Positions 1-64,000 of a stretch of 64,000 bases of DNA are shown here, one piece after another; the first letter of the stretch is position 1, and each line of letters opens with the position of its first letter. The stretch comes from Candidatus Doudnabacteria bacterium. Its GTDB lineage: Bacteria; Patescibacteriota; Doudnabacteria; UBA920; O2-02-FULL-48-8. The notes under the pieces are model-generated. The model saw only the letters and a program-made list of their open reading frames with translations, was not told the origin of the DNA and did not search any database. Made by a program: the position numbers and the translations under genes. The DNA lies in the NCBI GenBank assembly GCA_016186915.1, contig JACPKU010000006.1, positions 80,921 through 144,920 of the forward strand. The letters run 5' to 3'.

Positions 1-416
1 ATGATATCAAGCCAAAAGCAGAGAGCGTTGGCAGTCCTAAATCTGGCAAAAAGAAGAAGTCCAAGCTCAGGGTGCCGCGAGGCAGAATTTACGTGCAATC
101 TTCCTATAACAACACGATTATTACCATAACTGATGCCAGTGGCAACGTGATTAGTTGGGGCAGCGCCGGACACACCGGATTTAAGGGATCTAAGAAATCT
201 ACGCCGTATGCCGCCCAGAAAACTATGGAAGATGCGTTGAGCAGGGTTAAAGATATCGGCCTGCAGGAAGTGGACATTTTTGTAAAGGGTATTGGTACGG
301 GCAGAGAATCTTCAGTCAGAGCCCTGCAAAATGCTGGCTTCCACATTTTAAGCATCAAAGACCAAACTCCGATTCCTCACGGTGGAGTCAGGCCGAAGAA
401 GGCGAGGAGAGTATAG
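1..416 (+). CDS. rpsK: 30S ribosomal protein S11 (N-terminus probably extends beyond window start)
   Basis: Frame open from nt 3 (DIKPKAESVGSPKSGKKKKSKLRVPRGRIYVQSSYNNTIITITDASGN...IPHGGVRPKKARRV); matches S11 signature (FNNTIVTITD, C-terminal PKKRRV-like tail); only alternative GTG start at 72 inside window. Confidence 0.9.
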   Translation, partial: DIKPKAESVGSPKSGKKKKSKLRVPRGRIYVQSSYNNTIITITDASGNVISWGSAGHTGFKGSKKSTPYAAQKTMEDALSRVKDIGLQEVDIFVKGIGTGRESSVRALQNAGFHILSIKDQTPIPHGGVRPKKARRV

Positions 417-517
417 GATGAAATTTCAAATCTCAAATAACAAATCCCAAATAAGTCCCAAATCACAAATTGCAAAACTGATTGTTATTTGGTGCTTGGA
501 GATTGGAGTTTAACCGT

Positions 518-1126
518 ATGGCTAGATACACTGGTCCAAAAATTAGACTGTCGCGAAAATTCGGCGAGCCTCTCACCCCGAAGGCCGTCAAATATTTGGC
601 GAAACGAAATTATCGGCCTGGGATGCACGGCCAGAACCGGGCGCGGATTTCTGAATACGGAATGCAGCTTCGCGAGAAGCAAAAAGCCAAAGCCATCTAT
701 GGTATTTTGGAAAAACAGTTTCAGCGCTATTACGAAAAAGCCAGCAAAAAAGTGGGGGTGACCGGCGATTCTTTACTGCAGCTTCTGGAAACACGTTTGG
801 ATAACGCGGTGTATAGATTGGGGTTTGCGCAGACTCGAGCTCAAGCTCGGCAGTTTGTTACGCACGGTTTTTTTGAACTCAACGGGCAGAAGGTCAATAT
901 TCCGTCGCACGAGGTCAGGGTCGGCGATGAGATTAAAGTCAGAGACAGCAAGAAAAACAAACCCCTAATCAAGGGCTTGCTGCCGGTTTTGGCCAAAGCC
1001 CAGCCGCCGGACTGGCTAAGTTTGGATCATAAGAACCTGACTGCGAAAGTTCTATCACTGCCTTCCCGGGAACAGATGGAAAGTACCATCAACACACAAT
1101 TGGTTGTGGAATATTATTCACGATAA
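518..1126 (+). CDS. rpsD: 30S ribosomal protein S4
   Basis: MARYTGPKIRLSRKFGEPL... classic S4 N-terminus; ATG at 518 in frame with track ORF 482..1126; S4-domain (VRVGDEIKV) at C-term. Confidence 0.92.
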   Translation: MARYTGPKIRLSRKFGEPLTPKAVKYLAKRNYRPGMHGQNRARISEYGMQLREKQKAKAIYGILEKQFQRYYEKASKKVGVTGDSLLQLLETRLDNAVYRLGFAQTRAQARQFVTHGFFELNGQKVNIPSHEVRVGDEIKVRDSKKNKPLIKGLLPVLAKAQPPDWLSLDHKNLTAKVLSLPSREQMESTINTQLVVEYYSR

Positions 1127-1145
1127 TTAACCAAGCACTAATTTT

Positions 1146-2090
1146 ATGGACAAAATACCAGTTCCAAGCAAAGTTCAGTTCACGGATTTGGATAAAAATA
1201 AATTTCAGATCGTGGTGGAGCCGCTTTATCCCGGCTACGGTGTAACTTTGGGCAACACTTTGCGCCGAATTCTGCTTTCGTCGCTGCGGGGCGCGGCGGT
1301 GACAGCGGTTAAGATAAAAGGCGTAGATCATGAATTTTCCACCATTCCAAACGTGAAAGAGGATGTGATTGAGATTATTTTGAATCTGAAACAGTTGTGC
1401 CTTAAGGTTCACACTGACGAACCTGTTAAACTGGAACTGAAAGCTAAGGGCGGAAAAGAGGTCAGGGCTTCTGATTTCAAAAAGAACGCCGGGGTGGAGA
1501 TTGTCAATCCGGATTTGCACCTTGCCACTCTGGACAACAAGTCGGCGGATTTGGAGATGGAAGTGACTGTGGCCACCGGACGCGGTTATGTCCCGGTGGA
1601 ACAGAGGGAAAATGAAAAATTGGACATTGGAACGATTGCCGTGGACGCGGTTTACACCCCGGTTAAAATGGTGAATTACGAGATCAAAAATGTTCGTGTG
1701 GGGCAAATCACCAACTTTGATGAGCTGGTAATGACTTTAGAAACCGACGGCACGATAACCGGCAAGGAAGCGCTGGACGAAGCGGCCCGGATTTTATTGG
1801 AACATTTTTCGCTATTCGCCAAAGAGAAGTTGGAAGAGAGCATTGAAGATACCGCAGAACTTGCACCTGCGGCAGTGGAAGCCGTAGCAGAAGCAGAAGA
1901 GGGAAACGAGCCAGTCGAGGGCGACGATCTGAAGAGTTTGGGGCTATCCAACAGATCTTTCAACGCATTGATAAAAAATAATATCAGCAAGATTTCTCAA
2001 CTGAAAAATCTTGACCACGAACAACTTGTCAATCTCGAAGGACTGGGCAGTAAATCAGTGGAAGAGATAGAGCGGGTGCTCAACCAATAA
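1146..2090 (+). CDS. rpoA: DNA-directed RNA polymerase alpha subunit
   Basis: 314 aa; LGNTLRRILLSSLRGAAVTAVKI... alpha NTD motif, acidic linker, C-terminal alpha-CTD (LSNRSFNALIKNNISKISQL); position between rpsD and rplQ as in conserved operon. Confidence 0.93.
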   Translation: MDKIPVPSKVQFTDLDKNKFQIVVEPLYPGYGVTLGNTLRRILLSSLRGAAVTAVKIKGVDHEFSTIPNVKEDVIEIILNLKQLCLKVHTDEPVKLELKAKGGKEVRASDFKKNAGVEIVNPDLHLATLDNKSADLEMEVTVATGRGYVPVEQRENEKLDIGTIAVDAVYTPVKMVNYEIKNVRVGQITNFDELVMTLETDGTITGKEALDEAARILLEHFSLFAKEKLEESIEDTAELAPAAVEAVAEAEEGNEPVEGDDLKSLGLSNRSFNALIKNNISKISQLKNLDHEQLVNLEGLGSKSVEEIERVLNQ

Positions 2091-2100
2091 TTAACTATTT

Positions 2101-2442
2101 ATGCGACATTTGAAGAAGAAAAAAATCGGCAAGGGCAAGGATCACAAAAGAAAGCTTCTTCGAAGTTTGGCTGCTTCCACTATTGTTTATGAAAAGATTC
2201 AGACAACGGAAGCGCGCGCCAAACACGCTCGCCAGCTTGTCGAAAAATTAATTACCAAGGGTAAAAAAGAGGATTTGCATAATAAGAGACAGATTTTTTC
2301 AGCGCTTCCCACCAATGCCGCCAAGAAAGTAATTGAAGTTTTGGGGACGCGATACAAGGAACGAAAAGGCGGCTACACAAGGATTGTCAGAATCGGAAAA
2401 TACAAAGACGGCATGCCCAAAGTCCAATTGGAACTGGTATAG
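2101..2442 (+). CDS. rplQ: 50S ribosomal protein L17
   Basis: MRHLKKKKIGKGKDHKRKLLRSLAASTIVYEKIQTTEARAK... L17 pattern; follows rpoA. Confidence 0.9.
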   Translation: MRHLKKKKIGKGKDHKRKLLRSLAASTIVYEKIQTTEARAKHARQLVEKLITKGKKEDLHNKRQIFSALPTNAAKKVIEVLGTRYKERKGGYTRIVRIGKYKDGMPKVQLELV

Positions 2443-2446
2443 ATTT

Positions 2447-2866
2447 ATGAAAACCTATCTCCCAAAAGTTAAAGAAATTAAAAGAAGCTGGTATGAAGCG
2501 GACGCCAGCAAGTTTACGCTGGGCCGGTTGGCTTCAAAAGTGGCCAGTATTTTACGCGGCAAGCACAAAGTGACTTTTACTCCGCATATGGACGTAGGCG
2601 ACTTTGTGGTTGTTAAAAACGCCGAAAAAATCATGGTCACCGGCAGGAAATTGGAGCAAAAGAAATACCATACTTTTTCCGGCTATCACGGCGGGATCAG
2701 GAGTAAAACTTTGAAAGAAAGACTGGAAAGAGAACCAGAAAAAGTAATTCGCGATACGGTTTATAATATGGTAGATGCCAACAGGCTGAGAAAAGCTATT
2801 TTGAGAAGGCTGAAAGTGGTCAAAGGCGATACTCACCAATTTCAGATTGACAAGGAGATAAGTTGA
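2447..2866 (+). CDS. rplM: 50S ribosomal protein L13
   Basis: MKTYLPKVKEIKRSWYEADASKFTLGRLASKVASILRGKHK... L13 pattern; ATG 2447 chosen inside track ORF 2333..2866 (upstream part overlaps rplQ). Confidence 0.9.
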   Translation: MKTYLPKVKEIKRSWYEADASKFTLGRLASKVASILRGKHKVTFTPHMDVGDFVVVKNAEKIMVTGRKLEQKKYHTFSGYHGGIRSKTLKERLEREPEKVIRDTVYNMVDANRLRKAILRRLKVVKGDTHQFQIDKEIS

Positions 2867-3369
2867 TGGAAAAACGTCAGACGACTGAAAAGAAAGCAGT
2901 CAAAAAGCCAGCCCGCCGGCCGGCCAGAAAGAAGGCCGAAAGCCCGGCCAAACCAAAAGCAGTAGAAACCAAGCCTGCTTCGGAGAAGCCAATGTATGCG
3001 GTAGGCAAACGCAAATCTGCGGTTGCTCAGATTTTATTGTCCTCGGGCAATGGCAAGATTTCGGTTAACGAGCTGCCTTTTGAAAATTATTTCGAAACCC
3101 CAGATTTAAGGCATGTGGCGACCCAGCCTTTGGTGGCGATTGGGGTGGAAAAGAACGTAGACATCAGAGGCAAGGTTCACGGCGGGGGAATTCATGCACA
3201 GGCAGAGAGCTTGCGCCACGCCATTGCCAGGGCTTTGATCATCAGAGATCCAGAGTCTAGGCGCACCTTGAAAAAACTTGGATTCCTAACTCGGGACCCA
3301 AGAGTTAAAGAGCGAAAGAAACCAGGGTTAAAGAGAGCCCGACGCGCGCCACAGTTTAGTAAGAGGTAA
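2866..3369 (+). CDS. rpsI: 30S ribosomal protein S9 with basic N-terminal extension
   Basis: YAVGKRKSAVAQI...GGGIHAQAESLRHAIARALI...PRVKERKKPGLKRARRAPQFSKR; S9 C-terminal signature; tgATG overlap with rplM stop. Confidence 0.9.
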   Translation: MEKRQTTEKKAVKKPARRPARKKAESPAKPKAVETKPASEKPMYAVGKRKSAVAQILLSSGNGKISVNELPFENYFETPDLRHVATQPLVAIGVEKNVDIRGKVHGGGIHAQAESLRHAIARALIIRDPESRRTLKKLGFLTRDPRVKERKKPGLKRARRAPQFSKR

Positions 3370-3557
3370 CATATATTTGAGTTCGGCACTGTCTGCAAAC
3401 TATCGGCTGTCGTCCCGTGGAACGCGGACGCAGCCTACTTTCTCGGCCGGATAAACCGGCCTGCGAAGGTTAGTTTGCAGCCAGTCCCTCACTTTATTTG
3501 CTGGCTCGTCTGGGAGGAAAGAAAAGGAAGGAGCTCTTTGGCTCTTTTTTGTTTTAG

Positions 3558-3594
3558 TAAAAAAGAACCGTCTTAGCGCTAGCTTAGACGGTTC
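3558..3594 (-). terminator. rho-independent terminator for the minus-strand GtrA operon
   Basis: Hairpin gaaccgtcttagc/gcttagacggttc (3565..3594) preceded on plus strand by A-run, i.e. followed by a T-run on minus strand. Confidence 0.5.
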
Positions 3595-3788
3595 GTAGTG
3601 AAGTGAAGGACGAGACGCGTAGCGGCAAAACCGATCAGGCCGCCGATCAAGGTCCAGGCGACCTGTCCCGTTTCAGCCTGCTCATTGATCAATGCCGCTT
3701 GGTAACCAGCGAGCGCGGTTAGAAGAACAACGGCCACGCACATGCCTCTGACAATGCGTCTGGCGATCACGTCTTCCTTTGATGTCAT
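3579..3788 (-). CDS. small hypothetical membrane protein
   Basis: 69 aa with two hydrophobic segments; immediately downstream of GtrA-like gene on the same strand; GC-rich. Confidence 0.4.
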   Translation of the reverse strand: MTSKEDVIARRIVRGMCVAVVLLTALAGYQAALINEQAETGQVAWTLIGGLIGFAATRLVLHFTTNRLS

Positions 3789-3804
3789 AGGGATCCTCCT
3801 CGCT

Positions 3805-4194
3805 TCAATCCCGGAAAATCCGTTCCGAAATCAGGTAACTGGCGGTGGTTAGGATGGCAGTCACGATTAGCTGAGCCGCCATATACCAGAGATTGACGAG
3901 CTCGACCAGTAACCACAGTAGCGCCAGATTGGCGCCAAAGAGTGTGCCTTTGAGAACGGCGAAGGCGTTGACCTGCCGATGAACGTGCGTCATCGCGTGG
4001 TTCTGGAATGCCCAGAATTTTAGCGTAAAGAAGTTGCAGGTCTGATTGGCGAGCGCCGCAATCGTGGCCGAAGCCAAGTACCAGAATCCTGCGTGTTCCG
4101 TCAGTACGTAAAGCAGAACGTAGTAAAGGAGGACACCCAGCCCTCCCGCCAGCATGAACCGCAGGATCTGCTTCCATGGGAGCGAAAAGAGCAT
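3805..4194 (-). CDS. GtrA-family polysaccharide-synthesis membrane protein
   Basis: 129 aa, 4 predicted TM helices, typical GtrA-like length and hydrophobicity pattern (…FWAFQNHAMTHVHRQVNAFAVLKG…); antisense ORF 3785..4177 rejected. Confidence 0.65.
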   Translation of the reverse strand: MLFSLPWKQILRFMLAGGLGVLLYYVLLYVLTEHAGFWYLASATIAALANQTCNFFTLKFWAFQNHAMTHVHRQVNAFAVLKGTLFGANLALLWLLVELVNLWYMAAQLIVTAILTTASYLISERIFRD

Positions 4195-4339
4195 TAGTTT
4201 TCCTCCTTGAACTCGTTAGGCAATGATATCATTTACTTTTGGTCCTGGCAAAAAGTTGTAACAACCTTGATCTGCGGATTTGACATTATTTAAATCGAGA
4301 GTTAGGTTTAAATCAGAAATTAATTTGAAAGGAAACAAA

Positions 4340-5458
4340 ATGCCATTAAACAAAGCAATAATAGCTCGAATTTGCGTTTTAGCTCTAATTTTTGGGATAG
4401 TCTCTGCTGCTCAACCAGCGCAGGCGGCGCACATTGCCTGCGGAGAGATCCTCACCAGCTCTACCAAATTGGATGCGGACTTGGTTTGTCTTTTTGGCAG
4501 CGGGCTAATTATTGGGGCGAACGGCGTCAGCGTTAATCTTAATGGTTATACAATTACTGGCGATCCGTCGGTTGGAGGCAGTTACGGGATAGATAACACT
4601 GGCGGATTTGACAACGTTACCGTCAAAAACGGCAAGATTGTAGGCTTTGAACAAGGAATCAGAATGATTGGTGCTGAAAAAGTAAACATTAAAGATCTGG
4701 AATTCTCCGGACAGACATCCAGTCATGCTATCGATATTAAGCTCAGTGAGGACGTGGCAGTGAAAAATTCATCCTTTGTCCTGCCGACTGTTTTTCTAGG
4801 ACCCGAGGCAGTGCGTTTGCAAAGCGTGGATAATGTAAACATTAAAGACCTGGATATTGACGGCGGTTTTATTGGGATTAATTTTGCCTGCTTTCCTTGT
4901 GATGGCACTCCAGAAGCGCCAACCACTGGGACGGTAAAAAACAATTTGATCAAAGGCGCGTTTACCGGAGTCCTGATTGCCAACAGCGATGATGCGTATG
5001 TTAAAAATAACACTATCCGAGATGGAGTCTCTGTAGTTTGCGGTTTTTGTGGTCCATTGACCATCCCAGCCAGAGGAATACACGTGGCGTTCCTTTCCAA
5101 CAGCGGTACAAAGATTTCGGGCAACGAAGTGTTTGACAATGACGGGATCGGCATCAGAGCCTCGGGTGACGGGACGACCACTGGTTTGGAAGTTTCTAAA
5201 AACGAGGTTCATGACAACGCTTCCGACGGCATCCAATTGCACGACGCGCAGGTTTCCAAGATTGCCAAAAACGAGGTCAAGGATAATGGGGGAGACGGGA
5301 TTAGTTTGCTGGATGGTTCCGCTGGGAACAGTGTTGAAAAAAACGTGGTCAGCGGTAGTGGGGGGTCGGACTTGCTTCATGATCTCACAAGCTCTCCCAA
5401 TACTTGGAAGAAAAATACTTGTGGCACTTCATCCGGTGCCGATATTCCGCCGTGTTAG
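4340..5458 (+). CDS. secreted right-handed parallel beta-helix repeat protein (NosD/pectate-lyase-like fold)
   Basis: Signal peptide MPLNKAIIARICVLALIFGIVSAAQPAQAA; iterated ~22-aa units (GNEVFDNDGIGIRASG / SKNEVHDNASDGIQLHD / AKNEVKDNGGDGISLLDG) typical of PbH1 repeats; ATG 4340 with aggaaa RBS chosen over track start 4280. Confidence 0.6.
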   Translation: MPLNKAIIARICVLALIFGIVSAAQPAQAAHIACGEILTSSTKLDADLVCLFGSGLIIGANGVSVNLNGYTITGDPSVGGSYGIDNTGGFDNVTVKNGKIVGFEQGIRMIGAEKVNIKDLEFSGQTSSHAIDIKLSEDVAVKNSSFVLPTVFLGPEAVRLQSVDNVNIKDLDIDGGFIGINFACFPCDGTPEAPTTGTVKNNLIKGAFTGVLIANSDDAYVKNNTIRDGVSVVCGFCGPLTIPARGIHVAFLSNSGTKISGNEVFDNDGIGIRASGDGTTTGLEVSKNEVHDNASDGIQLHDAQVSKIAKNEVKDNGGDGISLLDGSAGNSVEKNVVSGSGGSDLLHDLTSSPNTWKKNTCGTSSGADIPPC

Positions 5459-5491
5459 TCTGGAGACCTAGAGATAATGTAGTTTAAATTA

Positions 5492-5523
5492 AAAAAAGCC
5501 CCGCACCTCGCGGGGTTTTTTTT
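5492..5523 (+). terminator. rho-independent terminator
   Basis: aaaaaaagCCCCGCacctcGCGGGGtttttttt: GC stem + T-run, also A-run upstream (bidirectional). Confidence 0.8.
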
Positions 5524-5708
5524 AGCAAGTAAAATATATCACGTAAATATATCACGTTGTGTCCGGTCAGCATATTTGTGATTTTGGACAGAATAACAGC
5601 ACGGGAGTAAGTTGACCAAAAAAAGCGATCGCTTTTTTTGGTCAACGAGGGGTTTCGACACTGTTGCGAACGCTGTTTGTGCGACGGCTGTTTGCGCGAC
5701 GCTGTCTG

Positions 5709-5737
5709 TTGATTTTGTGGTTTGGTTGTGGTATAAT
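5709..5737 (+). promoter_or_regulatory. sigma70-type promoter upstream of subtilase gene
   Basis: ttgatt -35, 17-nt spacer, extended -10 tgGTATAAT (5732..5737). Confidence 0.45.
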
Positions 5738-5931
5738 GTATATATAAATTTCGCGAGGAAGAAATAAACAAGAGTTTGACTCGATTGACCCTTTGACCCG
5801 CCTGCCAGACCGGCAGGCTAGCTCAGAGATCAATTGTTGTCTGAGCGGAGTCGAAGACTAAAATAGTATTTTTTTGACAATTTGATTAGGATTTCATAAA
5901 CTACAACCCCATTTAAAATAGGCTTATCCAC

Positions 5932-7935
5932 ATGTTTAAACAACTGCAATTTATCCTAATTTTTACAATGGTTTTGTCAGTGGCAGCTCCAGCGGCTGCA
6001 GCGCCTTTAGATATTTTTGGCAATAATGGAACAGAAATATTGGTTAAACTGAAAGATTCCACTGAAAGCAGTTTAGAGTCTGTTTTGGCTCGACACCAAG
6101 TGGCCGGTTTACGCAGTCATTTGCGCGGAATCAGGGCCTTGAGTTTTTCGTCTTCGGTTAATTTAAGCGCCAAACTAGCGGCGCTTAACGCCGATCCAGA
6201 CGTAGAGTTTGCCGAACCGAATTACACGGCTCATGCTTATTCCCTGCCTAATGATCAGTATTTTAATTATCAATGGAACATGGGTACAGCCGGCCTGAAT
6301 ATGCCTGAAGTTTGGAATCAGGCCACAGGCTTGGGCGCGGTGGTGGCAGTGATTGACACCGGGGTGGCCTATGAAAACTACCGCAGTTTTATCAAAGCTT
6401 CAGATTTCGAAAATACCAGATTTGTTCCCGGATATAATTTTGTCCGAAACTTCAGTCATGCCAATGACGATAATGGCCACGGCACGCATGTAGCAGGGAC
6501 AATTGCCCAAAGTACTAACAACGGCACAGGAGTGGCCGGAATGGCTTATAACGCCCAAATTATGCCTCTCAAGGCCCTAGATTCAGCAGGTTCCGGCAAA
6601 TATTCCGATATAGCCGATGCTATAGTTTGGGCCGCTGACCGCGGAGCAAATATCATCAACCTCAGTCTTGGCGGGCCTTATCCATCAGAAACAATGCGTC
6701 AGGCTTTGGAATATGCGAAATCAAAAGGGGTTTTGATTGTGGCGGCCACAGGAAATGACGGGGCCAAATCTGTGGGCTACCCAGCGGCTTATGATGATTA
6801 TGTTTTGGCAGTGGGCGCAACCAGATACGACAAGACAGTTACAGCTTACAGCAACCAAGGCCAAGCCTTGGACGTAGTAGCCCCCGGCGGGGATACGAAG
6901 GTGGATCAGGATGGCAATGGCTATGGGGACGGGATTTTACAGCAGACGTTTACCTCGGGTCCCAAAAATATGGGATATTTCTTTTTCCAAGGCACGTCCA
7001 TGGCCACCCCGCACGTGGCAGGATTAGCAGCCCTACTAGTTGAAAAGGGGATTACTAATCCAGATGAATTGCAAAACATAATCCAGGCTTCAGCTGACAA
7101 TTTATATACTTCAGGCTGGGATTCTGCTTCTGGTTGGGGACTTATTAATCCGCTCAAGGCGTTGGAGTTAGCAGTGGAAAACCAAGCAGAAACCATTCCG
7201 GACCCTGATCCGGAATCTGATTCTGGGGAAGATCCTGCATCAAGTGCGGGATGGGAAGAGGAACCTCAAGTGTCAGAACCTGAGCAACAGCCTGAACCTA
7301 ACAAAAAACCTGTTGCTAAATTTAATAGTCAATCAGAGGGGTTGATAGGCGAAGCCATAAATTTTGACGCCTCTGCTTCCACAGACGAGGACGGCAGTAT
7401 TACCAATTTTGCCTGGGATTTTGGGGACGGCTCATCTGCCAGCGGTGCGAAAATAAGCCATAGTTATTCAAAATCCGGCACATATCTCGCAACTCTTACA
7501 GTTACTGACAATGCCCAGGATTCAGCCAGTTTTTCCGCGAATATCAAAATTCTAGAGCCAGAGCAGAAGAAATTTATGCATGTGTCAAGTATTGATCTGG
7601 CTGCCCGGGGCAGTTTTCTTAGAATCAGCGCCAGCGCTACTGTCAAAATCACTGATTCACAAGGAAAACCAGTAAGAAATGCCACGGTTTCAGGGCAATG
7701 GGATGGCTTATCCAGCGGCTCCCAAACTCTCAACACCAACTCCAGAGGCGAAGCAACTTTTTCTTCAGACCGGATTTGGCGCCAATCAGGAGAATTTATA
7801 TTTTCTGTCAAATCAGTGAGCCACGAAGAGTATGAATATAATCCACAAAACAACGAAAAGTCGCGGGAATCAGTGCAGATCGGCAGTTCCAGATCATTCT
7901 CGCTCAGCGACAAAGTTCGCGGACTTATGAACTAA
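5932..7935 (+). CDS. secreted subtilisin-like serine protease (peptidase S8) with N-terminal propeptide and C-terminal PKD domain
   Basis: Signal peptide; catalytic triad motifs VAVIDTGV (Asp), HGTHVAGTIA (His), GTSMATPHVAG (Ser); PKD-like segment AKFNSQSEGLIGEAINFDASASTDEDGSITNFAWDFGDGS...TYLATLTVTDN. Confidence 0.9.
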   Translation: MFKQLQFILIFTMVLSVAAPAAAAPLDIFGNNGTEILVKLKDSTESSLESVLARHQVAGLRSHLRGIRALSFSSSVNLSAKLAALNADPDVEFAEPNYTAHAYSLPNDQYFNYQWNMGTAGLNMPEVWNQATGLGAVVAVIDTGVAYENYRSFIKASDFENTRFVPGYNFVRNFSHANDDNGHGTHVAGTIAQSTNNGTGVAGMAYNAQIMPLKALDSAGSGKYSDIADAIVWAADRGANIINLSLGGPYPSETMRQALEYAKSKGVLIVAATGNDGAKSVGYPAAYDDYVLAVGATRYDKTVTAYSNQGQALDVVAPGGDTKVDQDGNGYGDGILQQTFTSGPKNMGYFFFQGTSMATPHVAGLAALLVEKGITNPDELQNIIQASADNLYTSGWDSASGWGLINPLKALELAVENQAETIPDPDPESDSGEDPASSAGWEEEPQVSEPEQQPEPNKKPVAKFNSQSEGLIGEAINFDASASTDEDGSITNFAWDFGDGSSASGAKISHSYSKSGTYLATLTVTDNAQDSASFSANIKILEPEQKKFMHVSSIDLAARGSFLRISASATVKITDSQGKPVRNATVSGQWDGLSSGSQTLNTNSRGEATFSSDRIWRQSGEFIFSVKSVSHEEYEYNPQNNEKSRESVQIGSSRSFSLSDKVRGLMN

Positions 7936-8120
7936 ACTTCAACAGTTTATCCACAAATTATTAACTTCTCAAATCAAATTCTTAGAAAAACAAAAGAAAA
8001 CAAAGACTTTACAAGAAAATTAATTCAGGATATGGTTTTTTAGCGAACCGATATTTGTTTCAGCTGGCTTGTGGAAATCTAAACTAACCTTTAAGATAAA
8101 CTTCAAAGAAACACCATAAT

Positions 8121-8510
8121 ATGGCTGAAGAAAAGATGACAAATTGCCCGAAATGCGGGAAACCCATACTCAACGGCGGTTTGTTTACTTCTCCGGCCAA
8201 GTTCAACATCAAGTGCCCCTGGTGCCAAGCCACGCTGCAGATCAATATTCAGCCCAGAATCGTTACCGAAGTGATAAAGCTAGGCAATGGTGAAACCCCA
8301 AAAAATGGCGATCCGGTCAGACATGTGGTAAGATCAGAAAAGGCAGAATCAGGAGAAGATGTTGACGATATTTTTACAGGGTTATATTCTATGCAAGAAC
8401 CTATGCAGAAGAAAGAAGAACATCTTAAACCAGGAATACCCTACAAACTGAACGGAAAAGGAATTAAGTTTGTTGGGTACTTGTACCCAGACGATAGGGA
8501 ATCAGGGTAG
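8121..8510 (+). CDS. zinc-ribbon domain protein (hypothetical)
   Basis: CPKCGKP...CPWCQAT four-Cys ribbon at N-terminus; followed by hairpin terminator. Confidence 0.45.
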   Translation: MAEEKMTNCPKCGKPILNGGLFTSPAKFNIKCPWCQATLQINIQPRIVTEVIKLGNGETPKNGDPVRHVVRSEKAESGEDVDDIFTGLYSMQEPMQKKEEHLKPGIPYKLNGKGIKFVGYLYPDDRESG

Positions 8511-8598
8511 TTAATATTTTTAAAAATTGTATTTTCCCCTCGACAAGCTCGGGGTGAATATACACATACGAAGCGGACTACGTGTGCCGCGGGACTAC

Positions 8599-8660
8599 GA
8601 GAGCCCACCTTTGCTAGAAGAACTTTTCAGTTTTTCTATGAAGGTGGGCTCTCGTTTTTT
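8599..8660 (+). terminator. putative terminator hairpin with long loop
   Basis: gagagcccacctt ... aaggtgggctctc 13-bp stem followed by gtttttt. Confidence 0.45.
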
Positions 8661-8890
8661 ACAGGAATTACGTCTGAGCATCTGCCACATTCGTGGTCTG
8701 TCTAATACGAATCGCTGGCTGTTCTTTTCTCGTTCGTGGATTGATACGAATGATGCGAATGACCTAATTTTTGGGCAAGCGATAAAAACGGATCCGGTAG
8801 TGAAATTTAATATGAAATTTACAGCCGCAGGCTGATTAAATTTCTACTACCGGGAAAGGTCGGTCCTAATTAAGAACTAGGAGAAAATAT

Positions 8891-9496
8891 ATGAAAAGGT
8901 TTATTGCAGGCGCAGGAATAGTTGCTCTGGCTCTAGTATCCACAGGGGCTATGGGGGCGACGATCAGTGGCGTTTCAGATTCTTCCACAGCAACTTCCAT
9001 TGCCAGTTGGCTGATCTCGGTGATGATGACCAATAACAACAATGCCGTGATTACCAATAACGTTACTTCCACAGCCAATTCCGGCGGCAACACGTTTGTT
9101 TCCGCGGACGACCAGGAAGGCACGGAGCTCGTTACTGGCGATGCCAATGCCGTAACTTTGGTGGAAAACGCCGCAAACAACAACTTTGTGGAAGAAAACT
9201 ATGAATCAGTCGATGGCGCGGATAACACCATTGAGGACATTACTGACAGTTCCACTGCCACTGCCGCCAGTTCAGATACCCTGGAAAATGAGATTTTGAA
9301 TAACAACGATGTAGAAGTGGAAAACAATGTTGACGCAATGGCTGACACCGGCAGCAACTCGGTAACTTCAGGCGACAGCCTCAAAGGTACCAGAGCTACT
9401 ACTGGAATCGCGGGAGCGGCTACTGGCGTGTCCAACTTATTCAACGTGAATATCAAAGAGATTCAAAGAACAATTTCATCTCGCGTAAGACCGTAA
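8891..9496 (+). CDS. secreted Asn-rich repeat protein, paralog 1
   Basis: Signal peptide MKRFIAGAGIVALALVSTGAMGA; NNNxVxTNNVTSTANSGGNT and DSSTATAASSDTLENEILNNNDVEVENNVD modules; conserved C-terminal tail NVNIKEIQRTISSRVRP; paralog of 9683..10303. Confidence 0.7.
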   Translation: MKRFIAGAGIVALALVSTGAMGATISGVSDSSTATSIASWLISVMMTNNNNAVITNNVTSTANSGGNTFVSADDQEGTELVTGDANAVTLVENAANNNFVEENYESVDGADNTIEDITDSSTATAASSDTLENEILNNNDVEVENNVDAMADTGSNSVTSGDSLKGTRATTGIAGAATGVSNLFNVNIKEIQRTISSRVRP

Positions 9497-9682
9497 TAAG
9501 ATTTTCCTCGCAATGCTGAACTCGGTTCAGCATCTCTATAAAAAGATCCTGAACTTAATTCAGGATTGCGGGAGGAAATAACTCTGAAAGGTCTTTTGAA
9601 CAACAACTAATTAAATCCGCCTTTGTCAGGGAATCCATGGGTTCCACTTGCACAGCCGGTTTCGTGAGGGGGTGAAAGTAAA

Positions 9683-10303
9683 ATGAAAAAAATAATCGCA
9701 AGCGTAGGTTTGGCGGCCATGCTTTTGATGGTCGCGGGCGCTGCTGACGCTGCCGTGATCCGAATGGTCAACGACAGCTCCGTGGCAACTTCAGCCGCTA
9801 CTTGGTCAATCTTGGCGAATATCCTTAACAACAACTCTGCGGGTATTCTCAACACCGTTACCTCCACTGGTAACTCTGGCGCTAATACCGTGGTATCAGC
9901 TGATGACCAGACTGGCACAAGCGTGACTACCGGGAACACTGGTGCAGCTTCAGCAGTTGACGGTGCGGCAGGTCCGGGAAACGTAGCAAACACTAACGTT
10001 GTTTCTGAAACTTTGGAAACACCAGACGGCGCGGATAACCTAATCGAGGACGTCGATGATAGCTCTGTGGCTACCACAGCAAGCGCAGACAGCTTGGAGA
10101 ACAACCTTACCAACAACAATGAGGTAGAAGTTGACAACGACGTTGACGGTACCAGCAATTCTGGTACCAATAGTGTGGTTTCAGGCGACAGCTTGACCAC
10201 CACAACGGTATCAACCGGGACTAACCTAGCCGCTTCGTTGCTGTCCCAAGATTTCAACTTGAACATCAAGGAAGTAATCCGAACTATAAGACAACGACCA
10301 TAG
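9683..10303 (+). CDS. secreted Asn-rich repeat protein, paralog 2
   Basis: Signal peptide MKKIIASVGLAAMLLMVAGAADA; same module order and conserved C-terminal NLNIKEVIRTIRQRP; strong RBS gagggggtga. Confidence 0.7.
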   Translation: MKKIIASVGLAAMLLMVAGAADAAVIRMVNDSSVATSAATWSILANILNNNSAGILNTVTSTGNSGANTVVSADDQTGTSVTTGNTGAASAVDGAAGPGNVANTNVVSETLETPDGADNLIEDVDDSSVATTASADSLENNLTNNNEVEVDNDVDGTSNSGTNSVVSGDSLTTTTVSTGTNLAASLLSQDFNLNIKEVIRTIRQRP

Positions 10304-10576
10304 TCTGACTAATAGTCTTGCAAGAAAAAAAATTACTCGTGTGGCCCTGTACCGAAAGGTACAGGGCACGCAGAGTAACTTATGTGTAGTGTAAGATCCT
10401 ACCTTGGTGTGTGGAGCTTCACTTCTAAGGTACTCTTGCAGGATACCCCCGCCAATTTTTGGCGCGGGCAGGTAAGAGTTGATCGCTCTTACCTAAACTC
10501 TACGGGGAGGGGTTAAGGCCCCTCCCTAGAGAGGAAAAATTAGTGAGTAGTTTGTAGTGAGTAGTGAATAAAATCA

Positions 10577-10939
10577 ATGAAAAACATTGCAGAAAAAATT
10601 TCAATTATATTTTTGCTCGCGGCATTCGCTATGCCGAGTTTCGGCAACTTTCGCCTGAGCAGTTTTTTCTCCACACAACCGCAGACAAAAGCCAAGACTG
10701 ATGTGTCCGCCAATGCTAACGCTGACAATGCCAATCCCGGCGAGGTGCAAACCGGGCAGGCGAGCGCTGAAGTCAGTGTCACCACAGTGGTCAATCTGGA
10801 CATAGAGGACGAACAGACGATTTACGTGCAAGCAGAACCGGGAGAGACTAAATCAGAAAGTTCTGTGAGTGAAGAAGAAGAAAGTGATCCCGTATTTAAT
10901 CCTATAAGAGAAAGAATTTTTAGAATGTTGAGAAGATAG
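10577..10939 (+). CDS. small secreted hypothetical protein
   Basis: Signal peptide MKNIAEKISIIFLLAAFAMPSFG; Asn/Ala-rich then acidic tail; directly upstream of giant ORF. Confidence 0.5.
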   Translation: MKNIAEKISIIFLLAAFAMPSFGNFRLSSFFSTQPQTKAKTDVSANANADNANPGEVQTGQASAEVSVTTVVNLDIEDEQTIYVQAEPGETKSESSVSEEEESDPVFNPIRERIFRMLRR

Positions 10940-10959
10940 TAATCAGTTTGGTCCTATCA

Positions 10960-13900
10960 ATGAATCCAACCATAAAACAGCTCAAGAAATATATCCAAGC
11001 CTTAGATTGCCGAGGCTTGGTTTGGTTGTTTTATGCCGGCTGTTTGGTGGGGTGGTTTGGGTATTTGAAGATTAAAAATAGGACCAATAGGTCGGATAGG
11101 GTTTATAGGTCGGATGGGTCGGGTAGGATTGATAGGATTTATAGGATTGATAGGAATAATAGGTCTGATAGGTCGGATAGGACAAATAGGTCGGATATGC
11201 CGGTGTCGGATAGGGTTTATAGAAATAATGAGATAAATAGGTCGGATAGGAATAATGAGATAAATAGGTCGGATAGGCCGGATATGTCGGATAGGTTTGA
11301 TAAGACCTATAGGACATATTTGACCTATAGGACTAATAAGACTTCTCAAGCCTTGCGTATGGTTAGGCACAAAAAAGCGTACAGCATACAGAGCATAGCG
11401 TATAGTTTTGAAAAAGAGGTGAGGGCACGGATTGCCGGGTTTGTGCTGAAAAACACTTCGGGAGAAGAGGTTTTGCCTGTGGCCTCAAACATCGCCTTAC
11501 TTGCTCGATTGCACTTCGTGTTTTTCAAAGAGCGGGCAAGCCTCGCTTATTTAGATATTAAAAAATACGCCCGCAGGCGATCACGGTATTATCTGCGCAA
11601 AGCCAAGAAGGTCTATGTGCCGGCCGGGATTAGTTTTGCACAAGCTGTGTTTAATCTGAGCTTGGTGGCGCTGGCAGTGTTCGGGTTTGTGGTGGTTATT
11701 ATCGGAAAAACTTTTGCAAAAATTGTGGCGGTGAGCATTGCATCTTTGTCATTGCGAAGCCGAAGGCTGCGGCAATCTTTCATCATGCTAAGTATTAGAT
11801 TGCTTCGTCGCTACCGCTCCTCGCAAAGACTTTTGATTATTCGTCTTCGCGAGCGATCGAAGATCGCGTGGCAATCTATTTCTAGACAAGGGTCCAGATT
11901 GCTTCGTCGCGCTTTGGTCGAAGCAAATCAGCTCCTCGCAATGGTGAGAGCGGCCTTGTTCGTCACCGTGCCATCGCGAGCGCGAAGCGCGAAACGATCT
12001 GTTCTGGAAAGCTTTGACGCGGCCAGAGAACAGAATGTAGTTTTGTATAAATACCTCAGGCACGAATATAAAATAACCAGAAACAGAATTAGACGTCGAT
12101 TTTATAAAAGAGTTGGGCAGATTTTGGTCTGTGCAAAGGTCACCTTCGTTGTAACAACGAAGGTGACCTTTGCAGCCTTACTGTTACTGTATATACGAGT
12201 GAATATACATTATTCCAAGCTAAATTCCACTTTAAGCCGGAAAGCTGCGTCGGCATATATTTACCTTTCACCAAGGGTTGCCCGGTTTGCCAGATTGAGC
12301 ATTGACCGGTTTGAACAGTCAGTCGGCGCCATGGGACGAGCGGTTTTGGCCGGGCTTGATTATTCTCAGAAACTTCTTAGTTTCTTGATTCGTTTAGGGC
12401 GGATTGGGCTGGCGTGGATGGCGGCAGTACTGGTCCCAGTGTCTGAATTTGCAGACATTTGGATTTTTGAGCCTGTCTTAAAAATTCTACAAAGAAAAAT
12501 TGGTTTTATCCGCAAAGCCATGGCGGCAGGGGTTTTGGTGTTTATGGTTGTGGGAAGTATCAGTCCGGCTTTGGCTGTGGTGGAGATCACGCCGCAATCA
12601 ATTGTGGAATTTACTGACGCTGATTTAGATCCGGAAAACCCGGTGCTGCAGCAGGAAGCAAGTGTTACGGGCAATGAGGGCAGTAATACTGTGGCGGACA
12701 TTCAAAAGAAAGTTGAGAAGATTGTGGATTCAGCGACAGGCGATGCAGACAGTTCTGATTCAGCGACCGCAGATGGCAACAGTGAACAGATATCAGATAA
12801 TAGCGCAGACCCTTCAACTTCGGCTGACGACCCCGCTCAGGGATCAGAAGGCGAACCTATCGGGGCCGAAGAGCCGGGATCTGATCCGGGACAGACCCCT
12901 GCTTCCGCAGGGATGGAAGAGAATGCAGAGATAGAAGAGGGCGCAGGGGTGGGAGAAGAAACAGGCTCGCTCTTACTAACGCCCTGCACGGTGTCCAATT
13001 CTATGGAATTGGACAGTGAGGGGTCGCCAGTGGAAGATGTCCAAGCAGACGGGTTATCAGAGGAGTTAGAGATTGTCGAAAGCCAAGCAGACGCTGCGGG
13101 AACAACTGATGCGTCGGAGCAGGTTGTTGCAGGAGACGATGAAGATGAATTAGATTCTTCTGTGCCGGGAACGAATCAGCACGACAGCGAAGCAGGAGAC
13201 GCGGAATGCGCTCAACAAGAGCAGGTCCAGGAACAAAGTGAGGCTGGGGTGCAGGCTATCAATCCTAATGACTCTTCACTTCTGGACAGTAAACAGATTA
13301 AGAAAAACATTGTCGAGATCGTCAATACCAACAGCATCAAAGTGACCAACCAAGTGGATTCGGGTTCTTTAACTGGCCAGAACACGGTTTCGGCCGGAGA
13401 CAGCGGGAAGGATGTATTTTTGGGCTCTGGCAACATCAACATTCACGCCAATGTTTTGAACGTGGTCAACACCAATTTGTATAATTCCAAGATTGTAGAG
13501 ATTGCGGAGAATTTCAACAATCTCACGGCCGATGTATTGCTCAACCATCCGGAAACCAGACCCGCGGAATTAACCCAGGATCTGGTTAATTATGTTTGCG
13601 GGTCGTCGCTGACTTGCGAAAGTTTGAGTTCGTTTAATTTGACCAATAAAAACAATGCCGAGGTGGAGAACAACGTCAATGTGTTGGGAAACAGCGGACA
13701 GAATCTCCTGGAGAACATCAAAGAACGGGGCACGATAAGAAGTGGAGACATCAATGCTTTGGTCAATGTTTTGAATATTGTAAATAGTAACTTGGTCAAT
13801 TCCCGCTGGACCATTGCCTCGATCAATGTGTTCGGGGACTGGGAAGGCGATTTGGTCCTGCCGTCCGAACTTTATTTTACTGACTTTTTCCAGCTGGGCG

Positions 13901-16900
13901 CGACTGACAATTCTGATATCAAAATTGAAGACATCAAAAAAGTTCTGATCAACGTCAACAATGACAATGACGTGGAGGTTCAGAACAACGTACTGGTCAA
14001 TTCTGACAGCGGCAAGAACTCGATTGAAGCGACCAAGAGCGCGGACGGCAAAGGCGGCGGGCTGGAAAACGACAAGATCGGCACGGGCGAGAGCCGCGGC
14101 GAGTCCAACGTAAAAAACTATGTCAACACCAACGTGTTCAACGGCAAGTGGTATCTGGGCATGGTGAACACTTTGGGTGCTTGGTCAGGGGACGTGTATT
14201 CTCTGCCAGAGCGAGTGGCGCTGGGCACCACGCCGACTGGTCTGTCCTTCTTCTCATCGAACAGCAAGGATTCAGATTTGGCTTATCAATTGTTTGAAGA
14301 GACGATTGCCGACATCAATCGGACCGACAACACTTTGATCGATATCCAAAACCAGAACAAAGCCAAGATCGTGAACAATGTGGATTTGGGCGTGCTGTCG
14401 GGTGAGAACGGCATTAAAGGCAATGAGATGAACGTAGAGGAGAGCAGCATCTTCTCCGGCAATACTTACGCGCTTGCCAATATTTTGAATTTTGCCAATA
14501 CCAATCTTATTAACGCGGATTTGAACATTGGCTTGGTCAATGTTTTCGGCAGATGGAACGGGAATGTGCTGTTCGGCTTTCCTGATCTGACGGTGAGCCA
14601 AACCACCAGGCAGGAATTCCCAAAAGAAAAGAACCAGCAGGTAATTTATGATTTGACTTACTCGAACATAGGATCATCCTCGATGATCGGCGGAAGTCTT
14701 GAATGGCATTATGACAGCAATTTACTGCGTTTGGATTCAGTGGATCCGGCAGTAAGTTATGAGAAAAAACTGCCAGGCGTGGTGGAGTTTGATTTGGGCA
14801 GGGTCGGGCCGAAGAGCAGTCGAACGCTGGCTGTAAAACTGACCACTCTCAAAGATCTGGCAGTAAATACCGAAATAGAGAGTTATGCCCGTGTATTTGG
14901 TTTGGGACCGGAGAGGGTGAAAGAGAACAATGAAAGCGTGTTGGTAACAAAAGCCACGACTACGACTGGTTCTTCGGGGCCCCCGCCAAGTAATGATCCG
15001 CCGCCAGGCAATGACCCGCCAGCGAATAACGATAACGGAAGCGATCCGAATAATGATGACGCGGCAGGCGGAGATAATAATCAGGAAACAGAAAACAGTA
15101 ATCAAGACGATCCTTCGAATGAAGGAGGTAGTGATCCGAACCAAGAACAAGAAGAGCAACCAGAAGAACAGCCGCAGGATGGAACACAAAATCAACAGCC
15201 GCAGGATAATCAGAGTTCAGATCCAGATAACAGTCAGCAAGAAAACAACCAGCAAGAACAACAGAATGACCAAAACAGCAACCAGAATAAGAATACCAAC
15301 CAGCAGCAACAGCAGAACAAACAAGGTCAGAACCAGCAGCAGCAAAATCAGCAACAGCAGCAAAATCAACGGACTGCTTCCGGGCTGATCCGGGTTTACA
15401 AAACCAGTAATGCCCTAAGCCAAGGAGTGAAGCCTGGTGAGCCGGTGGAGTTTACCTTGATCGTGGACAATGACGGCGTGGATGCGGTATTTAATGTGGT
15501 GTTGTATGATACGCTTAGAGGACCGGATGGCGCGACTATAACCACGCGCAAGTTCCCGCTGGGCAGGATGGAGTCGGGCGAGGAAGTGGTTTTGGTTTAT
15601 GAGATTGATGCCAATCCTTTTGCTCCTGCCGGCACTTACACCAACACAGCTTATGTTGAGGCCTTGAATTTCCAACTGCGGCCAATAAAGTCACAGTCCA
15701 CGGCCCTTAGCAGTTTTATCTTGATTAACCCCAATCCAGAGCCGGTGCCTGAAGATGACGAAGCTGAACTGGTTAAGGATAACAAGCAGGATGAAGAACA
15801 GCAGAAACAAATAGAAGAAGACAAGCAAGACGAAGAGCAGAAAGACGATTCTCTGGAGGAAAATGTTGGAAAAGACCAAGAGAAAGAAGAAGTGGGACTG
15901 TTGAGCGAGAAGGATAAAAACAAGCCAATCAACACAAATACCGTCAAGGGAGGGAGGTTCTCAAGAACCAACCCTGAAGCGAACGCGGTGGCTTCCGCTT
16001 CTCTGCCGTTTGGTGAGTTGACTCCCGCGGCACAAGCCGAGCTTATAGACATCATTCCGTTGTTGGAAAATTCACCTGTCCGCGAAGGAGTGAGGAGCGA
16101 TTCTGCCCGCCAGATGACAATGTTTGTAATCATCGCGGCCCTCATGGGTTTGGGCTACGCCGCGGCAAATTTGGTAAATAGGCTTAAACAAGCAAAAGTA
16201 CAAAAATTAACCAACAACAACATGCCAGGCAAAGACAAAATCCTGCTGCTGATCCTAGCTTTGGTGCTCGGAAACAACGGGATGGGCGCGGTTCTCGATA
16301 TTAATCTCAGTATTCCGACAGCGCACGCCGCAGCACAAAGCTGTACCACTCCGACCGTAATTTCCTTCCCGTTCGCAGTGCAGGGCAACACGGGCGGCGT
16401 GGATCTGAATTCGAATGCGAAAGTAACCGGCAATGTTTACTCCAACGCCAACATTAATGGACAATTATTCGCAAAGGTCATAGGGAACGCAGCGGCAGTA
16501 GGAACGATTACAGATACACAAGTGAGCGGGACAGCGACCACTGGCGCGGCGCCTGCAGGTATGCCGGCAGTGAACGCAGCGGATTGGAAAGCCTCAGCGC
16601 TCTTGGGCGGGACAACTGGCAGCGTTAGTTTTCCAGTCAATAGCAGTGGAAATAACTTGGGACCAAAGAAGATCGACGGCGATTTGATTTTGAATGATAA
16701 TTCCGAAGTGCAAGTTAACGGCACGATTCACGTGACCGGTGAGGTAGTGGTGGGTGCAAACGCTAAACTTCATGTTAATCCTGTTTTAGGATCTTTGGGA
16801 ACTGTAATTATTGCCGACGGGAAAATTAACATTGATGGCAACGGGCACGTGGATGGGACGGGGGGAGGCGGATTCATGCTCATGATCTCTTTAAGCTCAG

Positions 16901-19665
16901 GCAGTGACGCGATTAATCTACAGCCAAACTTTACCTCTTCCACCGCGGTGTTTTATTCGCTCAATGACGGGCTGATGGTCGGTTCGAACTCACAAATTGT
17001 AGGCGCCTATGGAGAACGTGTCACGGTGCAGAGCAATGCCAAGGTTTCTCACGTGCCGGGCTTGCAGTTCGCCACCTTTGTCTGTCCGCCGCCAGCGCAA
17101 ACACCTAACATCACCGTGACCAAAGCAGCAGACAAACCCTCAATACTTGCTGGGGAAACTATAACTTTTACTTTAGAAGTGGAGAATAGCGGGACGGTGG
17201 CAGCGAATAATGTTACGCTCACTGATATTTTATCACCTGAATTTGAGTTCGTCGGTTCAACGCCCAGTCCGACCACAACGATTGTGACCGGTTCTGGCAC
17301 AGAGTTGAAATACAGCTTAAGTGAAGTTGGGGTCAATGAAACTAAAACCGTAACGATTGAAGCCAAAGCGGTGAGCAGTATCACTACCAGCATAGTTGTA
17401 GAAAACAAAGCTGTAGCCACAGGTGACAATTTTACACCCGAAGACTCCAACACTGTTGACGTGACTATCAACCCTATCCCCGCACCAGTGATGCCAATAA
17501 TCACGGTGACAAAATCTTCTGACAAATCTACAGTCTTGGCTGGCGATACAGTTATATTTACTTTGGAAATAGCAAACAGCGGCACGGCGGACGCGACCAA
17601 TGTGGTGTTGAGCGATACTCTGACTTTAGAATTTGAATTTATCTCCAGCACCCCAAGTCCTACAAGCAATACGGTTACCGCGACCGGCACAGAGCTGACT
17701 TTCGATCTGGGAACCGTGGCGATGGGCAGCTCTTCCACCATTACAATTGAAGTAAAAACTGACAGATTCGAATATCGTAAATGTCACAATCGATCCTTTG
17801 CCACTGCCTCCTATACCAACCAATCCTGTTATCAATGTTACCAAATCCGCAGACCATCCATCAGTTACGGCTGGCGATACAGTTATATTTACTTTGGAAA
17901 TAGCAAACAGCGGCACGGCGGACGCGACCAATGTGGTGTTGAGCGATACTCTGGGTTTAGAATTTGAATTTATCTCCAGCACCCCAAGTCCTACAAGCAA
18001 TACGGTTACCGCGACCGGCACAGAGCTGACTTTCGATCTGGGAACCGTGGCGATGGGCAGCTCTTCCACCATTACAATTGAAGTAAAAACTGACAGATCG
18101 CAACCACTACTTTGGTGGAAAATAAAGCGGTGGCAGACGGCGACAATTTTGGATCCGAAGAATCGAACACCGTGGAGCTAACAATTAACCCGCTTTCTGG
18201 AGGCGGTGGCACACCCACGGGTCCTACGATTACCAAAAGTGCCTCAAACACATCGGTAGTCGCAGGACAGGAGATTACGTATACCATTGAAGTTGAAAAT
18301 GATTCGTCCGACACTTTGGTGGATGCGGCGGTAAGGGACATCCTGGACCAGAATCTTGAATTTGTTTCTGCTAATCCACCTCCTACTACCAACACGACTG
18401 TTTTGGGTGTAACCACCTTAACTTGGGAAATAGGCGATCTTGGCGTAGGAGAGAAGTTTACGATTGAACTAAAGGTAGAGGTAAAAAGCGGAACTGTTTC
18501 CGGAACTATTATTGAAAATGACGCTGAATTGAGCGCTGATCAGTTCAACCCCATCACTGCAGGTGCCCCTGACGTAGAAGTAACCAGTCCGCCATCCGGC
18601 GGCGGCAGTGGCGGCGGCGGCAGTGGCGGCGGCGCAATTATGCCGCCCCCAAACTATGAGGCAAATATGGAGTTTGTGTTTGCTGACCCCAAGGTTAAAG
18701 GTGAAGATTACGGGGAATCGGTAACCATTACCAACACTGGCAGTATAGCTTTGAGCCCTGGGGATTTGACAGTGACTTTTCCGCTAAGCCTGAACGTGGT
18801 CACTCTCAGTCCGTCTGCCATATCATTTGCAGGCAATGTCGCGACTTGGTCTGTCCCGGTAATTCCAGTGGGCGGCTCCTATACCGTGTCCTTCACCGTT
18901 AAACCCAATGCAACGGGAACCAATATTATTACCGTGGCCAATTATTACATTGGCACGCAACAGATCGCAGTAGCGAGCGCTTCAGAGAACGTGGGAGATG
19001 TGGCGGGGGAAACTGCGCCTGAACTTCCCAGAACAGGCGCGGGTGCGGCTTATTTGCTGCTTGTGAACCTACCACTGTTATTTATGAGAAGGCTGAAGAA
19101 AGCTTTGGCTGCTTTGTTTTTGTTGGCGGCTGGCTTCTTGGCGCTTAATTTTAGTTATTTTAAGGAAGTGGTCAGCTTTTCGCTCAACAAACAACGTCAA
19201 GAGCAGGAACAGCTTTTGGTGGAGGAAGAACTGCCGCCCAATACTTTGACCGTGCCGAGTTTGGGAATTATGGTGCCGATCATCCTTGATTCAGGCAGCT
19301 CTGAATCGGAATTTCAGGAAGCCTTGCGAAACGGGGTGGTGCATTATCCCGGCACGGCGCAGGTCGGGCAGGCAGGCAACAGTTATATATTCGGGCATTC
19401 ATCTGATTATTTCTGGAGCAGAGGGAATTACAAGACCGTGTTTGCGGTTTTGCCCAAGATCAATATTGGTGATGAGGTTATGGCTACAGATGCCGAAGGA
19501 CAAGAGTACTTTTATCAGGTCAAAGAGACCAAAGTCGTCGGCCCTTCAGATCTGTCAGTGCTGGAACAGGATTACACCAAGAAACGATTAACTTTACAAA
19601 CTTCGTATCCCATAGGGACGGCCTTGAAGCGGTTTATAGTAATTGCTGAACTGAAAGAAGAGTAA
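10960..19665 (+). CDS. giant (~2900 aa) surface protein: Arg-rich tripeptide-repeat N-region, TM/signal-like segment, acidic region, four ~85-aa Asn-rich repeats, DUF11-type repeats, LPRTG sorting motif, C-terminal sortase-like domain. Frame interrupted by a compensating frameshift pair at about 17760 and 18095.
   Basis: Track ORFs 10948..17967 (frame 1), 17798..18181 (frame 2) and 18112..19665 (frame 1) are colinear. Frame 1 is stop-free for 1570 nt upstream of the first clear signal-like segment (MAAGVLVFMVVGSISPALA at 12520), which is far beyond chance. DUF11-like units (VTKxxDKxxVLAGDTVIFTLEIANSGTADATNVVLSDTL) repeat. LPRTG followed by a hydrophobic segment and RRLKK. Nothing was checked by a domain search. 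Confidence 0.6.
11078..11340 (+). repeat. 9-bp tandem minisatellite (~29 units, consensus (g/a)ATAGGTCG) lying in-frame inside the giant ORF
   Basis: aataggacc aataggtcg gatagggtt tataggtcg ... read directly; encodes tripeptide repeats (NRS/DRV/YRS...). Confidence 0.9.
19084..19665 (+). CDS. sortase-like domain (possible independent start at ATG 19084) with Ser in place of the catalytic Cys
   Basis: MRRLKKALAALFLLAAGFLALNFSYF signal-anchor; IFGHSSDYF (sortase His motif); LTLQTSYPIGTALKRFIV aligns to the TLxTC...R signature with C->S (codon tcg). Confidence 0.6.
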   Translation: MRRLKKALAALFLLAAGFLALNFSYFKEVVSFSLNKQRQEQEQLLVEEELPPNTLTVPSLGIMVPIILDSGSSESEFQEALRNGVVHYPGTAQVGQAGNSYIFGHSSDYFWSRGNYKTVFAVLPKINIGDEVMATDAEGQEYFYQVKETKVVGPSDLSVLEQDYTKKRLTLQTSYPIGTALKRFIVIAELKEE

Positions 19666-19796
19666 TTTACCCCGTTAGAGGCCTTCGTGTTTATTAGTTT
19701 AAACGGCGATCGTCTCTGACAAGAAGCAGATTATAACGCTAAAAATTTTGGCGATCTGCCTCTAACGGGGTTAACTTTTGTTCACAGGAGCGGCCT

Positions 19797-19868
19797 TGTT
19801 AAATAGGACCAGCAAGGCCGTTTTTGTGTAATTAAAAAAACCACCAATCCTGGTGGTTTTTTTAATGC
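19797..19868. terminator. two consecutive terminator hairpins, the second bidirectional
   Basis: ggccttgttaaataggaccagcaaggccgttttt; aaaaaaaccaccaatcctggtggttttttt (A-run / hairpin / T-run) between the convergent sortase-fusion gene and rnpB. Confidence 0.7.
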
Positions 19869-20318
19869 TCTTCAAGCAATCGATAAGCCGAATTCTGTCT
19901 GACCTCGTCCCTTGCGGTACGGGGGAGATAATCATCTATCTAGCTCCGACGTTGCCATCGGAGTCAAGCTGCCAACCCGGTCCTTTAACGGACCCTATTT
20001 GGCATTGCACTGACAAGTAAGTATTTAGCCGTTTCATTTCAGCCTTAGGCTGAAACCCGACGAAGCTTTACGCGAAGTCGGGCTCGCTTATAACTGAAGT
20101 CGTCCGCCTACGCCAAAGGCTTCGGCGGACGCTTTCGGCTTTTCGGCCTCAAGCGTCACTGTTCGCAACTCTACCCCGACATGACGTCGGGGCGACGGGA
20201 ATTACCCGCTACCTGCAACTCGATAGACTCATGAGACTCCATCGAATTCACGTGTTCGGACTTTCCTCCCGCGTCAGCTTTGGGCTGACGGGGCGATTAT
20301 CTTGATTACTTAAAGAGC
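19867..20318 (-). ncRNA. rnpB: RNase P RNA (bacterial type A-like)
   Basis: On minus strand: P1 helix 5' GCUCUUUAAGUAAUCAAG pairs with 3' CUUGAUUGCUUGAAGAGC; universally conserved GGGAGGAAAGUCCG (P4 5' strand), CCAAAUAGG, GGCAGCUUGA, and ACAGAAuuCGGCUUAUCG (P4 3' strand) in canonical order. ~450 nt. Confidence 0.8.
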
Positions 20319-20351
20319 TAATAAAGTATACTCTTTTGCTTGAAAGTGTCA

Positions 20352-20386
20352 AGGGGGCGGTTGACCCGGATTGTAGATTAGTGTAT
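20352..20386 (+). promoter_or_regulatory. sigma70-type promoter for RRM protein gene
   Basis: TTGACC -35, 17-nt spacer, TATAAT -10 (gcggttgacccggattgtagattagtgtataatg). Confidence 0.5.
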
Positions 20387-20496
20387 AATGTATTCGTTCC
20401 TTTAGTCGAAGGAAAGTTCATTAATAAGACAAGGGTACCTAGTTAGAAATTAGTAATTTACTAATAATGTGTTTTCCTTTGTTTGAAGGTACGTAA

Positions 20497-20769
20497 ATGG
20501 CAAAGAAGCTATTTGTCGGCGGGATTCCTTATTCCACCACCGACGACCAGTTGAAAGAGATGTTCTCTCAAGCTGGTACCGTAGTATCTGCTCAGATCAT
20601 CAGCGATAAGTTCTCTGGACGCTCCAAGGGTTTCGCGTTCGTCGAGATGTCATCGGATGAAGAGGCCAACAAGGCCATCGAGATGCTCAACGGCACGGAA
20701 GTTGGCGGCAGAAGTATTGCTGTCAACGAAGCTCGACCAAAAACCGAGCGACCAGACCGGGGCAGATAA
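20497..20769 (+). CDS. RNA-binding protein with RRM domain
   Basis: RNP-2 LFVGGI and RNP-1 KGFAFVEM motifs; 90 aa. Confidence 0.85.
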   Translation: MAKKLFVGGIPYSTTDDQLKEMFSQAGTVVSAQIISDKFSGRSKGFAFVEMSSDEEANKAIEMLNGTEVGGRSIAVNEARPKTERPDRGR

Positions 20770-20784
20770 TATCTGGCCAAAAAA

Positions 20785-20810
20785 CCTCCGCTTAAAGCGG
20801 AGGTTTTTTT
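20785..20810 (+). terminator. rho-independent terminator
   Basis: cctccgcttaaagcggagg + ttttttt. Confidence 0.8.
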
Positions 20811-20853
20811 GGTGGAAAAAAAAAGCATAAAATGGTATAATCAATCTTATAGA

Positions 20854-22272
20854 ATGAAACAATCAGAGCTAGTGTTTAATTTAATTTCTATCCCGGTTGA
20901 TTTCGTCATGGTTATCATTGCTGGAATCACGGCTTTTTATTTGCGTTTTGAACTAGTCGGGCTCCGTCCTATTATTTACGATCTGCCGGTTTTGGATTTC
21001 GTTCAAATTTTACTGTTAATTGCCCCGATTGCTATTTTGCTACTAGCGCTTGCCGGGCTTTATAACCTCAAGGGCACGAGACGCTTTTCTGCCGAGTTAA
21101 CCAGGATTGTCCTGGCCATTTCTTCGGGGCTTTTGGTGGTCGTGGTATTGTTTTTTTTCAACCAAACCGTTTTTCCTTCCCGATTGATTATCTTAATTGC
21201 CTGGGGCTTGGCAATAATGCTGGTCAGTTTGGGGAGAGTGATTCTGCGTCTAGTCCAGATTCAAATGCTTAAAAAAGGGGTGGGCCTGCACAGACTGGTG
21301 GTGATTGATGGAGGAGCGCGTTCTGGCGAGAGCATCATAGATGAGATTAAGAGACGACCGGAGTTAGGATACAATATTGTCGCCACAATAAATTTTTCAA
21401 ATGCGGAAGATCTGTTTCCACGTTTGGAACAGATTAGGAAAGAAAGCGGCATTGATGAGATTTTGCAGTCGAACTCTGAACTGTCCGCGAAAGTTAACAA
21501 TCAACTGCTGATTTTTTCCCGCGACTATGGGATTTTGTTTAATTTTGTCCCGGATATTTTTGAAACTTCAAGAACCAATGTGGCGGTGGAGACGATTTCA
21601 GGTATCCCAGTAATTGTCCTGAAGGGAACGCCGTTGGAAGGTTGGGGAAGGGTGCTGAAGCGGTCGGTAGATATCGCGGTTTCTTTTTTTAGCTTGATTA
21701 TTCTCAGTCCAATAATGATCGTGGCCGCTCTGGCCATTAAGCTGAGTTCCAAGGGTCCGGTGTTCTTTCACCAGGCGCGGGCAGCGGGGCTGGGTTCGTT
21801 CGAATGTTATAAATTCCGTTCCATGTATTATGAGATGAGCGAGGGCACAGTGGAAGGCGACAAGCTTCGGGCAGAAATAGAGAAGCAAAACGCCCGGTTA
21901 GGGCCGTTTGTCAAAATAAAAAATGATCCAAGGGTGACTCGGGTAGGGAAAATACTCCGCCGCACCAAGATCGATGAACTGCCCCAGCTTTGGCACATTC
22001 TGCGGGGACAAATGAGTTTGGTGGGCCCTAGGGTGCATATGGTAAAAGAAGTGGAAAAGTTTCAGAATGAATATAAAAAAATTTTCACCATCAAACCGGG
22101 TGCCACGGGTATTACTCAAATTACGCAGGCTGGGAATCCAGAGTTGTCGTTTGAAGAAGAGATTAGATTGGACACGTTCTACATCGAGAACTGGTCCCTC
22201 TGGTTGGATATTTATATCATATTTAAAACAGTCCTGATTCTATTCGGCAAGCGCCAGAAAGTGGATTACTAA
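20854..22272 (+). CDS. undecaprenyl-phosphate sugar phosphotransferase (WbaP/EpsE-type bacterial sugar transferase)
   Basis: N-terminal TM helices; C-terminal bacterial sugar-transferase domain DIAVSFFSLIILSPIMIVAALAIKLSSKGPVFFHQARAG...GKILRRTKIDELPQLWHILRGQMSLVGPR. Confidence 0.85.
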   Translation: MKQSELVFNLISIPVDFVMVIIAGITAFYLRFELVGLRPIIYDLPVLDFVQILLLIAPIAILLLALAGLYNLKGTRRFSAELTRIVLAISSGLLVVVVLFFFNQTVFPSRLIILIAWGLAIMLVSLGRVILRLVQIQMLKKGVGLHRLVVIDGGARSGESIIDEIKRRPELGYNIVATINFSNAEDLFPRLEQIRKESGIDEILQSNSELSAKVNNQLLIFSRDYGILFNFVPDIFETSRTNVAVETISGIPVIVLKGTPLEGWGRVLKRSVDIAVSFFSLIILSPIMIVAALAIKLSSKGPVFFHQARAAGLGSFECYKFRSMYYEMSEGTVEGDKLRAEIEKQNARLGPFVKIKNDPRVTRVGKILRRTKIDELPQLWHILRGQMSLVGPRVHMVKEVEKFQNEYKKIFTIKPGATGITQITQAGNPELSFEEEIRLDTFYIENWSLWLDIYIIFKTVLILFGKRQKVDY

Positions 22273-22274
22273 AC

Positions 22275-23378
22275 ATGAAAATCGCCTTGGTGCACGAATT
22301 TTTGAATCAGTTGGGTGGGGCGGAGCGGGTTTTGCAGAATTTTTTGGCAATCTGGCCAGAGGCCACTGTCCACTGTTTGATTTATGACCAGCACAAAACT
22401 GGGGGAATTTTTGAAGCATATAAAAAAAGGTTGAGTTTCGTAAACACTTTGCCGCTGGCCCACAGTCATCACCGTTGGCTTTTGCCCTTCATGCCGCTGG
22501 GGATTGAAGCATTCAACCTTGAAGAGTTTGATCTAATAATTTCCGATTCGTCCTCGTTTGCCAAGGGGGTGAGAACAAAAAACCAATTGCATATTTGTTA
22601 TTGTCACACGCCCACCAGGTTTTTGTGGACTGATTTCGACTCTTATCTTAAAGCCCAAAATATTCCCTTGGTGGTCAAACTTTTTGCGCGTCCTGTGTTA
22701 AATCTGATCAAAAAGTGGGATTACCAGGCAGGCCAGCGGCCGCACTATTTTATCGCCAACTCGGTTAATGTCCAGCAAAGGATAAAGAAATTTTATAACC
22801 GAGACTCGGTGGTGATTCCGCCGCCCGTGGATACGGAAGTGTTCCATCCGGAAGGCAAAAAAGAGAATTATTTTTTCGTGGCTTCGAGGCTGGAGCCTTA
22901 TAAGAAGATTGAATTGGTCGTTCAGGCATTCAACGAACTCGGCCTGCCTTTGAAGGTGGCGGGCGGGGGGACAACTTCTGAAAAACTGCGGGCGATGGCC
23001 CGATCCAACATTGAATTTTTGGGGCGGGTATCCGACGAGGAACTGCGGCGCAGATATTCGGAAGCCCAGGCGTTTATTTTTCCCGCGGAAGAAGACGCGG
23101 GAATTATGGTTTTGGAAGCGCAGGCCTGCGGCACCCCGGTGATTGCGTATAAGGCGGGTGGCGCTTTGGAAACGGTCGTGGAGGGAGAAACAGGAGAATT
23201 TTTTGAACATCAAACCGCAGAATCTCTCAAGGCCATAGTTAAAAAGTTTGATGCGAAGAAGTATAACTCAGTTAGCGTGAGAGATAACGCTTTGCGGTTT
23301 GACAAAAAAATTTTTCAGCAACGCATTATAAATTTTGTAGAACAGAAATATAGCGACTTTTTAACCAACTGGCGTTAA
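22275..23378 (+). CDS. glycosyltransferase family 4
   Basis: MKIALVHEF..GGAERV N-terminus; C-terminal GT4 E-x7-E region (EAQACGTPVIAYKAGGALETV). Confidence 0.8.
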   Translation: MKIALVHEFLNQLGGAERVLQNFLAIWPEATVHCLIYDQHKTGGIFEAYKKRLSFVNTLPLAHSHHRWLLPFMPLGIEAFNLEEFDLIISDSSSFAKGVRTKNQLHICYCHTPTRFLWTDFDSYLKAQNIPLVVKLFARPVLNLIKKWDYQAGQRPHYFIANSVNVQQRIKKFYNRDSVVIPPPVDTEVFHPEGKKENYFFVASRLEPYKKIELVVQAFNELGLPLKVAGGGTTSEKLRAMARSNIEFLGRVSDEELRRRYSEAQAFIFPAEEDAGIMVLEAQACGTPVIAYKAGGALETVVEGETGEFFEHQTAESLKAIVKKFDAKKYNSVSVRDNALRFDKKIFQQRIINFVEQKYSDFLTNWR

Positions 23379-23408
23379 TAGTGCATTAGTTTCTCCTATT
23401 GCACTATT
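23379..23408 (+). repeat. 30-bp direct repeat copy 1 (hairpin element tagtgcattagtttctcctattgcactatt)
   Basis: Identical 30-mer at 23938..23967; internal 9-bp stem aatagtgca/tgcactatt with 14-nt loop uuaguuucuccuau. Confidence 0.9.
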
Positions 23409-23444
23409 TAATTGATACGAGTAATATGATTTTATGATGATTTT

Positions 23445-23948
23445 ATGACCAAGCTTTCGAAAATTCCTCTTGATCCTAAAGATTTTGGGTTGTATGTAAA
23501 CAATCTCTGGTCTGTTTTTACACTTCTTGATTCTAAAGAGGATATTCGTTTTCTTTTTAAGGATTTATTTACCCATACGGAAAACAAAATGTTTACCAAG
23601 CGATTGGAGATCGCCCGTGCGCTATTGGAAGGGGAGACTTACGACCAAATTTCGGAGCGTTTGAAGGTCACTAAGCATACGATTGCCAGTGTAAGCAACA
23701 CACTGGCTCGTGATGGTAATGGTTTCAGGGTTGCTCATGCTAAGTTGTTGGATTTGGAAAAACAGCATCAGCGAAGGAGAGAAAAGAGACAGGATTATCT
23801 TGAAGGGAAAAAAAGATGGCCAAAGTTCCGAGAACAGGTTTTGGTCGAGGAATTAGCTAAGGCGGGAGCGAGACACGTGAGTAAATATATTAGACGAAAA
23901 AAAAAGAGAGTCAACCGCAAAAAAGAGATTGTCAATCTAGTGCATTAG
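23445..23948 (+). CDS. TrpR/YerC-like helix-turn-helix protein
   Basis: RLEIARALLEGETYDQISERLKVTKHTIASVSNTL resembles TrpR-like YerC/YecD family; basic C-terminal tail; flanked by the 30-bp direct repeats. Confidence 0.5.
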   Translation: MTKLSKIPLDPKDFGLYVNNLWSVFTLLDSKEDIRFLFKDLFTHTENKMFTKRLEIARALLEGETYDQISERLKVTKHTIASVSNTLARDGNGFRVAHAKLLDLEKQHQRRREKRQDYLEGKKRWPKFREQVLVEELAKAGARHVSKYIRRKKKRVNRKKEIVNLVH

Positions 23949-23967
23949 TTTCTCCTATTGCACTATT
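23938..23967 (+). repeat. 30-bp direct repeat copy 2
   Basis: Identical to 23379..23408; overlaps stop codon of 23445..23948. Confidence 0.9.
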
Positions 23968-24016
23968 AGAATGTTGTAATATTGTTTGAATGTAATAATA
24001 TTGTACCCACAATAAT

Positions 24017-25120
24017 ATGAGAATTGGCTTGGATTTGAGAATGCTGGGCGGGGGATCAGGGATTAGCAGATATGTCTCTGAGCTTTCGCATGAAATTTTG
24101 CGTCAGGACAAGGTAAACATATACGTGTTGTTTTTTGAGAGCGGTGATCAAGCAGCCGCCTACAAAGATTACGGCCACAAAATTGTCCTGACTGGAGTAA
24201 AACATTATTCGCTTGCCGAACAGCTAAAGTTGCCTCGAATTTTATATCGTGAAGAACTGGACCTAGTACACTTCCCGCACTTTAATGTCCCTGTTTTTTA
24301 TCGCCGGCCGTTTATAGTCACGATTCATGATTTGATTCACACCAAGTTTCCGGGGCGGAAGAAATCGCATATTTTTCACCGCCTGGCGTATAATTTAGTT
24401 GTGCGAAACGCTATAATGAGCGCCAGAAAAATTATCGCGGTTTCCGAATCGACCAAAAAAGAAATCAGAGAATATTTCAGCATCAGCGAGGCGAAAATTA
24501 TTGTGGTCTATGAAGGTGCGAACGAGATTTATAGAATGATTGATAAGGACGCGGCAGCGGCGTTAGTGAGAAAAAAATTCGAAGTAAAGAAGCCGTACAT
24601 TTTATACGTTGGCGTCTGGCGCCGGTATAAAAATTTGCCGAGATTAGCTTGGGCCTTCGACAAGCTCAGGCAACAGGGTGTTGAAGTCGAGCTGGTATTG
24701 GCCGGCGAGGAGGATCCTTTTTATCCAGAAATCAGAAAACAGATATCAGATATCAGGAATCAGGAATCAGTCAAGGTTTTGGGGCGAGTATCTGACGAAG
24801 ATTTGAAAAATCTCTATAATGGAGCCAGCTTGTTTGTTCTGCCTTCACTGTCAGAAGGATTTGGCCTGACCGCCTTGGAAGCGGCTGCTTGCGGCGTGCC
24901 TGTGGCCTGCAGCGACATTCCAACCCTGCGGGAAGTGATGGGACAGGGAGCAGAGTATTTTGATCCCGTGAATTTAACCAATATGGCGGAGGTGATAAAA
25001 AATATTTTAGAAAATCCGAAACGGCAGGAAGAATTAGCTAATCTGGCACTGGCCAGAACCAAACATTTTAGCTGGACAAACGCAGCGAAAGAAACGATTG
25101 TCGTCTATCAAATGATATGA
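24017..25120 (+). CDS. glycosyltransferase family 4
   Basis: MRIGLDLRMLGGGSGISRY...; EGFGLTALEAAACGVPVACSDIPTLREV GT4 motif. Confidence 0.8.
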   Translation: MRIGLDLRMLGGGSGISRYVSELSHEILRQDKVNIYVLFFESGDQAAAYKDYGHKIVLTGVKHYSLAEQLKLPRILYREELDLVHFPHFNVPVFYRRPFIVTIHDLIHTKFPGRKKSHIFHRLAYNLVVRNAIMSARKIIAVSESTKKEIREYFSISEAKIIVVYEGANEIYRMIDKDAAAALVRKKFEVKKPYILYVGVWRRYKNLPRLAWAFDKLRQQGVEVELVLAGEEDPFYPEIRKQISDIRNQESVKVLGRVSDEDLKNLYNGASLFVLPSLSEGFGLTALEAAACGVPVACSDIPTLREVMGQGAEYFDPVNLTNMAEVIKNILENPKRQEELANLALARTKHFSWTNAAKETIVVYQMI

Positions 25121-26217
25121 GTTTAAAAATACTAGTCAGCGGCGGAGGGACCGGCGGCTCAGTGAGCCCGATTTTGGCTGTGGTGGAAGAATTGTATAGA
25201 CTCAAGCCTAAGGCGGAAATTCTATTTGTGGGAACGAGCAGGGGGCCGGAAAGGCAAATGGTCGAGCAGTTGAGTTTGCCATTCATCGGTATTCCCCCGG
25301 CGAAGCTACGGCGGTATTTTTCGCTCCGGAATTTTTTGGATATTTTCGTATTTGTTTATAGTTTGGTCCGAGCCTGGTTTGTCGTGAGGAGTTTCCGGCC
25401 GGACGTGATTTTTTCGGTGGGAAGTTTTGTGTCCGTGCCGGTATGCTGGGCTGGGAAACTGCTGGGTGTAAGAATCGTCATTCACCAGCAGGACGTGCGG
25501 ATCGGCTTGGCCAATAAACTTATTGCCCCGTTTGCTGATAAAATAACCACGGCGTTTGCATTTACCGCCAAGAGTTTTTATTCGGGATCAGGGTTGTTTA
25601 CCAGAAAATGGAGGTCGCCGGCAGAATGGGTGGGCAACCCGGTTCGCAGTGAGATTTTTGAAAAGAATATACCGGTCCCGGATTATATTAAACTAACAAA
25701 AGATTTGCCGATCTTGTTGATATTGGGGGGAGCCACCGGATCAGATCAGATAAATCGAGTAATCATCGAGGCCGCATCTAAATTGGTCAGATCGTTTCAA
25801 ATAATTCATCAAACAGGCAAGCTGAAGAAAGCGGCTAAATTTAGCGATCCAAATTATCATGTATTTGAACTGCTGCCATTTGATGCGTATGCCTATCTGT
25901 TGCAGAAAGCACATCTGGTGGTTGCCCGCGCCGGGCTTTCCACCATTACCGAGCTGTCCGCTCTCGGCAAGGCGGCTGTGATTGTTCCGATGCCGGAGAG
26001 CCATCAGGAGGACAATGCCGTGATTTTGAACTTTACCTCGTCAGCGGTGGTGTTGAACAAACAGCAGTTTACCCCGGACAATTTGGTTAAAACTTTGACA
26101 GATTTAAATTTTGATCCCGAAAAGCAAAAAATAATGGCGCAGAATATATCCAGATTAATTCCAACTTTACAAGTGGCCGAGAAGCTGGCAAAAATAGTCA
26201 TTAAAACAGGCGAATAA
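25117..26217 (+). CDS. murG: MurG-like GT28 N-acetylglucosaminyltransferase
   Basis: ILVSGGGTGGSVSPILAV (MurG G-loop), C-terminal ARAGLSTITELSALGKAAVIVPMPESHQEDNAVIL matching MurG donor-binding region. Confidence 0.7.
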   Translation: MSLKILVSGGGTGGSVSPILAVVEELYRLKPKAEILFVGTSRGPERQMVEQLSLPFIGIPPAKLRRYFSLRNFLDIFVFVYSLVRAWFVVRSFRPDVIFSVGSFVSVPVCWAGKLLGVRIVIHQQDVRIGLANKLIAPFADKITTAFAFTAKSFYSGSGLFTRKWRSPAEWVGNPVRSEIFEKNIPVPDYIKLTKDLPILLILGGATGSDQINRVIIEAASKLVRSFQIIHQTGKLKKAAKFSDPNYHVFELLPFDAYAYLLQKAHLVVARAGLSTITELSALGKAAVIVPMPESHQEDNAVILNFTSSAVVLNKQQFTPDNLVKTLTDLNFDPEKQKIMAQNISRLIPTLQVAEKLAKIVIKTGE

Positions 26218-26222
26218 AAATC

Positions 26223-27104
26223 ATGGAAAAAACCAGACCGACAATCGGAGTTGCTTTGTCCGGAGCCGCAATAAGAGCCGTTGCGCAAATCGGAGTCTTG
26301 GAGGTTTTTCGCGAGAATGGCATCCCCGTCGACTATATTGTTGGATGTTCTTCCGGGGCGTTGGTGGCCGCGAGTTTCTGCGCCGGATCGATGGAGCAGT
26401 TAAAGCAAGACGTTTTTCGCCACGATTTAAAAACATGGTGGAGTTTTTTCTCCCTGCGGGATGCAAATGGAGGATGGTTTCATTTAGATAGCGCTGCAAG
26501 GGAATTTGGAAAATATATCAGAGGGTTGAGGTTTGAAGATTCGAATCCAAAATTAGGATTGACTGTCACTGATATAAATACTGGGGAATTAATTACTTTA
26601 AGATCAGGGGATGTGCTCGAGGGACTTAAGGCCACAGTAGCCTTGCCTGGCTGGTTCGAGCCAGTAGTTAAAGAAAACAAAATTTTAGTAGACGGGGGGT
26701 TGGCGGATATTATTCCTGTGTCATCCGTAAAACAGATGGGCGCGGATATCGTAATCGGAGTGGATGGTGCGTCATCGCGTTATTTGTACCGTAACCGAGT
26801 TTCTTTTGCGATCTGGCGGAAATTTAGAGAGTTGTTCGGGTTTCCTAAAAATCTGGAACCCCTTGATCCTAACAAACTAAATTCTTTTAAAGTTTTAACC
26901 CGGGCATGGGATTTGTCCCTGCAGATGCAAAACAAGACGGACTCTGAAAAATACGATTGTGATTTTATGCTTGACCTGCCAACCAAGCATTACAGGAGGA
27001 TGGATTTTAAAAATTTGCGAGATATTTACAAGGAAGGGCGCAAAGCGGCCGAGAAAAATTTACCAGCATTAAAGGAACTTATTCATGAATTTGCCAAACA
27101 TTAA
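26223..27104 (+). CDS. patatin-like phospholipase
   Basis: GxSxG lipase motif (GCSSGA) with upstream Gly-rich oxyanion loop (LSGAAIRAV) and catalytic DGG (VDGGLADIIP). Confidence 0.7.
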   Translation: MEKTRPTIGVALSGAAIRAVAQIGVLEVFRENGIPVDYIVGCSSGALVAASFCAGSMEQLKQDVFRHDLKTWWSFFSLRDANGGWFHLDSAAREFGKYIRGLRFEDSNPKLGLTVTDINTGELITLRSGDVLEGLKATVALPGWFEPVVKENKILVDGGLADIIPVSSVKQMGADIVIGVDGASSRYLYRNRVSFAIWRKFRELFGFPKNLEPLDPNKLNSFKVLTRAWDLSLQMQNKTDSEKYDCDFMLDLPTKHYRRMDFKNLRDIYKEGRKAAEKNLPALKELIHEFAKH

Positions 27105-28476
27105 ATCAGTTTATCTAATCGGTGTCGGCGGGATCGGCATGTCGGCGTTGGCGCGGCTTTTTCTCATGCTCGGCAAACAAGTCAGCGGTTCTGACCAGAT
27201 TGCGTCTTCTGTGACGAAAGATTTGGAGAAAGCCGGTATTAAAGTTAACATCGGACACAAGGTCGATAATTTGGCGCAAGAAGATATGGTAATTTTTTCC
27301 GAAGCTATCACTGATTCTTCTCCGGGCTGGATTGAACTGAATGAAGCGAGAGAGAAAAAGCTGAAAGTTTTAAGCTACGCCAAGGCACTGGGGCTTTTGA
27401 TGGAAGGTCATCACGGCATCGCAGTCAGCGGTACCAACGGCAAATCAACCACAACTGCGCTTTTGGGGTTGATTTTGGAAGCAGGAGGATTGGATCCTAC
27501 TGTGGTGGTCGGCAGCCAGATTTTTTTCGATTCTAAAAAGACTAAGTTTCAGGCTAATGCCCGGCTAGGCAAAAGCAAATATTTTGTGGCTGAAGCAGAC
27601 GAATACCACCGCCACATGCTGGACGTTAAGCCGGAGCTTGCGGTGCTCACCAATATCGAGCTGGACCATCTGGACTATTATAAAAATTTAGCAGAGATTA
27701 AATCAGCGTTTGCGGATTTCGTAAAGTTACTGCCGCCGGACGGCATGGTTATTTACAACGCGGATGACCACGAAACCGTGGAGGCGGCCAGGCAGGCAGA
27801 AGCTCACAAATATACCTACGGCATCCACCATTACGCTGATTTGCAGGCGATCAGGCTTGGGAGCGGCTCAGGGAAGCAAAAATTTGAACTGCAGTATAAC
27901 AACGAAATTTTAGGAGAAGTGAAATTACGAATGCCCGGCCGGTTTAACGTTCTCAATGCTCTGGCCGCGGCTCTGGCCGCTTTGAAGCTGGGCGTGAAAT
28001 TCGATGTCATAAAAAAAACCTTAGAAGAGTTTCGCGGAATTTGGAGAAGGTTTGAGTTGGTGGGGGAGGTAGAAAACACAAAAATAATCTCCGATTATGC
28101 CCACCATCCTACGGCGGTTAAAGAAACCATCCTCGCGTGTCAAGAGTTATATCCTGACAAAAAGATTCTAACAGTGTTCCAGCCGCACCAAAAAAATCGA
28201 ACCCAGAAACTGTTTGCGGAGTTCGTGGACGCGCTGTCTTATGCGCCGGCCTTGATTATTGCAGAGATATATGAAGTGGCGGGGCGCGAACATGGTGAAA
28301 AAATTAGCTCTAAAGATTTGATTAAAGGGTTGGAAAGGTTTAAAATAAACGCTGCGTATGCGAAAGATTTAGCAGAGACGGAAAAGAAAATTAGGGAAAA
28401 GTTAACCGAGTTTGATGTGGTGCTGATTATGGGGGCGGGCGATGTAGACGAGGTGGCGAGGCGATTAGTCTCTTAA
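27085..28476 (+). CDS. murC: UDP-N-acetylmuramate--L-alanine ligase
   Basis: VYLIGVGGIGMSALARL and AVSGTNGKSTTTALL Mur ligase motifs; 463 aa. Confidence 0.85.
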   Translation: MNLPNIKSVYLIGVGGIGMSALARLFLMLGKQVSGSDQIASSVTKDLEKAGIKVNIGHKVDNLAQEDMVIFSEAITDSSPGWIELNEAREKKLKVLSYAKALGLLMEGHHGIAVSGTNGKSTTTALLGLILEAGGLDPTVVVGSQIFFDSKKTKFQANARLGKSKYFVAEADEYHRHMLDVKPELAVLTNIELDHLDYYKNLAEIKSAFADFVKLLPPDGMVIYNADDHETVEAARQAEAHKYTYGIHHYADLQAIRLGSGSGKQKFELQYNNEILGEVKLRMPGRFNVLNALAAALAALKLGVKFDVIKKTLEEFRGIWRRFELVGEVENTKIISDYAHHPTAVKETILACQELYPDKKILTVFQPHQKNRTQKLFAEFVDALSYAPALIIAEIYEVAGREHGEKISSKDLIKGLERFKINAAYAKDLAETEKKIREKLTEFDVVLIMGAGDVDEVARRLVS

Positions 28477-28479
28477 TTT

Positions 28480-29397
28480 ATGTCCATAATTGAGGTTAAA
28501 AATTTAAACAAGGCTTACAATGGCACCCAGGCGGTGAGAGGAATTACTTTTAGCGTGGAAAAGGGTGAAATCTACGGCATTTTGGGACCGAACGGCGCGG
28601 GCAAGACCACGACGCTGGAAATTTTAGAGGGGCTGAAAAGCCCGGACAGCGGACAGGCCGAGATGTTTGGCCTGGAGGTGGCCAAAAACAATGGTGGAAT
28701 CAAAAAAAGAATCGGCGTGCAACTGCAGCATAGCGAGTATTTACCAGCTCTTTCTTTGAAAGAATTGCTGGAATTGTTTGCGGCTCTTTATCATAAACGT
28801 GTAGATTCGTCCGAACTTCTGAATTTTGTCGGCTTGGGAAGCAAGGTGAACAGCTACGTCAATGAGTTGTCTGGCGGACAGAAACAAAGATTTACCTTGG
28901 CCAGCGCCTTAGTCAACGAACCAGAAGTCCTTTTTTTAGACGAGCCGACCACTGGGCTGGATCCGAGAGCCAGACGAGACGTCTGGGAACTGATCCGTCA
29001 GATTAATTCAAAAGGGATCACCGTGGTTTTGACCACCCATTATATGGAAGAGGCGGAGTATCTGTGCCACAGAGTGGCGATCATGGAGCAGGGGAAGATT
29101 TTGAAAATTAGCGAGCCGAAGAAACTAATTGAAGAAATAGCCAACACTTCTCAAGTCTCGTTTTTTACCAGCGACAATGTCGAGGAAAGTTGGTGGAAGC
29201 AGGTTCCGGAAGTGGAGAAGGTTTACAGCAATTATCCGAAAGTGATTCTGGAAATCAATTCACTGGATAGTGTTAGCAAAATTTTAAGCGTATTAAAAGC
29301 GCATAATGTGAGCTTCAGCGGATTCAGCCTCAAAACCGCCACTTTAGAAGACGTGTATCTGGATTTAACAGGCAAAGAATTTGAGAGCGAATCATGA
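28480..29397 (+). CDS. ABC transporter ATP-binding protein
   Basis: Walker A GPNGAGKTT, signature LSGGQKQR, Walker B LFLDEPTTGLD. Confidence 0.9.
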   Translation: MSIIEVKNLNKAYNGTQAVRGITFSVEKGEIYGILGPNGAGKTTTLEILEGLKSPDSGQAEMFGLEVAKNNGGIKKRIGVQLQHSEYLPALSLKELLELFAALYHKRVDSSELLNFVGLGSKVNSYVNELSGGQKQRFTLASALVNEPEVLFLDEPTTGLDPRARRDVWELIRQINSKGITVVLTTHYMEEAEYLCHRVAIMEQGKILKISEPKKLIEEIANTSQVSFFTSDNVEESWWKQVPEVEKVYSNYPKVILEINSLDSVSKILSVLKAHNVSFSGFSLKTATLEDVYLDLTGKEFESES

Positions 29398-30134
29398 CGC
29401 TTTGGATATTATTTAAAACTAATTTTAAAATCATAATCCGCGACAAAAAAGGATTTTTTTGGGGCATCATTCTTCCGGCCGGCCTTTACATTGCCTTATC
29501 CATCCTGCCTGTAGACAGTTTAATTAAATTGAATATAAAATATTCCACTTATTTACTGCCTGGAATAATTGCGATGACGATTATGCAAGCGGGTATTTAC
29601 AGTTTGGCTTACTGGATGGTTGATTTAAAATCCCGGGGGGTGGTGAAGCGATTGCAAGTGACCCCGCTTAAGAAAAGTGAATTGATCATCAGTCTGCTTT
29701 TGTCCCGGGCTTTGTATATGCTTATACAGGTGGTATTTTTAACCCTGTTAGGCGTCTTTTTCTTTGGCGCTGATTTTTCGGGCAACTTGCTGTTTCCGTT
29801 TATTTTGACCGTGCTCGGCGGCTTTGTTTTTTTACTATTCGGGCTATTAATCGCTTCTTTTGCCGACACTTATCACGCCGCCGCACCCATGACGGCCGGA
29901 CTGGGCTTGCCGTTTATATTTTTGGGCAATGTCTTTTATCCCTTAGACGCTTTGCCTGCTGTGTTGCAGACAATCGCCAAAGCTTTGCCGTTGAATTATC
30001 TGGCTGAAGGATTCAGAACAGCTTATCTCTCACCCGAAAACCTTGAAATTATTTACAAAGACTTATTTATTCTCTTGGTCTGGGAGGTGGCGATGTTTGT
30101 TTTGACATTGTCCATATTCAAATTCGAAGAATAA
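29394..30134 (+). CDS. ABC-2 type transporter permease
   Basis: 6 predicted TM segments, overlaps ATPase stop by 4 nt (operon). Confidence 0.7.
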   Translation: MTLWILFKTNFKIIIRDKKGFFWGIILPAGLYIALSILPVDSLIKLNIKYSTYLLPGIIAMTIMQAGIYSLAYWMVDLKSRGVVKRLQVTPLKKSELIISLLLSRALYMLIQVVFLTLLGVFFFGADFSGNLLFPFILTVLGGFVFLLFGLLIASFADTYHAAAPMTAGLGLPFIFLGNVFYPLDALPAVLQTIAKALPLNYLAEGFRTAYLSPENLEIIYKDLFILLVWEVAMFVLTLSIFKFEE

Positions 30135-30347
30135 GACGCTTGGTGCTGGTCTGCAAGCAGCCCCTCGCTTAAGAAGTTTAAGGGAGACATTGACGCATGT
30201 ATTAAATAAATTTAAAATAATGGTATGAATCCCGTTAGAAATAGTTATATCTATGCTAAAGCAACGCGATAAATTTTATAAGCACTTCTTGGAATTTATA
30301 ATAATTAATGCGCCGTTCACGTTTAGGCGCAAGCAATTTCTAACGGG

Positions 30348-30686
30348 ATGAAGATAGCCATTAAGGGGACAAATTTACAGCTCACGTCCTCAATCAAGCA
30401 ATACGTGGAAGAGAAAGTCGGCAATTTGGATAAATACCTCAAGCATGTGATTGAGGCCAAGGTGGAACTGGAAAAAGACCGGCACCATCATACCGGAGAT
30501 GTAATGCGCGCAGAAGTGATGCTTGTGCTAGGCAGCAAGATTTTGCGGGCTGACGCCTCCTCCGAAGATATTTTTGCCTCCGTGGATTTAGTAATTCCCA
30601 AGCTCAAAGAACAAATTTCGAAATTTAAGGACAAAAGAGAGACGCTAAAGCGCCGCGGGGCGCGCAGTGCCAAGAAAAAATTCTAA
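30348..30686 (+). CDS. hpf: ribosome hibernation promoting factor / RaiA family
   Basis: MKIAIKGTNLQLTSSIKQYVEEKVGNLDKYL... typical HPF short form. Confidence 0.8.
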   Translation: MKIAIKGTNLQLTSSIKQYVEEKVGNLDKYLKHVIEAKVELEKDRHHHTGDVMRAEVMLVLGSKILRADASSEDIFASVDLVIPKLKEQISKFKDKRETLKRRGARSAKKKF

Positions 30687-30746
30687 CAATCCCTTGACAA
30701 TGTTTCTCTTTGCTTTACAATTAACTTGTTTTGCAATTAAGAATTT

Positions 30747-30780
30747 ATAAATTGAACAAGCGCAACAACTTTAAGAAGTT
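30747..30780 (+). repeat. 34-bp perfect direct repeat copy 1 (ataaattgaacaagcgcaacaactttaagaagtt)
   Basis: Identical copy at 30858..30891; the copies flank a GC hairpin ccgcc-uac-guccg-acucaag-cggac-uuc-ggcgg. Confidence 0.9.
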
Positions 30781-30857
30781 CCCGCCTACGTCCGACTCAA
30801 GCGGACTTCGGCGGACAAGAGTGGATGTGAGTCACTTCGTTAATTAATCTAGGCAGC

Positions 30858-30891
30858 ATAAATTGAACAAGCGCAACAACTTTAAGAAGTT
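30858..30891 (+). repeat. 34-bp perfect direct repeat copy 2
   Basis: Overlaps the track start (TTG 30863) of the decarboxylase ORF. Confidence 0.9.
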
Positions 30892-30904
30892 TTGGAAACT
30901 CGGG

Positions 30905-32233
30905 ATGGAAGAGTTCAACACTCAACTTTTTGATTTGAGTCCAACCGGCGACTTGGTAGTCAAAGAGGGTTACTATCAATACAATATCATTGATATTGTC
31001 AAGAAATTCGGCACTCCGACCGAGGTGTTTTTCCCTTATATTTTGGAGAGCCGTTTGCGAGATGTGATTGATCTGTTTAACGCCTTTATTAAAATTCTCG
31101 GCTACAAAGGCAAATTTTACTATCATTACGTAATGAAGGTAAACCAGAACCGGGAATACGTGCTGGCGGCGATTGCGGAAGGAGCGCATATCGAGGTGTC
31201 TTCTGCCAACGAGTTGTTTATAGTTAAGAAGATGTTGGAAAAGGATAAGTTTAACCCGCGGATCAGAGTTACCTGCAACGGGCCAAAAACCGAGCAGTAT
31301 ATCAGATTGATTGAAGAGCTAAGGAGTAAGGGACTGATTGTGGTCCCTGTTATCGAGAACCAAGAGGAATTTGAGCGGCTTAAAAAGTTTAAGGGCGACG
31401 TGGGAGTGAGAGTTGATCTGGATGTGAAGATTAAGGCCCATTTTGATAAAAAATTTAATCACTTCGGCTTCGCCGAAGATGAATTACGCAAGATTGGTAA
31501 AATCAGGAATTTGTCAATTTTACACTATCATATCTCGACTCAGACAGAAACTATTGAAGGTTTTGTGAAGCCGCTTAGGCGCGCGATTAAACTCTACGCC
31601 GATCTGAAGAAACATAACCCCGGTTTGGATACGATTAATTTCGGCGGGGGCTTAGGCGTGCCATTTGAAAAAAACCGGAAATTTTATACCACGAAAAATT
31701 TGGTCAATCAGATCATTAAGAATGCCAAAAAAGAATGCGATAAGTTGGAAGTCAAGCATCCAAACTTAGTATCCGAGTGGGGGAGTTATGTGACAGCACC
31801 TTCTCAGATCACTGTCTTTAAAGTCTTGGCTGAAAAGCAAGTCAACGGTAAGAATAATCTTAAATGGTATTTTGTCGACGGCAGTTTTATCGCGCATCTG
31901 ACTGACACGTGGTCTGTGCTACGGCACAAGTGGCACCTGATTCCCGCAAATCATTTAAATGCGAGGAAGCTGCAGAAAGTCTGGCTGGCAGGATCGACCT
32001 GCGACGCTGACGACCGTTATACCGCAGGAGGCAGTTATATGATGATGCCGAAAATTGAAGAAGGGGACGATTTATATATTGTTGCTTTTGATACAGGAGC
32101 TTACCAGGGGTCTCTCTCGAATAATCACTGTTTGCTTTCCAATCCGGCTTTGGTGGTTTGTCAGAATGGCGAAGCTCGGCTGGCACAGCGTCGCGAAACC
32201 CCGGAGGATGTGGCCAAACAGTTTGGGTGGTGA
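30905..32233 (+). CDS. PLP-dependent fold-type III decarboxylase (Orn/DAP/Arg decarboxylase family; arginine decarboxylase inferred from neighbours)
   Basis: FGGGLGVPF glycine-rich PLP-phosphate loop, C-terminal GSTCDADD (substrate/dimer-interface Cys motif); gene order with agmatinase and DHS-like genes. ATG 30905 preferred over TTG 30863, which lies in the direct repeat. Confidence 0.65.
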   Translation: MEEFNTQLFDLSPTGDLVVKEGYYQYNIIDIVKKFGTPTEVFFPYILESRLRDVIDLFNAFIKILGYKGKFYYHYVMKVNQNREYVLAAIAEGAHIEVSSANELFIVKKMLEKDKFNPRIRVTCNGPKTEQYIRLIEELRSKGLIVVPVIENQEEFERLKKFKGDVGVRVDLDVKIKAHFDKKFNHFGFAEDELRKIGKIRNLSILHYHISTQTETIEGFVKPLRRAIKLYADLKKHNPGLDTINFGGGLGVPFEKNRKFYTTKNLVNQIIKNAKKECDKLEVKHPNLVSEWGSYVTAPSQITVFKVLAEKQVNGKNNLKWYFVDGSFIAHLTDTWSVLRHKWHLIPANHLNARKLQKVWLAGSTCDADDRYTAGGSYMMMPKIEEGDDLYIVAFDTGAYQGSLSNNHCLLSNPALVVCQNGEARLAQRRETPEDVAKQFGW

Positions 32234-32433
32234 AGGCTCGCTGTTTATTTTGTGAAAAGACAGCGTCAAATTTTGCTGGACGCAAAATTTGCGCCTAAGC
32301 TCTCGGCCAGCCGCTGGCAAAAGCGGCCGGCCTGCGAGATTCTTTTCAAAAACAAACAGCTCACAGGGGCATGTGGTAGGCTACGCAAGTTAGTTTTTTG
32401 CTAAGTCATCGCTAAATAATTTAGAGGAGTTTT

Positions 32434-33423
32434 ATGGGGCTAATAAGAGATTTTATCAAACACAACTTTCGTCATTTTAACGCCGCCGTTGTCGTGGACG
32501 CCTCGGAAGCTTATATTAAGTTTCTGAATGAGGGCAATAAAATCATGGTCACCCTGGCCGGCGCGATGAGCACGGCAGAGTTGGGCGTGTCGTTGGCCGA
32601 AATGATCCGCCAGAATAAGGTGCACGCAATTACTTGTACCGGCGCTAATTTGGAAGAAGACATTTTTAACCTTGTCGCGCGCAACCACTATGTAAGACTG
32701 CCGCATTATCGCCAGCTCGCTCCCACGGACGAAGTGGAGTTGCTTAACAAGGGACTGAATCGAGTGACCGATACAACGATTCCAGAGGAAGAGGCAATGC
32801 GTCGAATTGAGCGGCAGGTTCTAAAACTATGGAAGCGGGCCGATAAAAAGGGCGAGCGATACTTTCCTTATGAATTTATGTATCAATTGATTCGAGAGGG
32901 ACTGATCCAGGAATTTTATCAAATTGATCCCAAGGATTCTTGGATGGTGGCGGCAAGTGAGAAAAATTTGCCGATTTGGACCCCGGGGTGGGAGGATTCT
33001 ACGCTTGGGAATATTTTTGTAGCTTTAACCAAAGGGCGAGGTAAAAACTATTACGGAGAGAATATTAAGAATATTGGCCTTGTTAAATCCGGACTTGAGG
33101 CCATGGTGACATTGGCTGATTGGTATTTGGAAAATACAAAAGATAAAGAGGTTGGATTTTTTCAAATAGGTGGGGGTATAGCTGGGGATTTTCCGATCTG
33201 TGTAGTACCTATGATTCAGCAAGACCTCAAGATTGACTGCAAGCTTTGGGGATATTTCTGCCAGATTTCGGACTCCACAACTTCTTACGGATCTTATAGC
33301 GGTGCTGTGCCAAATGAAAAAATAACTTGGGGTAAACTGAGTGTGGATACGCCAAGATTTATCATTGAATCAGACGCTACAATCGTAGCGCCTTTGATGT
33401 TTGCGTATATTTTGGACTGGTAA
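32434..33423 (+). CDS. deoxyhypusine synthase-like protein (probable homospermidine synthase)
   Basis: DHS-family length and motifs (TLAGAMSTAELG...TCTGANLEED...QIGGGIAGDFPI). Confidence 0.7.
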   Translation: MGLIRDFIKHNFRHFNAAVVVDASEAYIKFLNEGNKIMVTLAGAMSTAELGVSLAEMIRQNKVHAITCTGANLEEDIFNLVARNHYVRLPHYRQLAPTDEVELLNKGLNRVTDTTIPEEEAMRRIERQVLKLWKRADKKGERYFPYEFMYQLIREGLIQEFYQIDPKDSWMVAASEKNLPIWTPGWEDSTLGNIFVALTKGRGKNYYGENIKNIGLVKSGLEAMVTLADWYLENTKDKEVGFFQIGGGIAGDFPICVVPMIQQDLKIDCKLWGYFCQISDSTTSYGSYSGAVPNEKITWGKLSVDTPRFIIESDATIVAPLMFAYILDW

Positions 33424-33424
33424 T

Positions 33425-34357
33425 ATGTCAAAATTTGATTTTAGAAAAGGGTTTCAACCAATGGGTTTCTTGGGGCCAGAGGCCCTTCCCAAACCTCCGG
33501 TTTTGCCCACATATGAAACTTCTGAAGTGGTGGTTTTGCCATTTGGCTATGAAGGCACGGTGACTTTTGGGCACGGCACGGCCAATGGTCCGAGAGGGTT
33601 GATTGAGGCGTCATATCAGGTTGAGAGTTTTGATGACGAATTGCTTGATGATTACTTTAATCTAGTAAAAATTTGGACAACGCAGCAGCCGGATCTGCCC
33701 ACGGATCCGCTGGAAGCCGTAGCACTGTTGAAAAATTTGGTCCTGCAGTTGTTTGCTGATGGGAAATTCCCCATAGCGATAGGCGGGGAGCACGGTATTA
33801 GTTATGGATACGCTCAAGCGCTGAGCGAAACGTTTAAGGATATCTCGGTTTTGGTTTTTGATTCACATATGGATTTGCACGACCGCTCATCAGGCCGGGA
33901 TTTCAGCCACGCGGCTTGGCTAAAGTATTCTTTAGATTTGTTGAATTTCAAGCAGGCCACTCTCGTGGGTATACGGAATTTCAATAAAAACGAGCACGAA
34001 TTTTGGAAGGCAAATCCGGATAAGATAAAGGTTTTTTTCTCCAAGGACCGCGCCAACTGGAAAATTGAAGAAATTGTACATAGTCTAGGCGATAATGTTT
34101 ATCTAAGTTTTGACATGGATTTTTTTGATTCTTCGGTGATGCCTTCTACAGGCACGCCGGAACCGGGGGGCCCTGGGTGGGACGAAGTTCTGCCTATTCT
34201 ACGAGCGGTTTGCGCCAAGAAAAACATTATTGGCATGGATTTGGTGGAGTTAGCGCCGATCAAAGGGCTGCAGGCCCCGGATTTTTTGGCTGCTAAGCTT
34301 TTGCTGAAAATGATTTTGTATAAGTTCAAGGCTAAGGCTTTAGGTGGTAATAAATAG
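33425..34357 (+). CDS. speB: agmatinase / ureohydrolase family
   Basis: Mn-binding motifs GGEHGIS, DSHMDLHD, SFDMDFFDSS of arginase/agmatinase family; ATG 33425 immediately after DHS stop. Confidence 0.75.
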   Translation: MSKFDFRKGFQPMGFLGPEALPKPPVLPTYETSEVVVLPFGYEGTVTFGHGTANGPRGLIEASYQVESFDDELLDDYFNLVKIWTTQQPDLPTDPLEAVALLKNLVLQLFADGKFPIAIGGEHGISYGYAQALSETFKDISVLVFDSHMDLHDRSSGRDFSHAAWLKYSLDLLNFKQATLVGIRNFNKNEHEFWKANPDKIKVFFSKDRANWKIEEIVHSLGDNVYLSFDMDFFDSSVMPSTGTPEPGGPGWDEVLPILRAVCAKKNIIGMDLVELAPIKGLQAPDFLAAKLLLKMILYKFKAKALGGNK

Positions 34358-34514
34358 AAATAAGAAAGCGAGTGATTAGGTTTTTACTATCACGATAGCT
34401 ATTGTGATAGTACTTGTTATGATGATGGGAACGTGTTAACCTCAAAGGATATATACGACGGATAAATACGACGGAAAGTGCGCGGCTGCGAAAAAGACGA
34501 AATGCTGGCTGCGT

Positions 34515-34548
34515 GTTTATATTTATAACGATCGTGAAAAATATAAAC
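34515..34548. repeat. palindromic element GTTTATA-tttataACGATCGTgaaaaa-TATAAAC (copy 1)
   Basis: Second, perfect copy at 48585..48618; shared flanks cgtg...aaacagSgg. Confidence 0.8.
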
Positions 34549-34771
34549 AGGGGCCTTAGGGCCTTGGCTTTCTTTTTGTGTGCTTTCTTTTTGCGGCGAT
34601 ATTGAGTATAATAAGCAGGTATTATGCCAGGTAGTAGAATTTTATTATATGTTTTGCTCAAGCGAAACATCTAATAAAACCATTGGATAAATTCAGATTA
34701 AATTACTACCGGCATCGCAAATCGAATCCAGATAGATAAATTATCATCTAATCAGACTTTCACTACCTGGT

Positions 34772-37399
34772 ATGTCATTTTTAGGCAAGATATTCGGGCA
34801 TTCAAACCAAGGCGAGATCAGTAGACTCAACAGGGTCGTTAAGCAGATTAATGATCTGGAACCTGAGTTTGAAAAGAAATCGCAAGAAGAATTAATAGCA
34901 CTTACAGTCAACTGGAAGAAAGAGTTGGCTGATTTGTCTTTAGTTGAGGCTAGAAATTATTTGGATAAGATATTGCCTCAGGCCTTTGCGGCCGCCAGAG
35001 AAGCCGCGAAGAGAACGTTGAAGCAGCGGCACTATGATGTGCAGTTAGTTGGCGGCTTGGTACTTCATCAAGGCAATATTGCGGAAATGAAGACGGGTGA
35101 AGGCAAAACGCTGGTGGCGACTCTCCCGCTGTATTTAAACGCGCTCGCGGGCAGGGGCGCGCACTTGGTTACCGTCAATGACTACTTGGCCCGTTGGCAA
35201 GCTTCTTGGATGGGCCAGGTTTATCGTTATTTGGGTTTGAGTGTCGCCTCGATTCAACACGAGCAGGCTTTTTTGTATGATCCGGGGTTTGCGCCGGAGG
35301 AAGAGGAAATAAAAAATATTGAGTCCCAGGTTCAAGGGCTGGTTATAGACGTCAAACACATGCGCCCCACTTCGCGCAAAGAGGCTTACAACGCTGACAT
35401 TACCTATGGCACCAACAATGAATACGGCTTTGATTATTTGCGGGACAACATGGTTTGGCAAAAACACCAGATGGTGCAGAGGGATTTATTTTACGCGATT
35501 GTTGACGAGGTGGACTCAATTTTGGTTGATGAAGCCAGAACGCCTTTGATTATCTCCGCGCCAGACACGGAGTCGACAGATAAGTACTTTGAGTTTGCTA
35601 AATTCGTGGATAAACTGACAGAAGATACTGATTACAACGTTGATGAAAAGAAAAAAGCCGCCACTCTGACTGAAGCCGGCATCGCCACGCTCGAAAAGCT
35701 TTTAGGGGTTAGCAATATTTATGATAAAGACGGGATTGCCACAGTGCATCATATTGAACAGGCGCTGCGAGCAAAAACTTTGTTTAAAAAAGATATCAAC
35801 TATGTGGTTAAAGGCGGGGAGATTGTGATCGTGGACGAATTTACTGGGAGGCTTATGTATGGTAGACGCTATTCGCAGGGCCTGCACCAAGCCATCGAAG
35901 CCAAAGAGGGCGTGAAAGTTCAGCAGGAAAGCAAGACTTTGGCCACCATCACTTTTCAGAATTATTTCCGGCTTTACAACAAACTTGCCGGCATGACCGG
36001 CACGGCTGAAACCGAAGCCGAGGAATTTGCCAAGATTTATAATCTGGAAGTGGTGCAGATCCCGACCAACAAGCCCGTGGTTCGACAAGACTTGCCGGAT
36101 CAAGTGTATAAGACCGTGAATGGTAAGTACTTAGCCGCGTCGCGCGTGATCAAGGAAAAGCACGAAACAGGACAGCCGGTGCTGGTGGGCACCATCTCGA
36201 TTGAGAAAAACGAGATACTGTCGAAAATTTTGACTGAGCAGGGGGTGCCGCACCAGATGTTGAATGCCAAGAACAATGAAAAAGAAGCCAAGATTATTTC
36301 TGAAGCCGGCAAAATGGGGGCGGTCACATTGGCCACCAATATTGCGGGGCGAGGCGTGGACATTATTTTGGGTGGCAGCGAAGGAAATCCCGAAGAACAG
36401 GAAAAAGTGAAATCCTTGGGCGGCTTGTCAGTGTTGGGCACAGAACGGCATGAATCGAGGCGCATAGACAACCAGCTGCGGGGACGATCCGGCCGGCAAG
36501 GCGACCCTGGTTCCTCACAGTTTTTCTTGTCTTTGGAAGACGATTTGATGCGATTGTTCGGCGGCGAACGGGTCGGTAAATTGATGCAGACTCTGGGCAT
36601 TCCGGAAGATCAACCGATTGAGCACGGTATTATTTCCAAATCCATTGAATCAGCGCAGAGAAAAATTGAAGGATTTAACTTTGATGCCAGAAAACACGTT
36701 TTGGAATATGATGACGTGATGAACAAACAGCGCACCACGATCTACAGAAAGCGACGCGAGATTTTGGACAGTACAGAACCGATCAGTGATCAAATCCTCG
36801 GGCTTGTAAAGCAAGAAATTCAAGAAGTTGTGAATTTCCACTTGCAGGAAGAACCGCCCAATCTCAAAGAGATTTATCAGGTCATGGCCACGATTATGCC
36901 GATCACCCAAGAGCACGTCAAAGAGCTTAGCAGTCCTGAGGAACTGACGGAACATTTCAGGAAACTCGCGGAAGAGTTTTATCAGGCAAAAAAAACGAAA
37001 GTGGGAGAGCAGGTGATGGCGCAGTTGGAAAGATTTGTTTACTTGCGTTCGATTGACACCCTGTGGCAGGAGCATCTGGACACGATGGAGCATTTGCGCG
37101 ACTCTGTGCGCCTGCGCGGATACGGCCAACGCGATCCACTGCTCGAGTTTAAGCGGGAAGGTTATGACGTGTTTCAACGCTTATTGCAGGAAATAGACAA
37201 GCAGGTTGTGTATACGATTTTTAAAGTGGATGTAGCTCCTCAACAACCACAAAGACCAGCCAATGTTTCTGCCAGTGCCGATTTCGGTCAAATCGGCCGC
37301 AACGACCCCTGCCCGTGCGGAGCGATCAATCCCGATACAGGCAAGGTTTATAAGTATAAGAAGTGTGGATTGATAAATGCGTCTTACCACAAAGGATAG
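34772..37399 (+). CDS. secA: preprotein translocase ATPase SecA
   Basis: 875 aa; DEAD-like motor motifs, C-terminal zinc finger CPCG...C; MSFLGKIFG N-terminus. Confidence 0.95.
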   Translation: MSFLGKIFGHSNQGEISRLNRVVKQINDLEPEFEKKSQEELIALTVNWKKELADLSLVEARNYLDKILPQAFAAAREAAKRTLKQRHYDVQLVGGLVLHQGNIAEMKTGEGKTLVATLPLYLNALAGRGAHLVTVNDYLARWQASWMGQVYRYLGLSVASIQHEQAFLYDPGFAPEEEEIKNIESQVQGLVIDVKHMRPTSRKEAYNADITYGTNNEYGFDYLRDNMVWQKHQMVQRDLFYAIVDEVDSILVDEARTPLIISAPDTESTDKYFEFAKFVDKLTEDTDYNVDEKKKAATLTEAGIATLEKLLGVSNIYDKDGIATVHHIEQALRAKTLFKKDINYVVKGGEIVIVDEFTGRLMYGRRYSQGLHQAIEAKEGVKVQQESKTLATITFQNYFRLYNKLAGMTGTAETEAEEFAKIYNLEVVQIPTNKPVVRQDLPDQVYKTVNGKYLAASRVIKEKHETGQPVLVGTISIEKNEILSKILTEQGVPHQMLNAKNNEKEAKIISEAGKMGAVTLATNIAGRGVDIILGGSEGNPEEQEKVKSLGGLSVLGTERHESRRIDNQLRGRSGRQGDPGSSQFFLSLEDDLMRLFGGERVGKLMQTLGIPEDQPIEHGIISKSIESAQRKIEGFNFDARKHVLEYDDVMNKQRTTIYRKRREILDSTEPISDQILGLVKQEIQEVVNFHLQEEPPNLKEIYQVMATIMPITQEHVKELSSPEELTEHFRKLAEEFYQAKKTKVGEQVMAQLERFVYLRSIDTLWQEHLDTMEHLRDSVRLRGYGQRDPLLEFKREGYDVFQRLLQEIDKQVVYTIFKVDVAPQQPQRPANVSASADFGQIGRNDPCPCGAINPDTGKVYKYKKCGLINASYHKG

Positions 37400-37508
37400 A
37401 GCGGAGTCCTCCAAAGCTTTTAGCGACGGAGGACGGCAGTGGCAAGAAATATAAAAAGTGTGGGTTATTGAATACCGATGAGCATCAAAAATTAATGACA
37501 GATAAACA

Positions 37509-37910
37509 ATGAAACAAATAACGGTTAGACTAAAACCGGGACAGGATTTGAGGAAAGAAATTGATAAAATTATCAAAGAGCAGCAGATCAAGGCTGGGGT
37601 GATTTTATCTTTGGTAGGTTCATTGAATAAGGCGGTGCTGCGTATGGCGGGAGCTGTACCCGGAAAAGATGAAATTAAAACTTTTGAAGGTCCATTCGAA
37701 ATCGTTTCCGTCACCGGCACTGTCGGCATGAATGATTGTCATATTCACATCGCGGTTTCAAGCAAAGACGGGTTAGCCTTTGGCGGACATTTAAAGGAAG
37801 GGTGCATAGTCAGGGTGACAGCTGAAGTGGTATTGTTGGTTTTTGATGACATTGAATACAAAAGGCAGTATAATGACAAGACCGGATATGATGAACTATT
37901 GGTAGAATAA
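37509..37910 (+). CDS. PPC/DUF296 domain protein
   Basis: 133 aa; FEIVSVTGTVG...HIHIAVSSKDG..GGHL pattern of PPC (plants and prokaryotes conserved) domain. Confidence 0.55.
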   Translation: MKQITVRLKPGQDLRKEIDKIIKEQQIKAGVILSLVGSLNKAVLRMAGAVPGKDEIKTFEGPFEIVSVTGTVGMNDCHIHIAVSSKDGLAFGGHLKEGCIVRVTAEVVLLVFDDIEYKRQYNDKTGYDELLVE

Positions 37911-37934
37911 CAATTGCTTACTGGCCCGTAAGGA

Positions 37935-37962
37935 AGTGTCCAATTCGCGCGAATTGGACACT
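37935..37962. repeat. 28-bp perfect palindrome containing ATTCGCGCGAAT core
   Basis: agtgtccaATTCGCGCGAATtggacact; same 12-bp core recurs at 59669, 60012, 60783, 61206. Confidence 0.85.
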
Positions 37963-38054
37963 TGGTAGGCAGATATTATAAGTCCTTAATAAGATCTCAA
38001 TAGGGCCGGCTCCGTCTGACGGGGCAGGCAAGGGCGGGATGAGAGAGGAGAAAC

Positions 38055-38252
38055 ATGAGAGTAGTCAAGCCAAGCGAGAAGATATTAACCAAAATGCTTG
38101 GTATAATCAAAAAGCGGCCGGGGATTAGGCCGCGTGAAATTAATCGGCTTTTGGGACGCGGACATTCGGCGAGTTTGCGGAATACTCTGATTCAGCAGGG
38201 GCTGGTGAGAAAAGACAAGCGAGGGAACGGAGAGTGCGATACTATTTTATAG
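38055..38252 (+). CDS. small hypothetical protein, possible winged-helix
   Basis: RBS gagaggag 5 nt before ATG; 65 aa basic. Confidence 0.35.
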   Translation: MRVVKPSEKILTKMLGIIKKRPGIRPREINRLLGRGHSASLRNTLIQQGLVRKDKRGNGECDTIL

Positions 38253-38269
38253 GTTAAAATAGGGATAAT

Positions 38270-38755
38270 ATGTCTGATAAGAACAATAAGAAAGAGATAG
38301 TGGTCGCGGTAAGCGGGGGATTTGACCCGATTCATCCGGGGCACATCCGGCTTTTTCATGAAGCTAAAAGTTTGGGAGACAAACTGGTGGTGATTTTGAA
38401 CAATGATCATTGGCTGCTCAAGAAAAAAGGTTTTGTGTTTATGAATGAAAAGGAGCGGAAAGAAGTGCTTGAAGGCTTGCGTGACGTCGATCAAGTGCTG
38501 TTAACCAAACATCCGAAGAATCCGGAGGATACCAGTGTTAGCCAGGCTTTGAAAGAAATTAAGCCTGACATATTTGCCAATGGCGGCGATCGCAAGATTC
38601 ACAATGTGCCTGAAGTCGATGTATGTAAAAATCTTGGCTGTAAAATGGCGTGGAACGTGGGGCATGGCGGCAAAATCCAGTCCAGCTCCGAACTGGTGGA
38701 CAAAGCAATTAAGACTGCACCAAGGAAAATAAAGGTTAGAGTAAAGCATAGATAA
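38270..38755 (+). CDS. cytidylyltransferase-like nucleotidyltransferase (HIGH-motif; RfaE domain II / TagD-like)
   Basis: VAVSGGFDPIHPGHIRLF HxGH motif; 161 aa. Confidence 0.65.
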   Translation: MSDKNNKKEIVVAVSGGFDPIHPGHIRLFHEAKSLGDKLVVILNNDHWLLKKKGFVFMNEKERKEVLEGLRDVDQVLLTKHPKNPEDTSVSQALKEIKPDIFANGGDRKIHNVPEVDVCKNLGCKMAWNVGHGGKIQSSSELVDKAIKTAPRKIKVRVKHR

Positions 38756-38808
38756 CCGCTTGTGGCGCTTGGGATTTTTTAGTATAATAGAATCCGTGGA
38801 TTATTTTA

Positions 38809-40143
38809 ATGACTAGAACGCGACTATACCTTAAACTCGTGGTTATCATCCTGCTGGCAGCAGCAGCTTTTTATATTGTCCTGCCAATTGGCAGCAAAAT
38901 CAGCCTGAAACCAATTGGCATAAATTTTGAAAAACAATACGAGCTTAAGCTCGGATTGGATTTGCAGGGCGGAACCCACCTTGTTTACGAAGGAGATTTA
39001 AAAGGTATTCCTGAAGATGCTCGGACCGAGGCCATGAGTTCAGCCAGAGATGTTATAGAACGCAGAGTTAACGCGTTTGGAGTTTCCGAGCCTTTAGTCC
39101 AAGTTTCCGGGCAAAATCGCTTAATCATTGAGCTTCCTGGGATTACCAATATTGACGCGGCGATTGACCAAATTGGTCAGACGCCGTTTATGGAATTTCG
39201 GGAAGAAAACCCGAATCCGAAGGCAGCGGAGATTAATGAGGACGGCGAAGTAGTTCTTGATGCAGCTGACGCTTTTTTAGCCACTGGCTTGACAGGCAAA
39301 GAATTTGAACGAGCCGCTTTGCAATTTCATCCAACATCGGGCCAGCCGCAAATATCATTACAGTTCAATTCCGAAGGCACGAAAAAATTTGCCGAGATTA
39401 CCCAGCGCAATGTCAATAAACGAGTGGCAATTTTTCTCGACGGCGCGATCCTTTCCGCGCCGGTGGTCCAGAGCGCCATTACGAACGGGGAAGCGGTGAT
39501 TACCGGACAATTCACCGTCAACGAAGCAAAAGAACTGGTTACCAGACTTAACTCCGGCGCTCTGCCGGTTCCTATCAAATTAATCCAACAGCAAAACGTG
39601 GGTGCAAGTTTGGGCCAATCCTCAATTGATCACAGTTTAACCGCGGGCATAATTGGCATGGTTTTGATTGCGTTGTTTATGATGGTCTATTATCGGCTTC
39701 CTGGGTTGCTGGCCACAGCCGCTTTGATTATCTACGCGGCCTTGACTCTGGCAGTATTTAAGATTTTAGGAGTGACCTTGAGTTTGGCTGGTATCGCGGG
39801 GTTCATTCTTTCGATTGGCATGGCGGTGGATGCGAACATTTTGATTTTTGAGCGCCTGAAAGAAGAATTAAAGCGCGGCAAAAGCTTGGACCGGGCAGTG
39901 GAGGAAGGGTTTGATCGAGCTTGGCTTTCAATTCGCGATTCAAATTTTTCCAGTTTGATCACGACTTTTATTCTGGGTTACTTTGGCACCAGCATTATCC
40001 GCGGGTTTGCCATTACACTAAGCATCGGTATATTGGTTTCAATGTTTACGGCGATTATTTTGAGCAGAACTTTTTTGAGAATTTTGGTCAGGTTTAACAG
40101 CTTTTCTAACCAAAGGCTTTATGGAGTGAAACGCCATGCTTAA
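38809..40143 (+). CDS. secD: protein translocase subunit SecD
   Basis: LGLDLQGGTHLVYE motif, periplasmic domain, C-terminal 6 TM. Confidence 0.9.
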   Translation: MTRTRLYLKLVVIILLAAAAFYIVLPIGSKISLKPIGINFEKQYELKLGLDLQGGTHLVYEGDLKGIPEDARTEAMSSARDVIERRVNAFGVSEPLVQVSGQNRLIIELPGITNIDAAIDQIGQTPFMEFREENPNPKAAEINEDGEVVLDAADAFLATGLTGKEFERAALQFHPTSGQPQISLQFNSEGTKKFAEITQRNVNKRVAIFLDGAILSAPVVQSAITNGEAVITGQFTVNEAKELVTRLNSGALPVPIKLIQQQNVGASLGQSSIDHSLTAGIIGMVLIALFMMVYYRLPGLLATAALIIYAALTLAVFKILGVTLSLAGIAGFILSIGMAVDANILIFERLKEELKRGKSLDRAVEEGFDRAWLSIRDSNFSSLITTFILGYFGTSIIRGFAITLSIGILVSMFTAIILSRTFLRILVRFNSFSNQRLYGVKRHA

Positions 40144-41035
40144 CGTTACCAAACATTACAAGTCGTGGTTCGTTTTTTCCGCAATACTGCTTGTCGCAGC
40201 CATTGTGTTCTTGTTCGTGTTTGGCCTCAACGCCGGAATCGATTTTAGGGGAGGAACGCTGAGTGAAATTATATTTAGCGCCGACCGCCCTGAGATTGCC
40301 GCAATCAGATCGGCCTTGATCGGCGCGGGTTTTGCCGACAGTGTGGTTCAGCCAACCGGCGAACAATCCATAATTGTCCGCACCGGCCCGCAAGAAAAAG
40401 CACAGCACGACCAACTGCTGTCAACCATCAGAGAAGCTTTTGGTGAAATAACGGAACAGCAGTTTACTTCAATTGGCCCAGTGATCGGCAAAGAGCTTCG
40501 CCAAAAGGCTTTCTGGCAACTGTTTTTGGTGGTCTTCGGAATTGTTCTTTATATCACTTATGTCTTTCGCAAGGTCAGCCGGCCGGTTTCGTCTTTTAAA
40601 TTCGGCTTAACTGCAATCATAGCTTTAATCCACGATTTGTTGATTGTGGTGGGCGTGTTTGCTCTTTTAGGAAAATTTTTCGGGGTTGAAATTGACAGCT
40701 TGTTCGTCACAGCTCTTTTGACTGTGCTCGGTTTCTCGGTTCACGATACAATCGTGGTGTTTGATCGAATTCGAGAGAACTTGCGCTTGAGGCCCGGCCA
40801 AGATTTGGGAGAGATAATCGATGACAGCGTCAACCAAACGCTGGTGCGTTCAATCAACACCAGCATGACAGTGGTATTCGTTTTGACCGCCTTGTTGCTT
40901 TTCGGAGGCGAGACGATTTTCTATTTTGTCTTGGCGCTGTTAATCGGCATTCTTGCCGGAACGTATTCTTCCGTGTTTATAGCGGCACCCATGCTCCTGG
41001 TTTGGCACAAATGGAGTTTAAGGAGAAAGACTTGA
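40136..41035 (+). CDS. secF: protein translocase subunit SecF
   Basis: GIDFRGGTLSEI motif; overlaps secD by 8 nt. Confidence 0.9.
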   Translation: MLNVTKHYKSWFVFSAILLVAAIVFLFVFGLNAGIDFRGGTLSEIIFSADRPEIAAIRSALIGAGFADSVVQPTGEQSIIVRTGPQEKAQHDQLLSTIREAFGEITEQQFTSIGPVIGKELRQKAFWQLFLVVFGIVLYITYVFRKVSRPVSSFKFGLTAIIALIHDLLIVVGVFALLGKFFGVEIDSLFVTALLTVLGFSVHDTIVVFDRIRENLRLRPGQDLGEIIDDSVNQTLVRSINTSMTVVFVLTALLLFGGETIFYFVLALLIGILAGTYSSVFIAAPMLLVWHKWSLRRKT

Positions 41036-41041
41036 TAAAAT

Positions 41042-41067
41042 CCGCCTTTGGTCAGGCGGATTTTTTG
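41042..41067 (+). terminator. rho-independent terminator
   Basis: tccgcctttggtcaggcgga + tttttt. Confidence 0.8.
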
Positions 41068-41274
41068 TATATTTTCTCTTTTGCTTGACTTTATTTAGGA
41101 TTTATGCTATACTTTGGCAGTAAAAAAATATGCCTGTTAGTAGAAACTTGAAAGTTGCTTTGCCAGAGCAAAACAACTGTAGTCAATTGCAACCTTCGCT
41201 GATTGCTACCAGCATAAATCGATCTGATAAAAATAAGAAAATCATTAACTTTAATCAAATTTTCACTACCCGGT

Positions 41275-42411
41275 ATGCAAGGTGAAACGACACAAAATCT
41301 GGAACAGAACAGCGCTCATGGCATTCTGGATACAATCAAGGGAGCGCAAACTCAAAGCGGGATAAGCAGCTTCGAACCCATCCGCTTGTTAAACTCTCTG
41401 ATCAGTTTGCTTAAAGAAAGAGATCAAAATATTGTTAGGTGCCGGTTTGGTCTTAATGGCAACAAGGTTGAAACTTTAGAATCAATCGGCAAAAAGTACA
41501 ACCTGACGCGGGAGCGCGTTAGACAGATCGAAAAAGACTCGCTTAAATTTTTAAGGCTTAAAAAATTACCGGAATTAGAATCGGCTCTGCAATTGGTATT
41601 TGATAGTATAGTCGAACACGGCAATATCATCGCGGGAGACTACTTGATCCAAACCTTGTTGGTCAATCAGGGCAATTATCAAGAGGAACAGGCTGTTCGC
41701 TTTCTGCTTACTCTCGGTGACCAGTTCAAATTTTTGAAGGAGACGCCGAATTATCATTCTGCTTGGTGCGTCGTAGGATTTGATCCAGAAAGATTGAATC
41801 AGGTCACCCAACAATTTATTGATATCTTGAAGAACGAGGGCCACGTTTTGAAACAAAGCCTATTTTACGGCAAATTTAAAGGCTCTGATTACTATCAACA
41901 GCAGGGTTCGTTTCTGTCGGATAAGGTCTTGGAGAGTTATCTTAATTTAACAAAAGCAATTCGGCTTAACCCGTTCGGGGAAATCGGACTAAAGGACTGG
42001 GTCGAGGTTAAGCCTCGGGACGTGGGGGACAAAGCGTGTCTGGTGCTTAAACACCATGGAAAACCCGAGCACTATTCAGTGATTACCCAGATGATTAACA
42101 ACCACAAGTTTGATAATCGCGTGGCTTACAAAGAGACTGTGCATAACGAACTGATCAAAGACAACCGTTTTGTTTTGGTGGGGAGAGGAATTTATGCGCT
42201 TTCCGAATGGGGATACAAAAAAGGCGTGGTGGCGGACGTGATTAAGGAAATCCTGCGCTCGGCAAACAAGCCGTTGAGCCGCGATGAAATAGTGGAAGAA
42301 GTGCTCAAGAAGCGGCAGGTGAAGCGCAACACCATTTTGGTCGGTCTTTCCAACAAGAAATATTTTCAAAAACACGACCGGGACAGATATACTTTAGCGA
42401 CAGCGCAATAA
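41275..42411 (+). CDS. sigma-70 region-4-like HTH plus tandem HARE-HTH domain protein
   Basis: LTRERVRQIEKDSL (sigma70 r4 HTH); two C-terminal segments ending ...RFVLVGRGIYALSEWG resembling RpoE-delta HARE-HTH. Confidence 0.5.
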   Translation: MQGETTQNLEQNSAHGILDTIKGAQTQSGISSFEPIRLLNSLISLLKERDQNIVRCRFGLNGNKVETLESIGKKYNLTRERVRQIEKDSLKFLRLKKLPELESALQLVFDSIVEHGNIIAGDYLIQTLLVNQGNYQEEQAVRFLLTLGDQFKFLKETPNYHSAWCVVGFDPERLNQVTQQFIDILKNEGHVLKQSLFYGKFKGSDYYQQQGSFLSDKVLESYLNLTKAIRLNPFGEIGLKDWVEVKPRDVGDKACLVLKHHGKPEHYSVITQMINNHKFDNRVAYKETVHNELIKDNRFVLVGRGIYALSEWGYKKGVVADVIKEILRSANKPLSRDEIVEEVLKKRQVKRNTILVGLSNKKYFQKHDRDRYTLATAQ

Positions 42412-42420
42412 AAACAAACA

Positions 42421-43740
42421 ATGCTTGAACTCTTGAATGAATTTATAATATTGGCCGTGGACGGGTTATTGGCGACACCACCGGGTATGGTTGTTTTGGT
42501 CAGTCTTTTGGTCTGGATGATTTACACGGTCAGAATAAAAAGGAAGCAGAAAGAGTATGAGGCCGCGGTAGAGACAATGGTTTTGGAAGTTAAGGTGGAG
42601 GAGTTGAATGAACGATCGCCTTTGGCCATGGAGCAGATTTTCGCCGCGTTGCACGCGATTCATCAAAATTTTACTTGGGGGGAAAAATTTATCGGGAGAG
42701 TGGTGCTGACTTTTTCCTGCGAGTTGGTCAGTATCGGGGGGCAGGTCTCATATATTTTTAGGATCCCGACCAGATACAGAAACCTTTTGGAAAGCGCGAT
42801 TTTTGCGCAATTCCCCAAGGCGGAGATTTTTCAAGTGGAAGATTATCTAAAAAACATTGAGAAGATTTACCACCCGGAAAAAGTCGAGTATGATTTTTGG
42901 GGGACGCAGTGGCTGAAGAAAAAAGACAACGCTTATCCCATCCGGACTTACGAAGGGTTTCAGCATCCGGAGCAGAAAACTTTTATTGATCCACTGTCGA
43001 ACGTGATTGAAGCTTTGAGTAATTTGGAACCGCATGAACTAATGGCTTATCAGCTGGTGCTAAAGCCGGTTGACGACGAGTGGAAAGAAGGAGTTAAGAA
43101 ATTATTAGATAAATTAAAAGGCGCACCTAAGGAAAAAGGACATAATTTTTTTGATAATACTTTTATGGCTTTTTTGGGAGTAATCATCGACGCAATCTAC
43201 AAAGCATTTTTTGAACAGGGTGCAGAGGAAAAGAAAAGACCTCCCGCCCCGAAAGATGAGCCGCCCAGCCAGATGCTCCACAAGACCGAAGGAGAGAAGC
43301 AGATCATAGCCGCGATTGAACACACTCTGTCAAAAATCGGCTACGCTGTAAAAGTCCGGACCCTCTATCTTGGACCCAAAGACAAGCTTAATAAAGCCAC
43401 GAGAATTCCAGAGATCGTAGGGGCGCTTAGAAATTTTGACGACGTTAATCTCAACGGGATTAAGCCGGATGTCAAGGGCACGTGGACTGAGCCGGCCTTC
43501 AAGATTTCGGAAAAATTAGAACAGCGGCTTACGGAATTTAGAAAGCTTGGGAGAAAGCGAAAATTTTTATTTAATTTTATTGGGCGCAGCAATTGGCGTG
43601 GCACGGGCTACACGATTATGAACACTGAAGAGCTGGCCACGATTTACCATTTCCCGCAAGCGCCAAATGTGCGCGTTTCTCAACTGGAAGTTGTCCAGAC
43701 CGTTAAATCAGCCCCGCCTCAGGATTTACCTATCGGATAA
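42421..43740 (+). CDS. hypothetical membrane-anchored protein, partner of coupling ATPase
   Basis: N-terminal TM (LATPPGMVVLVSLLVWMIYTV); 439 aa; stop 4 nt before next gene. Confidence 0.5.
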   Translation: MLELLNEFIILAVDGLLATPPGMVVLVSLLVWMIYTVRIKRKQKEYEAAVETMVLEVKVEELNERSPLAMEQIFAALHAIHQNFTWGEKFIGRVVLTFSCELVSIGGQVSYIFRIPTRYRNLLESAIFAQFPKAEIFQVEDYLKNIEKIYHPEKVEYDFWGTQWLKKKDNAYPIRTYEGFQHPEQKTFIDPLSNVIEALSNLEPHELMAYQLVLKPVDDEWKEGVKKLLDKLKGAPKEKGHNFFDNTFMAFLGVIIDAIYKAFFEQGAEEKKRPPAPKDEPPSQMLHKTEGEKQIIAAIEHTLSKIGYAVKVRTLYLGPKDKLNKATRIPEIVGALRNFDDVNLNGIKPDVKGTWTEPAFKISEKLEQRLTEFRKLGRKRKFLFNFIGRSNWRGTGYTIMNTEELATIYHFPQAPNVRVSQLEVVQTVKSAPPQDLPIG

Positions 43741-43744
43741 ATAT

Positions 43745-45418
43745 ATGGGACCAGTCAAAGACGACATAACTTTATTTGCCAAAACCAACTTCCGAAATAG
43801 AGATGTGCCTTTTGGCATCCTTAAAGACGACCGCAGAAGGCATATGTATATTGTCGGAAAAACCGGCATGGGCAAGACCACCATGATTGAGAACATGGTT
43901 ATTCAGGATATTCAGAATGGTCACGGGGTGGCTTTTGTGGATCCGCACGGCGATTCCGTGGAGAAAATTTTGCACTACATCCCTTCCAACCGCATTAATG
44001 ACGTGGTTTATTTCAACCCGGCGGATACGGATTACCCCATCGCCTTCAATCCGTTGGAAGCGGTGGATCCGAAATACAAGCATTTGGTGGCCGACGGACT
44101 GATGGGGGTGTTTACCAAGATTTGGGCCGGGGTTTGGAGTGCGAGAATGGAATACATCCTCAACAATACAATTCTGGCGCTATTGGATTCACCGGGCAAT
44201 ACCATGCTGGGGATTCCTAGAATGTATGTCAACAAGACCTATCGCAAGCGTATTGTGGACAATATCAAAGATCCCGTGGTCAAATCGTTCTGGGTGGATG
44301 AATTTGCTAATTATAATGATAAGTTTAGAAGCGAAGCAGTCTCGCCAATTCAGAACAAGGTCGGACAATTTGTGTCTTCGGCGATTATCCGCAACATCGT
44401 GGGACAAACCAAAAGCGCTATTGATTTGCGGGACATTATGGACAACAAGAAAATCTTTTTACTCAACCTTTCCAAAGGCAGAATCGGCGAGGACAGCTCG
44501 GCTTTGCTGGGGGCGATGATTATTACCAAACTGCAACTGGCGGCAATGAGCCGGGTGGATATACCTGAAGAGAGCCGGCAGGACTTTTATCTCTACGTGG
44601 ATGAATTCCAAAACTTCGCCACCCAATCGTTTGCCAATATCTTGTCTGAAGCCAGAAAGTATCGGTTGAATTTGATCGTGGCGCACCAATACATCGGTCA
44701 GCTGATTTCGGACAAAAGCACGGTTGTCCGCGACGCGATTTTCGGCAACGTCGGCACGATCATTACCTTTAGAGTCGGAGCGGAGGATGCCGAATTTTTG
44801 GAGAAGGAGTTTGAGCCGACTTACATGATGAATGATTTGGTCAACCTGACTAAATATAATATCTATCTCAAGTTGATGATCAACGGAGTGTCTTCCCATC
44901 CGTTTTCCGCCACCAGTATGCCGCCTCTGGGTGACCAGACCGACAGCGAAGAGAAAGTGATCACTGTTTCCCGCGAGCGCTATGCCAGCGACAAAAAAAC
45001 TGTGGAAGAGAAAATCAATAAGTGGATGGGCGCGGAGTTCCACTCGGAGGCCGCCAGGTCAGAAAGCGGCTCAATCGAGCAAGAAGAGACCAAAGAGACT
45101 TTGAGGTTTGAAGACAATCCCCAGGAACAAAAAGAACCAAGGCAGGAGCAGACGTTTGAGCCAAGAGGAGACAGAAGAAAGAAAAGAAAAAGAGACAGAA
45201 AACCGCACAGTGATCAGAACCAGGGCAAACCACAGGACAATCCCGTGTGGCAGACCGTGGAGAAAATATCGACAGAAAAAGTTCAGCAGGAAGTGGAAAA
45301 GGCTACTCAAGCTTTCTCCAGCTTGGGAGATTCTTTGGAAGAAAATCTTAAAAAGACCGAGCAACAAGACCAGCCAAACACAACAACCTTGAAACCCGGG
45401 GATAAGATTCAATTTTAG
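43745..45418 (+). CDS. TraD/TrwB/VirD4-like coupling-type P-loop ATPase with charged low-complexity tail
   Basis: RRHMYIVGKTGMGKTT Walker A, YLYVDEFQNF Walker B, AHQ motif; C-terminal QEQK/RRKKRKRDRK tail. Confidence 0.6.
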   Translation: MGPVKDDITLFAKTNFRNRDVPFGILKDDRRRHMYIVGKTGMGKTTMIENMVIQDIQNGHGVAFVDPHGDSVEKILHYIPSNRINDVVYFNPADTDYPIAFNPLEAVDPKYKHLVADGLMGVFTKIWAGVWSARMEYILNNTILALLDSPGNTMLGIPRMYVNKTYRKRIVDNIKDPVVKSFWVDEFANYNDKFRSEAVSPIQNKVGQFVSSAIIRNIVGQTKSAIDLRDIMDNKKIFLLNLSKGRIGEDSSALLGAMIITKLQLAAMSRVDIPEESRQDFYLYVDEFQNFATQSFANILSEARKYRLNLIVAHQYIGQLISDKSTVVRDAIFGNVGTIITFRVGAEDAEFLEKEFEPTYMMNDLVNLTKYNIYLKLMINGVSSHPFSATSMPPLGDQTDSEEKVITVSRERYASDKKTVEEKINKWMGAEFHSEAARSESGSIEQEETKETLRFEDNPQEQKEPRQEQTFEPRGDRRKKRKRDRKPHSDQNQGKPQDNPVWQTVEKISTEKVQQEVEKATQAFSSLGDSLEENLKKTEQQDQPNTTTLKPGDKIQF

Positions 45419-45463
45419 TTTGTGGATAAGTGAGTTTGTAGAAAAAGTAATAGACCAAAAAAA

Positions 45464-45485
45464 CCCAGTAAAACTGGGTTTTTTA
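45464..45485 (+). terminator. rho-independent terminator
   Basis: cccagtaaaactggg + ttttt. Confidence 0.75.
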
Positions 45486-45514
45486 GATAATACCAGTTTT
45501 ATGTAGAAAATTAT

Positions 45515-45542
45515 TTGACAAAAAATATGCAATATATATAAT
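45515..45542 (+). promoter_or_regulatory. sigma70-type promoter for TrmB-like regulator
   Basis: TTGACA -35, 16-nt spacer, TATAAT -10. Confidence 0.5.
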
Positions 45543-45564
45543 AAGTACGTAAAAAAAGATACTT

Positions 45565-46317
45565 ATGCAGACAGAAAATCTTTTAAGAGAATTTGGTTTA
45601 AACGAGAAAGAAATCGCAGTCTATTTGTGCTTAGTGGGCTTAGGCCCTTCTGCTGTGAGAAGCATTGCTCAAAAATCCGGCATAAATAGAGGTACTACTT
45701 ACGACATCCTTAGGTCTTTAAAAGAGCAAGGGTTGGTGAGTTTCAATAACAAACAAGCGCACCAATCCTTCGCGGCTGAGCCGCCGGAAAAAATCATTCA
45801 AGCGATTGATGAAAAAAAACGACAGCTTGGACGGCTAAAGATTGAGGCAGAAAAATCCCTGCCGGCATTAAAGTCAATTTTTGAAAAGTTTGGCGGCAAG
45901 CCTTTGGTGAGATATTACGAAGGGCCGGCGGGCGTTAAGCAGGTTTTGGAAGATGTGTTGCATACCATGCAGGATGCCAGCCACAAAACTTATTTTGTTT
46001 ATTCCTCGTCGAGCGTGGACCTGCGAAAAAAAATCTATAAAAAAATTCCAGATTTCAGCAAGCGGCGGATTAAGCTTAAGATTAACGTCAAAACTATTTC
46101 TTTGGGAAAGGGAGGAGCGCTGTCTGGCCTGGATGAGCGCAAATGTTTGAATGTGAAAGGAGCATTGCCAAATGCCACGCATGAAATAATCTACGATGGG
46201 AAAATCGCGTTTATAAGTTTAAATAACAGCGGCGAACCAGTCGCGGTGATTGTGGCGAATAGCGAGATTTACAAAATGCAAAAAATGATTTTCGAATCTA
46301 ATTGGGAGCGACTTTAG
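45565..46317 (+). CDS. TrmB-family transcriptional regulator
   Basis: N-terminal LNEKEIAVYLCLVGLGPSAVRSIAQKSGINRGTTYDILRSLKEQGLV matches TrmB HTH. Confidence 0.6.
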   Translation: MQTENLLREFGLNEKEIAVYLCLVGLGPSAVRSIAQKSGINRGTTYDILRSLKEQGLVSFNNKQAHQSFAAEPPEKIIQAIDEKKRQLGRLKIEAEKSLPALKSIFEKFGGKPLVRYYEGPAGVKQVLEDVLHTMQDASHKTYFVYSSSSVDLRKKIYKKIPDFSKRRIKLKINVKTISLGKGGALSGLDERKCLNVKGALPNATHEIIYDGKIAFISLNNSGEPVAVIVANSEIYKMQKMIFESNWERL

Positions 46318-46695
46318 CTCGCAGTAAGTTTCGTGCATCTTTTCGCTGAAGGAGGACAACGTGGTAGAGCAACGTTGGCAAAGCGATCCGGACACTAGGC
46401 AGATCGTAGAGCTAATCGTTCACTATCGGCGTGCTTGTCGAATTGTCGTCGGTACTCCCCATCTTGGAGGAGATGATTTGGGAACAACAGGCGAGTTGGT
46501 GGAGCTTCTGGCCCGAGCAGAAGCATTTGAATCACCGTGGGAAGAACTCGCCGACGTCCGAACACGGCAACTAGTGCAACAACATCTCGTCACATGGTTG
46601 TCTCGAAGGTCCAGGCGACACGCAACCGCGTGAGAAGACGGGGAGGAGTTGTTATCCACACAGGCACAACTCCTCCCAGTATTTTAATTATAAAT

Positions 46696-47433
46696 ATGAA
46701 TTTACAAACAATCATTTTAGCGGCCGGCAAAGGGACAAGGATGGGGGACGAAAATACTCCCAAGGTTTTGTTTAAGTTGAGCGGCAAGCCGATGATTCGG
46801 TTTGTGGTCAATGAAGTGGAAAAGTTGAATCTGAGCTTAAAGCCGATTTTCGTAGTCGGTCATAAGTATGATTTAGTTCAGAAGGAGCTGGGTTCTAGTT
46901 ATGTTTATGCTTTTCAAGAAGGACAGCTGGGCACGGCTCATGCTGTAGACGCGGCGAAAGGATTCTCTTTGGGCACAGATGTTTTGGTTCTCTACGGCGA
47001 CATGCCTTTCGTCAAAACAGACAGCCTTAAAAAATTAATGAAGCTGCATGAGCAGAGCCGGCCTGTAGTGAGTATGTTTACTACAACAGTTGATTCGTTT
47101 GAGGGTCAATGGCAGAGCTTGCAAGGCTTTGGCCGGATCATTCGGAATGACAAAAATGAAATCAGCAGTATCAGGGAGTTTAAGGATGCTTCTGAGAACG
47201 AACGCATGATCAAAGAAGTCAACCCCGGCATTTACATATTTAAAGCTGACTGGCTGTGGCAAAATATTGATAAGATACAGAACAATAACGCCCAAAAAGA
47301 ATATTACCTGACGGATTTGATTCAACTGGCCAGTGAACAAGGGCTGGTGATTAAATCCGTGCAAATTGACCCGCGCGAAGTTTTCGGGATAAACACGAAA
47401 GAACAGCTAGTGCTTGCACGACAGTTGGTTTAG
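46696..47433 (+). CDS. sugar-phosphate nucleotidyltransferase (GlmU N-terminal domain-like)
   Basis: IILAAGKGTRM G-loop; ATG 46696 inside track ORF 46537..47433, whose upstream part is a GC-rich leader. Confidence 0.7.
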   Translation: MNLQTIILAAGKGTRMGDENTPKVLFKLSGKPMIRFVVNEVEKLNLSLKPIFVVGHKYDLVQKELGSSYVYAFQEGQLGTAHAVDAAKGFSLGTDVLVLYGDMPFVKTDSLKKLMKLHEQSRPVVSMFTTTVDSFEGQWQSLQGFGRIIRNDKNEISSIREFKDASENERMIKEVNPGIYIFKADWLWQNIDKIQNNNAQKEYYLTDLIQLASEQGLVIKSVQIDPREVFGINTKEQLVLARQLV

Positions 47434-47481
47434 CCTGATCCAAAATTGTTTGGCTGGCGGTTTTTTGATATACTTTCAGGC

Positions 47482-48579
47482 ATGGTTGAGAAACACAATG
47501 AGAAAAAAACCGTTGTGGTTGGTATGAGCGGTGGGGTTGATTCTTCCGTCACTGCAGCTTTGCTCAAAAAGCAAGGCTTTGATGTCGTAGGCGTGTTTAT
47601 GAAAAATTGGAGCAAGGACGTAGGAGATTATGGTTGTACTTGGGCGGAAGATTCCGAGGATGCGCGCAAGGTAGCCCATGTTTTGAAAATCCCTTTTTAC
47701 GTCTGGGATTTTGAAAAAGAATACCATGACCGCGTGGTGAAATATTTTTTGCGCGAATATCGTGCGGGCAGGACACCCAATCCAGATGTAATGTGCAACA
47801 GCCAGATTAAGTTTAAGTTGTTTTTGGAAAAAACATTGAAGCTGGGCGCGGAGTTTGTGGCTACCGGGCATTATGCCAGGGTCACGGATCATGGATCACA
47901 TAACGCATATCATTTGCTCAAAGGCGTAGATCCGGCCAAGGATCAAAGTTATTTTTTATACACTCTGACGCAAAAGCAATTAAGCAAAGTCTTGTTTCCC
48001 ATCGGCGGATACCAGAAAACCGAAATTAGAAAGCTGGCGAAGAAGTTTAAGCTTCCCAATTTTGCCAAAAGAGATTCGCAGGGAATTTGTTTTATTGGTA
48101 AAATCGATGTTACTGATTTTTTGAAAACGAATATTAAAGCAAAAAAAGGGGAGATTGTAAGCACCAACGGAGAGGTTTTAGGACAGCATGACGGCCTGCC
48201 GTTTTACACCATTGGTCAGCGCAGCGGTCTGAAGGTCGGAGGGAATGGTCCGTATTATGTGGTTAGTAAAATGAAACGGAAGAATCAGCTGATCGTGACC
48301 AATAGTCCAAATGACAAGGAACTTTGGAAAAAAGAATTCGAGATTAAAAATGTTACCTGGACTGCTGACCCGCCCAGGTTGCCGCTCAATGCTGGCGTGG
48401 TGATTCGGTACCATCATCCGGCGTTTAGAGCACGTATCACGTATCACGTATCACGGAACAAAAAAAATCTTAAGATAAAATTTAATCAACCACAGAGAGC
48501 GATCACAGAAGGGCAGTCAGCTGTGATCTACCAAGACCAGAAGATTTTGGGCGGGGGAGTGATTGATAAGATTTTTTGA
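47482..48579 (+). CDS. mnmA: tRNA-specific 2-thiouridylase MnmA
   Basis: VVGMSGGVDSSV PP-loop, catalytic Cys in PNPDVMCNSQ and GICFIG. Confidence 0.9.
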   Translation: MVEKHNEKKTVVVGMSGGVDSSVTAALLKKQGFDVVGVFMKNWSKDVGDYGCTWAEDSEDARKVAHVLKIPFYVWDFEKEYHDRVVKYFLREYRAGRTPNPDVMCNSQIKFKLFLEKTLKLGAEFVATGHYARVTDHGSHNAYHLLKGVDPAKDQSYFLYTLTQKQLSKVLFPIGGYQKTEIRKLAKKFKLPNFAKRDSQGICFIGKIDVTDFLKTNIKAKKGEIVSTNGEVLGQHDGLPFYTIGQRSGLKVGGNGPYYVVSKMKRKNQLIVTNSPNDKELWKKEFEIKNVTWTADPPRLPLNAGVVIRYHHPAFRARITYHVSRNKKNLKIKFNQPQRAITEGQSAVIYQDQKILGGGVIDKIF

Positions 48580-48584
48580 TTCGT

Positions 48585-48618
48585 GTTTATAATTTCTACG
48601 ATCGTAGAAATTATAAAC
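48585..48618. repeat. 34-nt perfect palindrome gtttataatttctacgatcgtagaaattataaac (copy 2 of palindromic element); likely bidirectional terminator
   Basis: Between convergent mnmA and 48707..49165(-). Confidence 0.8.
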
Positions 48619-48706
48619 AGCGGGAGATGAGAATGAAGATGAGAATAAAAAAGAGGAGCGGACGAGGGTTCGTACGCTCCGGATGCGAGGCCGGGGCCGG
48701 CCAGAA

Positions 48707-49165
48707 TTAGAGAAACAGCGAGTCGCCACCCTGGTCAGGATCCAGTTCGTCCGGCCAACAGGACGGTTCGCCGTAATGCATGGTCTCGTCGTCCCAGTCG
48801 GGTTCTTCCGGACAGCGAAAGAACGCACTGATCTGGTGGGTCGTAGCTTTGAGTTCGAGCGGCTGTCCAGCTCCGAGGTCGAGAAAGAAGACGACCTCTG
48901 GGTCCGGGGTTGCCGAGCAGACTCTCAGATCAAACCGGTAGATGTCGGCGGGCAACTTACTGCAGTTTTCGGCAAACGGCCGTTCAAAGCAATCATGTCC
49001 TCGCCGAACCAAGACCAGGTGCAGAGTGGTTTCGTCCGGGCGGGGACTGGGTGTCTGCTTGACGAAGACCGCGGCTTTTGGGCGAAGCGCGATGTCGCCA
49101 TCAAATTCCAAATACGGGACCAACAGCACAGACATGGGCATAGGCCTACTCCATCCTCTTTTCAT
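48707..49165 (-). CDS. hypothetical protein (GC-rich islet)
   Basis: 152 aa with diverse composition; convergent with mnmA across the palindromic terminator; overlapping plus-strand ORF 48683..49171 is the alternative. Confidence 0.35.
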   Translation of the reverse strand: MKRGWSRPMPMSVLLVPYLEFDGDIALRPKAAVFVKQTPSPRPDETTLHLVLVRRGHDCFERPFAENCSKLPADIYRFDLRVCSATPDPEVVFFLDLGAGQPLELKATTHQISAFFRCPEEPDWDDETMHYGEPSCWPDELDPDQGGDSLFL

Positions 49166-49302
49166 TTGTGATAGGTCAAGTATTTGTAATTATATATTAA
49201 AAACCCGGCCGCAACAACCCGGCCGGGCAGGGTTTGAGTATGGAGATATTCTGCTACTCGTGTTAGAATACGAAATAAGATAGCCAGGTCAAGGAGGTTA
49301 CT

Positions 49303-49506
49303 GTGCAAAATCGACAGCTCGTGCCGGAACCAGACGGGCCGATTAGGCCGGTGAGGCGCAGTAGTCGTTTCCGGGATCACGCCGAGGGTCACAGGCCCCA
49401 ACTCGTCCCCGAGCCAGACGGGCCGATTCGACCGATCCGACAACGCGGCAAGCAGTCAGGAGGTGTAGGAGGAAAGGATAGACTGTCCGACGATTTCGCC
49501 TTCTAA
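49303..49506 (+). CDS. small Pro-rich protein with internal direct repeat
   Basis: RBS aaggagg 6 nt before GTG 49303; QLVPEPDGPIRP repeated twice; followed by terminator. Confidence 0.4.
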   Translation: MQNRQLVPEPDGPIRPVRRSSRFRDHAEGHRPQLVPEPDGPIRPIRQRGKQSGGVGGKDRLSDDFAF

Positions 49507-49534
49507 CGAGGTAGTCCAAGTCTGTTGGGGAGGT

Positions 49535-49565
49535 GCTCACTGAATGATCGTTCAGTGAGTTTTTT
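49535..49565 (+). terminator. rho-independent terminator
   Basis: ctcactgaatgatcgttcagtgag + ttttttt. Confidence 0.75.
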
Positions 49566-49578
49566 TAACTTTTTACGG

Positions 49579-51585
49579 TTAAACCAAGAGAATGCCAACT
49601 AGTAAAAGCGCAACGATATTTATAATTTTTATCATGGGATTAATAGCCGGGCCGGCAGTGTCTTTGTATGGATCACCCACAGTGTCGCCAGTCACGGCTG
49701 CTTGATGGGCAAAAGATTTTTTACCGCCGTAATTTCCTTCTTCAATAAATTTTTTGGCATTGTCCCAAGCCGCGCCGCCGGAAGTCATAGAGATGGCCAC
49801 GAACAGACCGGTGATGATGGAGCCGACCAGCAAGCCGCCCAAGGCTTTGAAGCCCAAGAAAGGAGTAATGGCCACCAAGATTGGAACCACCACTGGGATC
49901 AGTGCCGGGATGATCATTTCTTTGATCGCGGCTTTAGTAACTATATCCACGGCGCGACCGTAATCCGGCTTGGCCGTACCCGCCATGATGCCCGGAATTT
50001 CTCGGAACTGTCGGCGCACTTCTTCCACCACGGCGTGCCCAGCCTTGCCCACGGCCTGCATGGCTAGAGAGCTAAACAGATAAGGAAGGAGGCCTCCGAT
50101 TACAAGTCCAGCGAGCACTCTGACATCGGATAGATCAAAACTAAGACTCCGTCCAAGCGCTCTAAGCTCTTCAGTATAAGAAGCAAACAGCACGACCGCA
50201 GCCAAGCCCGCGGAAGCAATGGCATAGCCTTTGGTCACGGCTTTGGTGGTGTTGCCAACGGCATCCAACGCATCAGTGGACTGCCGGACATTTTCCGGAA
50301 GACCGGCCATTTCCGCAATCCCGCCGGCATTGTCAGTGATTGGGCCGAAGGCATCGATTGCCACCACTATCCCGGCCATAGACAACATAGACACCACAGC
50401 AATGGCTGAACCATAAAGTCCGCCCAATTCGTGAGAGAGAATCACGCCACCGATGATCACCAGTACCGGCAGTGCGGTGGCTTGCATAGAAACCGCAAGC
50501 CCCGTGATGATGTTGGTGCCGTGTCCGGTGGTGGAAGCCTTGGCAATGTCCTGCACCGGCTTAAATTTTTTGGATGTGTAGTATTCAGTTATGATGACCA
50601 TCAGTGCGGTCACAGCAAGGCCAACCAGCGCGCTTAAGAAAAGCGGCCAGCCGATTTTATGGTTGTTGAACGTCTGTTTGGTGGCAAAGAAAAATCCCAC
50701 GGCTGCCAGTACGGCAGAAATAATCAAGCCTTTGTAAAGCGCGGCCATGATAGCGGATCCAGAGAGACGCACGAACAAACTTCCAATGATTGATGCGATA
50801 ATTGAGATGGCGCCAAGCGCCAGCGGATAGAGGACAAACAAGTTGTTATCTGGGAATAAAATACTGCCCAAAAGCATGGCTGCAATGGTGCTGACTGCGT
50901 AGGTTTCGAAAAGATCCGCGGCCATGCCCGCGTCATCGCCGACATTGTCGCCGACGTTGTCCGCAATTACCGCAGGATTTCTCGGGTCGTCTTCAGGAAT
51001 CCCGGCTTCGATTTTCCCGACCAAGTCAGCGCCGACGTCAGCACCTTTGGTAAAGATCCCGCCGCCGAGCCTGGCAAATACGGAGATCAAACTGCCGCCA
51101 AAACCCAAGCCGATCAAAGCTTTGATGTCACCGCCGGTAAAGTAATAAAACAGAGTCACTGAGAGAAGTCCCAATCCAACTACAAACAAGCCAGTTACAG
51201 CGCCGCCTTTGAAAGCCAAGCTAAAAGCGTTTTTCAGAGATGATTTAGCGGCTTCAGTGACACGGACATTGGCGCGCACCGCCACATACATTCCTATAAT
51301 TCCAGCCAAGGCTGAGGCTATTGCGCCGACTAAAAATCCTATCGTAGTAGCAAGTCCTAAGAAAAAATAAATTAACATTGCCAGGATCACAGCCACCAGG
51401 GCAATGGTTTTGTACTGGCGGGTAAGATATGCCGCCGCTCCTTCTTGGATAGCTGCGGCAATCTCTTGCATTTTGTCGCTCCCAGCTGGTTTGCTAAGCA
51501 CGATACGAGTGAGAACAATTCCGTAAGCCAGAGCGAAAATTGCGGATAAAACCGAGAGCCAGATAATATTTGCTTCTGTAAACAT
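49579..51585 (-). CDS. hppA: membrane-bound proton-translocating pyrophosphatase
   Basis: 668 aa, ~15 TM; [19 protein letters not shown] and DNVGDNVGD motifs of H+-PPase. Confidence 0.95.
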
Positions 51586-51664
51586 AAATAAATTGATTAA
51601 TTGAGGCTTTTATGATTATAGCAAAAAATGTATAATAATTCTATTGATGCAACCCGTCTATTAT

Positions 51665-51738
51665 TGGGGAGTAGCCAAGCGGTAAGGCAACGGACTCTGA
51701 ATCCGTCATCGTAGGTTCGATCCCTACCTCCCCAGCCA
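51665..51738 (+). tRNA. tRNA-Gln (anticodon CUG)
   Basis: UGGGGAG acceptor / CUCCCCA, D-arm GCCAAGCGGUAAGGC, anticodon stem ACGGA/UCCGU loop CUCUGAA, T-arm GUAGGUUCGAUCCCUAC, encoded CCA; near-identical in architecture to E. coli tRNA-Gln. Confidence 0.85.
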
Positions 51739-51852
51739 AAAAAAAGATTTTCCGTTTTTAATCATAAAAAAATGGCTCATCTCATGGGGAGGTGAGCCAA
51801 TCCAGAATGGGCGGGAACCCGTACAACGCGATTGCAAACGCGTTGACCTCCT

Positions 51853-52116
51853 TCAGTGCGTTCTGGCCAGCTCGCGGACCTTCGCGGCCACACTTTCCGG
51901 CAGGATCACGTCCTCGTCGAGCTGAACCAGTTCGTCCCAGGTCAGGTCAAATTCTTCCTTCAGCGTGAGGCTGATGGTGACCATGTGGTCATAAGCCTCT
52001 TTCCAGCCGCTGGGGTCGAGGTATCTGTAGGTTCCGATTTCCGTCACCACCAATATCAGCGGCGCGGCTCGCTCCGCTGCGACCCTGAACGCATCGAGCA
52101 TCTCTCCATAGGTCAC
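51853..52116 (-). CDS. hypothetical protein (GC-rich island)
   Basis: RBS gaaggagg 4-7 nt before GTG; 87 aa acidic. Confidence 0.4.
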   Translation of the reverse strand: MTYGEMLDAFRVAAERAAPLILVVTEIGTYRYLDPSGWKEAYDHMVTISLTLKEEFDLTWDELVQLDEDVILPESVAAKVRELARTH

Positions 52117-52136
52117 GTCTTTCCTCCTTCTCTCGG

Positions 52137-52616
52137 TCAGCGGCGGGCGTAGGACGGTGCCTCTGGTTTTTCCTGCCGGCGTTGTTCACTCTGGTTCTCC
52201 AGCGGATCGCCATCAGTTTTGCCATACGCCGACCGTACCTCGTCGAATTGGTCTTGCAGTATCTGAGCTTGGCGAGAGTCTTGCGACAGATACCTGGCTC
52301 TCGGAGTTGACTCGGACCCGGCCGTGTAGTTGAAGTGATCCACTACAGGCTCTGGCGCCTCCACAATGGCGACTTCTTCGCACCACGTGTCATTGTCTAG
52401 ACAGAAGACGCTATACTTGTCGAGCACGTTGTCTTCGCCCAGATCCAAGTACACCCGAAGGATGTTGTTTTTCTCCACCATACGGAAGTCTGTGAACTCC
52501 ACGCCCAGCGGTCTGCCAGAGTGTTCGTCAGTGAGCAGCTCCCGCTTGATCCCTGGGGACGCACAGCCACTGACCAAAAGCGCCAGGCCGAGCAGGCAGT
52601 TGTATCTATTTTTCAT
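52137..52616 (-). CDS. lipoprotein (hypothetical)
   Basis: MKNRYNCLLGLALLVSGC lipobox; RBS aaggagg 8 nt before ATG 52616; track ORF extends further upstream without support. Confidence 0.55.
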   Translation of the reverse strand: MKNRYNCLLGLALLVSGCASPGIKRELLTDEHSGRPLGVEFTDFRMVEKNNILRVYLDLGEDNVLDKYSVFCLDNDTWCEEVAIVEAPEPVVDHFNYTAGSESTPRARYLSQDSRQAQILQDQFDEVRSAYGKTDGDPLENQSEQRRQEKPEAPSYARR

Positions 52617-52812
52617 TAGCCGATCCTCCTTGCGAATAAGTAAGTTTAACACGTCTCTTACCCGGACAGCAAAAGGATCAAAGTCGGACGACCGGACAAG
52701 CCGCGGCGGTCTCAAGCTCCGAACCCTCTTAAGGTCCGGAGTTTTTTTGACTATAAAATTTTTCCCTGATAAGCTGGTTTCATTATGCCACTGTCCTGAA
52801 GGAGGAAAGGCC

Positions 52813-53397
52813 ATGAAGTTCACAGCTGAAAGTCCAGCCGAGTACTTCCGAGGGCTGGTAGAAAGTGCGATCGAACAACAGCGGATTCCGGCTAGTCAGT
52901 CGGCCAGGTATTATCTGACCAACTTGCTTTGCGGCTATGTGAGTCCAAGTACGGCCGGGACCTTACTGCCGTTTGAGGATGAGCTGCTAGTGATCAGACT
53001 GTGTCGGGCTTTGTCCGCCGGCGGGAGGGTGCAGCGCACGGAGCTGCGCCTGCTTGGCGACGTATCGTTGTTCGCGGCAGGATACTTTTCGGACAGTTTC
53101 CGCCGCAAACTGGTGGATGTGGATTATTACATAACGCTCGGCGGCTGCGCCTACACCGCACTCAGCCAGGCTGGACGGCGGGCGACGAATGGGTTGTTCG
53201 CTGAGCTGGCAGACAAGTTCGTCTCGTTCGCTGACGTTTTAGCAGACGTCAGCGAACAAAGCGGACTGACCTCCAACCGTGATTTACTGCGTCTCTACGA
53301 ACGGTGGCTGAAAACCAGAAGCTTACGGGATGCAAGGAAGCTTGCACAGCGGGGGATTACTCCAAATCTCACGTTGCGCAGTCTGCGAGTGCAGTAA
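52813..53397 (+). CDS. hypothetical protein (GC-rich island)
   Basis: RBS aggagg before ATG 52813; followed by repeated terminator hairpin. Confidence 0.5.
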   Translation: MKFTAESPAEYFRGLVESAIEQQRIPASQSARYYLTNLLCGYVSPSTAGTLLPFEDELLVIRLCRALSAGGRVQRTELRLLGDVSLFAAGYFSDSFRRKLVDVDYYITLGGCAYTALSQAGRRATNGLFAELADKFVSFADVLADVSEQSGLTSNRDLLRLYERWLKTRSLRDARKLAQRGITPNLTLRSLRVQ

Positions 53398-53412
53398 GCG
53401 GAAGACCTCTCA

Positions 53413-53450
53413 CCCTTGCTTGGCTCACCCCAAGCAAGGGCTTTTTTTTT
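53413..53450 (+). terminator. rho-independent terminator (repeated element copy 1)
   Basis: cccttgcttggctcaccccaagcaaggg + ttttttttt; identical hairpin at 53885..53912. Confidence 0.8.
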
Positions 53451-53555
53451 GCTGAGATTGATATCAACGGCGCTTCAACTGGCGGCAGCTGTTATTGACC
53501 GCTCTTGATAACGGTTGTATTATTTGGATATCCAATCTTCCAGCAGGAGGAAACC

Positions 53556-53855
53556 ATGAGTAGAATTGCCGTGCTCGAACGGGAAGAAGTCGTCGCGAGA
53601 GAGGTGCGCACGCCTGTTCAAGATCCGCCGCGTCCCGCAGCACCTCCACTGTATCGGCCTGATGGGCCGTCCGAGCCTGGGGATCTGCCGCTCAACGATC
53701 CCGCTTGGCAGCGCCTCGATGCCATGCGCGAAGAAGCGGGGCGACGAGGAATCAGCCAGGAGGAGCTGGCCTTGATGGACCACGGGTTCTGCCCCAAGCA
53801 GATCGACAAGCAGATCGGCAACCTGCGCCTCTGGCTCCGCAACCACCCGGCCTGA
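53556..53855 (+). CDS. hypothetical Pro-rich protein
   Basis: RBS aggagg 5 nt before ATG 53556; followed by second copy of the terminator hairpin. Confidence 0.45.
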   Translation: MSRIAVLEREEVVAREVRTPVQDPPRPAAPPLYRPDGPSEPGDLPLNDPAWQRLDAMREEAGRRGISQEELALMDHGFCPKQIDKQIGNLRLWLRNHPA

Positions 53856-53884
53856 CGCGCGCGTCGGCGCCGTCATCCCGTCCG

Positions 53885-53920
53885 CCCTTGCTTGGCTCAC
53901 CCCAAGCAAGGGTGTTTTAT
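53885..53920 (+). terminator. terminator (repeated element copy 2)
   Basis: Same 28-nt hairpin followed by gttttatt. Confidence 0.7.
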
Positions 53921-54018
53921 TGATTTTTTTAGCATTCCGTGGCATTATTTAGTTAAGCAATTAATAGTATTATGAAAATCCGCCGAAGCTCGAAGAGCCA
54001 AGTCACAAGCTCAATTTT

Positions 54019-54711
54019 ATGGGAGAAAACAAAAAAAAACCGCATCCAGCCGAAGGTCATAGAGGAAGATTAAGAGAAAGGTTTATACAAAGTGGGTTAG
54101 ATGCTTTTCTTGATTATGAAATTATTGAGCTGCTTTTGACTCTAGGCACTCCCCGAAAAGATTGTAAACAAATGGCAAAAGAGTTAATAAAAAAGTTTGG
54201 AGGTCTTAGAGAAGTGCTTGATGCATCACAACAAGAACTTTCTAAAACCGAAGGCATTGGCCTTATGAATTCTTTCGGATTAAAGCTTTTTCAATCAATG
54301 GCTGAGAGATATGAGCGTGAGAAAATTGTTCAGAAAATTGTTCTCGAGACGCCTCAAAAAGTTGCTAAATATTTACAAGAGAAAATCGGGAGAGAAGAAA
54401 AAGAGCATTTCATTACATTGTGTCTTGATACGAAAAATAATCTTATCAAAATAATCGAAATTTCGATTGGCACATTAAATGAAAGTCTGGTTCATCCAAG
54501 AGAAATCTTTAAAGAAGCTGTGGTAAATCACGCCGCTCAAGTTATAGTTTCCCATAACCATCCTTCAGGCGATATCCAGCCCTCGAGTCAGGATTTATTA
54601 GTCACAAAGCGGTTAGTAGAAGTAGGTAAAATTTTAGGAATTGAACTTTTGGATCATATTATAGTAAGTCGGAGTAACTTTTTGAGTTTTAGAGAGCAGA
54701 ATCTAATTTAA
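54019..54711 (+). CDS. radC: RadC-like JAB/MPN domain protein
   Basis: HhH N-domain; JAMM motif HNHPSG...S.QD. Confidence 0.8.
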   Translation: MGENKKKPHPAEGHRGRLRERFIQSGLDAFLDYEIIELLLTLGTPRKDCKQMAKELIKKFGGLREVLDASQQELSKTEGIGLMNSFGLKLFQSMAERYEREKIVQKIVLETPQKVAKYLQEKIGREEKEHFITLCLDTKNNLIKIIEISIGTLNESLVHPREIFKEAVVNHAAQVIVSHNHPSGDIQPSSQDLLVTKRLVEVGKILGIELLDHIIVSRSNFLSFREQNLI

Positions 54712-54716
54712 TTTTT

Positions 54717-55070
54717 ATGCCTAAATCCGAAATAAAGAAATTGACAAAAAAGATAGTTGCATTCCGCGATGCTCGAAACTGGAAACAATTCCATAATCCT
54801 AAAGATATGGTCTTGTCCCTGGTGCTGGAAGCCGCGGAAGTAGCCGAGCATTTTCAATGGAAAAACGCAAAAGAGATGCAAGAATATATTAAAGAACATA
54901 GGAACGATATTGGAGAAGAGCTGGCTGATGCGTTTTATTGGGTACTCTTAATCTCGAATGATCTAAATATAGATTTAGAGCAGGCGTTTAACAAAAAGAT
55001 GAAGCAGAACAAAAAAAAATATCCTGTAAGCAAAGCAAAAGGTAGACATGACAAGTATACGAAGTTATAA
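54717..55070 (+). CDS. MazG-like nucleoside triphosphate pyrophosphohydrolase
   Basis: EAAEVAEHFQW...ELADAFYWVLLISNDLNIDLEQA MazG-type EExxE/D motifs; 117 aa. Confidence 0.7.
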   Translation: MPKSEIKKLTKKIVAFRDARNWKQFHNPKDMVLSLVLEAAEVAEHFQWKNAKEMQEYIKEHRNDIGEELADAFYWVLLISNDLNIDLEQAFNKKMKQNKKKYPVSKAKGRHDKYTKL

Positions 55071-55072
55071 CC

Positions 55073-56929
55073 ATGAGACTATACGAAGGCACTGTTCAAG
55101 ATTTTAATTATAATGTTTCTCACAATCAGATTGCAGATAAGGTCGCTGAAGCCTACGCCACTTATTATAAAAAAAGACCTGCTGAATCTGAGTACCGTTC
55201 TTGGCAACAATCGTTGAGTCTTTTTAATTATGCATTGATAAATAGTGGTTTGACTTCAAACTGGATTATTATAGAGTACGAATTGCCCTATTCAACCAGA
55301 AGAATTGATGTCTTACTTTTTGGCAAAGGTCATGAAAATAAGGATAATATTGTTCTTATTGAACTGAAACAGTGGTCGAACGAACACGTTCACGATAGTA
55401 CTGTTGAGGGTAATATTGTTGTAGATTATGGAATTTTTAAACGTGAGGTGGCCCATCCCTCCTTACAAGTCCAAGGATACCATTTTGATTTAATAGATTT
55501 CTTTAAAATATTTGAAGAAAAAAAATCGCCTCAATTGAATTCGTGTGTATACTGCCATAACTATTCGAAAAGTAACGGAGAAAAAGTCCTTTTTTATCCT
55601 AAATTTGAGAAGCTTATAGAGAAGTATAAAGTTTTCAGCAAAGAAGATGCCGCGGACTTAGGTGAATATTTAAAATACAGATTAAGCCAAGGAGAGGGAC
55701 TTGAAGTTTTTAACCGATTTATTCACAGTCAAATAAGACCTACTAAGAAGTTGCTTGATCACACAAGCGAAATGATAAATAAGCAACAGATTTTCACACT
55801 GATTGATGACCAAATCGCTGCTTACAATGGAATAATGCACAAGGCCAAACAGTTAGTTAAGCTGAAAGTGAAATCAGTAATCATTGTGAAGGGCGGACCT
55901 GGCACCGGCAAATCTGTAATTGCTTTGGAGGTGATGGGAGAATTATTGAGACGAGGGTACGTAGTATTTCATGCTACAGGCTCGTCAGCATTTACAAACA
56001 CCTTACGTAAGGTAGTTGGTAGCAGAGCGAATAAATTATTCAAATTTTTCTTTAATTTTACGCAGGAAAAAGAAAATTCGATTGATGTAATTGTGTGTGA
56101 TGAAGCGCATAGATTGCGCGCACATAGTAATGATTATGGTGTACCTTTTAAATTTAGATCTAAAAATCCTCAAATAGAGGATATAATAAAGCCCGCCAAA
56201 CTTTCGGTTTTTTTCCTTGATGAATTCCAAGTCGTAAGGCCAAAGGAAATTGGAAGTGTGGATTTAATCAGAGGAGCAGCAAAAATTTTAAGTGTTAATG
56301 ATTCAAACATTCTTGAGTATGAGTTAAAAACCCAATTTCGTTGCTCCGGTTCTGATGCTTATTTACAGTGGTTAGATAAGATTTTTGGTATACGCGATAC
56401 AGAGATAACTCAATTCGATAAGAAAATGGAATTTAAAATTTTTGATTCTCCAACTTTGCTTAAAACTGCCATTGATGCAAAAAACCTTGAAAAACCTAAC
56501 TCAGCTAGGATAACAGCTGGTTTCTGCTGGCCATGGAGTGAACCAAGGCCGGACGGTAGTTTGGTCAACGATGTCAAAATCGGTAATTTTGAAATGCCAT
56601 GGGAAAATAAAAAGGAGTTTTGGAAATGGGCGACAGATACAAGTGGTCAAGAACAAGTTGGTACAGTTTATACTGCTCAGGGATTTGAATTCGAATACAT
56701 CGGGGTAATTATTGGAAACGATTTAGTTTATGATCGTGTGACAAAAAAATGGAAAGCAATTCCTGAAAACTCTTACGATAAAGCGGTTGTAAGAAATAAT
56801 CAGGAATTAACGCAACATTTAAAACATGTTTACCGCGTTTTGTTGTCCAGAGCTCATAAAGGAGTATATGTTTATTTTATGGATAAAAACACCGAAGAGT
56901 ATTTTAAGATAAGTTTAGAAAATCGATGA
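55073..56929 (+). CDS. PD-(D/E)xK nuclease fused to DUF2075 (Schlafen group-3-like) SF1 helicase/ATPase
   Basis: N-terminal RRIDVLLFGKG...IVLIELKQW (D...ELK nuclease motif); Walker A GGPGTGKS, Walker B VIVCDEAHRL, motif VI-like TVYTAQGFEFEYIGVIIGND characteristic of DUF2075. Confidence 0.65.
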   Translation: MRLYEGTVQDFNYNVSHNQIADKVAEAYATYYKKRPAESEYRSWQQSLSLFNYALINSGLTSNWIIIEYELPYSTRRIDVLLFGKGHENKDNIVLIELKQWSNEHVHDSTVEGNIVVDYGIFKREVAHPSLQVQGYHFDLIDFFKIFEEKKSPQLNSCVYCHNYSKSNGEKVLFYPKFEKLIEKYKVFSKEDAADLGEYLKYRLSQGEGLEVFNRFIHSQIRPTKKLLDHTSEMINKQQIFTLIDDQIAAYNGIMHKAKQLVKLKVKSVIIVKGGPGTGKSVIALEVMGELLRRGYVVFHATGSSAFTNTLRKVVGSRANKLFKFFFNFTQEKENSIDVIVCDEAHRLRAHSNDYGVPFKFRSKNPQIEDIIKPAKLSVFFLDEFQVVRPKEIGSVDLIRGAAKILSVNDSNILEYELKTQFRCSGSDAYLQWLDKIFGIRDTEITQFDKKMEFKIFDSPTLLKTAIDAKNLEKPNSARITAGFCWPWSEPRPDGSLVNDVKIGNFEMPWENKKEFWKWATDTSGQEQVGTVYTAQGFEFEYIGVIIGNDLVYDRVTKKWKAIPENSYDKAVVRNNQELTQHLKHVYRVLLSRAHKGVYVYFMDKNTEEYFKISLENR

Positions 56930-56985
56930 AAAAGTTTATAAACTTTATGGTTTGATTGAAAAAGAAATTAATATAATCAAGGCTA

Positions 56986-57489
56986 ATGACTAAATTGAAC
57001 ATAAGAATAAAAATCCGAAAATACGGTTTGAAAGTTATTGGCTTTCTGTTTCTTATATATATTAACAGCTTTTTAGATAAGATATTTGAGCCCTTAAATG
57101 AGTATTTAATCAATACATCAAAAACATTTCCAGTATTAAAGATATTAGATTTTTTTGTATCAATTCTAGCACTGGAAATTCCAATTTATTCCTTGTTAAT
57201 AGCCCTGTCAGTTATTTGGATCGTATTTAAAATTTACTTGTTCGTAAGAGTTCGTCGGAATAAATTACAAATTCTCACGGCAATCTATGGTAAAAATAGT
57301 AGAATTGTAGAAATTACTAATCAATTAAATAATCTTGTAGAAAATGATAAATTGAAAGTTGTATTATCGAATGCCTTGGCGGGTGATCCACTCTACGGGA
57401 AACCAAAGATGGGGAAGGTAAAATATCAATATAATGGAAAAATTTCAGAGAAGGAATATATTGAAGGCGAAACTATAGAACTTCCATGA
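56986..57489 (+). CDS. hypothetical membrane protein
   Basis: 3 hydrophobic segments; AT-rich island. Confidence 0.4.
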   Translation: MTKLNIRIKIRKYGLKVIGFLFLIYINSFLDKIFEPLNEYLINTSKTFPVLKILDFFVSILALEIPIYSLLIALSVIWIVFKIYLFVRVRRNKLQILTAIYGKNSRIVEITNQLNNLVENDKLKVVLSNALAGDPLYGKPKMGKVKYQYNGKISEKEYIEGETIELP

Positions 57490-57537
57490 GGGATTCATTG
57501 ATTTGAATTTTTTTATTTATTAAGCTAATCTTTGTTT

Positions 57538-57756
57538 ATGGCAAGAGTAACTTTCGACACAATTTTCGCAAGTCATACGGAAGATAATTCATATGAACCT
57601 CGTCAAAGAATAAGGGTGGGTTCTGTTGAATTTGGGCCAGGAGTTAGATTTACCAGAGGAGTTGCCTTTGGTGGTGTAGAATTTGACCAGGTTATTGGTC
57701 ACGAACTTGAAGTCGAGACCCAAGGAGACTTATTAGTCATTAAAGGCGTTTATTGA
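57538..57756 (+). CDS. small hypothetical protein
   Basis: ATG 57538 (MARVTFD...) inside track ORF. Confidence 0.3.
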   Translation: MARVTFDTIFASHTEDNSYEPRQRIRVGSVEFGPGVRFTRGVAFGGVEFDQVIGHELEVETQGDLLVIKGVY

Positions 57757-57757
57757 A

Positions 57758-58054
57758 ATGGCGAAGGAAGATTTAAAAATAAAATTTAATGACCCAGAAG
57801 ATTTCATTAAAAGATTTGATAGGCTTTTTTATTTCGTAGTTGGAGCAATGTTAATCGGTTTTCTTTCTCTGTTGTTTATGGTGGCCGGGTTGGTTGTTGA
57901 CTCTTGGCGTTTTAATTCCACCGTCTATAAAGAGTCAAAATTATTAAAACTTCAAGAAGATATAATAAATCAAAATTTTGAACAGCAGAAACTTAATTCT
58001 AATACCCTTGAATCTATAAAACAGCAGTTACTAGAGATGAAAACCAAACAGTAA
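57758..58054 (+). CDS. small membrane protein
   Basis: One TM helix then coiled-coil-like tail; followed by terminator ccgcagcttggtcgctgcgg + T-run (58093..58125). Confidence 0.4.
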   Translation: MAKEDLKIKFNDPEDFIKRFDRLFYFVVGAMLIGFLSLLFMVAGLVVDSWRFNSTVYKESKLLKLQEDIINQNFEQQKLNSNTLESIKQQLLEMKTKQ

Positions 58055-58148
58055 TAGCACTGTAGTAATTTAATTTCCCCAACTATTAAAAACCGCAGCT
58101 TGGTCGCTGCGGCTTTTAATTTTTTATTTTCATTTCTAATAAGGTTAA

Positions 58149-58373
58149 TTAACCTTTCGGAGGATACGGGTCATGCTGGTAGGTATTGCGTTCACGGATT
58201 TTACCGTCTCGGCCGTGAATGAATACCTCACCGCCGCCTTGATTGATTGCAGTTTGCCGCGCGACTCTGAAGGCGTCTTGTTGATCATCCATAACGATTG
58301 TGTCTCGATCAGCGTTTGCGCGACGAACCGCCCACTGGTTGTGGCCGCGGTATACGACGTGTTGGTTAGCCAT
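58149..58373 (-). CDS. DUF2188 domain protein
   Basis: ...GGEVFIHGRDGKIRERNTYQHDPYPPKG matches DUF2188 C-terminal signature (HGRDG..R....G.DP.PPKG). Confidence 0.65.
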   Translation of the reverse strand: MANQHVVYRGHNQWAVRRANADRDTIVMDDQQDAFRVARQTAINQGGGEVFIHGRDGKIRERNTYQHDPYPPKG

Positions 58374-58503
58374 AACTATTCCTTTCTTCCGCTAATTATT
58401 CGACCTTTATTTTGGTTTCGGATTTTTAGGCCTCCACCATACATTAATTTTATGACTCGAAAGTAAAATAGTCAATAACACTGGTATTGACTATTAAAAC
58501 TGA

Positions 58504-59115
58504 ATGCATATAATAACTTCAAAGGCGGCTTTTGCCGCTATTCAATTTTTTATGAATAAACATTTAGAACCGATTTTTAGAAAAGTATTACCAGCTTTAG
58601 ATGAAGCTGATATTGATTACTGGGTTTACGGTGGTGTGGCCATTGCCGGTATAGAAGGGGATTTTTATCGGTATAATGAAGATGTCGATATTTTTATTTT
58701 TGATAATGATTATCAGCGAACCTTGGAAGTAATTGAAAATCTGAATTATAATTGGAGTAAAGTCAAACACGCAAAACTCCTTAATGGAATACGTCCAAAA
58801 GAGGAATACTTTGTTAAGGATCAAAAGGAAGATATATTTTCGGTAATCCCAGTCTATAAAATTAATGATAATAAAATTAAGTTTGTTTATTCCAAAGATT
58901 TAGTTCCAGTCAACCCACTAACTCGAGAAAAGAGAATCATTGGAAGTTATACATTTTTTACCCCTGGCAGTGAGTTTATCAAAGAACAGTTTATCCATAA
59001 AATAAAAGGGAAAATTTTCAAACAGGCGGAATTATCGGAAAATGAGGAAAAGGATGCCGAGGTTTTGTTCGGTCCCGATTATTTAAAAACAATAACTGCT
59101 TTAGTTCATTCCTGA
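58504..59115 (+). CDS. nucleotidyltransferase-fold protein (hypothetical)
   Basis: YGGVAIAGIEGDFYRYNEDVDIFIF resembles minimal NTase GG...DhD motif. Confidence 0.4.
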   Translation: MHIITSKAAFAAIQFFMNKHLEPIFRKVLPALDEADIDYWVYGGVAIAGIEGDFYRYNEDVDIFIFDNDYQRTLEVIENLNYNWSKVKHAKLLNGIRPKEEYFVKDQKEDIFSVIPVYKINDNKIKFVYSKDLVPVNPLTREKRIIGSYTFFTPGSEFIKEQFIHKIKGKIFKQAELSENEEKDAEVLFGPDYLKTITALVHS

Positions 59116-59344
59116 CCCTTCTCTAATACACGAAGTATACGAAGGTCACCTTTGCAATTTGGATTTTAAGCTGCTGTTGACCGTCTCGACTTCGCCCGAG
59201 GCCTTCGGCGAGACATAGTTTTTGTTTTAGGGAATTAAAATGTTAGAATTAAAATAGGTGTATATGGGTGAATATATTTTTTGTAAATTATGAGAGAGAC
59301 GTCATCAGGCCATAAGATTTGGGGGAAGAGGGAAAGTCAAAACC

Positions 59345-59650
59345 TTGAACAGCAAACCGTATAAATTCAAAGCCAAAGTGTGGTTGTATCCAGGAGAGGC
59401 TGGGTGGCACTTTGTGAATGTGCCTAAGAATCTATCAAAACAGATTGATAAAAGTTTTGCACATTTGAAAAGGGGATTTGGCTCGTTGCCGGTAGTGGCG
59501 CAGATTGGCAAAACCTTCTGGAAAACCTCGATCTTTCCAGACACCAAATCCGGCACTTATTTATTGGCTTTGAAAGTCGCGGTTCGCAAAGCCGAACATA
59601 TTAAGCTTCATGACCGTCTTGCCATCGTCCTCCAAATCCGAGAACTCTAG
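59345..59650 (+). CDS. DUF1905 domain protein
   Basis: FKAKVWLYPGEAGWHFVNVP...GSLPVVAQIGKTFWKTSIFP...GTYLLALKVAVRK matches DUF1905 pattern. Confidence 0.65.
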   Translation: MNSKPYKFKAKVWLYPGEAGWHFVNVPKNLSKQIDKSFAHLKRGFGSLPVVAQIGKTFWKTSIFPDTKSGTYLLALKVAVRKAEHIKLHDRLAIVLQIREL

Positions 59651-59726
59651 TATCTTATTTAAGGACTCATTCGCGCGAATGAGCGAATGATGGTATATTG
59701 GCTATACACAATTTTTTGCAGCTTCT

Positions 59727-60002
59727 GTGAATTATTCTTCTATGCCCACTTTAGAAAGACAACTTAAGGCGTTAGCGAATAAAAGAAGATTAGCGATAAT
59801 CAAATTTTTGGATAATCGCCGCGAAGCGTCGGTGGGTACGATTGCGGGCTGGATTAGATTGTCTTTCAAGTCTACATCCAAGCATTTATCAATTTTATCC
59901 GCGGTTGACATCGTGGATAAGGAGCAGCGCAGCAAAACCGTGTTTTATCATCTGGTTTCGCCGAAATCCAATTTAGTCAAACAAATTTTATCTCTGCTTT
60001 AA
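59727..60002 (+). CDS. ArsR/SmtB-family transcriptional regulator
   Basis: LKALANKRRLAIIKFL...VGTIAG...SKHLSIL...VFY winged-HTH pattern. Confidence 0.55.
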   Translation: MNYSSMPTLERQLKALANKRRLAIIKFLDNRREASVGTIAGWIRLSFKSTSKHLSILSAVDIVDKEQRSKTVFYHLVSPKSNLVKQILSLL

Positions 60003-60034
60003 CTAGGCATCATTCGCGCGAATAGGAGAATAGT

Positions 60035-60796
60035 ATGTGGTATTCTGGGAACGATTTTACAAATGAGGAGCTAGAAGTTCTAAAGGAGCTTGAGCGGGAG
60101 TTATTTAAATATAATCCCGGTTTTCGAGCCATGTGGCACGATGATTTTGAAGAGTACTTTAAGGGGACGTTGAATGAGGAGTACTGGGAGCGAAGAGAAA
60201 AACAACGCAATAAGGAATTAGAAGAAATAGTAAGAAAGCGGATGGTCGAAGATTTTGAATACGTGAAGTTTCGACATGAATTAGCGGAAATAGAGGAAAT
60301 GCTGTCGCGAGATGATCTTTTTTCCATCAAAGCAAGGGCTGGATTTGAGGATGAGTGGGAGAAAGCTCAAGAAAAAAAGCGGGAAGATAAGCTTTATGTG
60401 ACCGCAAAAGATTGGAGTTTTGAACTTTCGCATTTAGCTTATGAACTATATGAAACATATAAATTACTGCCCTTGTTTCGGATTGGAAAGAACGCCAGTT
60501 ATGTGGCGGCAAAAATAGCCTATGCTTCAGCGGATTTCAGAGAACGGATTGAAACATTGGAGGACCTGGCACGGAACACTTCATGGATAGGATATACGTT
60601 GGCGCTGACTTTTTTAAATAGAAGCTTAGAGTCTTTGGAAAAACTTGAAAGAGAAAATGAGCTGGCAGTTAGAATTGATTTGGATCGTTTTCAAACAACA
60701 GGCTCAAAGATGAAATTAGAATTGATGGATCGTTTGGAAAAATTTCACCAATCGGCGCTTAAGGCCAGATTTACTGGTTCTAATTCGCGCGAATGA
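60035..60796 (+). CDS. hypothetical protein (acidic/helical)
   Basis: Preceded by ATTCGCGCGAAT palindrome + aggag RBS. Confidence 0.45.
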   Translation: MWYSGNDFTNEELEVLKELERELFKYNPGFRAMWHDDFEEYFKGTLNEEYWERREKQRNKELEEIVRKRMVEDFEYVKFRHELAEIEEMLSRDDLFSIKARAGFEDEWEKAQEKKREDKLYVTAKDWSFELSHLAYELYETYKLLPLFRIGKNASYVAAKIAYASADFRERIETLEDLARNTSWIGYTLALTFLNRSLESLEKLERENELAVRIDLDRFQTTGSKMKLELMDRLEKFHQSALKARFTGSNSRE

Positions 60797-60807
60797 GGGA
60801 ATAGTAT

Positions 60808-61206
60808 ATGAATAAATTTGATTGCGAGAAATTTGAAGAAAAATTGAGAGAAATGGGCATCGAATATGACCCTAAGGCCTTTAAAGCAGGCCGGCTGACT
60901 AAATTATTGTTGAAACTTGACCCAATCCGAGGAACGAAAAGATTCAATAAGAGGTCGGGTGTTAGAAACGATGTCTTTGATAAAGCCCATGAACTTTTTT
61001 CTAAAATTGAGCGCATTGATATTTTCCCTCTTGGGGGTGGCTTACGAGGGTTCGTTTTAGTACTTGATCAAAACACCGCACTCTTTTTTTATCAAGACGG
61101 TGATTATTTTAAATATGACGGCTTTGAAATGGGTAAGTATGCGAAAGGCAAGGTCACGATCTTCGACGACTTACCAGACAATCTTCCAAGTCCTTATGAT
61201 CTCTAA
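60808..61206 (+). CDS. hypothetical protein
   Basis: Preceded by ATTCGCGCGAAT palindrome + gaggg RBS; followed by fourth palindrome copy. Confidence 0.45.
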   Translation: MNKFDCEKFEEKLREMGIEYDPKAFKAGRLTKLLLKLDPIRGTKRFNKRSGVRNDVFDKAHELFSKIERIDIFPLGGGLRGFVLVLDQNTALFFYQDGDYFKYDGFEMGKYAKGKVTIFDDLPDNLPSPYDL

Positions 61207-61329
61207 TTCGCGTGAATGAACGAATGAGTGGATGACCAAATTGCTTTGACGAGGACGTCAAAGGTTCCGCAGGACGGCGGTTTTTGTTTGTGGTAATATT
61301 AAATTAGAATTGAATAATTTTTTTTGCTT

Positions 61330-62094
61330 ATGTCTGTGATTAAAAAAAGTGTAATTATAGTTCTGGGCTTGGTAGTTGCAGTATTTGTTAGTCTTAGCGT
61401 TTACTTTTCCCAAGCGCCGTCGGAAACTAAGGCTTCGGAGCGGTTTATCACTGCCAACCCTGTGGACCTTGCGCAGATTGAGGCTTTTTCCAAATACCGC
61501 AGTTGTGAGGGCCACGATTTTCGCGCACCCCACCTCACGACCGCAGAAATAGAAGCGACCCCCAGCTCCATGAAGCATTATGTCAAGGCAAAGCCGGAGT
61601 TCCGTGGCACGGTTGATCAGGTCAAAGCCATGGCGCCTTTTGACGGCAAGATTTATAAAATTTACGACGAAGGCCCTTCTGATCAGCAAGTTTGGCTGAC
61701 ACCCCATGCTGTCAGTCCGCAACAGTGGCAATTTGTCTTTTTTCACATTGCTTTGCGTGACGGCTTAAAGCAAGGCTCTGCCGTCACAGCCGGGCAGGTA
61801 ATAGGCACGGCCAATCTGAAACGTGGGCCGGATGGTGGGACTGATAACTTTGATCTCGCGGTAAAGTTTACCAGACCGCTTCATAGACCAGCCATTGACG
61901 CGCCTTTTAACCACGCGACTCAGGCGGTACTGGATGAATATCGAGCATATGGGATTGAGCCTGAAGATTTTATCATCTCAGAAGAATACCGCAGTGCGCA
62001 CGACTGTCCGCGTTCTGATTGGGCGGACGAGGGGCCGTTTATCTATTTTGCGCCCGGAGGGCCGGATGATTATGTTTGGCTGACGCAACAATAA
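61330..62094 (+). CDS. membrane-anchored hypothetical protein
   Basis: N-terminal TM SVIIVLGLVVAVFVSLSVYF; higher GC than preceding island. Confidence 0.45.
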   Translation: MSVIKKSVIIVLGLVVAVFVSLSVYFSQAPSETKASERFITANPVDLAQIEAFSKYRSCEGHDFRAPHLTTAEIEATPSSMKHYVKAKPEFRGTVDQVKAMAPFDGKIYKIYDEGPSDQQVWLTPHAVSPQQWQFVFFHIALRDGLKQGSAVTAGQVIGTANLKRGPDGGTDNFDLAVKFTRPLHRPAIDAPFNHATQAVLDEYRAYGIEPEDFIISEEYRSAHDCPRSDWADEGPFIYFAPGGPDDYVWLTQQ

Positions 62095-62317
62095 TCTCTA
62101 TTGGCACTTGCCGCTATTAGAACTCTTCAAGGTCGAACCTTGATGCTTGAAATATAATTTTAGCTATCGCTATTTTTATGTTAATTCTGGTTGACATTTT
62201 AAGCGGGAGGGTTATAATTATTTCAAGGCGGCAGAAGTGCCGCTAATTTAATTGCAAGAATGCAGATTGAGTTTTATGACCCAGGAGCCGGTTTGAAATT
62301 CATTTAATTAACTTTGG

Positions 62318-62350
62318 ATAAAAAAAGCCCGCGGATTTGTGTTCCGTGGG
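62318..62350 (-). terminator. rho-independent terminator for purF-like gene
   Basis: On minus strand: ccgcccacggaacacaaatccgcgggc + ttttttt. Confidence 0.6.
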
Positions 62351-62369
62351 CGGAGCGGACGAGGTGGAA

Positions 62370-63716
62370 TTATTCGCTAAAACAACAGGTGCAGAACGTA
62401 CTAAAATCGTTCCCCAAGAGCTCCCTAAGCCTATCGTGCTTGAGAAAGCCCAGGCTGTCAGCGCCGAGATATCTTCCGAGCGCCTCGAGCCCTTGCTTGG
62501 TGGCGACCATTTCTGACCTGGCGAGCGGACCAGAACCGTAGAGGCAGGGAGCATTGTTCGGGGGAGAACTGATGCGAAGGTGTATTTCCCTCGCGCCTGC
62601 TTCCCTAACCATTTTAGTGACGTAGAGGCTGGTGTGCCCTCTGAGGATCCTGGTGTGCACCAGGACTACTTTCTTTCCGTTCACAATTGAACTGGCCGGG
62701 TTGAACTTTTCCCGAACAGTCAGGCTGAGAGGGTTATCCACTGGAGGAACCCCAACGCGGTTCGTCCAGTAGTGATTGCGGGTGATGCCCTGTCGAAAGG
62801 GTAGTCCGGAAACCGTTGAAAAACCAAGGGCGGGACAAAAGCCTGACTCCGGGATTGGGACGACAATGTCAGCATCTTCCGCCGGAGAGTCGTGGGCCAG
62901 ATAGCCTCCCAGTTTCGTGCGGAACTCGTCCACACTGTGGCCAAACATTATGCTGTCAGGTCTGGCGAGCGCGGTGAGTTCAGCCAAACATCGGCTTTGA
63001 CAGACTGGTGGAAATGGCTGGTGGGATGTAATCCCGTGTTCGTTGACCAGAACGACTTCGCCTGGCTCGACTTCTCGAGAAAACTCGGCTTCGATCAAAT
63101 CGAACGCGCAGGTTTCAGAGGCGGCGACAATCGCTCCGTTCGAGAGCGTACCGATGACCAGAGGCTTGTAGCCGCTGGGGTCTCGACAGAGGATCAGACC
63201 TTCTTGAGTCAGACAGGCCAAGGCATAGCCGCCTTGAAGCTTTGACAAAGCATCAACCAACGCCCCAAGGTTCGTTTTGGCTTTGGATCGTCCGTAGAGT
63301 GGGGGAATCACGTGCGTGTCGCTGGTTTCTTCTGGGAAGGATAAGCCCTCGTCCTTCAACGCCTGTTTGATGGCCTCGGCGTTGGACAAGTGTCCATCGC
63401 TAGCCACGGCGAACTGACCGTGTTGGCTGTCCGAAGCAATTGGCTGCGCGTTGAGAATGCTGATGTCTCCCCAAGTCGGCCGTCGGACTTGTCCGATCGC
63501 AACAGGAAGCTTGCTGTTGACAAGTTCCTCGCCGTTGCCGAAAACTTGAGTTATCCGGCCCATACCCTTGCTGACTCTGATTTTGTCCCGTAGGTCGCAG
63601 GTCGCGATCCCGGCACTGTCGTGCCCTCGATGCTGTTGCGCGTAGAGCATAAGATAGGTCAAATATGACGCTTCCTCGTTTCCCCAAACAGCCGCAATTG
63701 CAGACATGGTAAACAC
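62370..63716 (-). CDS. amidophosphoribosyltransferase-like protein (PurF family) lacking the N-terminal Cys nucleophile
   Basis: MSAIAAVWG..LMLYAQQHRGHDSAGI aligns to PurF MCGIVGI..LQHRGQDAAGI; PRTase motif VLVHTRILRGHTSLYVTKMVREAGAREIHL and IVVPIPESG; C-terminal Cys cluster. Probable ATG 63707 (M-S-A-I). Confidence 0.7.
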   Translation of the reverse strand: MFTMSAIAAVWGNEEASYLTYLMLYAQQHRGHDSAGIATCDLRDKIRVSKGMGRITQVFGNGEELVNSKLPVAIGQVRRPTWGDISILNAQPIASDSQHGQFAVASDGHLSNAEAIKQALKDEGLSFPEETSDTHVIPPLYGRSKAKTNLGALVDALSKLQGGYALACLTQEGLILCRDPSGYKPLVIGTLSNGAIVAASETCAFDLIEAEFSREVEPGEVVLVNEHGITSHQPFPPVCQSRCLAELTALARPDSIMFGHSVDEFRTKLGGYLAHDSPAEDADIVVPIPESGFCPALGFSTVSGLPFRQGITRNHYWTNRVGVPPVDNPLSLTVREKFNPASSIVNGKKVVLVHTRILRGHTSLYVTKMVREAGAREIHLRISSPPNNAPCLYGSGPLARSEMVATKQGLEALGRYLGADSLGFLKHDRLRELLGNDFSTFCTCCFSE

Positions 63717-63833
63717 CCCGTTAGGTAAAGTTCCTCTTTTGGATTGTGTGAGAACTAGTAATTTGATTGTAGCATAGGGTTTGGGTATAATTAATTCGAG
63801 ATCAAGTTATAAACAAAGGAAACTAAAAACCAT

Positions 63834-64000
63834 ATGCAAATTCCAAAGTGGATAATTACTTGGTTGGGGGCGTTGCTGATTGCATTTGTGGGGTTATCGG
63901 TTATTAGCAAGGGTTATGAGATCGGCTCAAAGCTGAATCAACGGCCAGAAAATACTATTTCGATGTCTGCGGAGGGCCGAGTAACCGCGGTCCCAGACTT
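63834..64000 (+). CDS. hypothetical membrane protein, 3'-truncated by window end
   Basis: ATG 63834, TM segment WIITWLGALLIAFVGLSVI. Confidence 0.3.
   Translation, partial: MQIPKWIITWLGALLIAFVGLSVISKGYEIGSKLNQRPENTISMSAEGRVTAVPD

What the first reader, a model, noticed from the sequence alone, without database searches (positions are those of the whole stretch)
54019..59200. AT-rich (~35% GC) island: RadC, MazG-like NTP pyrophosphohydrolase, PD-(D/E)xK + DUF2075 nuclease-helicase, plus small accessory genes; candidate defence module
Composition drops sharply at ~54000 relative to the GC-rich islet on its left and tRNA-Gln 2.3 kb upstream. Three tightly packed genes (54019..56929, 3-6 nt spacers) encode a JAB/RadC protein, a MazG-type NTP pyrophosphohydrolase, and a 618-aa protein joining a restriction-endonuclease-like D...ELK motif to a DUF2075/Schlafen-group-3-type SF1 ATPase. 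Architecturally that resembles nuclease-helicase immunity proteins. Downstream are membrane proteins, DUF2188, an NTase-fold protein and DUF1905. MazG-like NTP pyrophosphohydrolases also occur in phage genomes. The specific trio is not a system I can name.
Basis: partly seen in the sequence, partly recalled or inferred. Interest (0 to 1): 0.65.

Follow-up and report, generated by a model that had tools for sequence, protein, structure and literature searches.

The report
MazG plus nuclease-helicase defence candidate beside radC
An AT-rich accessory island in a Candidatus Doudnabacteria genome carries a two-gene pair, a DCTPP1-like MazG nucleotide pyrophosphatase and an Nhi-type nuclease-helicase, that recurs across bacteria and archaea as a likely but still unverified anti-phage module, while the radC gene in front of it marks a variable defence locus in this bacterial group and is not a regular part of the system.

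Summary
GC falls from 0.56 to 0.33-0.37 at 54,000. RadC, a MazG-like pyrophosphatase and a 618-aa nuclease plus DUF2075 helicase are packed 5 and 2 nt apart.

The interpretation needs correcting. The conserved unit is the pair, not the trio. MazG lies directly beside the helicase in about 50 of 80 genomes from many bacterial and archaeal phyla. RadC lies there in 4 of 80.

RadC is a Patescibacteria-type gene. In all 10 other contexts examined it sits directly next to defence genes: type I or III R-M, Mrr with a reverse transcriptase, DpnI, or MazG with the helicase.

The helicase protein has invariant D79/E97/K99 in a confident PD-(D/E)xK fold and an intact SF1B motor. This is the Nhi architecture, but a different sequence family from Nhi and from Nhi-like/PDC-S41. 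MazG is a DCTPP1 homologue with intact metal ligands.

The island is missing from the closest relative; synteny breaks at tRNA-Gln.

The pair is not new as a prediction. Millman et al. 2022 (Table S2) tested it as the "Pyrophosphatase" candidate. SG192 gave no protection and SG193 could not be cloned. Function therefore remains unproven.

The parts
51665..51738 (+). tRNA-Gln(CTG). Synteny with the nearest Doudnabacteria relative ends here, so this is the left edge of the variable region.
   Evidence: ARAGORN. blastn gives 91% identity to the tRNA-Gln of L177, after which collinearity stops.
51750..53921 (.). GC-rich (0.53-0.58) islet of ORFans. It is a separate accessory segment and ends in twin copies of one terminator hairpin (53413-53449 and 53885-53921).
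   Evidence: Composition. No Pfam hits. No tblastn match in L177/L178. Repeat D3/I2. Terminator scan.
54019..54711 (+). Full-length RadC (HhH-type N-terminal domain plus JAB domain) with the JAMM-like motif HNHPSGDIQPSSQD at residues 179-192. It is the first gene of the AT-rich island and, in Patescibacteria, the leader or anchor gene of a variable defence locus.
   Evidence: Pfam and NCBIfam. Motif. Patescibacteria-only named relatives. Ten RadC contexts. GC matches the cargo.
54717..55070 (+). MazG-like all-alpha NTP pyrophosphatase, a homologue of DCTPP1/RS21-C6. Metal ligands E38, E41, E68 and D71 are intact.
   Evidence: PF12643 1.9e-14. PDB 6sqw dCTP pyrophosphatase 1, 3.2e-18. R20, W22, H26, E38, E41, E68, D71 and K94 are invariant in 53 partner MazGs. 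43% identity to the Millman SG193 pyrophosphatase.
55073..55792 (+). N-terminal NERD-like PD-(D/E)xK nuclease domain of the 618-aa protein (residues 1-240). Catalytic D79, E97 and K99 lie in the RIDV...ELKQW motif.
   Evidence: D79, E97 and K99 are invariant in the alignments of 49 and 46 sequences; E68, W101, P129, Q132 and Y136 are also invariant in both. NERD PF08378 matches 10 of 49 relatives. AF2 domain model pLDDT 91.2. Foldseek top hits are Card1, NucS, Can2, BsoBI, Cap4 and MspJI.
55871..56929 (+). DUF2075 / Schlafen-group-3-type SF1B helicase domain (residues 267-604, then the C-terminal tail). Walker A GGPGTGKS is at 274-281 and Walker B CDEAH at 342-346.
   Evidence: PF09848 3.1e-80. 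Motifs are invariant. Foldseek hits RecD2, SLFN11, Dda and Upf1 at E about 1e-10.
56986..58054 (+). They probably lie in the same transcript but are not conserved with the module elsewhere.
   Evidence: ORFs. Gaps of 56, 42 and 1 nt. No tblastn hits in 80 loci. Hydrophobic segment. No terminator-like site with more than 3 G-C pairs on the + strand until 58093.
58093..58112 (+). Intrinsic-terminator-like hairpin that probably ends the RadC-to-orf98 transcription unit.
   Evidence: Terminator scan: 7-bp stem, 6 G-C pairs, T tail.
58149..58373 (-). DUF2188 protein. It matches the PADLOC single-gene defence candidate PDC-S16.
   Evidence: PF09954 2.2e-21. PDC-S16 8.9e-28. phrog_3220.
58504..61206 (+). 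Rest of the low-GC island: an Lnu/ANT-like NTase-fold protein (58504-59115), DUF1905 (59345-59650), an ArsR/SmtB regulator (59727-60002) and two ORFans (60035-60796, 60808-61206). A palindrome ATTCGCG(C/T)GAAT lies in four intergenic gaps.
   Evidence: Pfam and NCBIfam. GC 0.33-0.44. Palindrome: 5 sites in the window against 0.01 expected.

Best explanation
The functional core is a two-gene, horizontally mobile module. One gene encodes a small DCTPP1-like MazG nucleoside-triphosphate pyrophosphatase. The other encodes a single polypeptide joining a NERD-type PD-(D/E)xK nuclease to a DUF2075 SF1B helicase, the architecture of the anti-phage protein Nhi. It most likely defends against phage or other foreign DNA.

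Proposed mechanism:
- Inferred from Nhi and SF1B relatives: the helicase loads on foreign or replicating DNA and translocates with ATP while the N-terminal nuclease cuts it.
- Inferred from homology to DCTPP1, which prefers 5-modified dCTP (my own knowledge), and from the recurrent neighbourhood of modification-dependent HNH, DUF3427, DUF3883 and DUF3578 restriction proteins: MazG hydrolyses non-canonical dNTPs. This would either starve phages that build modified DNA, or stop modified nucleotides released from degraded phage DNA from being salvaged into the host chromosome.

Shown here: both enzymes keep their catalytic residues; the pair is co-located across bacteria and archaea; it sits in defence islands; the island is accessory in this genome.

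RadC is not a general component. In Patescibacteria it is the conserved first gene of a locus whose downstream cargo is swapped among different defence systems. In this genome the cargo is MazG plus the helicase.
For: Pair linkage:
- MazG is found in 53 of 80 genome loci. About 45 lie directly upstream (median gap 3 nt, several 4-nt overlaps) and about 5 directly downstream. Hosts span Omnitrophota, Acidobacteriota, Bacillota, Bacteroidota, Pseudomonadota, Actinomycetota, CPR, Woesearchaeota, Methanosarcinales, Thermoplasmata and others.
- In the reverse direction, 34 of 74 assessable MazG loci from metagenomes have a DUF2075 protein adjacent.

Catalytic competence: D79/E97/K99, Walker A and Walker B are invariant. 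MazG E38/E41/E68/D71 are invariant.

Folds: the nuclease domain model has pLDDT 91 and its best matches are PD-(D/E)xK nucleases. The motor matches RecD2, SLFN11 and Dda. MazG matches DCTPP1 at 3e-18.

Defence context: the nearest neighbours of relatives include HNH_2 endonucleases (13 of 80 loci), type IV mREase, type I REase, BrxP, BrxH, DrmD, PDC-S41, SocA and PLD. The Priestia plasmid has DUF3578>MazG>DUF2075 inside an R-M island. The B. cereus plasmid has MazG>HNH>DUF2075.

Prior independent prediction: Millman 2022 selected pyrophosphatase+DUF2075 on defence-island enrichment. The window proteins match those candidates at 31% (E 5e-60) and 43% (E 1e-30).

Accessory status: synteny with a relative whose PPase is 85% identical ends at tRNA-Gln, and the island is absent there. 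The helicase's closest relatives (about 70% identity) are Omnitrophota, not CPR.

RadC as anchor: ten RadC contexts all carry defence genes next to it.
Against: - The only published test found so far was negative. SG192 (Bacillus firmus) gave no protection against 26 phages, and SG193 could not be cloned.
- 27 of 80 helicase loci have no MazG, so MazG is dispensable for at least some lineages.
- About half of close MazG relatives have other neighbours, some of them housekeeping genes.
- MazG and helicase divergence are only weakly correlated (r = 0.12, Mantel p = 0.006). The partners are therefore reshuffled rather than co-evolving as a tight complex.
- MazG has no PADLOC match. The helicase hits Nhi, AbiO and PDC-S41 only weakly and partially.
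- The substrate of MazG is pure inference.
- No phage of Doudnabacteria is available to test.
Confidence: 0.55

Rival explanations
1. RadC, MazG and the nuclease-helicase form a genuine three-component system. RadC (a JAB-fold nucleic-acid-processing or peptidase domain) would act with the other two.
For: The trio recurs in CPR-like contigs with tight spacing: L086 and L089 (RadC>MazG>Hel), L106 (same order), L057 and L124 (MazG>Hel>RadC), and L009 (MazG>RadC>Hel, with RadC between the other two). RadC shares the low GC of the cargo. The JAMM-like motif is intact.
Against: RadC is present in only 4 of 80 helicase loci and 4 of 80 MazG loci. The same RadC lineage is equally tightly linked to type I and type III R-M, MTase+Mrr+RT and DpnI cargos. 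That is not expected of a specific partner. RadC's named relatives follow Patescibacteria taxonomy, whereas the helicase's do not.
Confidence: 0.12
2. This is a housekeeping DNA-repair and nucleotide-pool sanitation operon. MazG would remove damaged dNTPs, a Dna2-like nuclease-helicase would process damaged or stalled DNA, and RadC would be a repair factor. It would have no role in defence.
For: Dna2 has the same nuclease plus SF1B order and appears among the fold hits. DCTPP1 and MazG enzymes are classical house-cleaning enzymes (established knowledge). 65 of the 120 closest homologues carry a C-terminal LexA/UmuD-type S24 peptidase with the Ser and Lys motifs conserved. This points to coupling with RecA and DNA damage. 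MutT is a neighbour on the Priestia plasmid.
Against: The distribution is patchy. About 70% identity between Omnitrophota and CPR indicates transfer. The gene occurs on plasmids and is absent from the closest relative at this locus. Neighbours are dominated by restriction and defence genes. The region has foreign base composition.
Confidence: 0.13
3. This is a toxin/antidote or abortive-infection pair. The nuclease-helicase would be toxic to the host and MazG would restrain or license it, for example by controlling a nucleotide signal or the local NTP supply. Infection would then trigger self-DNA damage and dormancy.
For: SG193 could not be cloned. One Nhi homologue was toxic in the Nhi study. 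Sorek-lab pipelines treat PF09848 as an Abi family. MazG belongs to the mazEFG toxin-antitoxin operon in E. coli (my own knowledge). The tight, often overlapping gene arrangement fits such a pair.
Against: 27 of 80 loci carry the helicase with no MazG, which is hard to reconcile with an obligatory antidote. MazG also pairs with unrelated HNH nucleases and with housekeeping genes. Co-phylogeny is weak.
Confidence: 0.1
4. The island is cargo that serves a mobile element rather than the host. RadC and MazG would be anti-restriction or counter-defence 'moron' genes, as seen in phages and conjugative elements, and the helicase would serve the element's replication.
For: RadC/ArdB modules are described at the ends of defence-carrying MGEs. 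[quoted passage not shown] MazG-like pyrophosphatases are PHROG families. A few phage records encode full-length relatives of the helicase.
Against: The island has no integrase, relaxase, replication or structural gene, and no flanking direct repeats. A scan of IMG/VR found no relative. RadC here is the full-length chromosomal type with Patescibacteria phylogeny.
Confidence: 0.07

Closest known systems
Millman et al. 2022 candidate system 'Pyrophosphatase' (SG192 Bacillus firmus LK28; SG193 B. thuringiensis Lr3/2), Table S2 of bioRxiv 10.1101/2022.05.11.491447
   Same: The gene content is the same: a roughly 100-aa MazG-type pyrophosphatase next to a roughly 620-640-aa DUF2075 protein with the same N-terminal D...ELKQW nuclease domain. 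The window helicase aligns from residue 1 with SG192 (31% identity, E 5e-60). The window MazG is 43% identical to the SG193 pyrophosphatase.
   Different: That candidate was never verified: SG192 is marked 'x' and SG193 'Cloning failed'. It has no name and, as far as I could test, no model in PADLOC v2, where MazG gave no hit. The window copy is a divergent CPR instance preceded by RadC.
Nhi (SERP2475) nuclease-helicase immunity, Staphylococcus epidermidis (Bari et al.; bioRxiv 10.1101/776245)
   Same: A single polypeptide of about 600 aa with an N-terminal PD-(D/E)xK nuclease and a DUF2075 SF1B helicase. In Nhi both activities are needed for defence and phage DNA accumulation is blocked.
   Different: The PADLOC Nhi model matches only residues 243-468, the first RecA-like half, at 2.5e-13. 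The nuclease domains are not detectably alike in sequence. Nhi works alone, whereas this family usually has a MazG partner. Nhi homologues were reported in three bacterial phyla; this family spans many bacterial and archaeal phyla.
Nhi-like (SG141, Bacillus cereus FSL H8-0482; verified in Millman 2022) = PADLOC PDC-S41 family
   Same: The same architecture, with collinear distant similarity from the nuclease core to Walker B (22% identity, E 3e-6). PDC-S41-type paralogues lie next to this family in 3 of 80 loci.
   Different: It is a different sequence family. True PDC-S41 members score 1e-288 against that model, while the window protein scores 1.1e-17 over two short stretches. SG141 is a single-gene system.
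DCTPP1 / RS21-C6 (mammalian dCTP pyrophosphatase 1) and the all-alpha MazG NTP-PPase superfamily
   Same: The window MazG aligns over almost its full length with DCTPP1 (PDB 6sqw, 3.2e-18). The EExxE...ExxD metal ligands and the W/F/H residues around them are kept.
   Different: The window protein is half the size of the deposited mammalian chain (117 vs 170 aa). Its substrate is unknown. It is encoded as a partner of nucleases in defence islands rather than as a stand-alone housekeeping gene.
Eukaryotic Schlafen group III proteins (SLFN11, SLFN5, SLFN14)
   Same: The C-terminal helicase domain belongs to the same Pfam family (PF09848), and SLFN11 and SLFN14 are among the best structural matches.
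   Different: There is no Schlafen core (AlbA_2) RNase domain. The N-terminal domain is a PD-(D/E)xK DNase fold instead.

Membership tests
Nhi (Bari et al.) | N-terminal PD-(D/E)xK nuclease domain with conserved catalytic residues | tested here: met
   D79, E97 and K99 are invariant in the 49- and 46-sequence alignments. The domain model has pLDDT 91 with alpha-beta-beta-beta topology, and its best matches are PD-(D/E)xK nucleases.
Nhi (Bari et al.) | DUF2075 / SF1B helicase core with Walker A and B | tested here: met
   PF09848 3.1e-80. GGPGTGKS and CDEAH are invariant. Foldseek hits RecD2, Dda and Upf1.
Nhi (Bari et al.) | Full-length sequence membership (match to the Nhi profile) | tested here: not met
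   PADLOC Nhi PDLC02372 matches only residues 243-468 to profile positions 183-371 of 470, at E 2.5e-13. There is no match to the nuclease part.
Nhi (Bari et al.) | A single gene is sufficient for anti-phage protection | not testable with these tools
   This needs expression and phage challenge. The gene is paired with MazG here and in about 50 of 80 relatives.
Nhi-like / PDC-S41 (Millman SG141) | Sequence membership in the family of the verified protein | tested here: not met
   BLASTP against SG141 gives 22% identity over 288 aa, E 3e-6. The PDC-S41 model gives 1.1e-17 over short stretches, against 1e-288 for real members. The L042 paralogue matches SG141 at 2e-40.
Millman 2022 'Pyrophosphatase' candidate (SG192/SG193) | DUF2075 protein homologous over its nuclease and helicase parts | tested here: met
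   31% identity over 412 aa from residue 1, E 5e-60 against SG192. 28% identity, E 1e-26 against SG193. Only the first 399 aa of each are printed in the table.
Millman 2022 'Pyrophosphatase' candidate (SG192/SG193) | Adjacent MazG-type pyrophosphatase | tested here: met
   Window MazG against the SG193 pyrophosphatase: 43% identity, E 1e-30. It lies 2 nt upstream of the helicase.
Millman 2022 'Pyrophosphatase' candidate (SG192/SG193) | Demonstrated protection against phage | not testable with these tools
   The paper records 'x' for SG192 and 'Cloning failed' for SG193. The authors note that unverified candidates may still be defensive.
MazG / DCTPP1 all-alpha NTP pyrophosphatase | Family profile above threshold, with EExxE...ExxD metal-binding residues | tested here: met
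   PF12643 at 54.1 bits (cut-off 27). DCTPP1 at 3.2e-18. E38, E41, E68 and D71 are invariant in 53 sequences.
MazG / DCTPP1 all-alpha NTP pyrophosphatase | Preference for dCTP or 5-modified dCTP | not testable with these tools
   This needs enzyme assays. It is inferred only from homology and from neighbouring modification-dependent nucleases.
RadC (full-length, UPF0758) | HhH-type N-terminal domain plus JAB domain with an HxHx7Sx2D motif, above curated cut-offs | tested here: met
   PF20582 5.3e-12 and PF04002 2.4e-46. NF000642 at 241 bits (cut-off 180). Motif at residues 179-192.
Schlafen group III | N-terminal Schlafen core (AlbA_2) domain in addition to the helicase | tested here: not met
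   There is no PF04326 hit, and the N-terminal domain has a PD-(D/E)xK fold.
tRNA-associated genomic island | Foreign composition, tRNA adjacency and absence from close relatives | tested here: met
   GC 0.33-0.41 against flanks of 0.50-0.58. tRNA-Gln lies at the synteny break, and the island is absent from L177/L178.
tRNA-associated genomic island | Integrase and flanking direct repeats (att sites) | tested here: not met
   No integrase or recombinase domain in any island ORF. No direct repeat of the tRNA 3' end in 51.5-62.5 kb.

The most novel reading that the evidence does not exclude
Two linked readings remain open.

(1) MazG plus the nuclease-helicase is a real two-enzyme immune module found across bacteria and archaea. 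It would pair destruction of foreign DNA by an Nhi-type nuclease-helicase with destruction of non-canonical, phage-made or phage-derived dNTPs by a DCTPP1-like enzyme. That would be a defence aimed at phages with modified genomes, and a prokaryotic counterpart of the animal Schlafen-helicase and dNTP-hydrolase restriction factors. It may have been missed in the one published test because the right phages were not in the panel.

(2) In Patescibacteria, radC is the conserved, co-transcribed leader of a phylum-wide swap-in defence locus. The anchor gene travels with its cargo, since RadC shares the cargo's low GC. This hints that RadC itself acts in processing incoming DNA.
Probability: 0.25. Interest if true: 0.75.

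Novelty: new variant of a known kind. Interest (0 to 1): 0.5.

Why it matters
Nuclease-helicase proteins of the Nhi type are an established single-gene defence. A version that usually carries its own nucleotide pyrophosphatase would add a second step, control of the nucleotide pool. No named defence system in PADLOC v2 or in the papers I could search combines such a step with a DNA-degrading effector.

The pair is common. In a one-genome-per-species database, 532 of the first 599 pattern-matched stretches encode a relative, in hosts from Bacillus and Streptomyces plasmids to DPANN archaea. It is present in cultured strains, so it can be tested directly.

The single negative test in the literature leaves the question open. 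The frequent neighbourhood of modification-dependent nucleases suggests which phages to try.

The finding that radC is directly followed by a different defence system in each Patescibacteria genome examined is a separate point. It gives a simple handle for mining immune genes in a phylum where almost nothing is known about phage defence. It also bears on the long-unclear function of RadC.

Tried and rejected
- PDB sequence searches with the whole 618-aa protein and with a 49-sequence profile of the N-terminal domain gave nothing useful. The fold had to come from a predicted model.
- The first full-length AF2 model was mediocre (pLDDT 67) and only identified the motor. A domain-only model with a more diverse alignment reached pLDDT 91.
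- Foldseek E-values for the nuclease domain are weak (0.01-0.4). They count only because the hits are consistently PD-(D/E)xK enzymes and the catalytic triad fits.
- Full-text searches for MazG with DUF2075, Nhi, Schlafen or 'anti-phage helicase' found no relevant paper. The prior art turned up only in a supplementary table.
- A scan of IMG/VR viral contigs found no relative, so I dropped a phage origin.
- I looked for att-like direct repeats, an integrase and PHROG hallmark genes and found none. I rejected 'integrated prophage or ICE'.
- I tested whether MazG and the helicase co-evolve. The correlation is significant but weak (r = 0.12), so I do not claim a tightly co-evolving complex.
- I considered that RadC might be an ordinary core gene merely next to a hotspot. 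Its GC matches the cargo in three higher-GC genomes, so that simple version is not fully satisfactory either. The question is left open.
- The small downstream genes (167, 74 and 98 aa) were checked as possible system components. They have no homologue in any related locus.

Full report

Yes.
- The three ORFs lie at 54019-54711, 54717-55070 and 55073-56929 on the + strand. The spacers are 5 and 2 nt.
- GC in 500-nt windows falls from 0.576 at 53500-53999 to 0.348 at 54000-54499 and stays at 0.27-0.41.
- The two 2-kb bins covering 54-58 kb (0.359 and 0.328) are the lowest of all 32 bins. The window averages 0.456.
- Low GC continues to about 61,250, beyond the stated end of 59,200.
- tRNA-Gln(CTG) is at 51665-51738.
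- The exact 618-aa protein is on record from a Candidatus Doudnabacteria MAG. Three independent assemblies from different sequencing runs carry the same arrangement. One 20-kb contig spans both borders, so the island is not a chimeric join.

**2. What the genes are**

*RadC.* It matches PF04002 (2.4e-46), UPF0758_N and the NCBIfam RadC equivalog (241 bits, cut-off 180). It has the HxHx7Sx2D motif at residues 179-192.

*The 117-aa protein.* It matches MazG-like PF12643 (1.9e-14). It aligns over nearly its whole length with mammalian dCTP pyrophosphatase 1, DCTPP1/RS21-C6 (PDB 6sqw, 3.2e-18). In 53 partner MazGs the residues R20, W22, H26, E38, E41, E68, D71 and K94 are invariant. These include the metal-binding EExxE...ExxD set.

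*The 618-aa protein, helicase part.* It matches the Schlafen-group-3/DUF2075 helicase family at 267-604 (3.1e-80). A full-length model matches RecD2, SLFN11, Dda and Upf1, so it is an SF1B motor.

*The 618-aa protein, N-terminal part.* The first 240 residues have no Pfam hit of their own. The evidence that they form a nuclease domain is:
- Ten of 49 relatives hit NERD (best 1.8e-6). Single relatives hit SduA_C, PDDEXK_9 and HSDR_N_2, all of the PD-(D/E)xK clan.
- A domain-only AF2 model reaches pLDDT 91.2 with the canonical helix plus three-strand core.
- Its best, though weak, Foldseek matches are Card1, NucS/EndoMS, Can2, BsoBI, Cap4, MspJI and SfsA.
- D79, E97 and K99 are invariant down to 29% identity.

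The domain occurs almost only at residues 1-250 of proteins of about 620 or about 795 aa. It was found in 1,345 representative clusters at E <= 1e-3.

**3. What is conserved with what**

Of these, 532 encode a relative of the 618-aa protein. I kept the best 80. They come from many bacterial phyla and from Woesearchaeota, Micrarchaeota, Methanosarcinales, Thermoplasmata, Nanoarchaeota and Thaumarchaeota.

| Neighbour of the helicase in 80 loci | Count |
|---|---|
| MazG-like gene anywhere nearby | 53 |
| MazG directly upstream (median gap 3 nt, several 4-nt overlaps) | about 45 |
| MazG directly downstream | about 5 |
| No MazG | 27 |
| RadC | 4 (three different orders) |
| Any of the island's other genes | 0 |

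All-against-all clustering of neighbouring ORFs found only one recurrent real neighbour, the MazG-like gene.

In the reverse direction I started from the MazG. Of 74 assessable metagenome loci, 34 have a DUF2075 protein adjacent. Some of these carry a different N-terminal domain. The remaining loci have HNH, Vsr or REase neighbours, or housekeeping genes.

Pairwise divergence of MazG and helicase is only weakly correlated (r = 0.12, Mantel p = 0.006). For example, the window MazG is closer to CPR MazGs whose helicases belong to a different subclade. The two genes are functionally linked but are re-assorted.

**4. RadC**

All best named relatives of the window RadC are Patescibacteria: Doudna-, Giovannoni-, Jorgensen-, Taga- and Parcubacteria, at 61-77% identity. 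By contrast, the helicase's closest relatives, at about 70% identity, are Omnitrophota.

I looked at ten other RadC contexts:

| Locus | Arrangement |
|---|---|
| L086 | RadC>MazG>Hel |
| L089 | RadC>MazG>Hel>DUF3800 |
| L084/L085 | RadC>N6/N4-MTase>?>Mrr>?>reverse transcriptase |
| L087 | RadC>SDH-protease...DpnI |
| L088, L175 | RadC>type III Res+Mod>LexA |
| L173 | RadC>?>HsdR>HsdM>?>Dam |
| L174 | RadC>MazG>376-aa unknown...SLFN_AlbA_2 |
| L176 | RadC>type III Mod+Res>?>Abi_C |
| L057 | MazG>Hel>RadC |

. Gaps are from -4 to 35 nt. In the three genomes whose core genes have GC above 0.5 (the window, L084 and L089), RadC has the low GC of the cargo, not of the core.

RadC is therefore best read as the conserved first gene of a variable defence locus in this phylum. 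The trio is a CPR-specific combination, also seen in L106, L124 and L009. I found no paper describing this arrangement. The literature I found places short RadC genes in MGE 'moron' modules and in polyvalent proteins.

**5. Is the island accessory?**

Yes.
- The window from 40.5 kb to the H+/Na+-pyrophosphatase gene is collinear with contigs of a Doudnabacteria relative whose pyrophosphatase is 85% identical.
- The tRNA-Gln, 91% identical in nucleotides, is the last collinear feature in the window. In the relative a glycosyltransferase gene lies between the pyrophosphatase and the tRNA.
- Beyond the tRNA, the relative has a glycosyltransferase and P-type ATPase cluster. It has no RadC, MazG or helicase.
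- A SIMPL gene lies on the far side in both genomes (45% amino-acid identity).
- The GC-rich islet at 51.75-54.0 kb is also absent from the relative, so two compositionally different segments lie side by side.
- No integrase, att repeats or phage hallmark genes are present.

**6. Defence context and prior art**

Nearest neighbours of the module in other genomes include:
- HNH_2 endonucleases of about 320 aa in 13 of 80 loci. Their HNH part resembles PDB entry 6yex, deposited as 'HNH endonuclease', which I recall to be the modification-dependent enzyme VcaM4I;
- type IV methyl-directed REases with DUF3427;
- type I REase, BrxP, BrxH, DrmD, SocA and PLD;
- a second DUF2075 protein of the PDC-S41 family.

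Cultured examples:
- a Priestia aryabhattai plasmid with DUF3578>MazG>DUF2075 between a restriction endonuclease, MutT and a type I R-M system;
- a B. cereus megaplasmid with MazG>HNH>DUF2075; 69 Bacillus plasmid records hold a helicase match, but only this one was opened;
- a Streptomyces plasmid with DUF3883>DUF2075.

Lutz et al. 2019 had already noted DUF2075 NTPases next to DUF3427-DUF3883 modification-dependent enzymes.

Most important is Table S2 of Millman et al. 2022. It lists a candidate named 'Pyrophosphatase', chosen for defence-island enrichment:
- SG192 (B. firmus): a 98-aa pyrophosphatase plus a 643-aa DUF2075 protein, marked 'x';
- SG193 (B. thuringiensis): marked 'Cloning failed'.

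The window helicase aligns from residue 1 with SG192 (31%, E 5e-60). The window MazG is 43% identical to the SG193 enzyme. The verified 'Nhi-like' protein SG141 is only distantly related to the window protein (22%, E 3e-6). It belongs with PDC-S41. PADLOC's Nhi and AbiO models touch only the first half of the motor.

**7. How it most likely works**

*Shown:*
- two intact enzymes;
- tight, widely conserved linkage;
- defence-island neighbourhood;
- accessory status.

*Inferred from Nhi:* the helicase translocates on foreign or replicating DNA with ATP and the N-terminal nuclease degrades it.

*Inferred from DCTPP1 homology and from the recurring modification-dependent nucleases nearby:* MazG hydrolyses non-canonical dNTPs. 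This could deny them to phages that build modified DNA. Alternatively it could prevent modified nucleotides freed by DNA degradation from entering host DNA, where they would make the host a target of its own modification-dependent nucleases.

The weak co-phylogeny fits a pathway-level partnership rather than a tight complex.

About half of the closest homologues (65 of 120) and 9 of 80 genome loci add a C-terminal LexA/UmuD-type S24 peptidase with the Ser and Lys motifs conserved. This suggests that some versions are controlled by RecA filaments. The window protein lacks this domain.

*Main caveat:* the single published test was negative. The rival explanations (a true RadC trio, housekeeping repair, a toxin/antidote pair, MGE cargo) are weighed in their own section.

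**8. Verdict**

The gene pair is a divergent CPR member of a widespread two-gene family that has been predicted before but never verified. Its effector has the Nhi architecture. The RadC link is a feature of Patescibacteria genome organisation, not of the system.

Interest is moderate. Nothing here is categorically new. Two testable points come out of it: the MazG partner and the phage types worth trying, and radC as the anchor of a defence locus in Patescibacteria.

Noticed in passing
window 54019-54711; loci L084-L089, L173-L176, L057: In Patescibacteria, full-length radC is directly followed (-4 to 35 nt) by a different defence system in each genome examined: type I R-M, type III R-M, MTase+Mrr+reverse transcriptase, protease...DpnI, or MazG+DUF2075. 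In three higher-GC genomes RadC shares the low GC of that cargo. This looks like a phylum-wide radC-anchored defence locus. I found no description of it in the literature searched.
   Followed up: partly
homologues P0002-P0120; loci L004, L005, L010, L025, L034, L038, L046, L047, L050: 65 of the 120 closest homologues and 9 of 80 genome loci carry a C-terminal LexA/UmuD-type S24 peptidase domain of about 150 aa on the nuclease-helicase. The G-x-SMEP and T-x-K-x-Y motifs are conserved. This suggests RecA- or DNA-damage-controlled self-cleavage. The window protein lacks the domain.
   Followed up: partly
L025, L026, L028, L034, L037, L042, L051-L053, L055, L060, L076 (and possibly L056); L095, L098; plasmid loci L091, L179, L180: An HNH_2 endonuclease of about 320 aa lies next to the MazG-helicase module in 13 of 80 genomes. 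Its HNH part matches PDB 6yex, which I recall to be the modification-dependent enzyme VcaM4I. MazG also forms gap-0 pairs with HNH nucleases without any helicase. DUF3578, DUF3883 and DUF3427 proteins also recur nearby. Together these point to modified DNA as the common theme.
   Followed up: partly
window 59669-59680, 60012-60023, 60783-60794, 61206-61217 and 37943-37954: The palindrome ATTCGCG(C/T)GAAT, embedded in a longer TCATTCGCGCGAATGA, occurs at five sites, all intergenic, against 0.01 expected by chance. Four sites lie in successive gaps around the ArsR-family gene and the two ORFans at the right end of the island. It may be an operator of that regulator or a small intergenic repeat element.
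   Followed up: partly
window 53413-53449 and 53885-53921: Two 92%-identical copies of a G+C-rich terminator hairpin (CCCTTGCTTGGCTCACCCCAAGCAAGGG plus a T run) lie 472 nt apart and bracket the 116-aa ORF 53505-53855. The second copy lies about 100 nt upstream of the RadC start.
   Followed up: no
window 51750-54000: A GC-rich (0.53-0.58) islet of ORFs with no Pfam match lies between tRNA-Gln and the AT-rich island. It is also absent from the closest relative. Two accessory segments of opposite composition therefore sit side by side.
   Followed up: partly
window 58149-58373 (-): The 74-aa DUF2188 protein matches the PADLOC single-gene defence candidate PDC-S16 (8.9e-28) and a PHROG of unknown function (1.3e-23). 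Its GC (0.53) is unlike that of the surrounding island.
   Followed up: no
L176:787-5824: Upstream of RadC in one Patescibacteria contig lies a run of nucleotide-pool genes: three MazG-family genes, a NUDIX hydrolase, a GIY-YIG protein and an Rv2179c-like exonuclease. Downstream of the same RadC is a type III R-M system and an Abi_C protein.
   Followed up: no
L174:6001-9587: RadC>MazG is followed here by an unannotated 376-aa protein instead of the DUF2075 helicase. Two genes further on is a protein with the Schlafen AlbA_2 domain. This is another MazG partnership worth examining.
   Followed up: no
L090 (Hymenobacter canadensis plasmid NZ_CP114769) 3904-7890; L042:6001-9913: Two different DUF2075 nuclease-helicase paralogues occur in tandem in three loci, one of the window's family and one of the PDC-S41/Nhi-like family. 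On the Hymenobacter plasmid the tandem pair lies next to a DNA methyltransferase.
   Followed up: no
window about 42578-45087 (collinear with L177:14812-17329): The conserved core region left of the island encodes a TrwB/TraG-type coupling-protein homologue next to a DUF8128 protein. The same pair is present in the Doudnabacteria relative.
   Followed up: no

Follow-up and report, generated by a model that had tools for sequence, protein, structure and literature searches.

A palindromic element flanking an ArsR/SmtB-family regulator gene is its probable operator and recurs with it across the Candidate Phyla Radiation

Most bacteria of the Candidate Phyla Radiation (CPR; Patescibacteria) have not been grown in culture. 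Their genomes measure about 1 Mb and contain few regulator genes, and to our knowledge almost nothing is known about their transcriptional control. In the window studied here, a stretch of 64,000 nucleotides from a contig of a Candidatus Doudnabacteria organism that is present in groundwater samples (SRR121133xx-121134xx), a 12-bp palindrome recurs around three consecutive genes, the first of which encodes an ArsR-like protein, which raises the question of what these repeats do. The original prediction had offered two answers, an autoregulated ArsR-type regulon or a REP/MITE-like element marking a mobile cassette; comparative evidence strongly supports the first of them and speaks against the second. 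From the analyses presented below we conclude that the repeats are, with a probability of roughly 0.77, operators of the regulator encoded at 59742-60002, which would be autoregulated, would probably act as a repressor and would control a dispersed and varied regulon. This pairing of protein and site rests on their co-occurrence.

Motif scanning of the 64-kb window located perfect copies of ATTCGCGCGAAT at 37943-37954, 59669-59680, 60012-60023 and 60783-60794, and a copy with one mismatch, ATTCGCGTGAAT, at 61206-61217. These five matches with up to one mismatch compare with 0.31 expected, and none of 100 shuffles reached five; by our own calculation, about 0.004 perfect cores would be expected by chance in 64 kb. 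The repetition is therefore real, including the distant copy that had been noticed at 37943. In the cluster, the 12-mer is part of a larger repeat: all four copies there have a directional unit of about 27-29 nt in common (repeat family D1), and the consensus of the element is TTCTCTA-ATTCGCGCGAAT-ARGMGAATAG (about 29 bp) with GAAT/ATTC units at a spacing of 8 bp, the commonest 3' flank being AGGCGAAT. As had been observed, copies 1 and 4 carry the same extended 3' flank, GAATGARCGAATGA, and site 1 additionally includes an 18-bp perfect palindrome, CTCATTCGCGCGAATGAG. The features of the locus are collected in Table 1.

Table 1 Features of the regulator locus and of the distant fifth copy, in positions of the window; operators, promoter and targets are predicted.
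Feature	Position	Strand	Remarks
DUF1905 gene	59345..59650	+	Pfam PF08922, E = 5e-23; ends 18 nt ahead of site 1
Site 1 (O1)	59662..59690	+	AGGACTC-ATTCGCGCGAAT-GAGCGAATGA; predicted operator at the regulator's own promoter
Extended -10-like box TGgTATATT	59691..59699	+	13 nt past site 1 core; predicted regulator promoter
ArsR/SmtB-family winged-helix regulator, 86 aa (P0001)	59742..60002	+	Pfam, NCBIfam, PDB, AF2/Foldseek
Site 2 (O2)	60005..60033	+	AGGCATC-ATTCGCGCGAAT-AGGAGAATAG; begins 9 nt past the regulator stop
253-aa protein, no known function	60035..60796	+	recurrent neighbour of the regulator
Site 3 (O3)	60776..60804	+	GGTTCTA-ATTCGCGCGAAT-GAGGGAATAG; overlaps last codons and stop of the 253-aa gene
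132-aa protein, no known function	60808..61206	+	recurrent in the regulator's neighbourhood or regulon
Site 4 (O4)	61199..61227	+	ATCTCTA-ATTCGCGTGAAT-GAACGAATGA; one core mismatch
Fifth copy	37934..37963	.	same 12-bp core within a 30-bp perfect palindrome

The palindromes had been described as lying 12-20 nt before three start codons and as overlapping the ribosome-binding sites, a picture that had to be corrected in part. The core ends 11 nt before ATG 60035 in copy 2 and 13 nt before ATG 60808 in copy 3, whereas that of copy 1 ends 46 nt upstream of GTG 59727 and 61 nt upstream of ATG 59742. The latter is the regulator start in the public annotation and fits the homologues, while GTG 59727 belongs to a longer, mechanical open reading frame call. 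The Shine-Dalgarno-like sequences AGGAG and GAGG are located in the conserved 3' flank and not in the 12-mer itself, namely 6 nt ahead of ATG 60035 at site 2 (AGGAG) and 9 nt ahead of ATG 60808 at site 3 (GAGG). The copy reported to follow the last stop is present, but its core already begins at the final A of the TAA codon that ends the 132-aa gene.

Judged by sequence matches and by the predicted structure, the 86-aa protein has a true ArsR/SmtB fold. It exceeds the cut-offs of Pfam HTH_5 (24.0 bits, cut-off 22) and of the ArsR/SmtB subfamily model NF033788 of NCBIfam (58.3 bits, cut-off 55); the NCBIfam model 'autorepressor SdpR' is among its best matches but remains below the cut-off. Its sequence matches in the PDB are HlyU (E = 6e-8), NolR and CzrA. 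The AF2 model (pLDDT 92) comprises helices at residues 2-11, 14-25, 31-38, 42-54 and 77-85 and strands at 58-63 and 66-71, which corresponds to the winged-helix order alpha1-alpha2-alpha3-alphaR-beta1-beta2-alpha5, and the top Foldseek matches of the model are NolR, HlyU, CadC and CzrA with TM values of 0.8-0.85. Most of the 115 homologues carry PF01022 or PF12840, and their recognition helix LSFK[SA]TS[KR]HL is nearly invariant. The only invariant His of this alignment sits in the recognition helix and no invariant column is a Cys; the window regulator is free of cysteine, as are 86 of the 106 unique homologues, and the Cys/His/Asp clusters of an alpha3N or alpha5 metal/redox site are missing from it. 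From this we conclude that the protein is an ArsR-fold regulator that does not belong to the known types of metal sensor.

The association of regulator and repeat was examined in both directions. When 185,579 species genomes were scanned with a 20-nt pattern of the element, it was found in more than 119 loci, compared with about 17 chance matches in the whole collection according to our own estimate, and among the 80 matches listed, 71 titles name CPR lineages of many classes. Within 8 kb, the 119 motif-selected loci contain 34 homologues of the regulator, nearly all of them between two copies of the element. For the reverse test, 73 unique metagenome loci were picked by the regulator protein only, without use of the motif. 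Here, ATTC-N4-GAAT occurs within 140 nt upstream of the regulator in 65 of 71 loci, within 95 nt past its stop in 62 of 70, and on both sides in 55 of 68, the chance of such a match being about 0.002 per search window; in total, 456 kb of protein-selected loci hold 213 such sites, compared with 11 in shuffles. Taking all unique loci together, 96 of 104 regulator genes have a site within 140 nt upstream and 91 of 102 have one just past the stop, which overlaps the stop codon in 45 of the 91 cases. This register with the gene end is a property of the regulator and is not general for other upstream genes. The regulator is flanked by the element on both sides in 83 of the 100 unique loci with both flanks readable, and further exact cores occur around regulator genes at about 0.06 per kb. 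The core is identical across CPR classes. On these comparisons, the pair of regulator and site recurs almost unchanged across the CPR, and the prediction of an autoregulated ArsR-type regulon is strongly supported.

Loci that appeared to be motif-less turned out to contain the same element with another central tetranucleotide (GTAC, GCAC, GTGA or GGCC). Such variants are common in other lineages, the two sites of a locus agree in their central tetranucleotide in 71 of 96 cases, and non-palindromic centres are found in either orientation relative to the gene. A free centre between fixed half-sites is what binding of a dimer would predict, and the near-invariant recognition helix matches the invariant half-sites, which we count in favour of the pairing. 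Grouping the regulator sequences by the central tetranucleotide of their sites revealed no clear specificity residue and one hint that is confounded by clade. The flanks of the element are directional with respect to genes: ARGMGAATAG points towards gene starts in a ratio of 72:41 and TTCTCTA towards gene ends in a ratio of 46:11. Note that simple gene calls based on open reading frames placed 52 of 174 cores inside reading frames; we attribute this largely to the simple gene finder and made no use of the figure.

The position of the upstream site suggests how it might act. At most regulator genes it lies 2-30 nt ahead of a good and often TGn-extended -10 box, which it abuts or overlaps. A strict two-hexamer sigma-70 consensus scan called no promoter at site 1 or at the other sites; the extended -10 box at site 1 was picked out visually, with other loci for comparison. 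We propose that the regulator recognises a near-palindromic site of about 29 bp with four ATTC/GAAT units 8 bp apart, that it probably binds the 12-bp core ATTC-GCGC-GAAT as a dimer and, more speculatively, that a second dimer could occupy the outer units. Site 1 is located directly upstream of the extended -10 box, where the -35 element would sit. To judge from this placement, and from how most ArsR-family proteins act, binding there would block RNA polymerase and repress the regulator's own gene. The three genes have one orientation, and each is followed at its junction by a further site (2, 3 and 4); the 3' flank of sites 2 and 3 also supplies the Shine-Dalgarno sequence of the next gene. 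Since these two sites leave only 11-13 nt to the next ATG and no room for a separate promoter, simple promoter occlusion does not explain the placement of an operator between co-transcribed genes. The junction sites may serve as auxiliary operators or roadblocks, through which the 253-aa and 132-aa genes would be controlled together with the regulator.

The same promoter geometry could be read differently, namely that the element is bound by another conserved factor or is itself a promoter module, its GAAT flank forming the -10 box of leaderless or short-leader transcripts, and that the ArsR gene is just its most conserved target. In a subset of sites the flank of the element itself indeed makes the -10 box (TGgTAGAAT), followed by an ATG 6-8 nt later, and both the orientation of the element to gene starts and the very mixed set of targets would suit a general promoter element. 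However, the spacing between the core and the best -10 box ranges from 2 to about 48 nt, with 2-30 nt in most cases, which argues against the core as a fixed promoter element, and in the commonest flank, AGGCGAAT, the second position of a -10 hexamer is not an A. The two-sided bracketing of the gene of one DNA-binding protein is most simply explained by autoregulation, and the parallel between the near-invariant recognition helix and the invariant half-sites also speaks against this scheme. We therefore consider it unlikely.

The second answer of the original prediction, that the copies are boundaries of a mobile cassette in a variable island, either integron-like recombination sites or selfish repeats of the REP/MITE type, is suggested by several properties of the locus. 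The cluster occupies one end of a low-GC island (53.9-61.4 kb), with site 4 at its right edge, a copy is present at every gene junction of the cluster, and the element supplies stop codons. In addition, the gene adjoining the regulator changes between lineages, and the pair of 253-aa and 132-aa genes, which is downstream of the regulator in the window, is found upstream of it in locus L205. REP/BIME and attC sites likewise form series of imperfect palindromes at gene junctions in variable regions. Yet the element differs from them in copy number, length, conservation pattern, promoter-directed orientation and the lack of an associated recombinase. REP and MITE families are marked by many dispersed copies of species-specific sequence, by RAYT in the case of REP, and by terminal inverted repeats and target-site duplication in the case of MITEs. 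In contrast, the 64-kb window holds five cores, of which four form one cluster; the element measures about 30 bp and has no duplicated flank, a scan of proteins near the cluster revealed no transposase, integrase or RAYT, and the identity of the core across classes of the superphylum is unlike these fast-evolving families. Integron attC sites are 57-141 bp long, have an R''-L''/L'-R' structure and form the 3' end of promoterless cassettes next to a tyrosine-recombinase integrase; here, the 30-bp element shows no attC-type structure, many copies have their own -10 box, and no integrase domain was found in the scanned proteins between 54 and 64 kb. Furthermore, the element also precedes conserved housekeeping genes, its 20-nt pattern has no match among 2.9 million viral contigs, and in the nearest available relative (L125, regulator 71% identical) the gene context is wholly different, with the regulator located between rseP-like and proS. 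Nor is it necessary to assume that copies 1 and 4 bracket a cassette, as arrays of alternating sites and genes around the regulator are common elsewhere (L061, L070, L205). Taken together, we regard cassette boundaries as very improbable. A search for att-like direct repeats bounding the low-GC island yielded none, only an unrelated duplicated hairpin at 53.4/53.9 kb.

We also considered that the element acts in RNA, as an intercistronic hairpin controlling translation, processing or termination. Sites 2 and 3 are part of a 5' untranslated or intercistronic region and include the Shine-Dalgarno sequence, and hairpins are possible at site 1 (-11.8 kcal/mol) and at the fifth copy (-19.2 kcal/mol; z = -6 against shuffles). 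Sites 2, 3 and 4, however, fold like shuffles (z = +0.40, +0.34 and -0.83). Hairpins are thus formed only by the fifth copy and weakly by site 1, and we rejected RNA structure as an explanation for all copies. The asymmetric form that is common, TTCTCTA...AGGCGAAT, preserves sequence and not pairing, and the occurrence of non-palindromic centres in both orientations likewise argues against a role in RNA, as does the lack of an Rfam family: a scan of 57000-62500 returned three weak, unrelated matches, none of them at the sites. An intrinsic terminator, which consists of a stable GC-rich RNA hairpin and a subsequent U-tract, was rejected as well, since no copy is followed by a T-run, a terminator scan was blank at the sites, and the fold after site 4 is no better than those of shuffles (z = -0.79). 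A function in RNA is thus the least probable of the readings considered, and the absence of a stable RNA hairpin at sites 2-4 points to recognition at the level of DNA.

The fifth copy stands apart. The palindrome in which it was said to be embedded exists, but is 30 bp long and not 28 bp, and its flanks (TGGACACT) are unlike those of the other four copies. It begins 23 nt 3' of the stop of a PCC-domain gene and is followed 20 nt further on by a -10-like TATTAT (37975-37980); an open reading frame of 65 aa (38055-38252) begins 91 nt downstream. This copy may be a site of the regulator or a hairpin and, given its unrelated flanks, may also be something else.

With the repeats read as operators of the regulator, the genes behind the sites become predicted targets. 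The 253-aa protein has no match in Pfam, PHROG, NCBIfam or PADLOC and 26 relatives among 1.84 billion representatives, so far only alongside genes of the Patescibacteria type; a homologue with 59% identity is encoded in a site-headed operon adjoining the regulator (L205/L206). The 132-aa protein, also without a match in PADLOC, PHROG or NCBIfam, belongs to a family of 42 homologues, none with a Pfam domain and every named one from Patescibacteria, and its AF2 model of moderate confidence (pLDDT 72) found no fold match in the PDB by Foldseek. In three of four other gene contexts of this family a site is close by (13 nt upstream of the homologue in L207 and about 28 nt in L208), and in three of four a regulator gene or, in L207, a 37%-identical relative lies within 1.5 kb. 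Homologues of the DUF1905 gene adjoin the regulator or lie within about 3.1 kb of it in L041, L063/L148 and L164. A Cys-rich family of about 580 aa without a known domain has the site 13-23 nt before its ATG in eight cases from six motif-selected loci, and three more members were added by the protein-selected loci. Overall, the predicted targets are mixed and include DNA repair (DinB, UvrC, ExoX-like, RarA, MPG and PIF1), nucleotide hydrolases, tRNA modification, toxin-antitoxin parts, SecA, ArgRS and many proteins of unknown function. No physiological role emerges from this list.

Several known systems resemble the proposed one. SmtB, CzrA, CadC and ArsR belong to the same family by sequence and fold, and the mode expected from these metal sensors is a dimer that occludes the promoter and regulates its own gene, but their metal-binding residues are absent from the window regulator and its neighbours are not metal efflux or detoxification genes. 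The non-metal members HlyU, NolR, PagR, SdpR and BigR are like the regulator in size and fold, with five helices and a beta-hairpin wing, and like many ArsR/SmtB proteins it apparently recognises an inverted repeat in front of its own gene, at the promoter. In contrast to BigR and HlyU it has no cysteine redox switch, and it differs from the non-metal members in the second site that overlaps the regulator's own stop codon. The predicted operator, ATTC-N4-GAAT with extra GAAT units at 8-bp spacing, is also unlike both the published operator of NolR and the 12-2-12 repeats of SmtB and CzrA. In its overall layout the system is reminiscent of HrcA/CIRCE and of LexA and the SOS box, where one autoregulated repressor uses a nearly invariant inverted repeat across distant lineages at its own gene and at dispersed targets, and several of the predicted targets are DNA-repair genes. 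Unlike HrcA and LexA, however, the regulator belongs to another protein family, has no self-cleavage or chaperone-titration domain, has no coherent set of targets and is restricted to Patescibacteria. A search of the available literature found no paper with the 12-mer or with a description of the regulon, which is not proof of novelty.

The mechanism proposed here is of an ordinary kind, that of an autoregulated winged-helix repressor, and is notable for the breadth of its conservation. It provides a concrete and directly testable pair of regulator and operator for the CPR, consisting of an 86-aa protein, a 30-bp site and a predicted regulon, which is conserved nearly to the base in Doudnabacteria, Paceibacteria, Saccharibacteria and other classes. 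The pairing opens a way into CPR promoter architecture, with extended -10 boxes and possible leaderless starts (the regulator itself often shows a -10 box followed by its ATG after 6-8 nt), and towards several conserved proteins of unknown function. As a tentative and somewhat doubtful extension, operator, regulator and operator could form a self-contained module that was inherited or spread through the CPR, its site doubling as a portable regulated promoter or translation start, since its flank can act as a Shine-Dalgarno sequence or form an extended -10 box. As further copies of the site arise, the protein would then join lineage-specific gene sets, such as DNA-repair, nucleotide-sanitising and conflict genes and the gene of the Cys-rich protein (about 580 aa), into a single regulon. 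If this holds true, it would be a global regulator in organisms with very few transcription factors.

The 12-mer ATTCGCGCGAAT was found in the window scan as a perfect match at four positions, and a one-mismatch copy, ATTCGCGTGAAT, at a fifth (see the table). Cores with up to one mismatch were expected only 0.31 times according to dinucleotide-preserving shuffles of the window, and five or more were reached in 0 of 100 shuffles. The four clustered copies form one family of about 27-29 nt, which shares sequence beyond the 12-mer. The original prediction located the palindromes 12-20 nt before three consecutive start codons. This nearly applies to site 2, which ends 11 nt before the ATG at 60035, and to site 3, 13 nt before the ATG at 60808, and fails for site 1, which ends 61 nt before the ATG at 59742 (the start in the public record) or 46 nt before a GTG at 59727. 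Site 3 partly coincides with the 3' end of the 253-aa gene, and a fourth copy indeed lies at the last stop, since the final A of the 132-aa gene's TAA is also the first core base of site 4.

Features of the window and of other genomic or metagenomic loci (L numbers) discussed in the text
Feature	Position	Details
Site 1	core 59669	AGGACTC-ATTCGCGCGAAT-GAGCGAATGA
Site 2	core 60012	AGGCATC-ATTCGCGCGAAT-AGGAGAATAG
Site 3	core 60783	GGTTCTA-ATTCGCGCGAAT-GAGGGAATAG
Site 4	core 61206	ATCTCTA-ATTCGCGTGAAT-GAACGAATGA
Fifth copy	37934-37963, core 37943	ATTCGCGCGAAT within a perfect palindrome of 30 bp
Regulator gene (P0001)	59742-60002 (+)	86 aa; on a 420-kb contig
Box after site 1	59691-59699	TGgTATATT
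Long ORF	10948-17967 (+)	2,339 aa
tRNA-Gln	51665-51738	
High-GC stretch	51800-53800	mostly 57-59% GC
Overlapping ORFs in high-GC stretch	52137-52823 (-), 52366-53397 (+)	no Pfam match
Terminator-like hairpins	53413-53449, 53885-53921	37 nt each, with T-run; CCCTTGCTTGGCTCACCCCAAGCAAGGG+TTTT
Low-GC island	53900-61400	29-43% GC vs 50-59% on both sides
Genes of ~580-aa family	L019:2102-3844; L028:2366-4102; L083:1049-2776, 5187-6923; L114:1872-3632, 5447-7228; L127:5295-7097; L184:3056-4819	
Four element copies	L070:1-420	apparently non-coding DNA upstream of regulator gene
Related repeat	L208:2144, 4310	ATTCTGCAGAATGTGAGAATG
Related repeat, variant	L208:1601	ATTCTTGAGAAT

The fifth copy had been described as embedded in a palindrome, which is correct, except that the palindrome measures 30 bp instead of 28 bp. 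Its flanks are unrelated to those of sites 1-4, and its origin by chance is unlikely (about 0.004 such cores expected in 64 kb by our calculation). It is located 23 nt 3' of the stop of a PCC-domain gene, with TATTAT 20 nt and a 65-aa ORF 91 nt beyond it. Since palindromic, lineage-specific flanks also occur at bona fide regulator sites elsewhere (locus L146), the fifth copy may represent another operator. As RNA, this palindrome would fold with -19.2 kcal/mol. That the element in general acts as RNA is extremely improbable, given that sites 2-4 show no folding advantage over shuffles, that the asymmetric flanks keep sequence and not pairing, and that no Rfam family was matched.

When the pattern ATTCGCGCGAATRRGNGAAT was scanned against 185,579 species, represented by one genome each, it matched more than 119 loci, compared to about 17 chance matches that we estimate for the whole collection. 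Among the matches listed, 71 of 80 record titles name a Patescibacteria lineage, including Paceibacteria, Saccharibacteria, Doudna-, Uhr-, Kaiser-, Lipton-, Nomura-, Giovannoni-, Harrison-, Taylor- and Kerfeldbacteria. The alignment of 134 oriented instances revealed a conserved span from -7 to +22, TTCTCTA-ATTCGCGCGAAT-A(G/A)G(C/A)GAATAG, which extends to positions left free in the search pattern (-7 to -1, +21/+22). The element can be read as four ATTC/GAAT units with 8-bp spacing, and 28-bp perfect-palindrome versions were also found. It is directional: the ARGMGAATAG flank is oriented toward gene starts in a ratio of 72:41, and the TTCTCTA flank points toward gene ends (46:11). Three MAGs labelled 'uncultured Gammaproteobacteria' carry the element (L074, L083, L084), one together with the regulator (L074) and one with a CPR-type 580-aa protein (L083); these labels may be wrong.

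The protein P0001, recorded as 'helix-turn-helix transcriptional regulator [Candidatus Doudnabacteria bacterium]', scores above the thresholds of Pfam HTH_5 and of an NCBIfam ArsR/SmtB subfamily, and its sequence matches in the PDB are HlyU, NolR and CzrA. The predicted structure (pLDDT 92) displays a complete ArsR/SmtB fold, with Foldseek TM values of 0.8-0.85 to NolR, HlyU, CadC and CzrA. All of the 115 homologues (43-82% identity) are 70-108 aa long and their recognition helix, LSFK[SA]TS[KR]HL, is almost invariant. Cysteine is absent from P0001 and from 86 of 106 unique homologues; the regulator lacks every known sensor site, and its closest counterparts are the non-metal-sensing members HlyU, NolR, PagR and SdpR.

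At loci chosen by the motif alone, 34 regulator homologues were encoded within 8 kb, nearly all of them flanked by two element copies. As an independent test in the opposite direction, we picked 80 metagenome loci by the protein alone. Only about two thirds of these contained the exact core (up to one mismatch), and the remaining ones harbored the same element with the centre GTAC, GCAC/GTGC, GTGA/TCAC or GGCC. Using the generalised core ATTC-N4-GAAT and counting per unique regulator sequence, a site was present up to 140 nt upstream of 96/104 regulators, up to 95 nt after the stop of 91/102 and on both sides of 83/100 (65/71, 62/70 and 55/68, respectively, for protein-selected loci only), with a calculated chance of about 0.002 per search interval. 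Almost half of the downstream sites (45/91) start exactly at the third base of a TAA stop. In 456 kb of protein-selected loci the generalised core occurred 213 times, compared to 11 times after shuffling. The two sites of one locus share their central tetranucleotide in 71 of 96 cases, and non-palindromic centres were found in either orientation, as would be expected if a symmetric dimer reads two half-sites and the centre is the spacer separating them. The bracketing of the regulator gene by predicted sites favors the autoregulated ArsR-type regulon that had been suggested, and we consider the repeats to be operators of the adjacent regulator with a probability of roughly three in four. It is possible, but improbable, that another factor binds the element or that it is nothing but a promoter module; autoregulation is the more economical explanation, because a single DNA-binding protein gene is bracketed on two sides and because the invariance of the helix matches that of the half-sites. 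In regulators with GTAC-centre sites (e.g. L129, L131, L134-L137), the recognition helix has N where others have K/R (SFKSTSnHL), and the wing reads T-S-T-T rather than R-S-L-Q, which could reflect protein-DNA co-variation or merely shared ancestry. At L208 (also L209), a second, related repeat is present; two of its copies, at 1601 and 4310, precede a canonical ATTCGCGCGAAT site by 47 nt each. Since the same locus encodes a more distant, HTH_5/MarR-like protein of 100 aa, regulator and repeat could form a second, paralogous pair.

The cluster occupies the right-hand end of a low-GC island and the neighbour genes of the regulator differ between lineages, which would fit the alternative proposal of a REP/MITE-like or integron-like cassette boundary. 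This proposal is very improbable, since the element is only 30 bp long, of low density and identical across a superphylum, precedes housekeeping genes and had 0 matches in 2.9 million viral contigs, no recombinase was found among the proteins scanned, and in the closest available relative the regulator gene is flanked by rseP-like and proS genes. The island encodes RadC, a MazG-like pyrophosphatase, a nucleotidyltransferase, DUF2188, DUF1905, the regulator cluster and a Schlafen/DUF2075-type helicase, with weak PADLOC matches (PDC-S41, Nhi, AbiO), and resembles accessory or defence-type islands; neither an integrase nor bounding direct repeats were found for it. Just left of it lie two terminator-like hairpins (92% identical, 472 nt apart), and an unusually high-GC stretch with ORFs overlapping on both strands directly follows a tRNA-Gln gene. 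A single very long ORF is located elsewhere in the window.

Upstream of the start codon of regulator genes, the core is usually followed by a good -10 hexamer, which begins 2, 12-16, 21-26 or 30 nt downstream of it and is often preceded by TGn. The flank of the element itself forms this box (TGgTAGAAT) in 17 cases. At many loci just 6-8 nt separate the -10 box from the ATG (regulator genes of L063, L086, L034, L060, L116, L041, L117, L091 and others), a geometry known from leaderless mRNAs, which may be common for this gene in CPR. In the window, site 1 would occupy the position of a -35 element, since the TGgTATATT box starts 13 nt after its core. ArsR-family proteins are mostly repressors, and a variable yet promoter-overlapping site placement is typical of repressors; judged by placement and family habit, the regulator would act as a repressor at site 1. 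The flanks of sites 2 and 3 contain AGGAG 6 nt and GAGG 9 nt before the ATG, respectively, and just 11-13 nt remain before the next ATG. In the simplest reading, a single transcript would start from the site-1 promoter, with the internal operators serving as auxiliary sites or roadblocks; it is also possible that there are separate promoters with very short leaders.

Arrays of alternating sites and genes around the regulator are common in other loci, such as L061 (126-aa gene, regulator, 161-aa gene) and L070, where four sites within 360 nt precede the regulator, a GIY-YIG gene and the next gene, and further sites follow the regulator and the GIY-YIG gene; L205, described below, is another such array. 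Searches with the 253-aa and 132-aa proteins gave no family match in Pfam, PHROG, NCBIfam or PADLOC. The 132-aa family was modelled with AF2 (pLDDT 72), and the model had no PDB fold match. All 132-aa homologues for which a source names the organism are from Patescibacteria; the 253-aa protein has 26 relatives, all without a name in the source. Both families recur with the regulator or its sites in other gene contexts. In L205/L206, a site with TATAAT precedes genes of 194 aa, 245 aa (the relative of the 253-aa protein, 59% identity) and 135 aa (that of the 132-aa protein, 71%), after which come a stop-overlapping site, the regulator (52% identical), another site and an 81-aa gene. The 132-aa homologue is preceded by a site at 13 nt in L207, with a 37%-identical regulator relative 1.5 kb away, and at about 28 nt from its called start in L208/L209, where no regulator homologue was detected; it lies directly upstream of a site and the regulator gene in L187/L203 and is without a site in L210. 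DUF1905, encoded just upstream of site 1, also recurs elsewhere, either adjoining the regulator or no more than about 3.1 kb away from it.

The genes directly downstream of sites have mixed functions. Apart from the regulator, the most recurrent product is Cys-rich, measures about 580 aa and has no Pfam or NCBIfam match; its ATG follows a site by 13-23 nt in 8 cases from six motif-selected loci; protein-selected loci extend this family to 11 members. It contains conserved FLFDCRNCEYCFG-type motifs, and in L127 and L184 its gene lies directly 3' of the regulator. Other predicted targets function in DNA repair or replication (ExoX-like exonuclease, RarA/MgsA, small GIY-YIG, DinB, UvrC, MPG glycosylase, PIF1), nucleotide hydrolysis (Ham1, NUDIX, HD, YfbR-like, CYTH), toxin-antitoxin systems (MazE, Fic) and translation, secretion or ribosome biogenesis (MiaA, Sua5, ArgRS, AlaX, SecA, RbfA), and many are of unknown function. 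No coherent pathway was seen among them, and a leaning toward DNA repair and nucleotide sanitation is no more than a hint.

The mechanism is of an ordinary type. Like widely conserved pairs of repressor and operator (HrcA/CIRCE, LexA/SOS box), the system combines one autoregulated protein, here predicted, with a near-invariant inverted repeat and dispersed targets. The literature searched contained no paper with ATTCGCGCGAAT or describing such a regulon in Patescibacteria. New are this ArsR/SmtB subfamily with its predicted operator and their conservation across CPR, the operator-gene-operator architecture with stop-codon overlap, and the predicted regulon. The predicted regulator-operator pair makes gene regulation in CPR directly testable.
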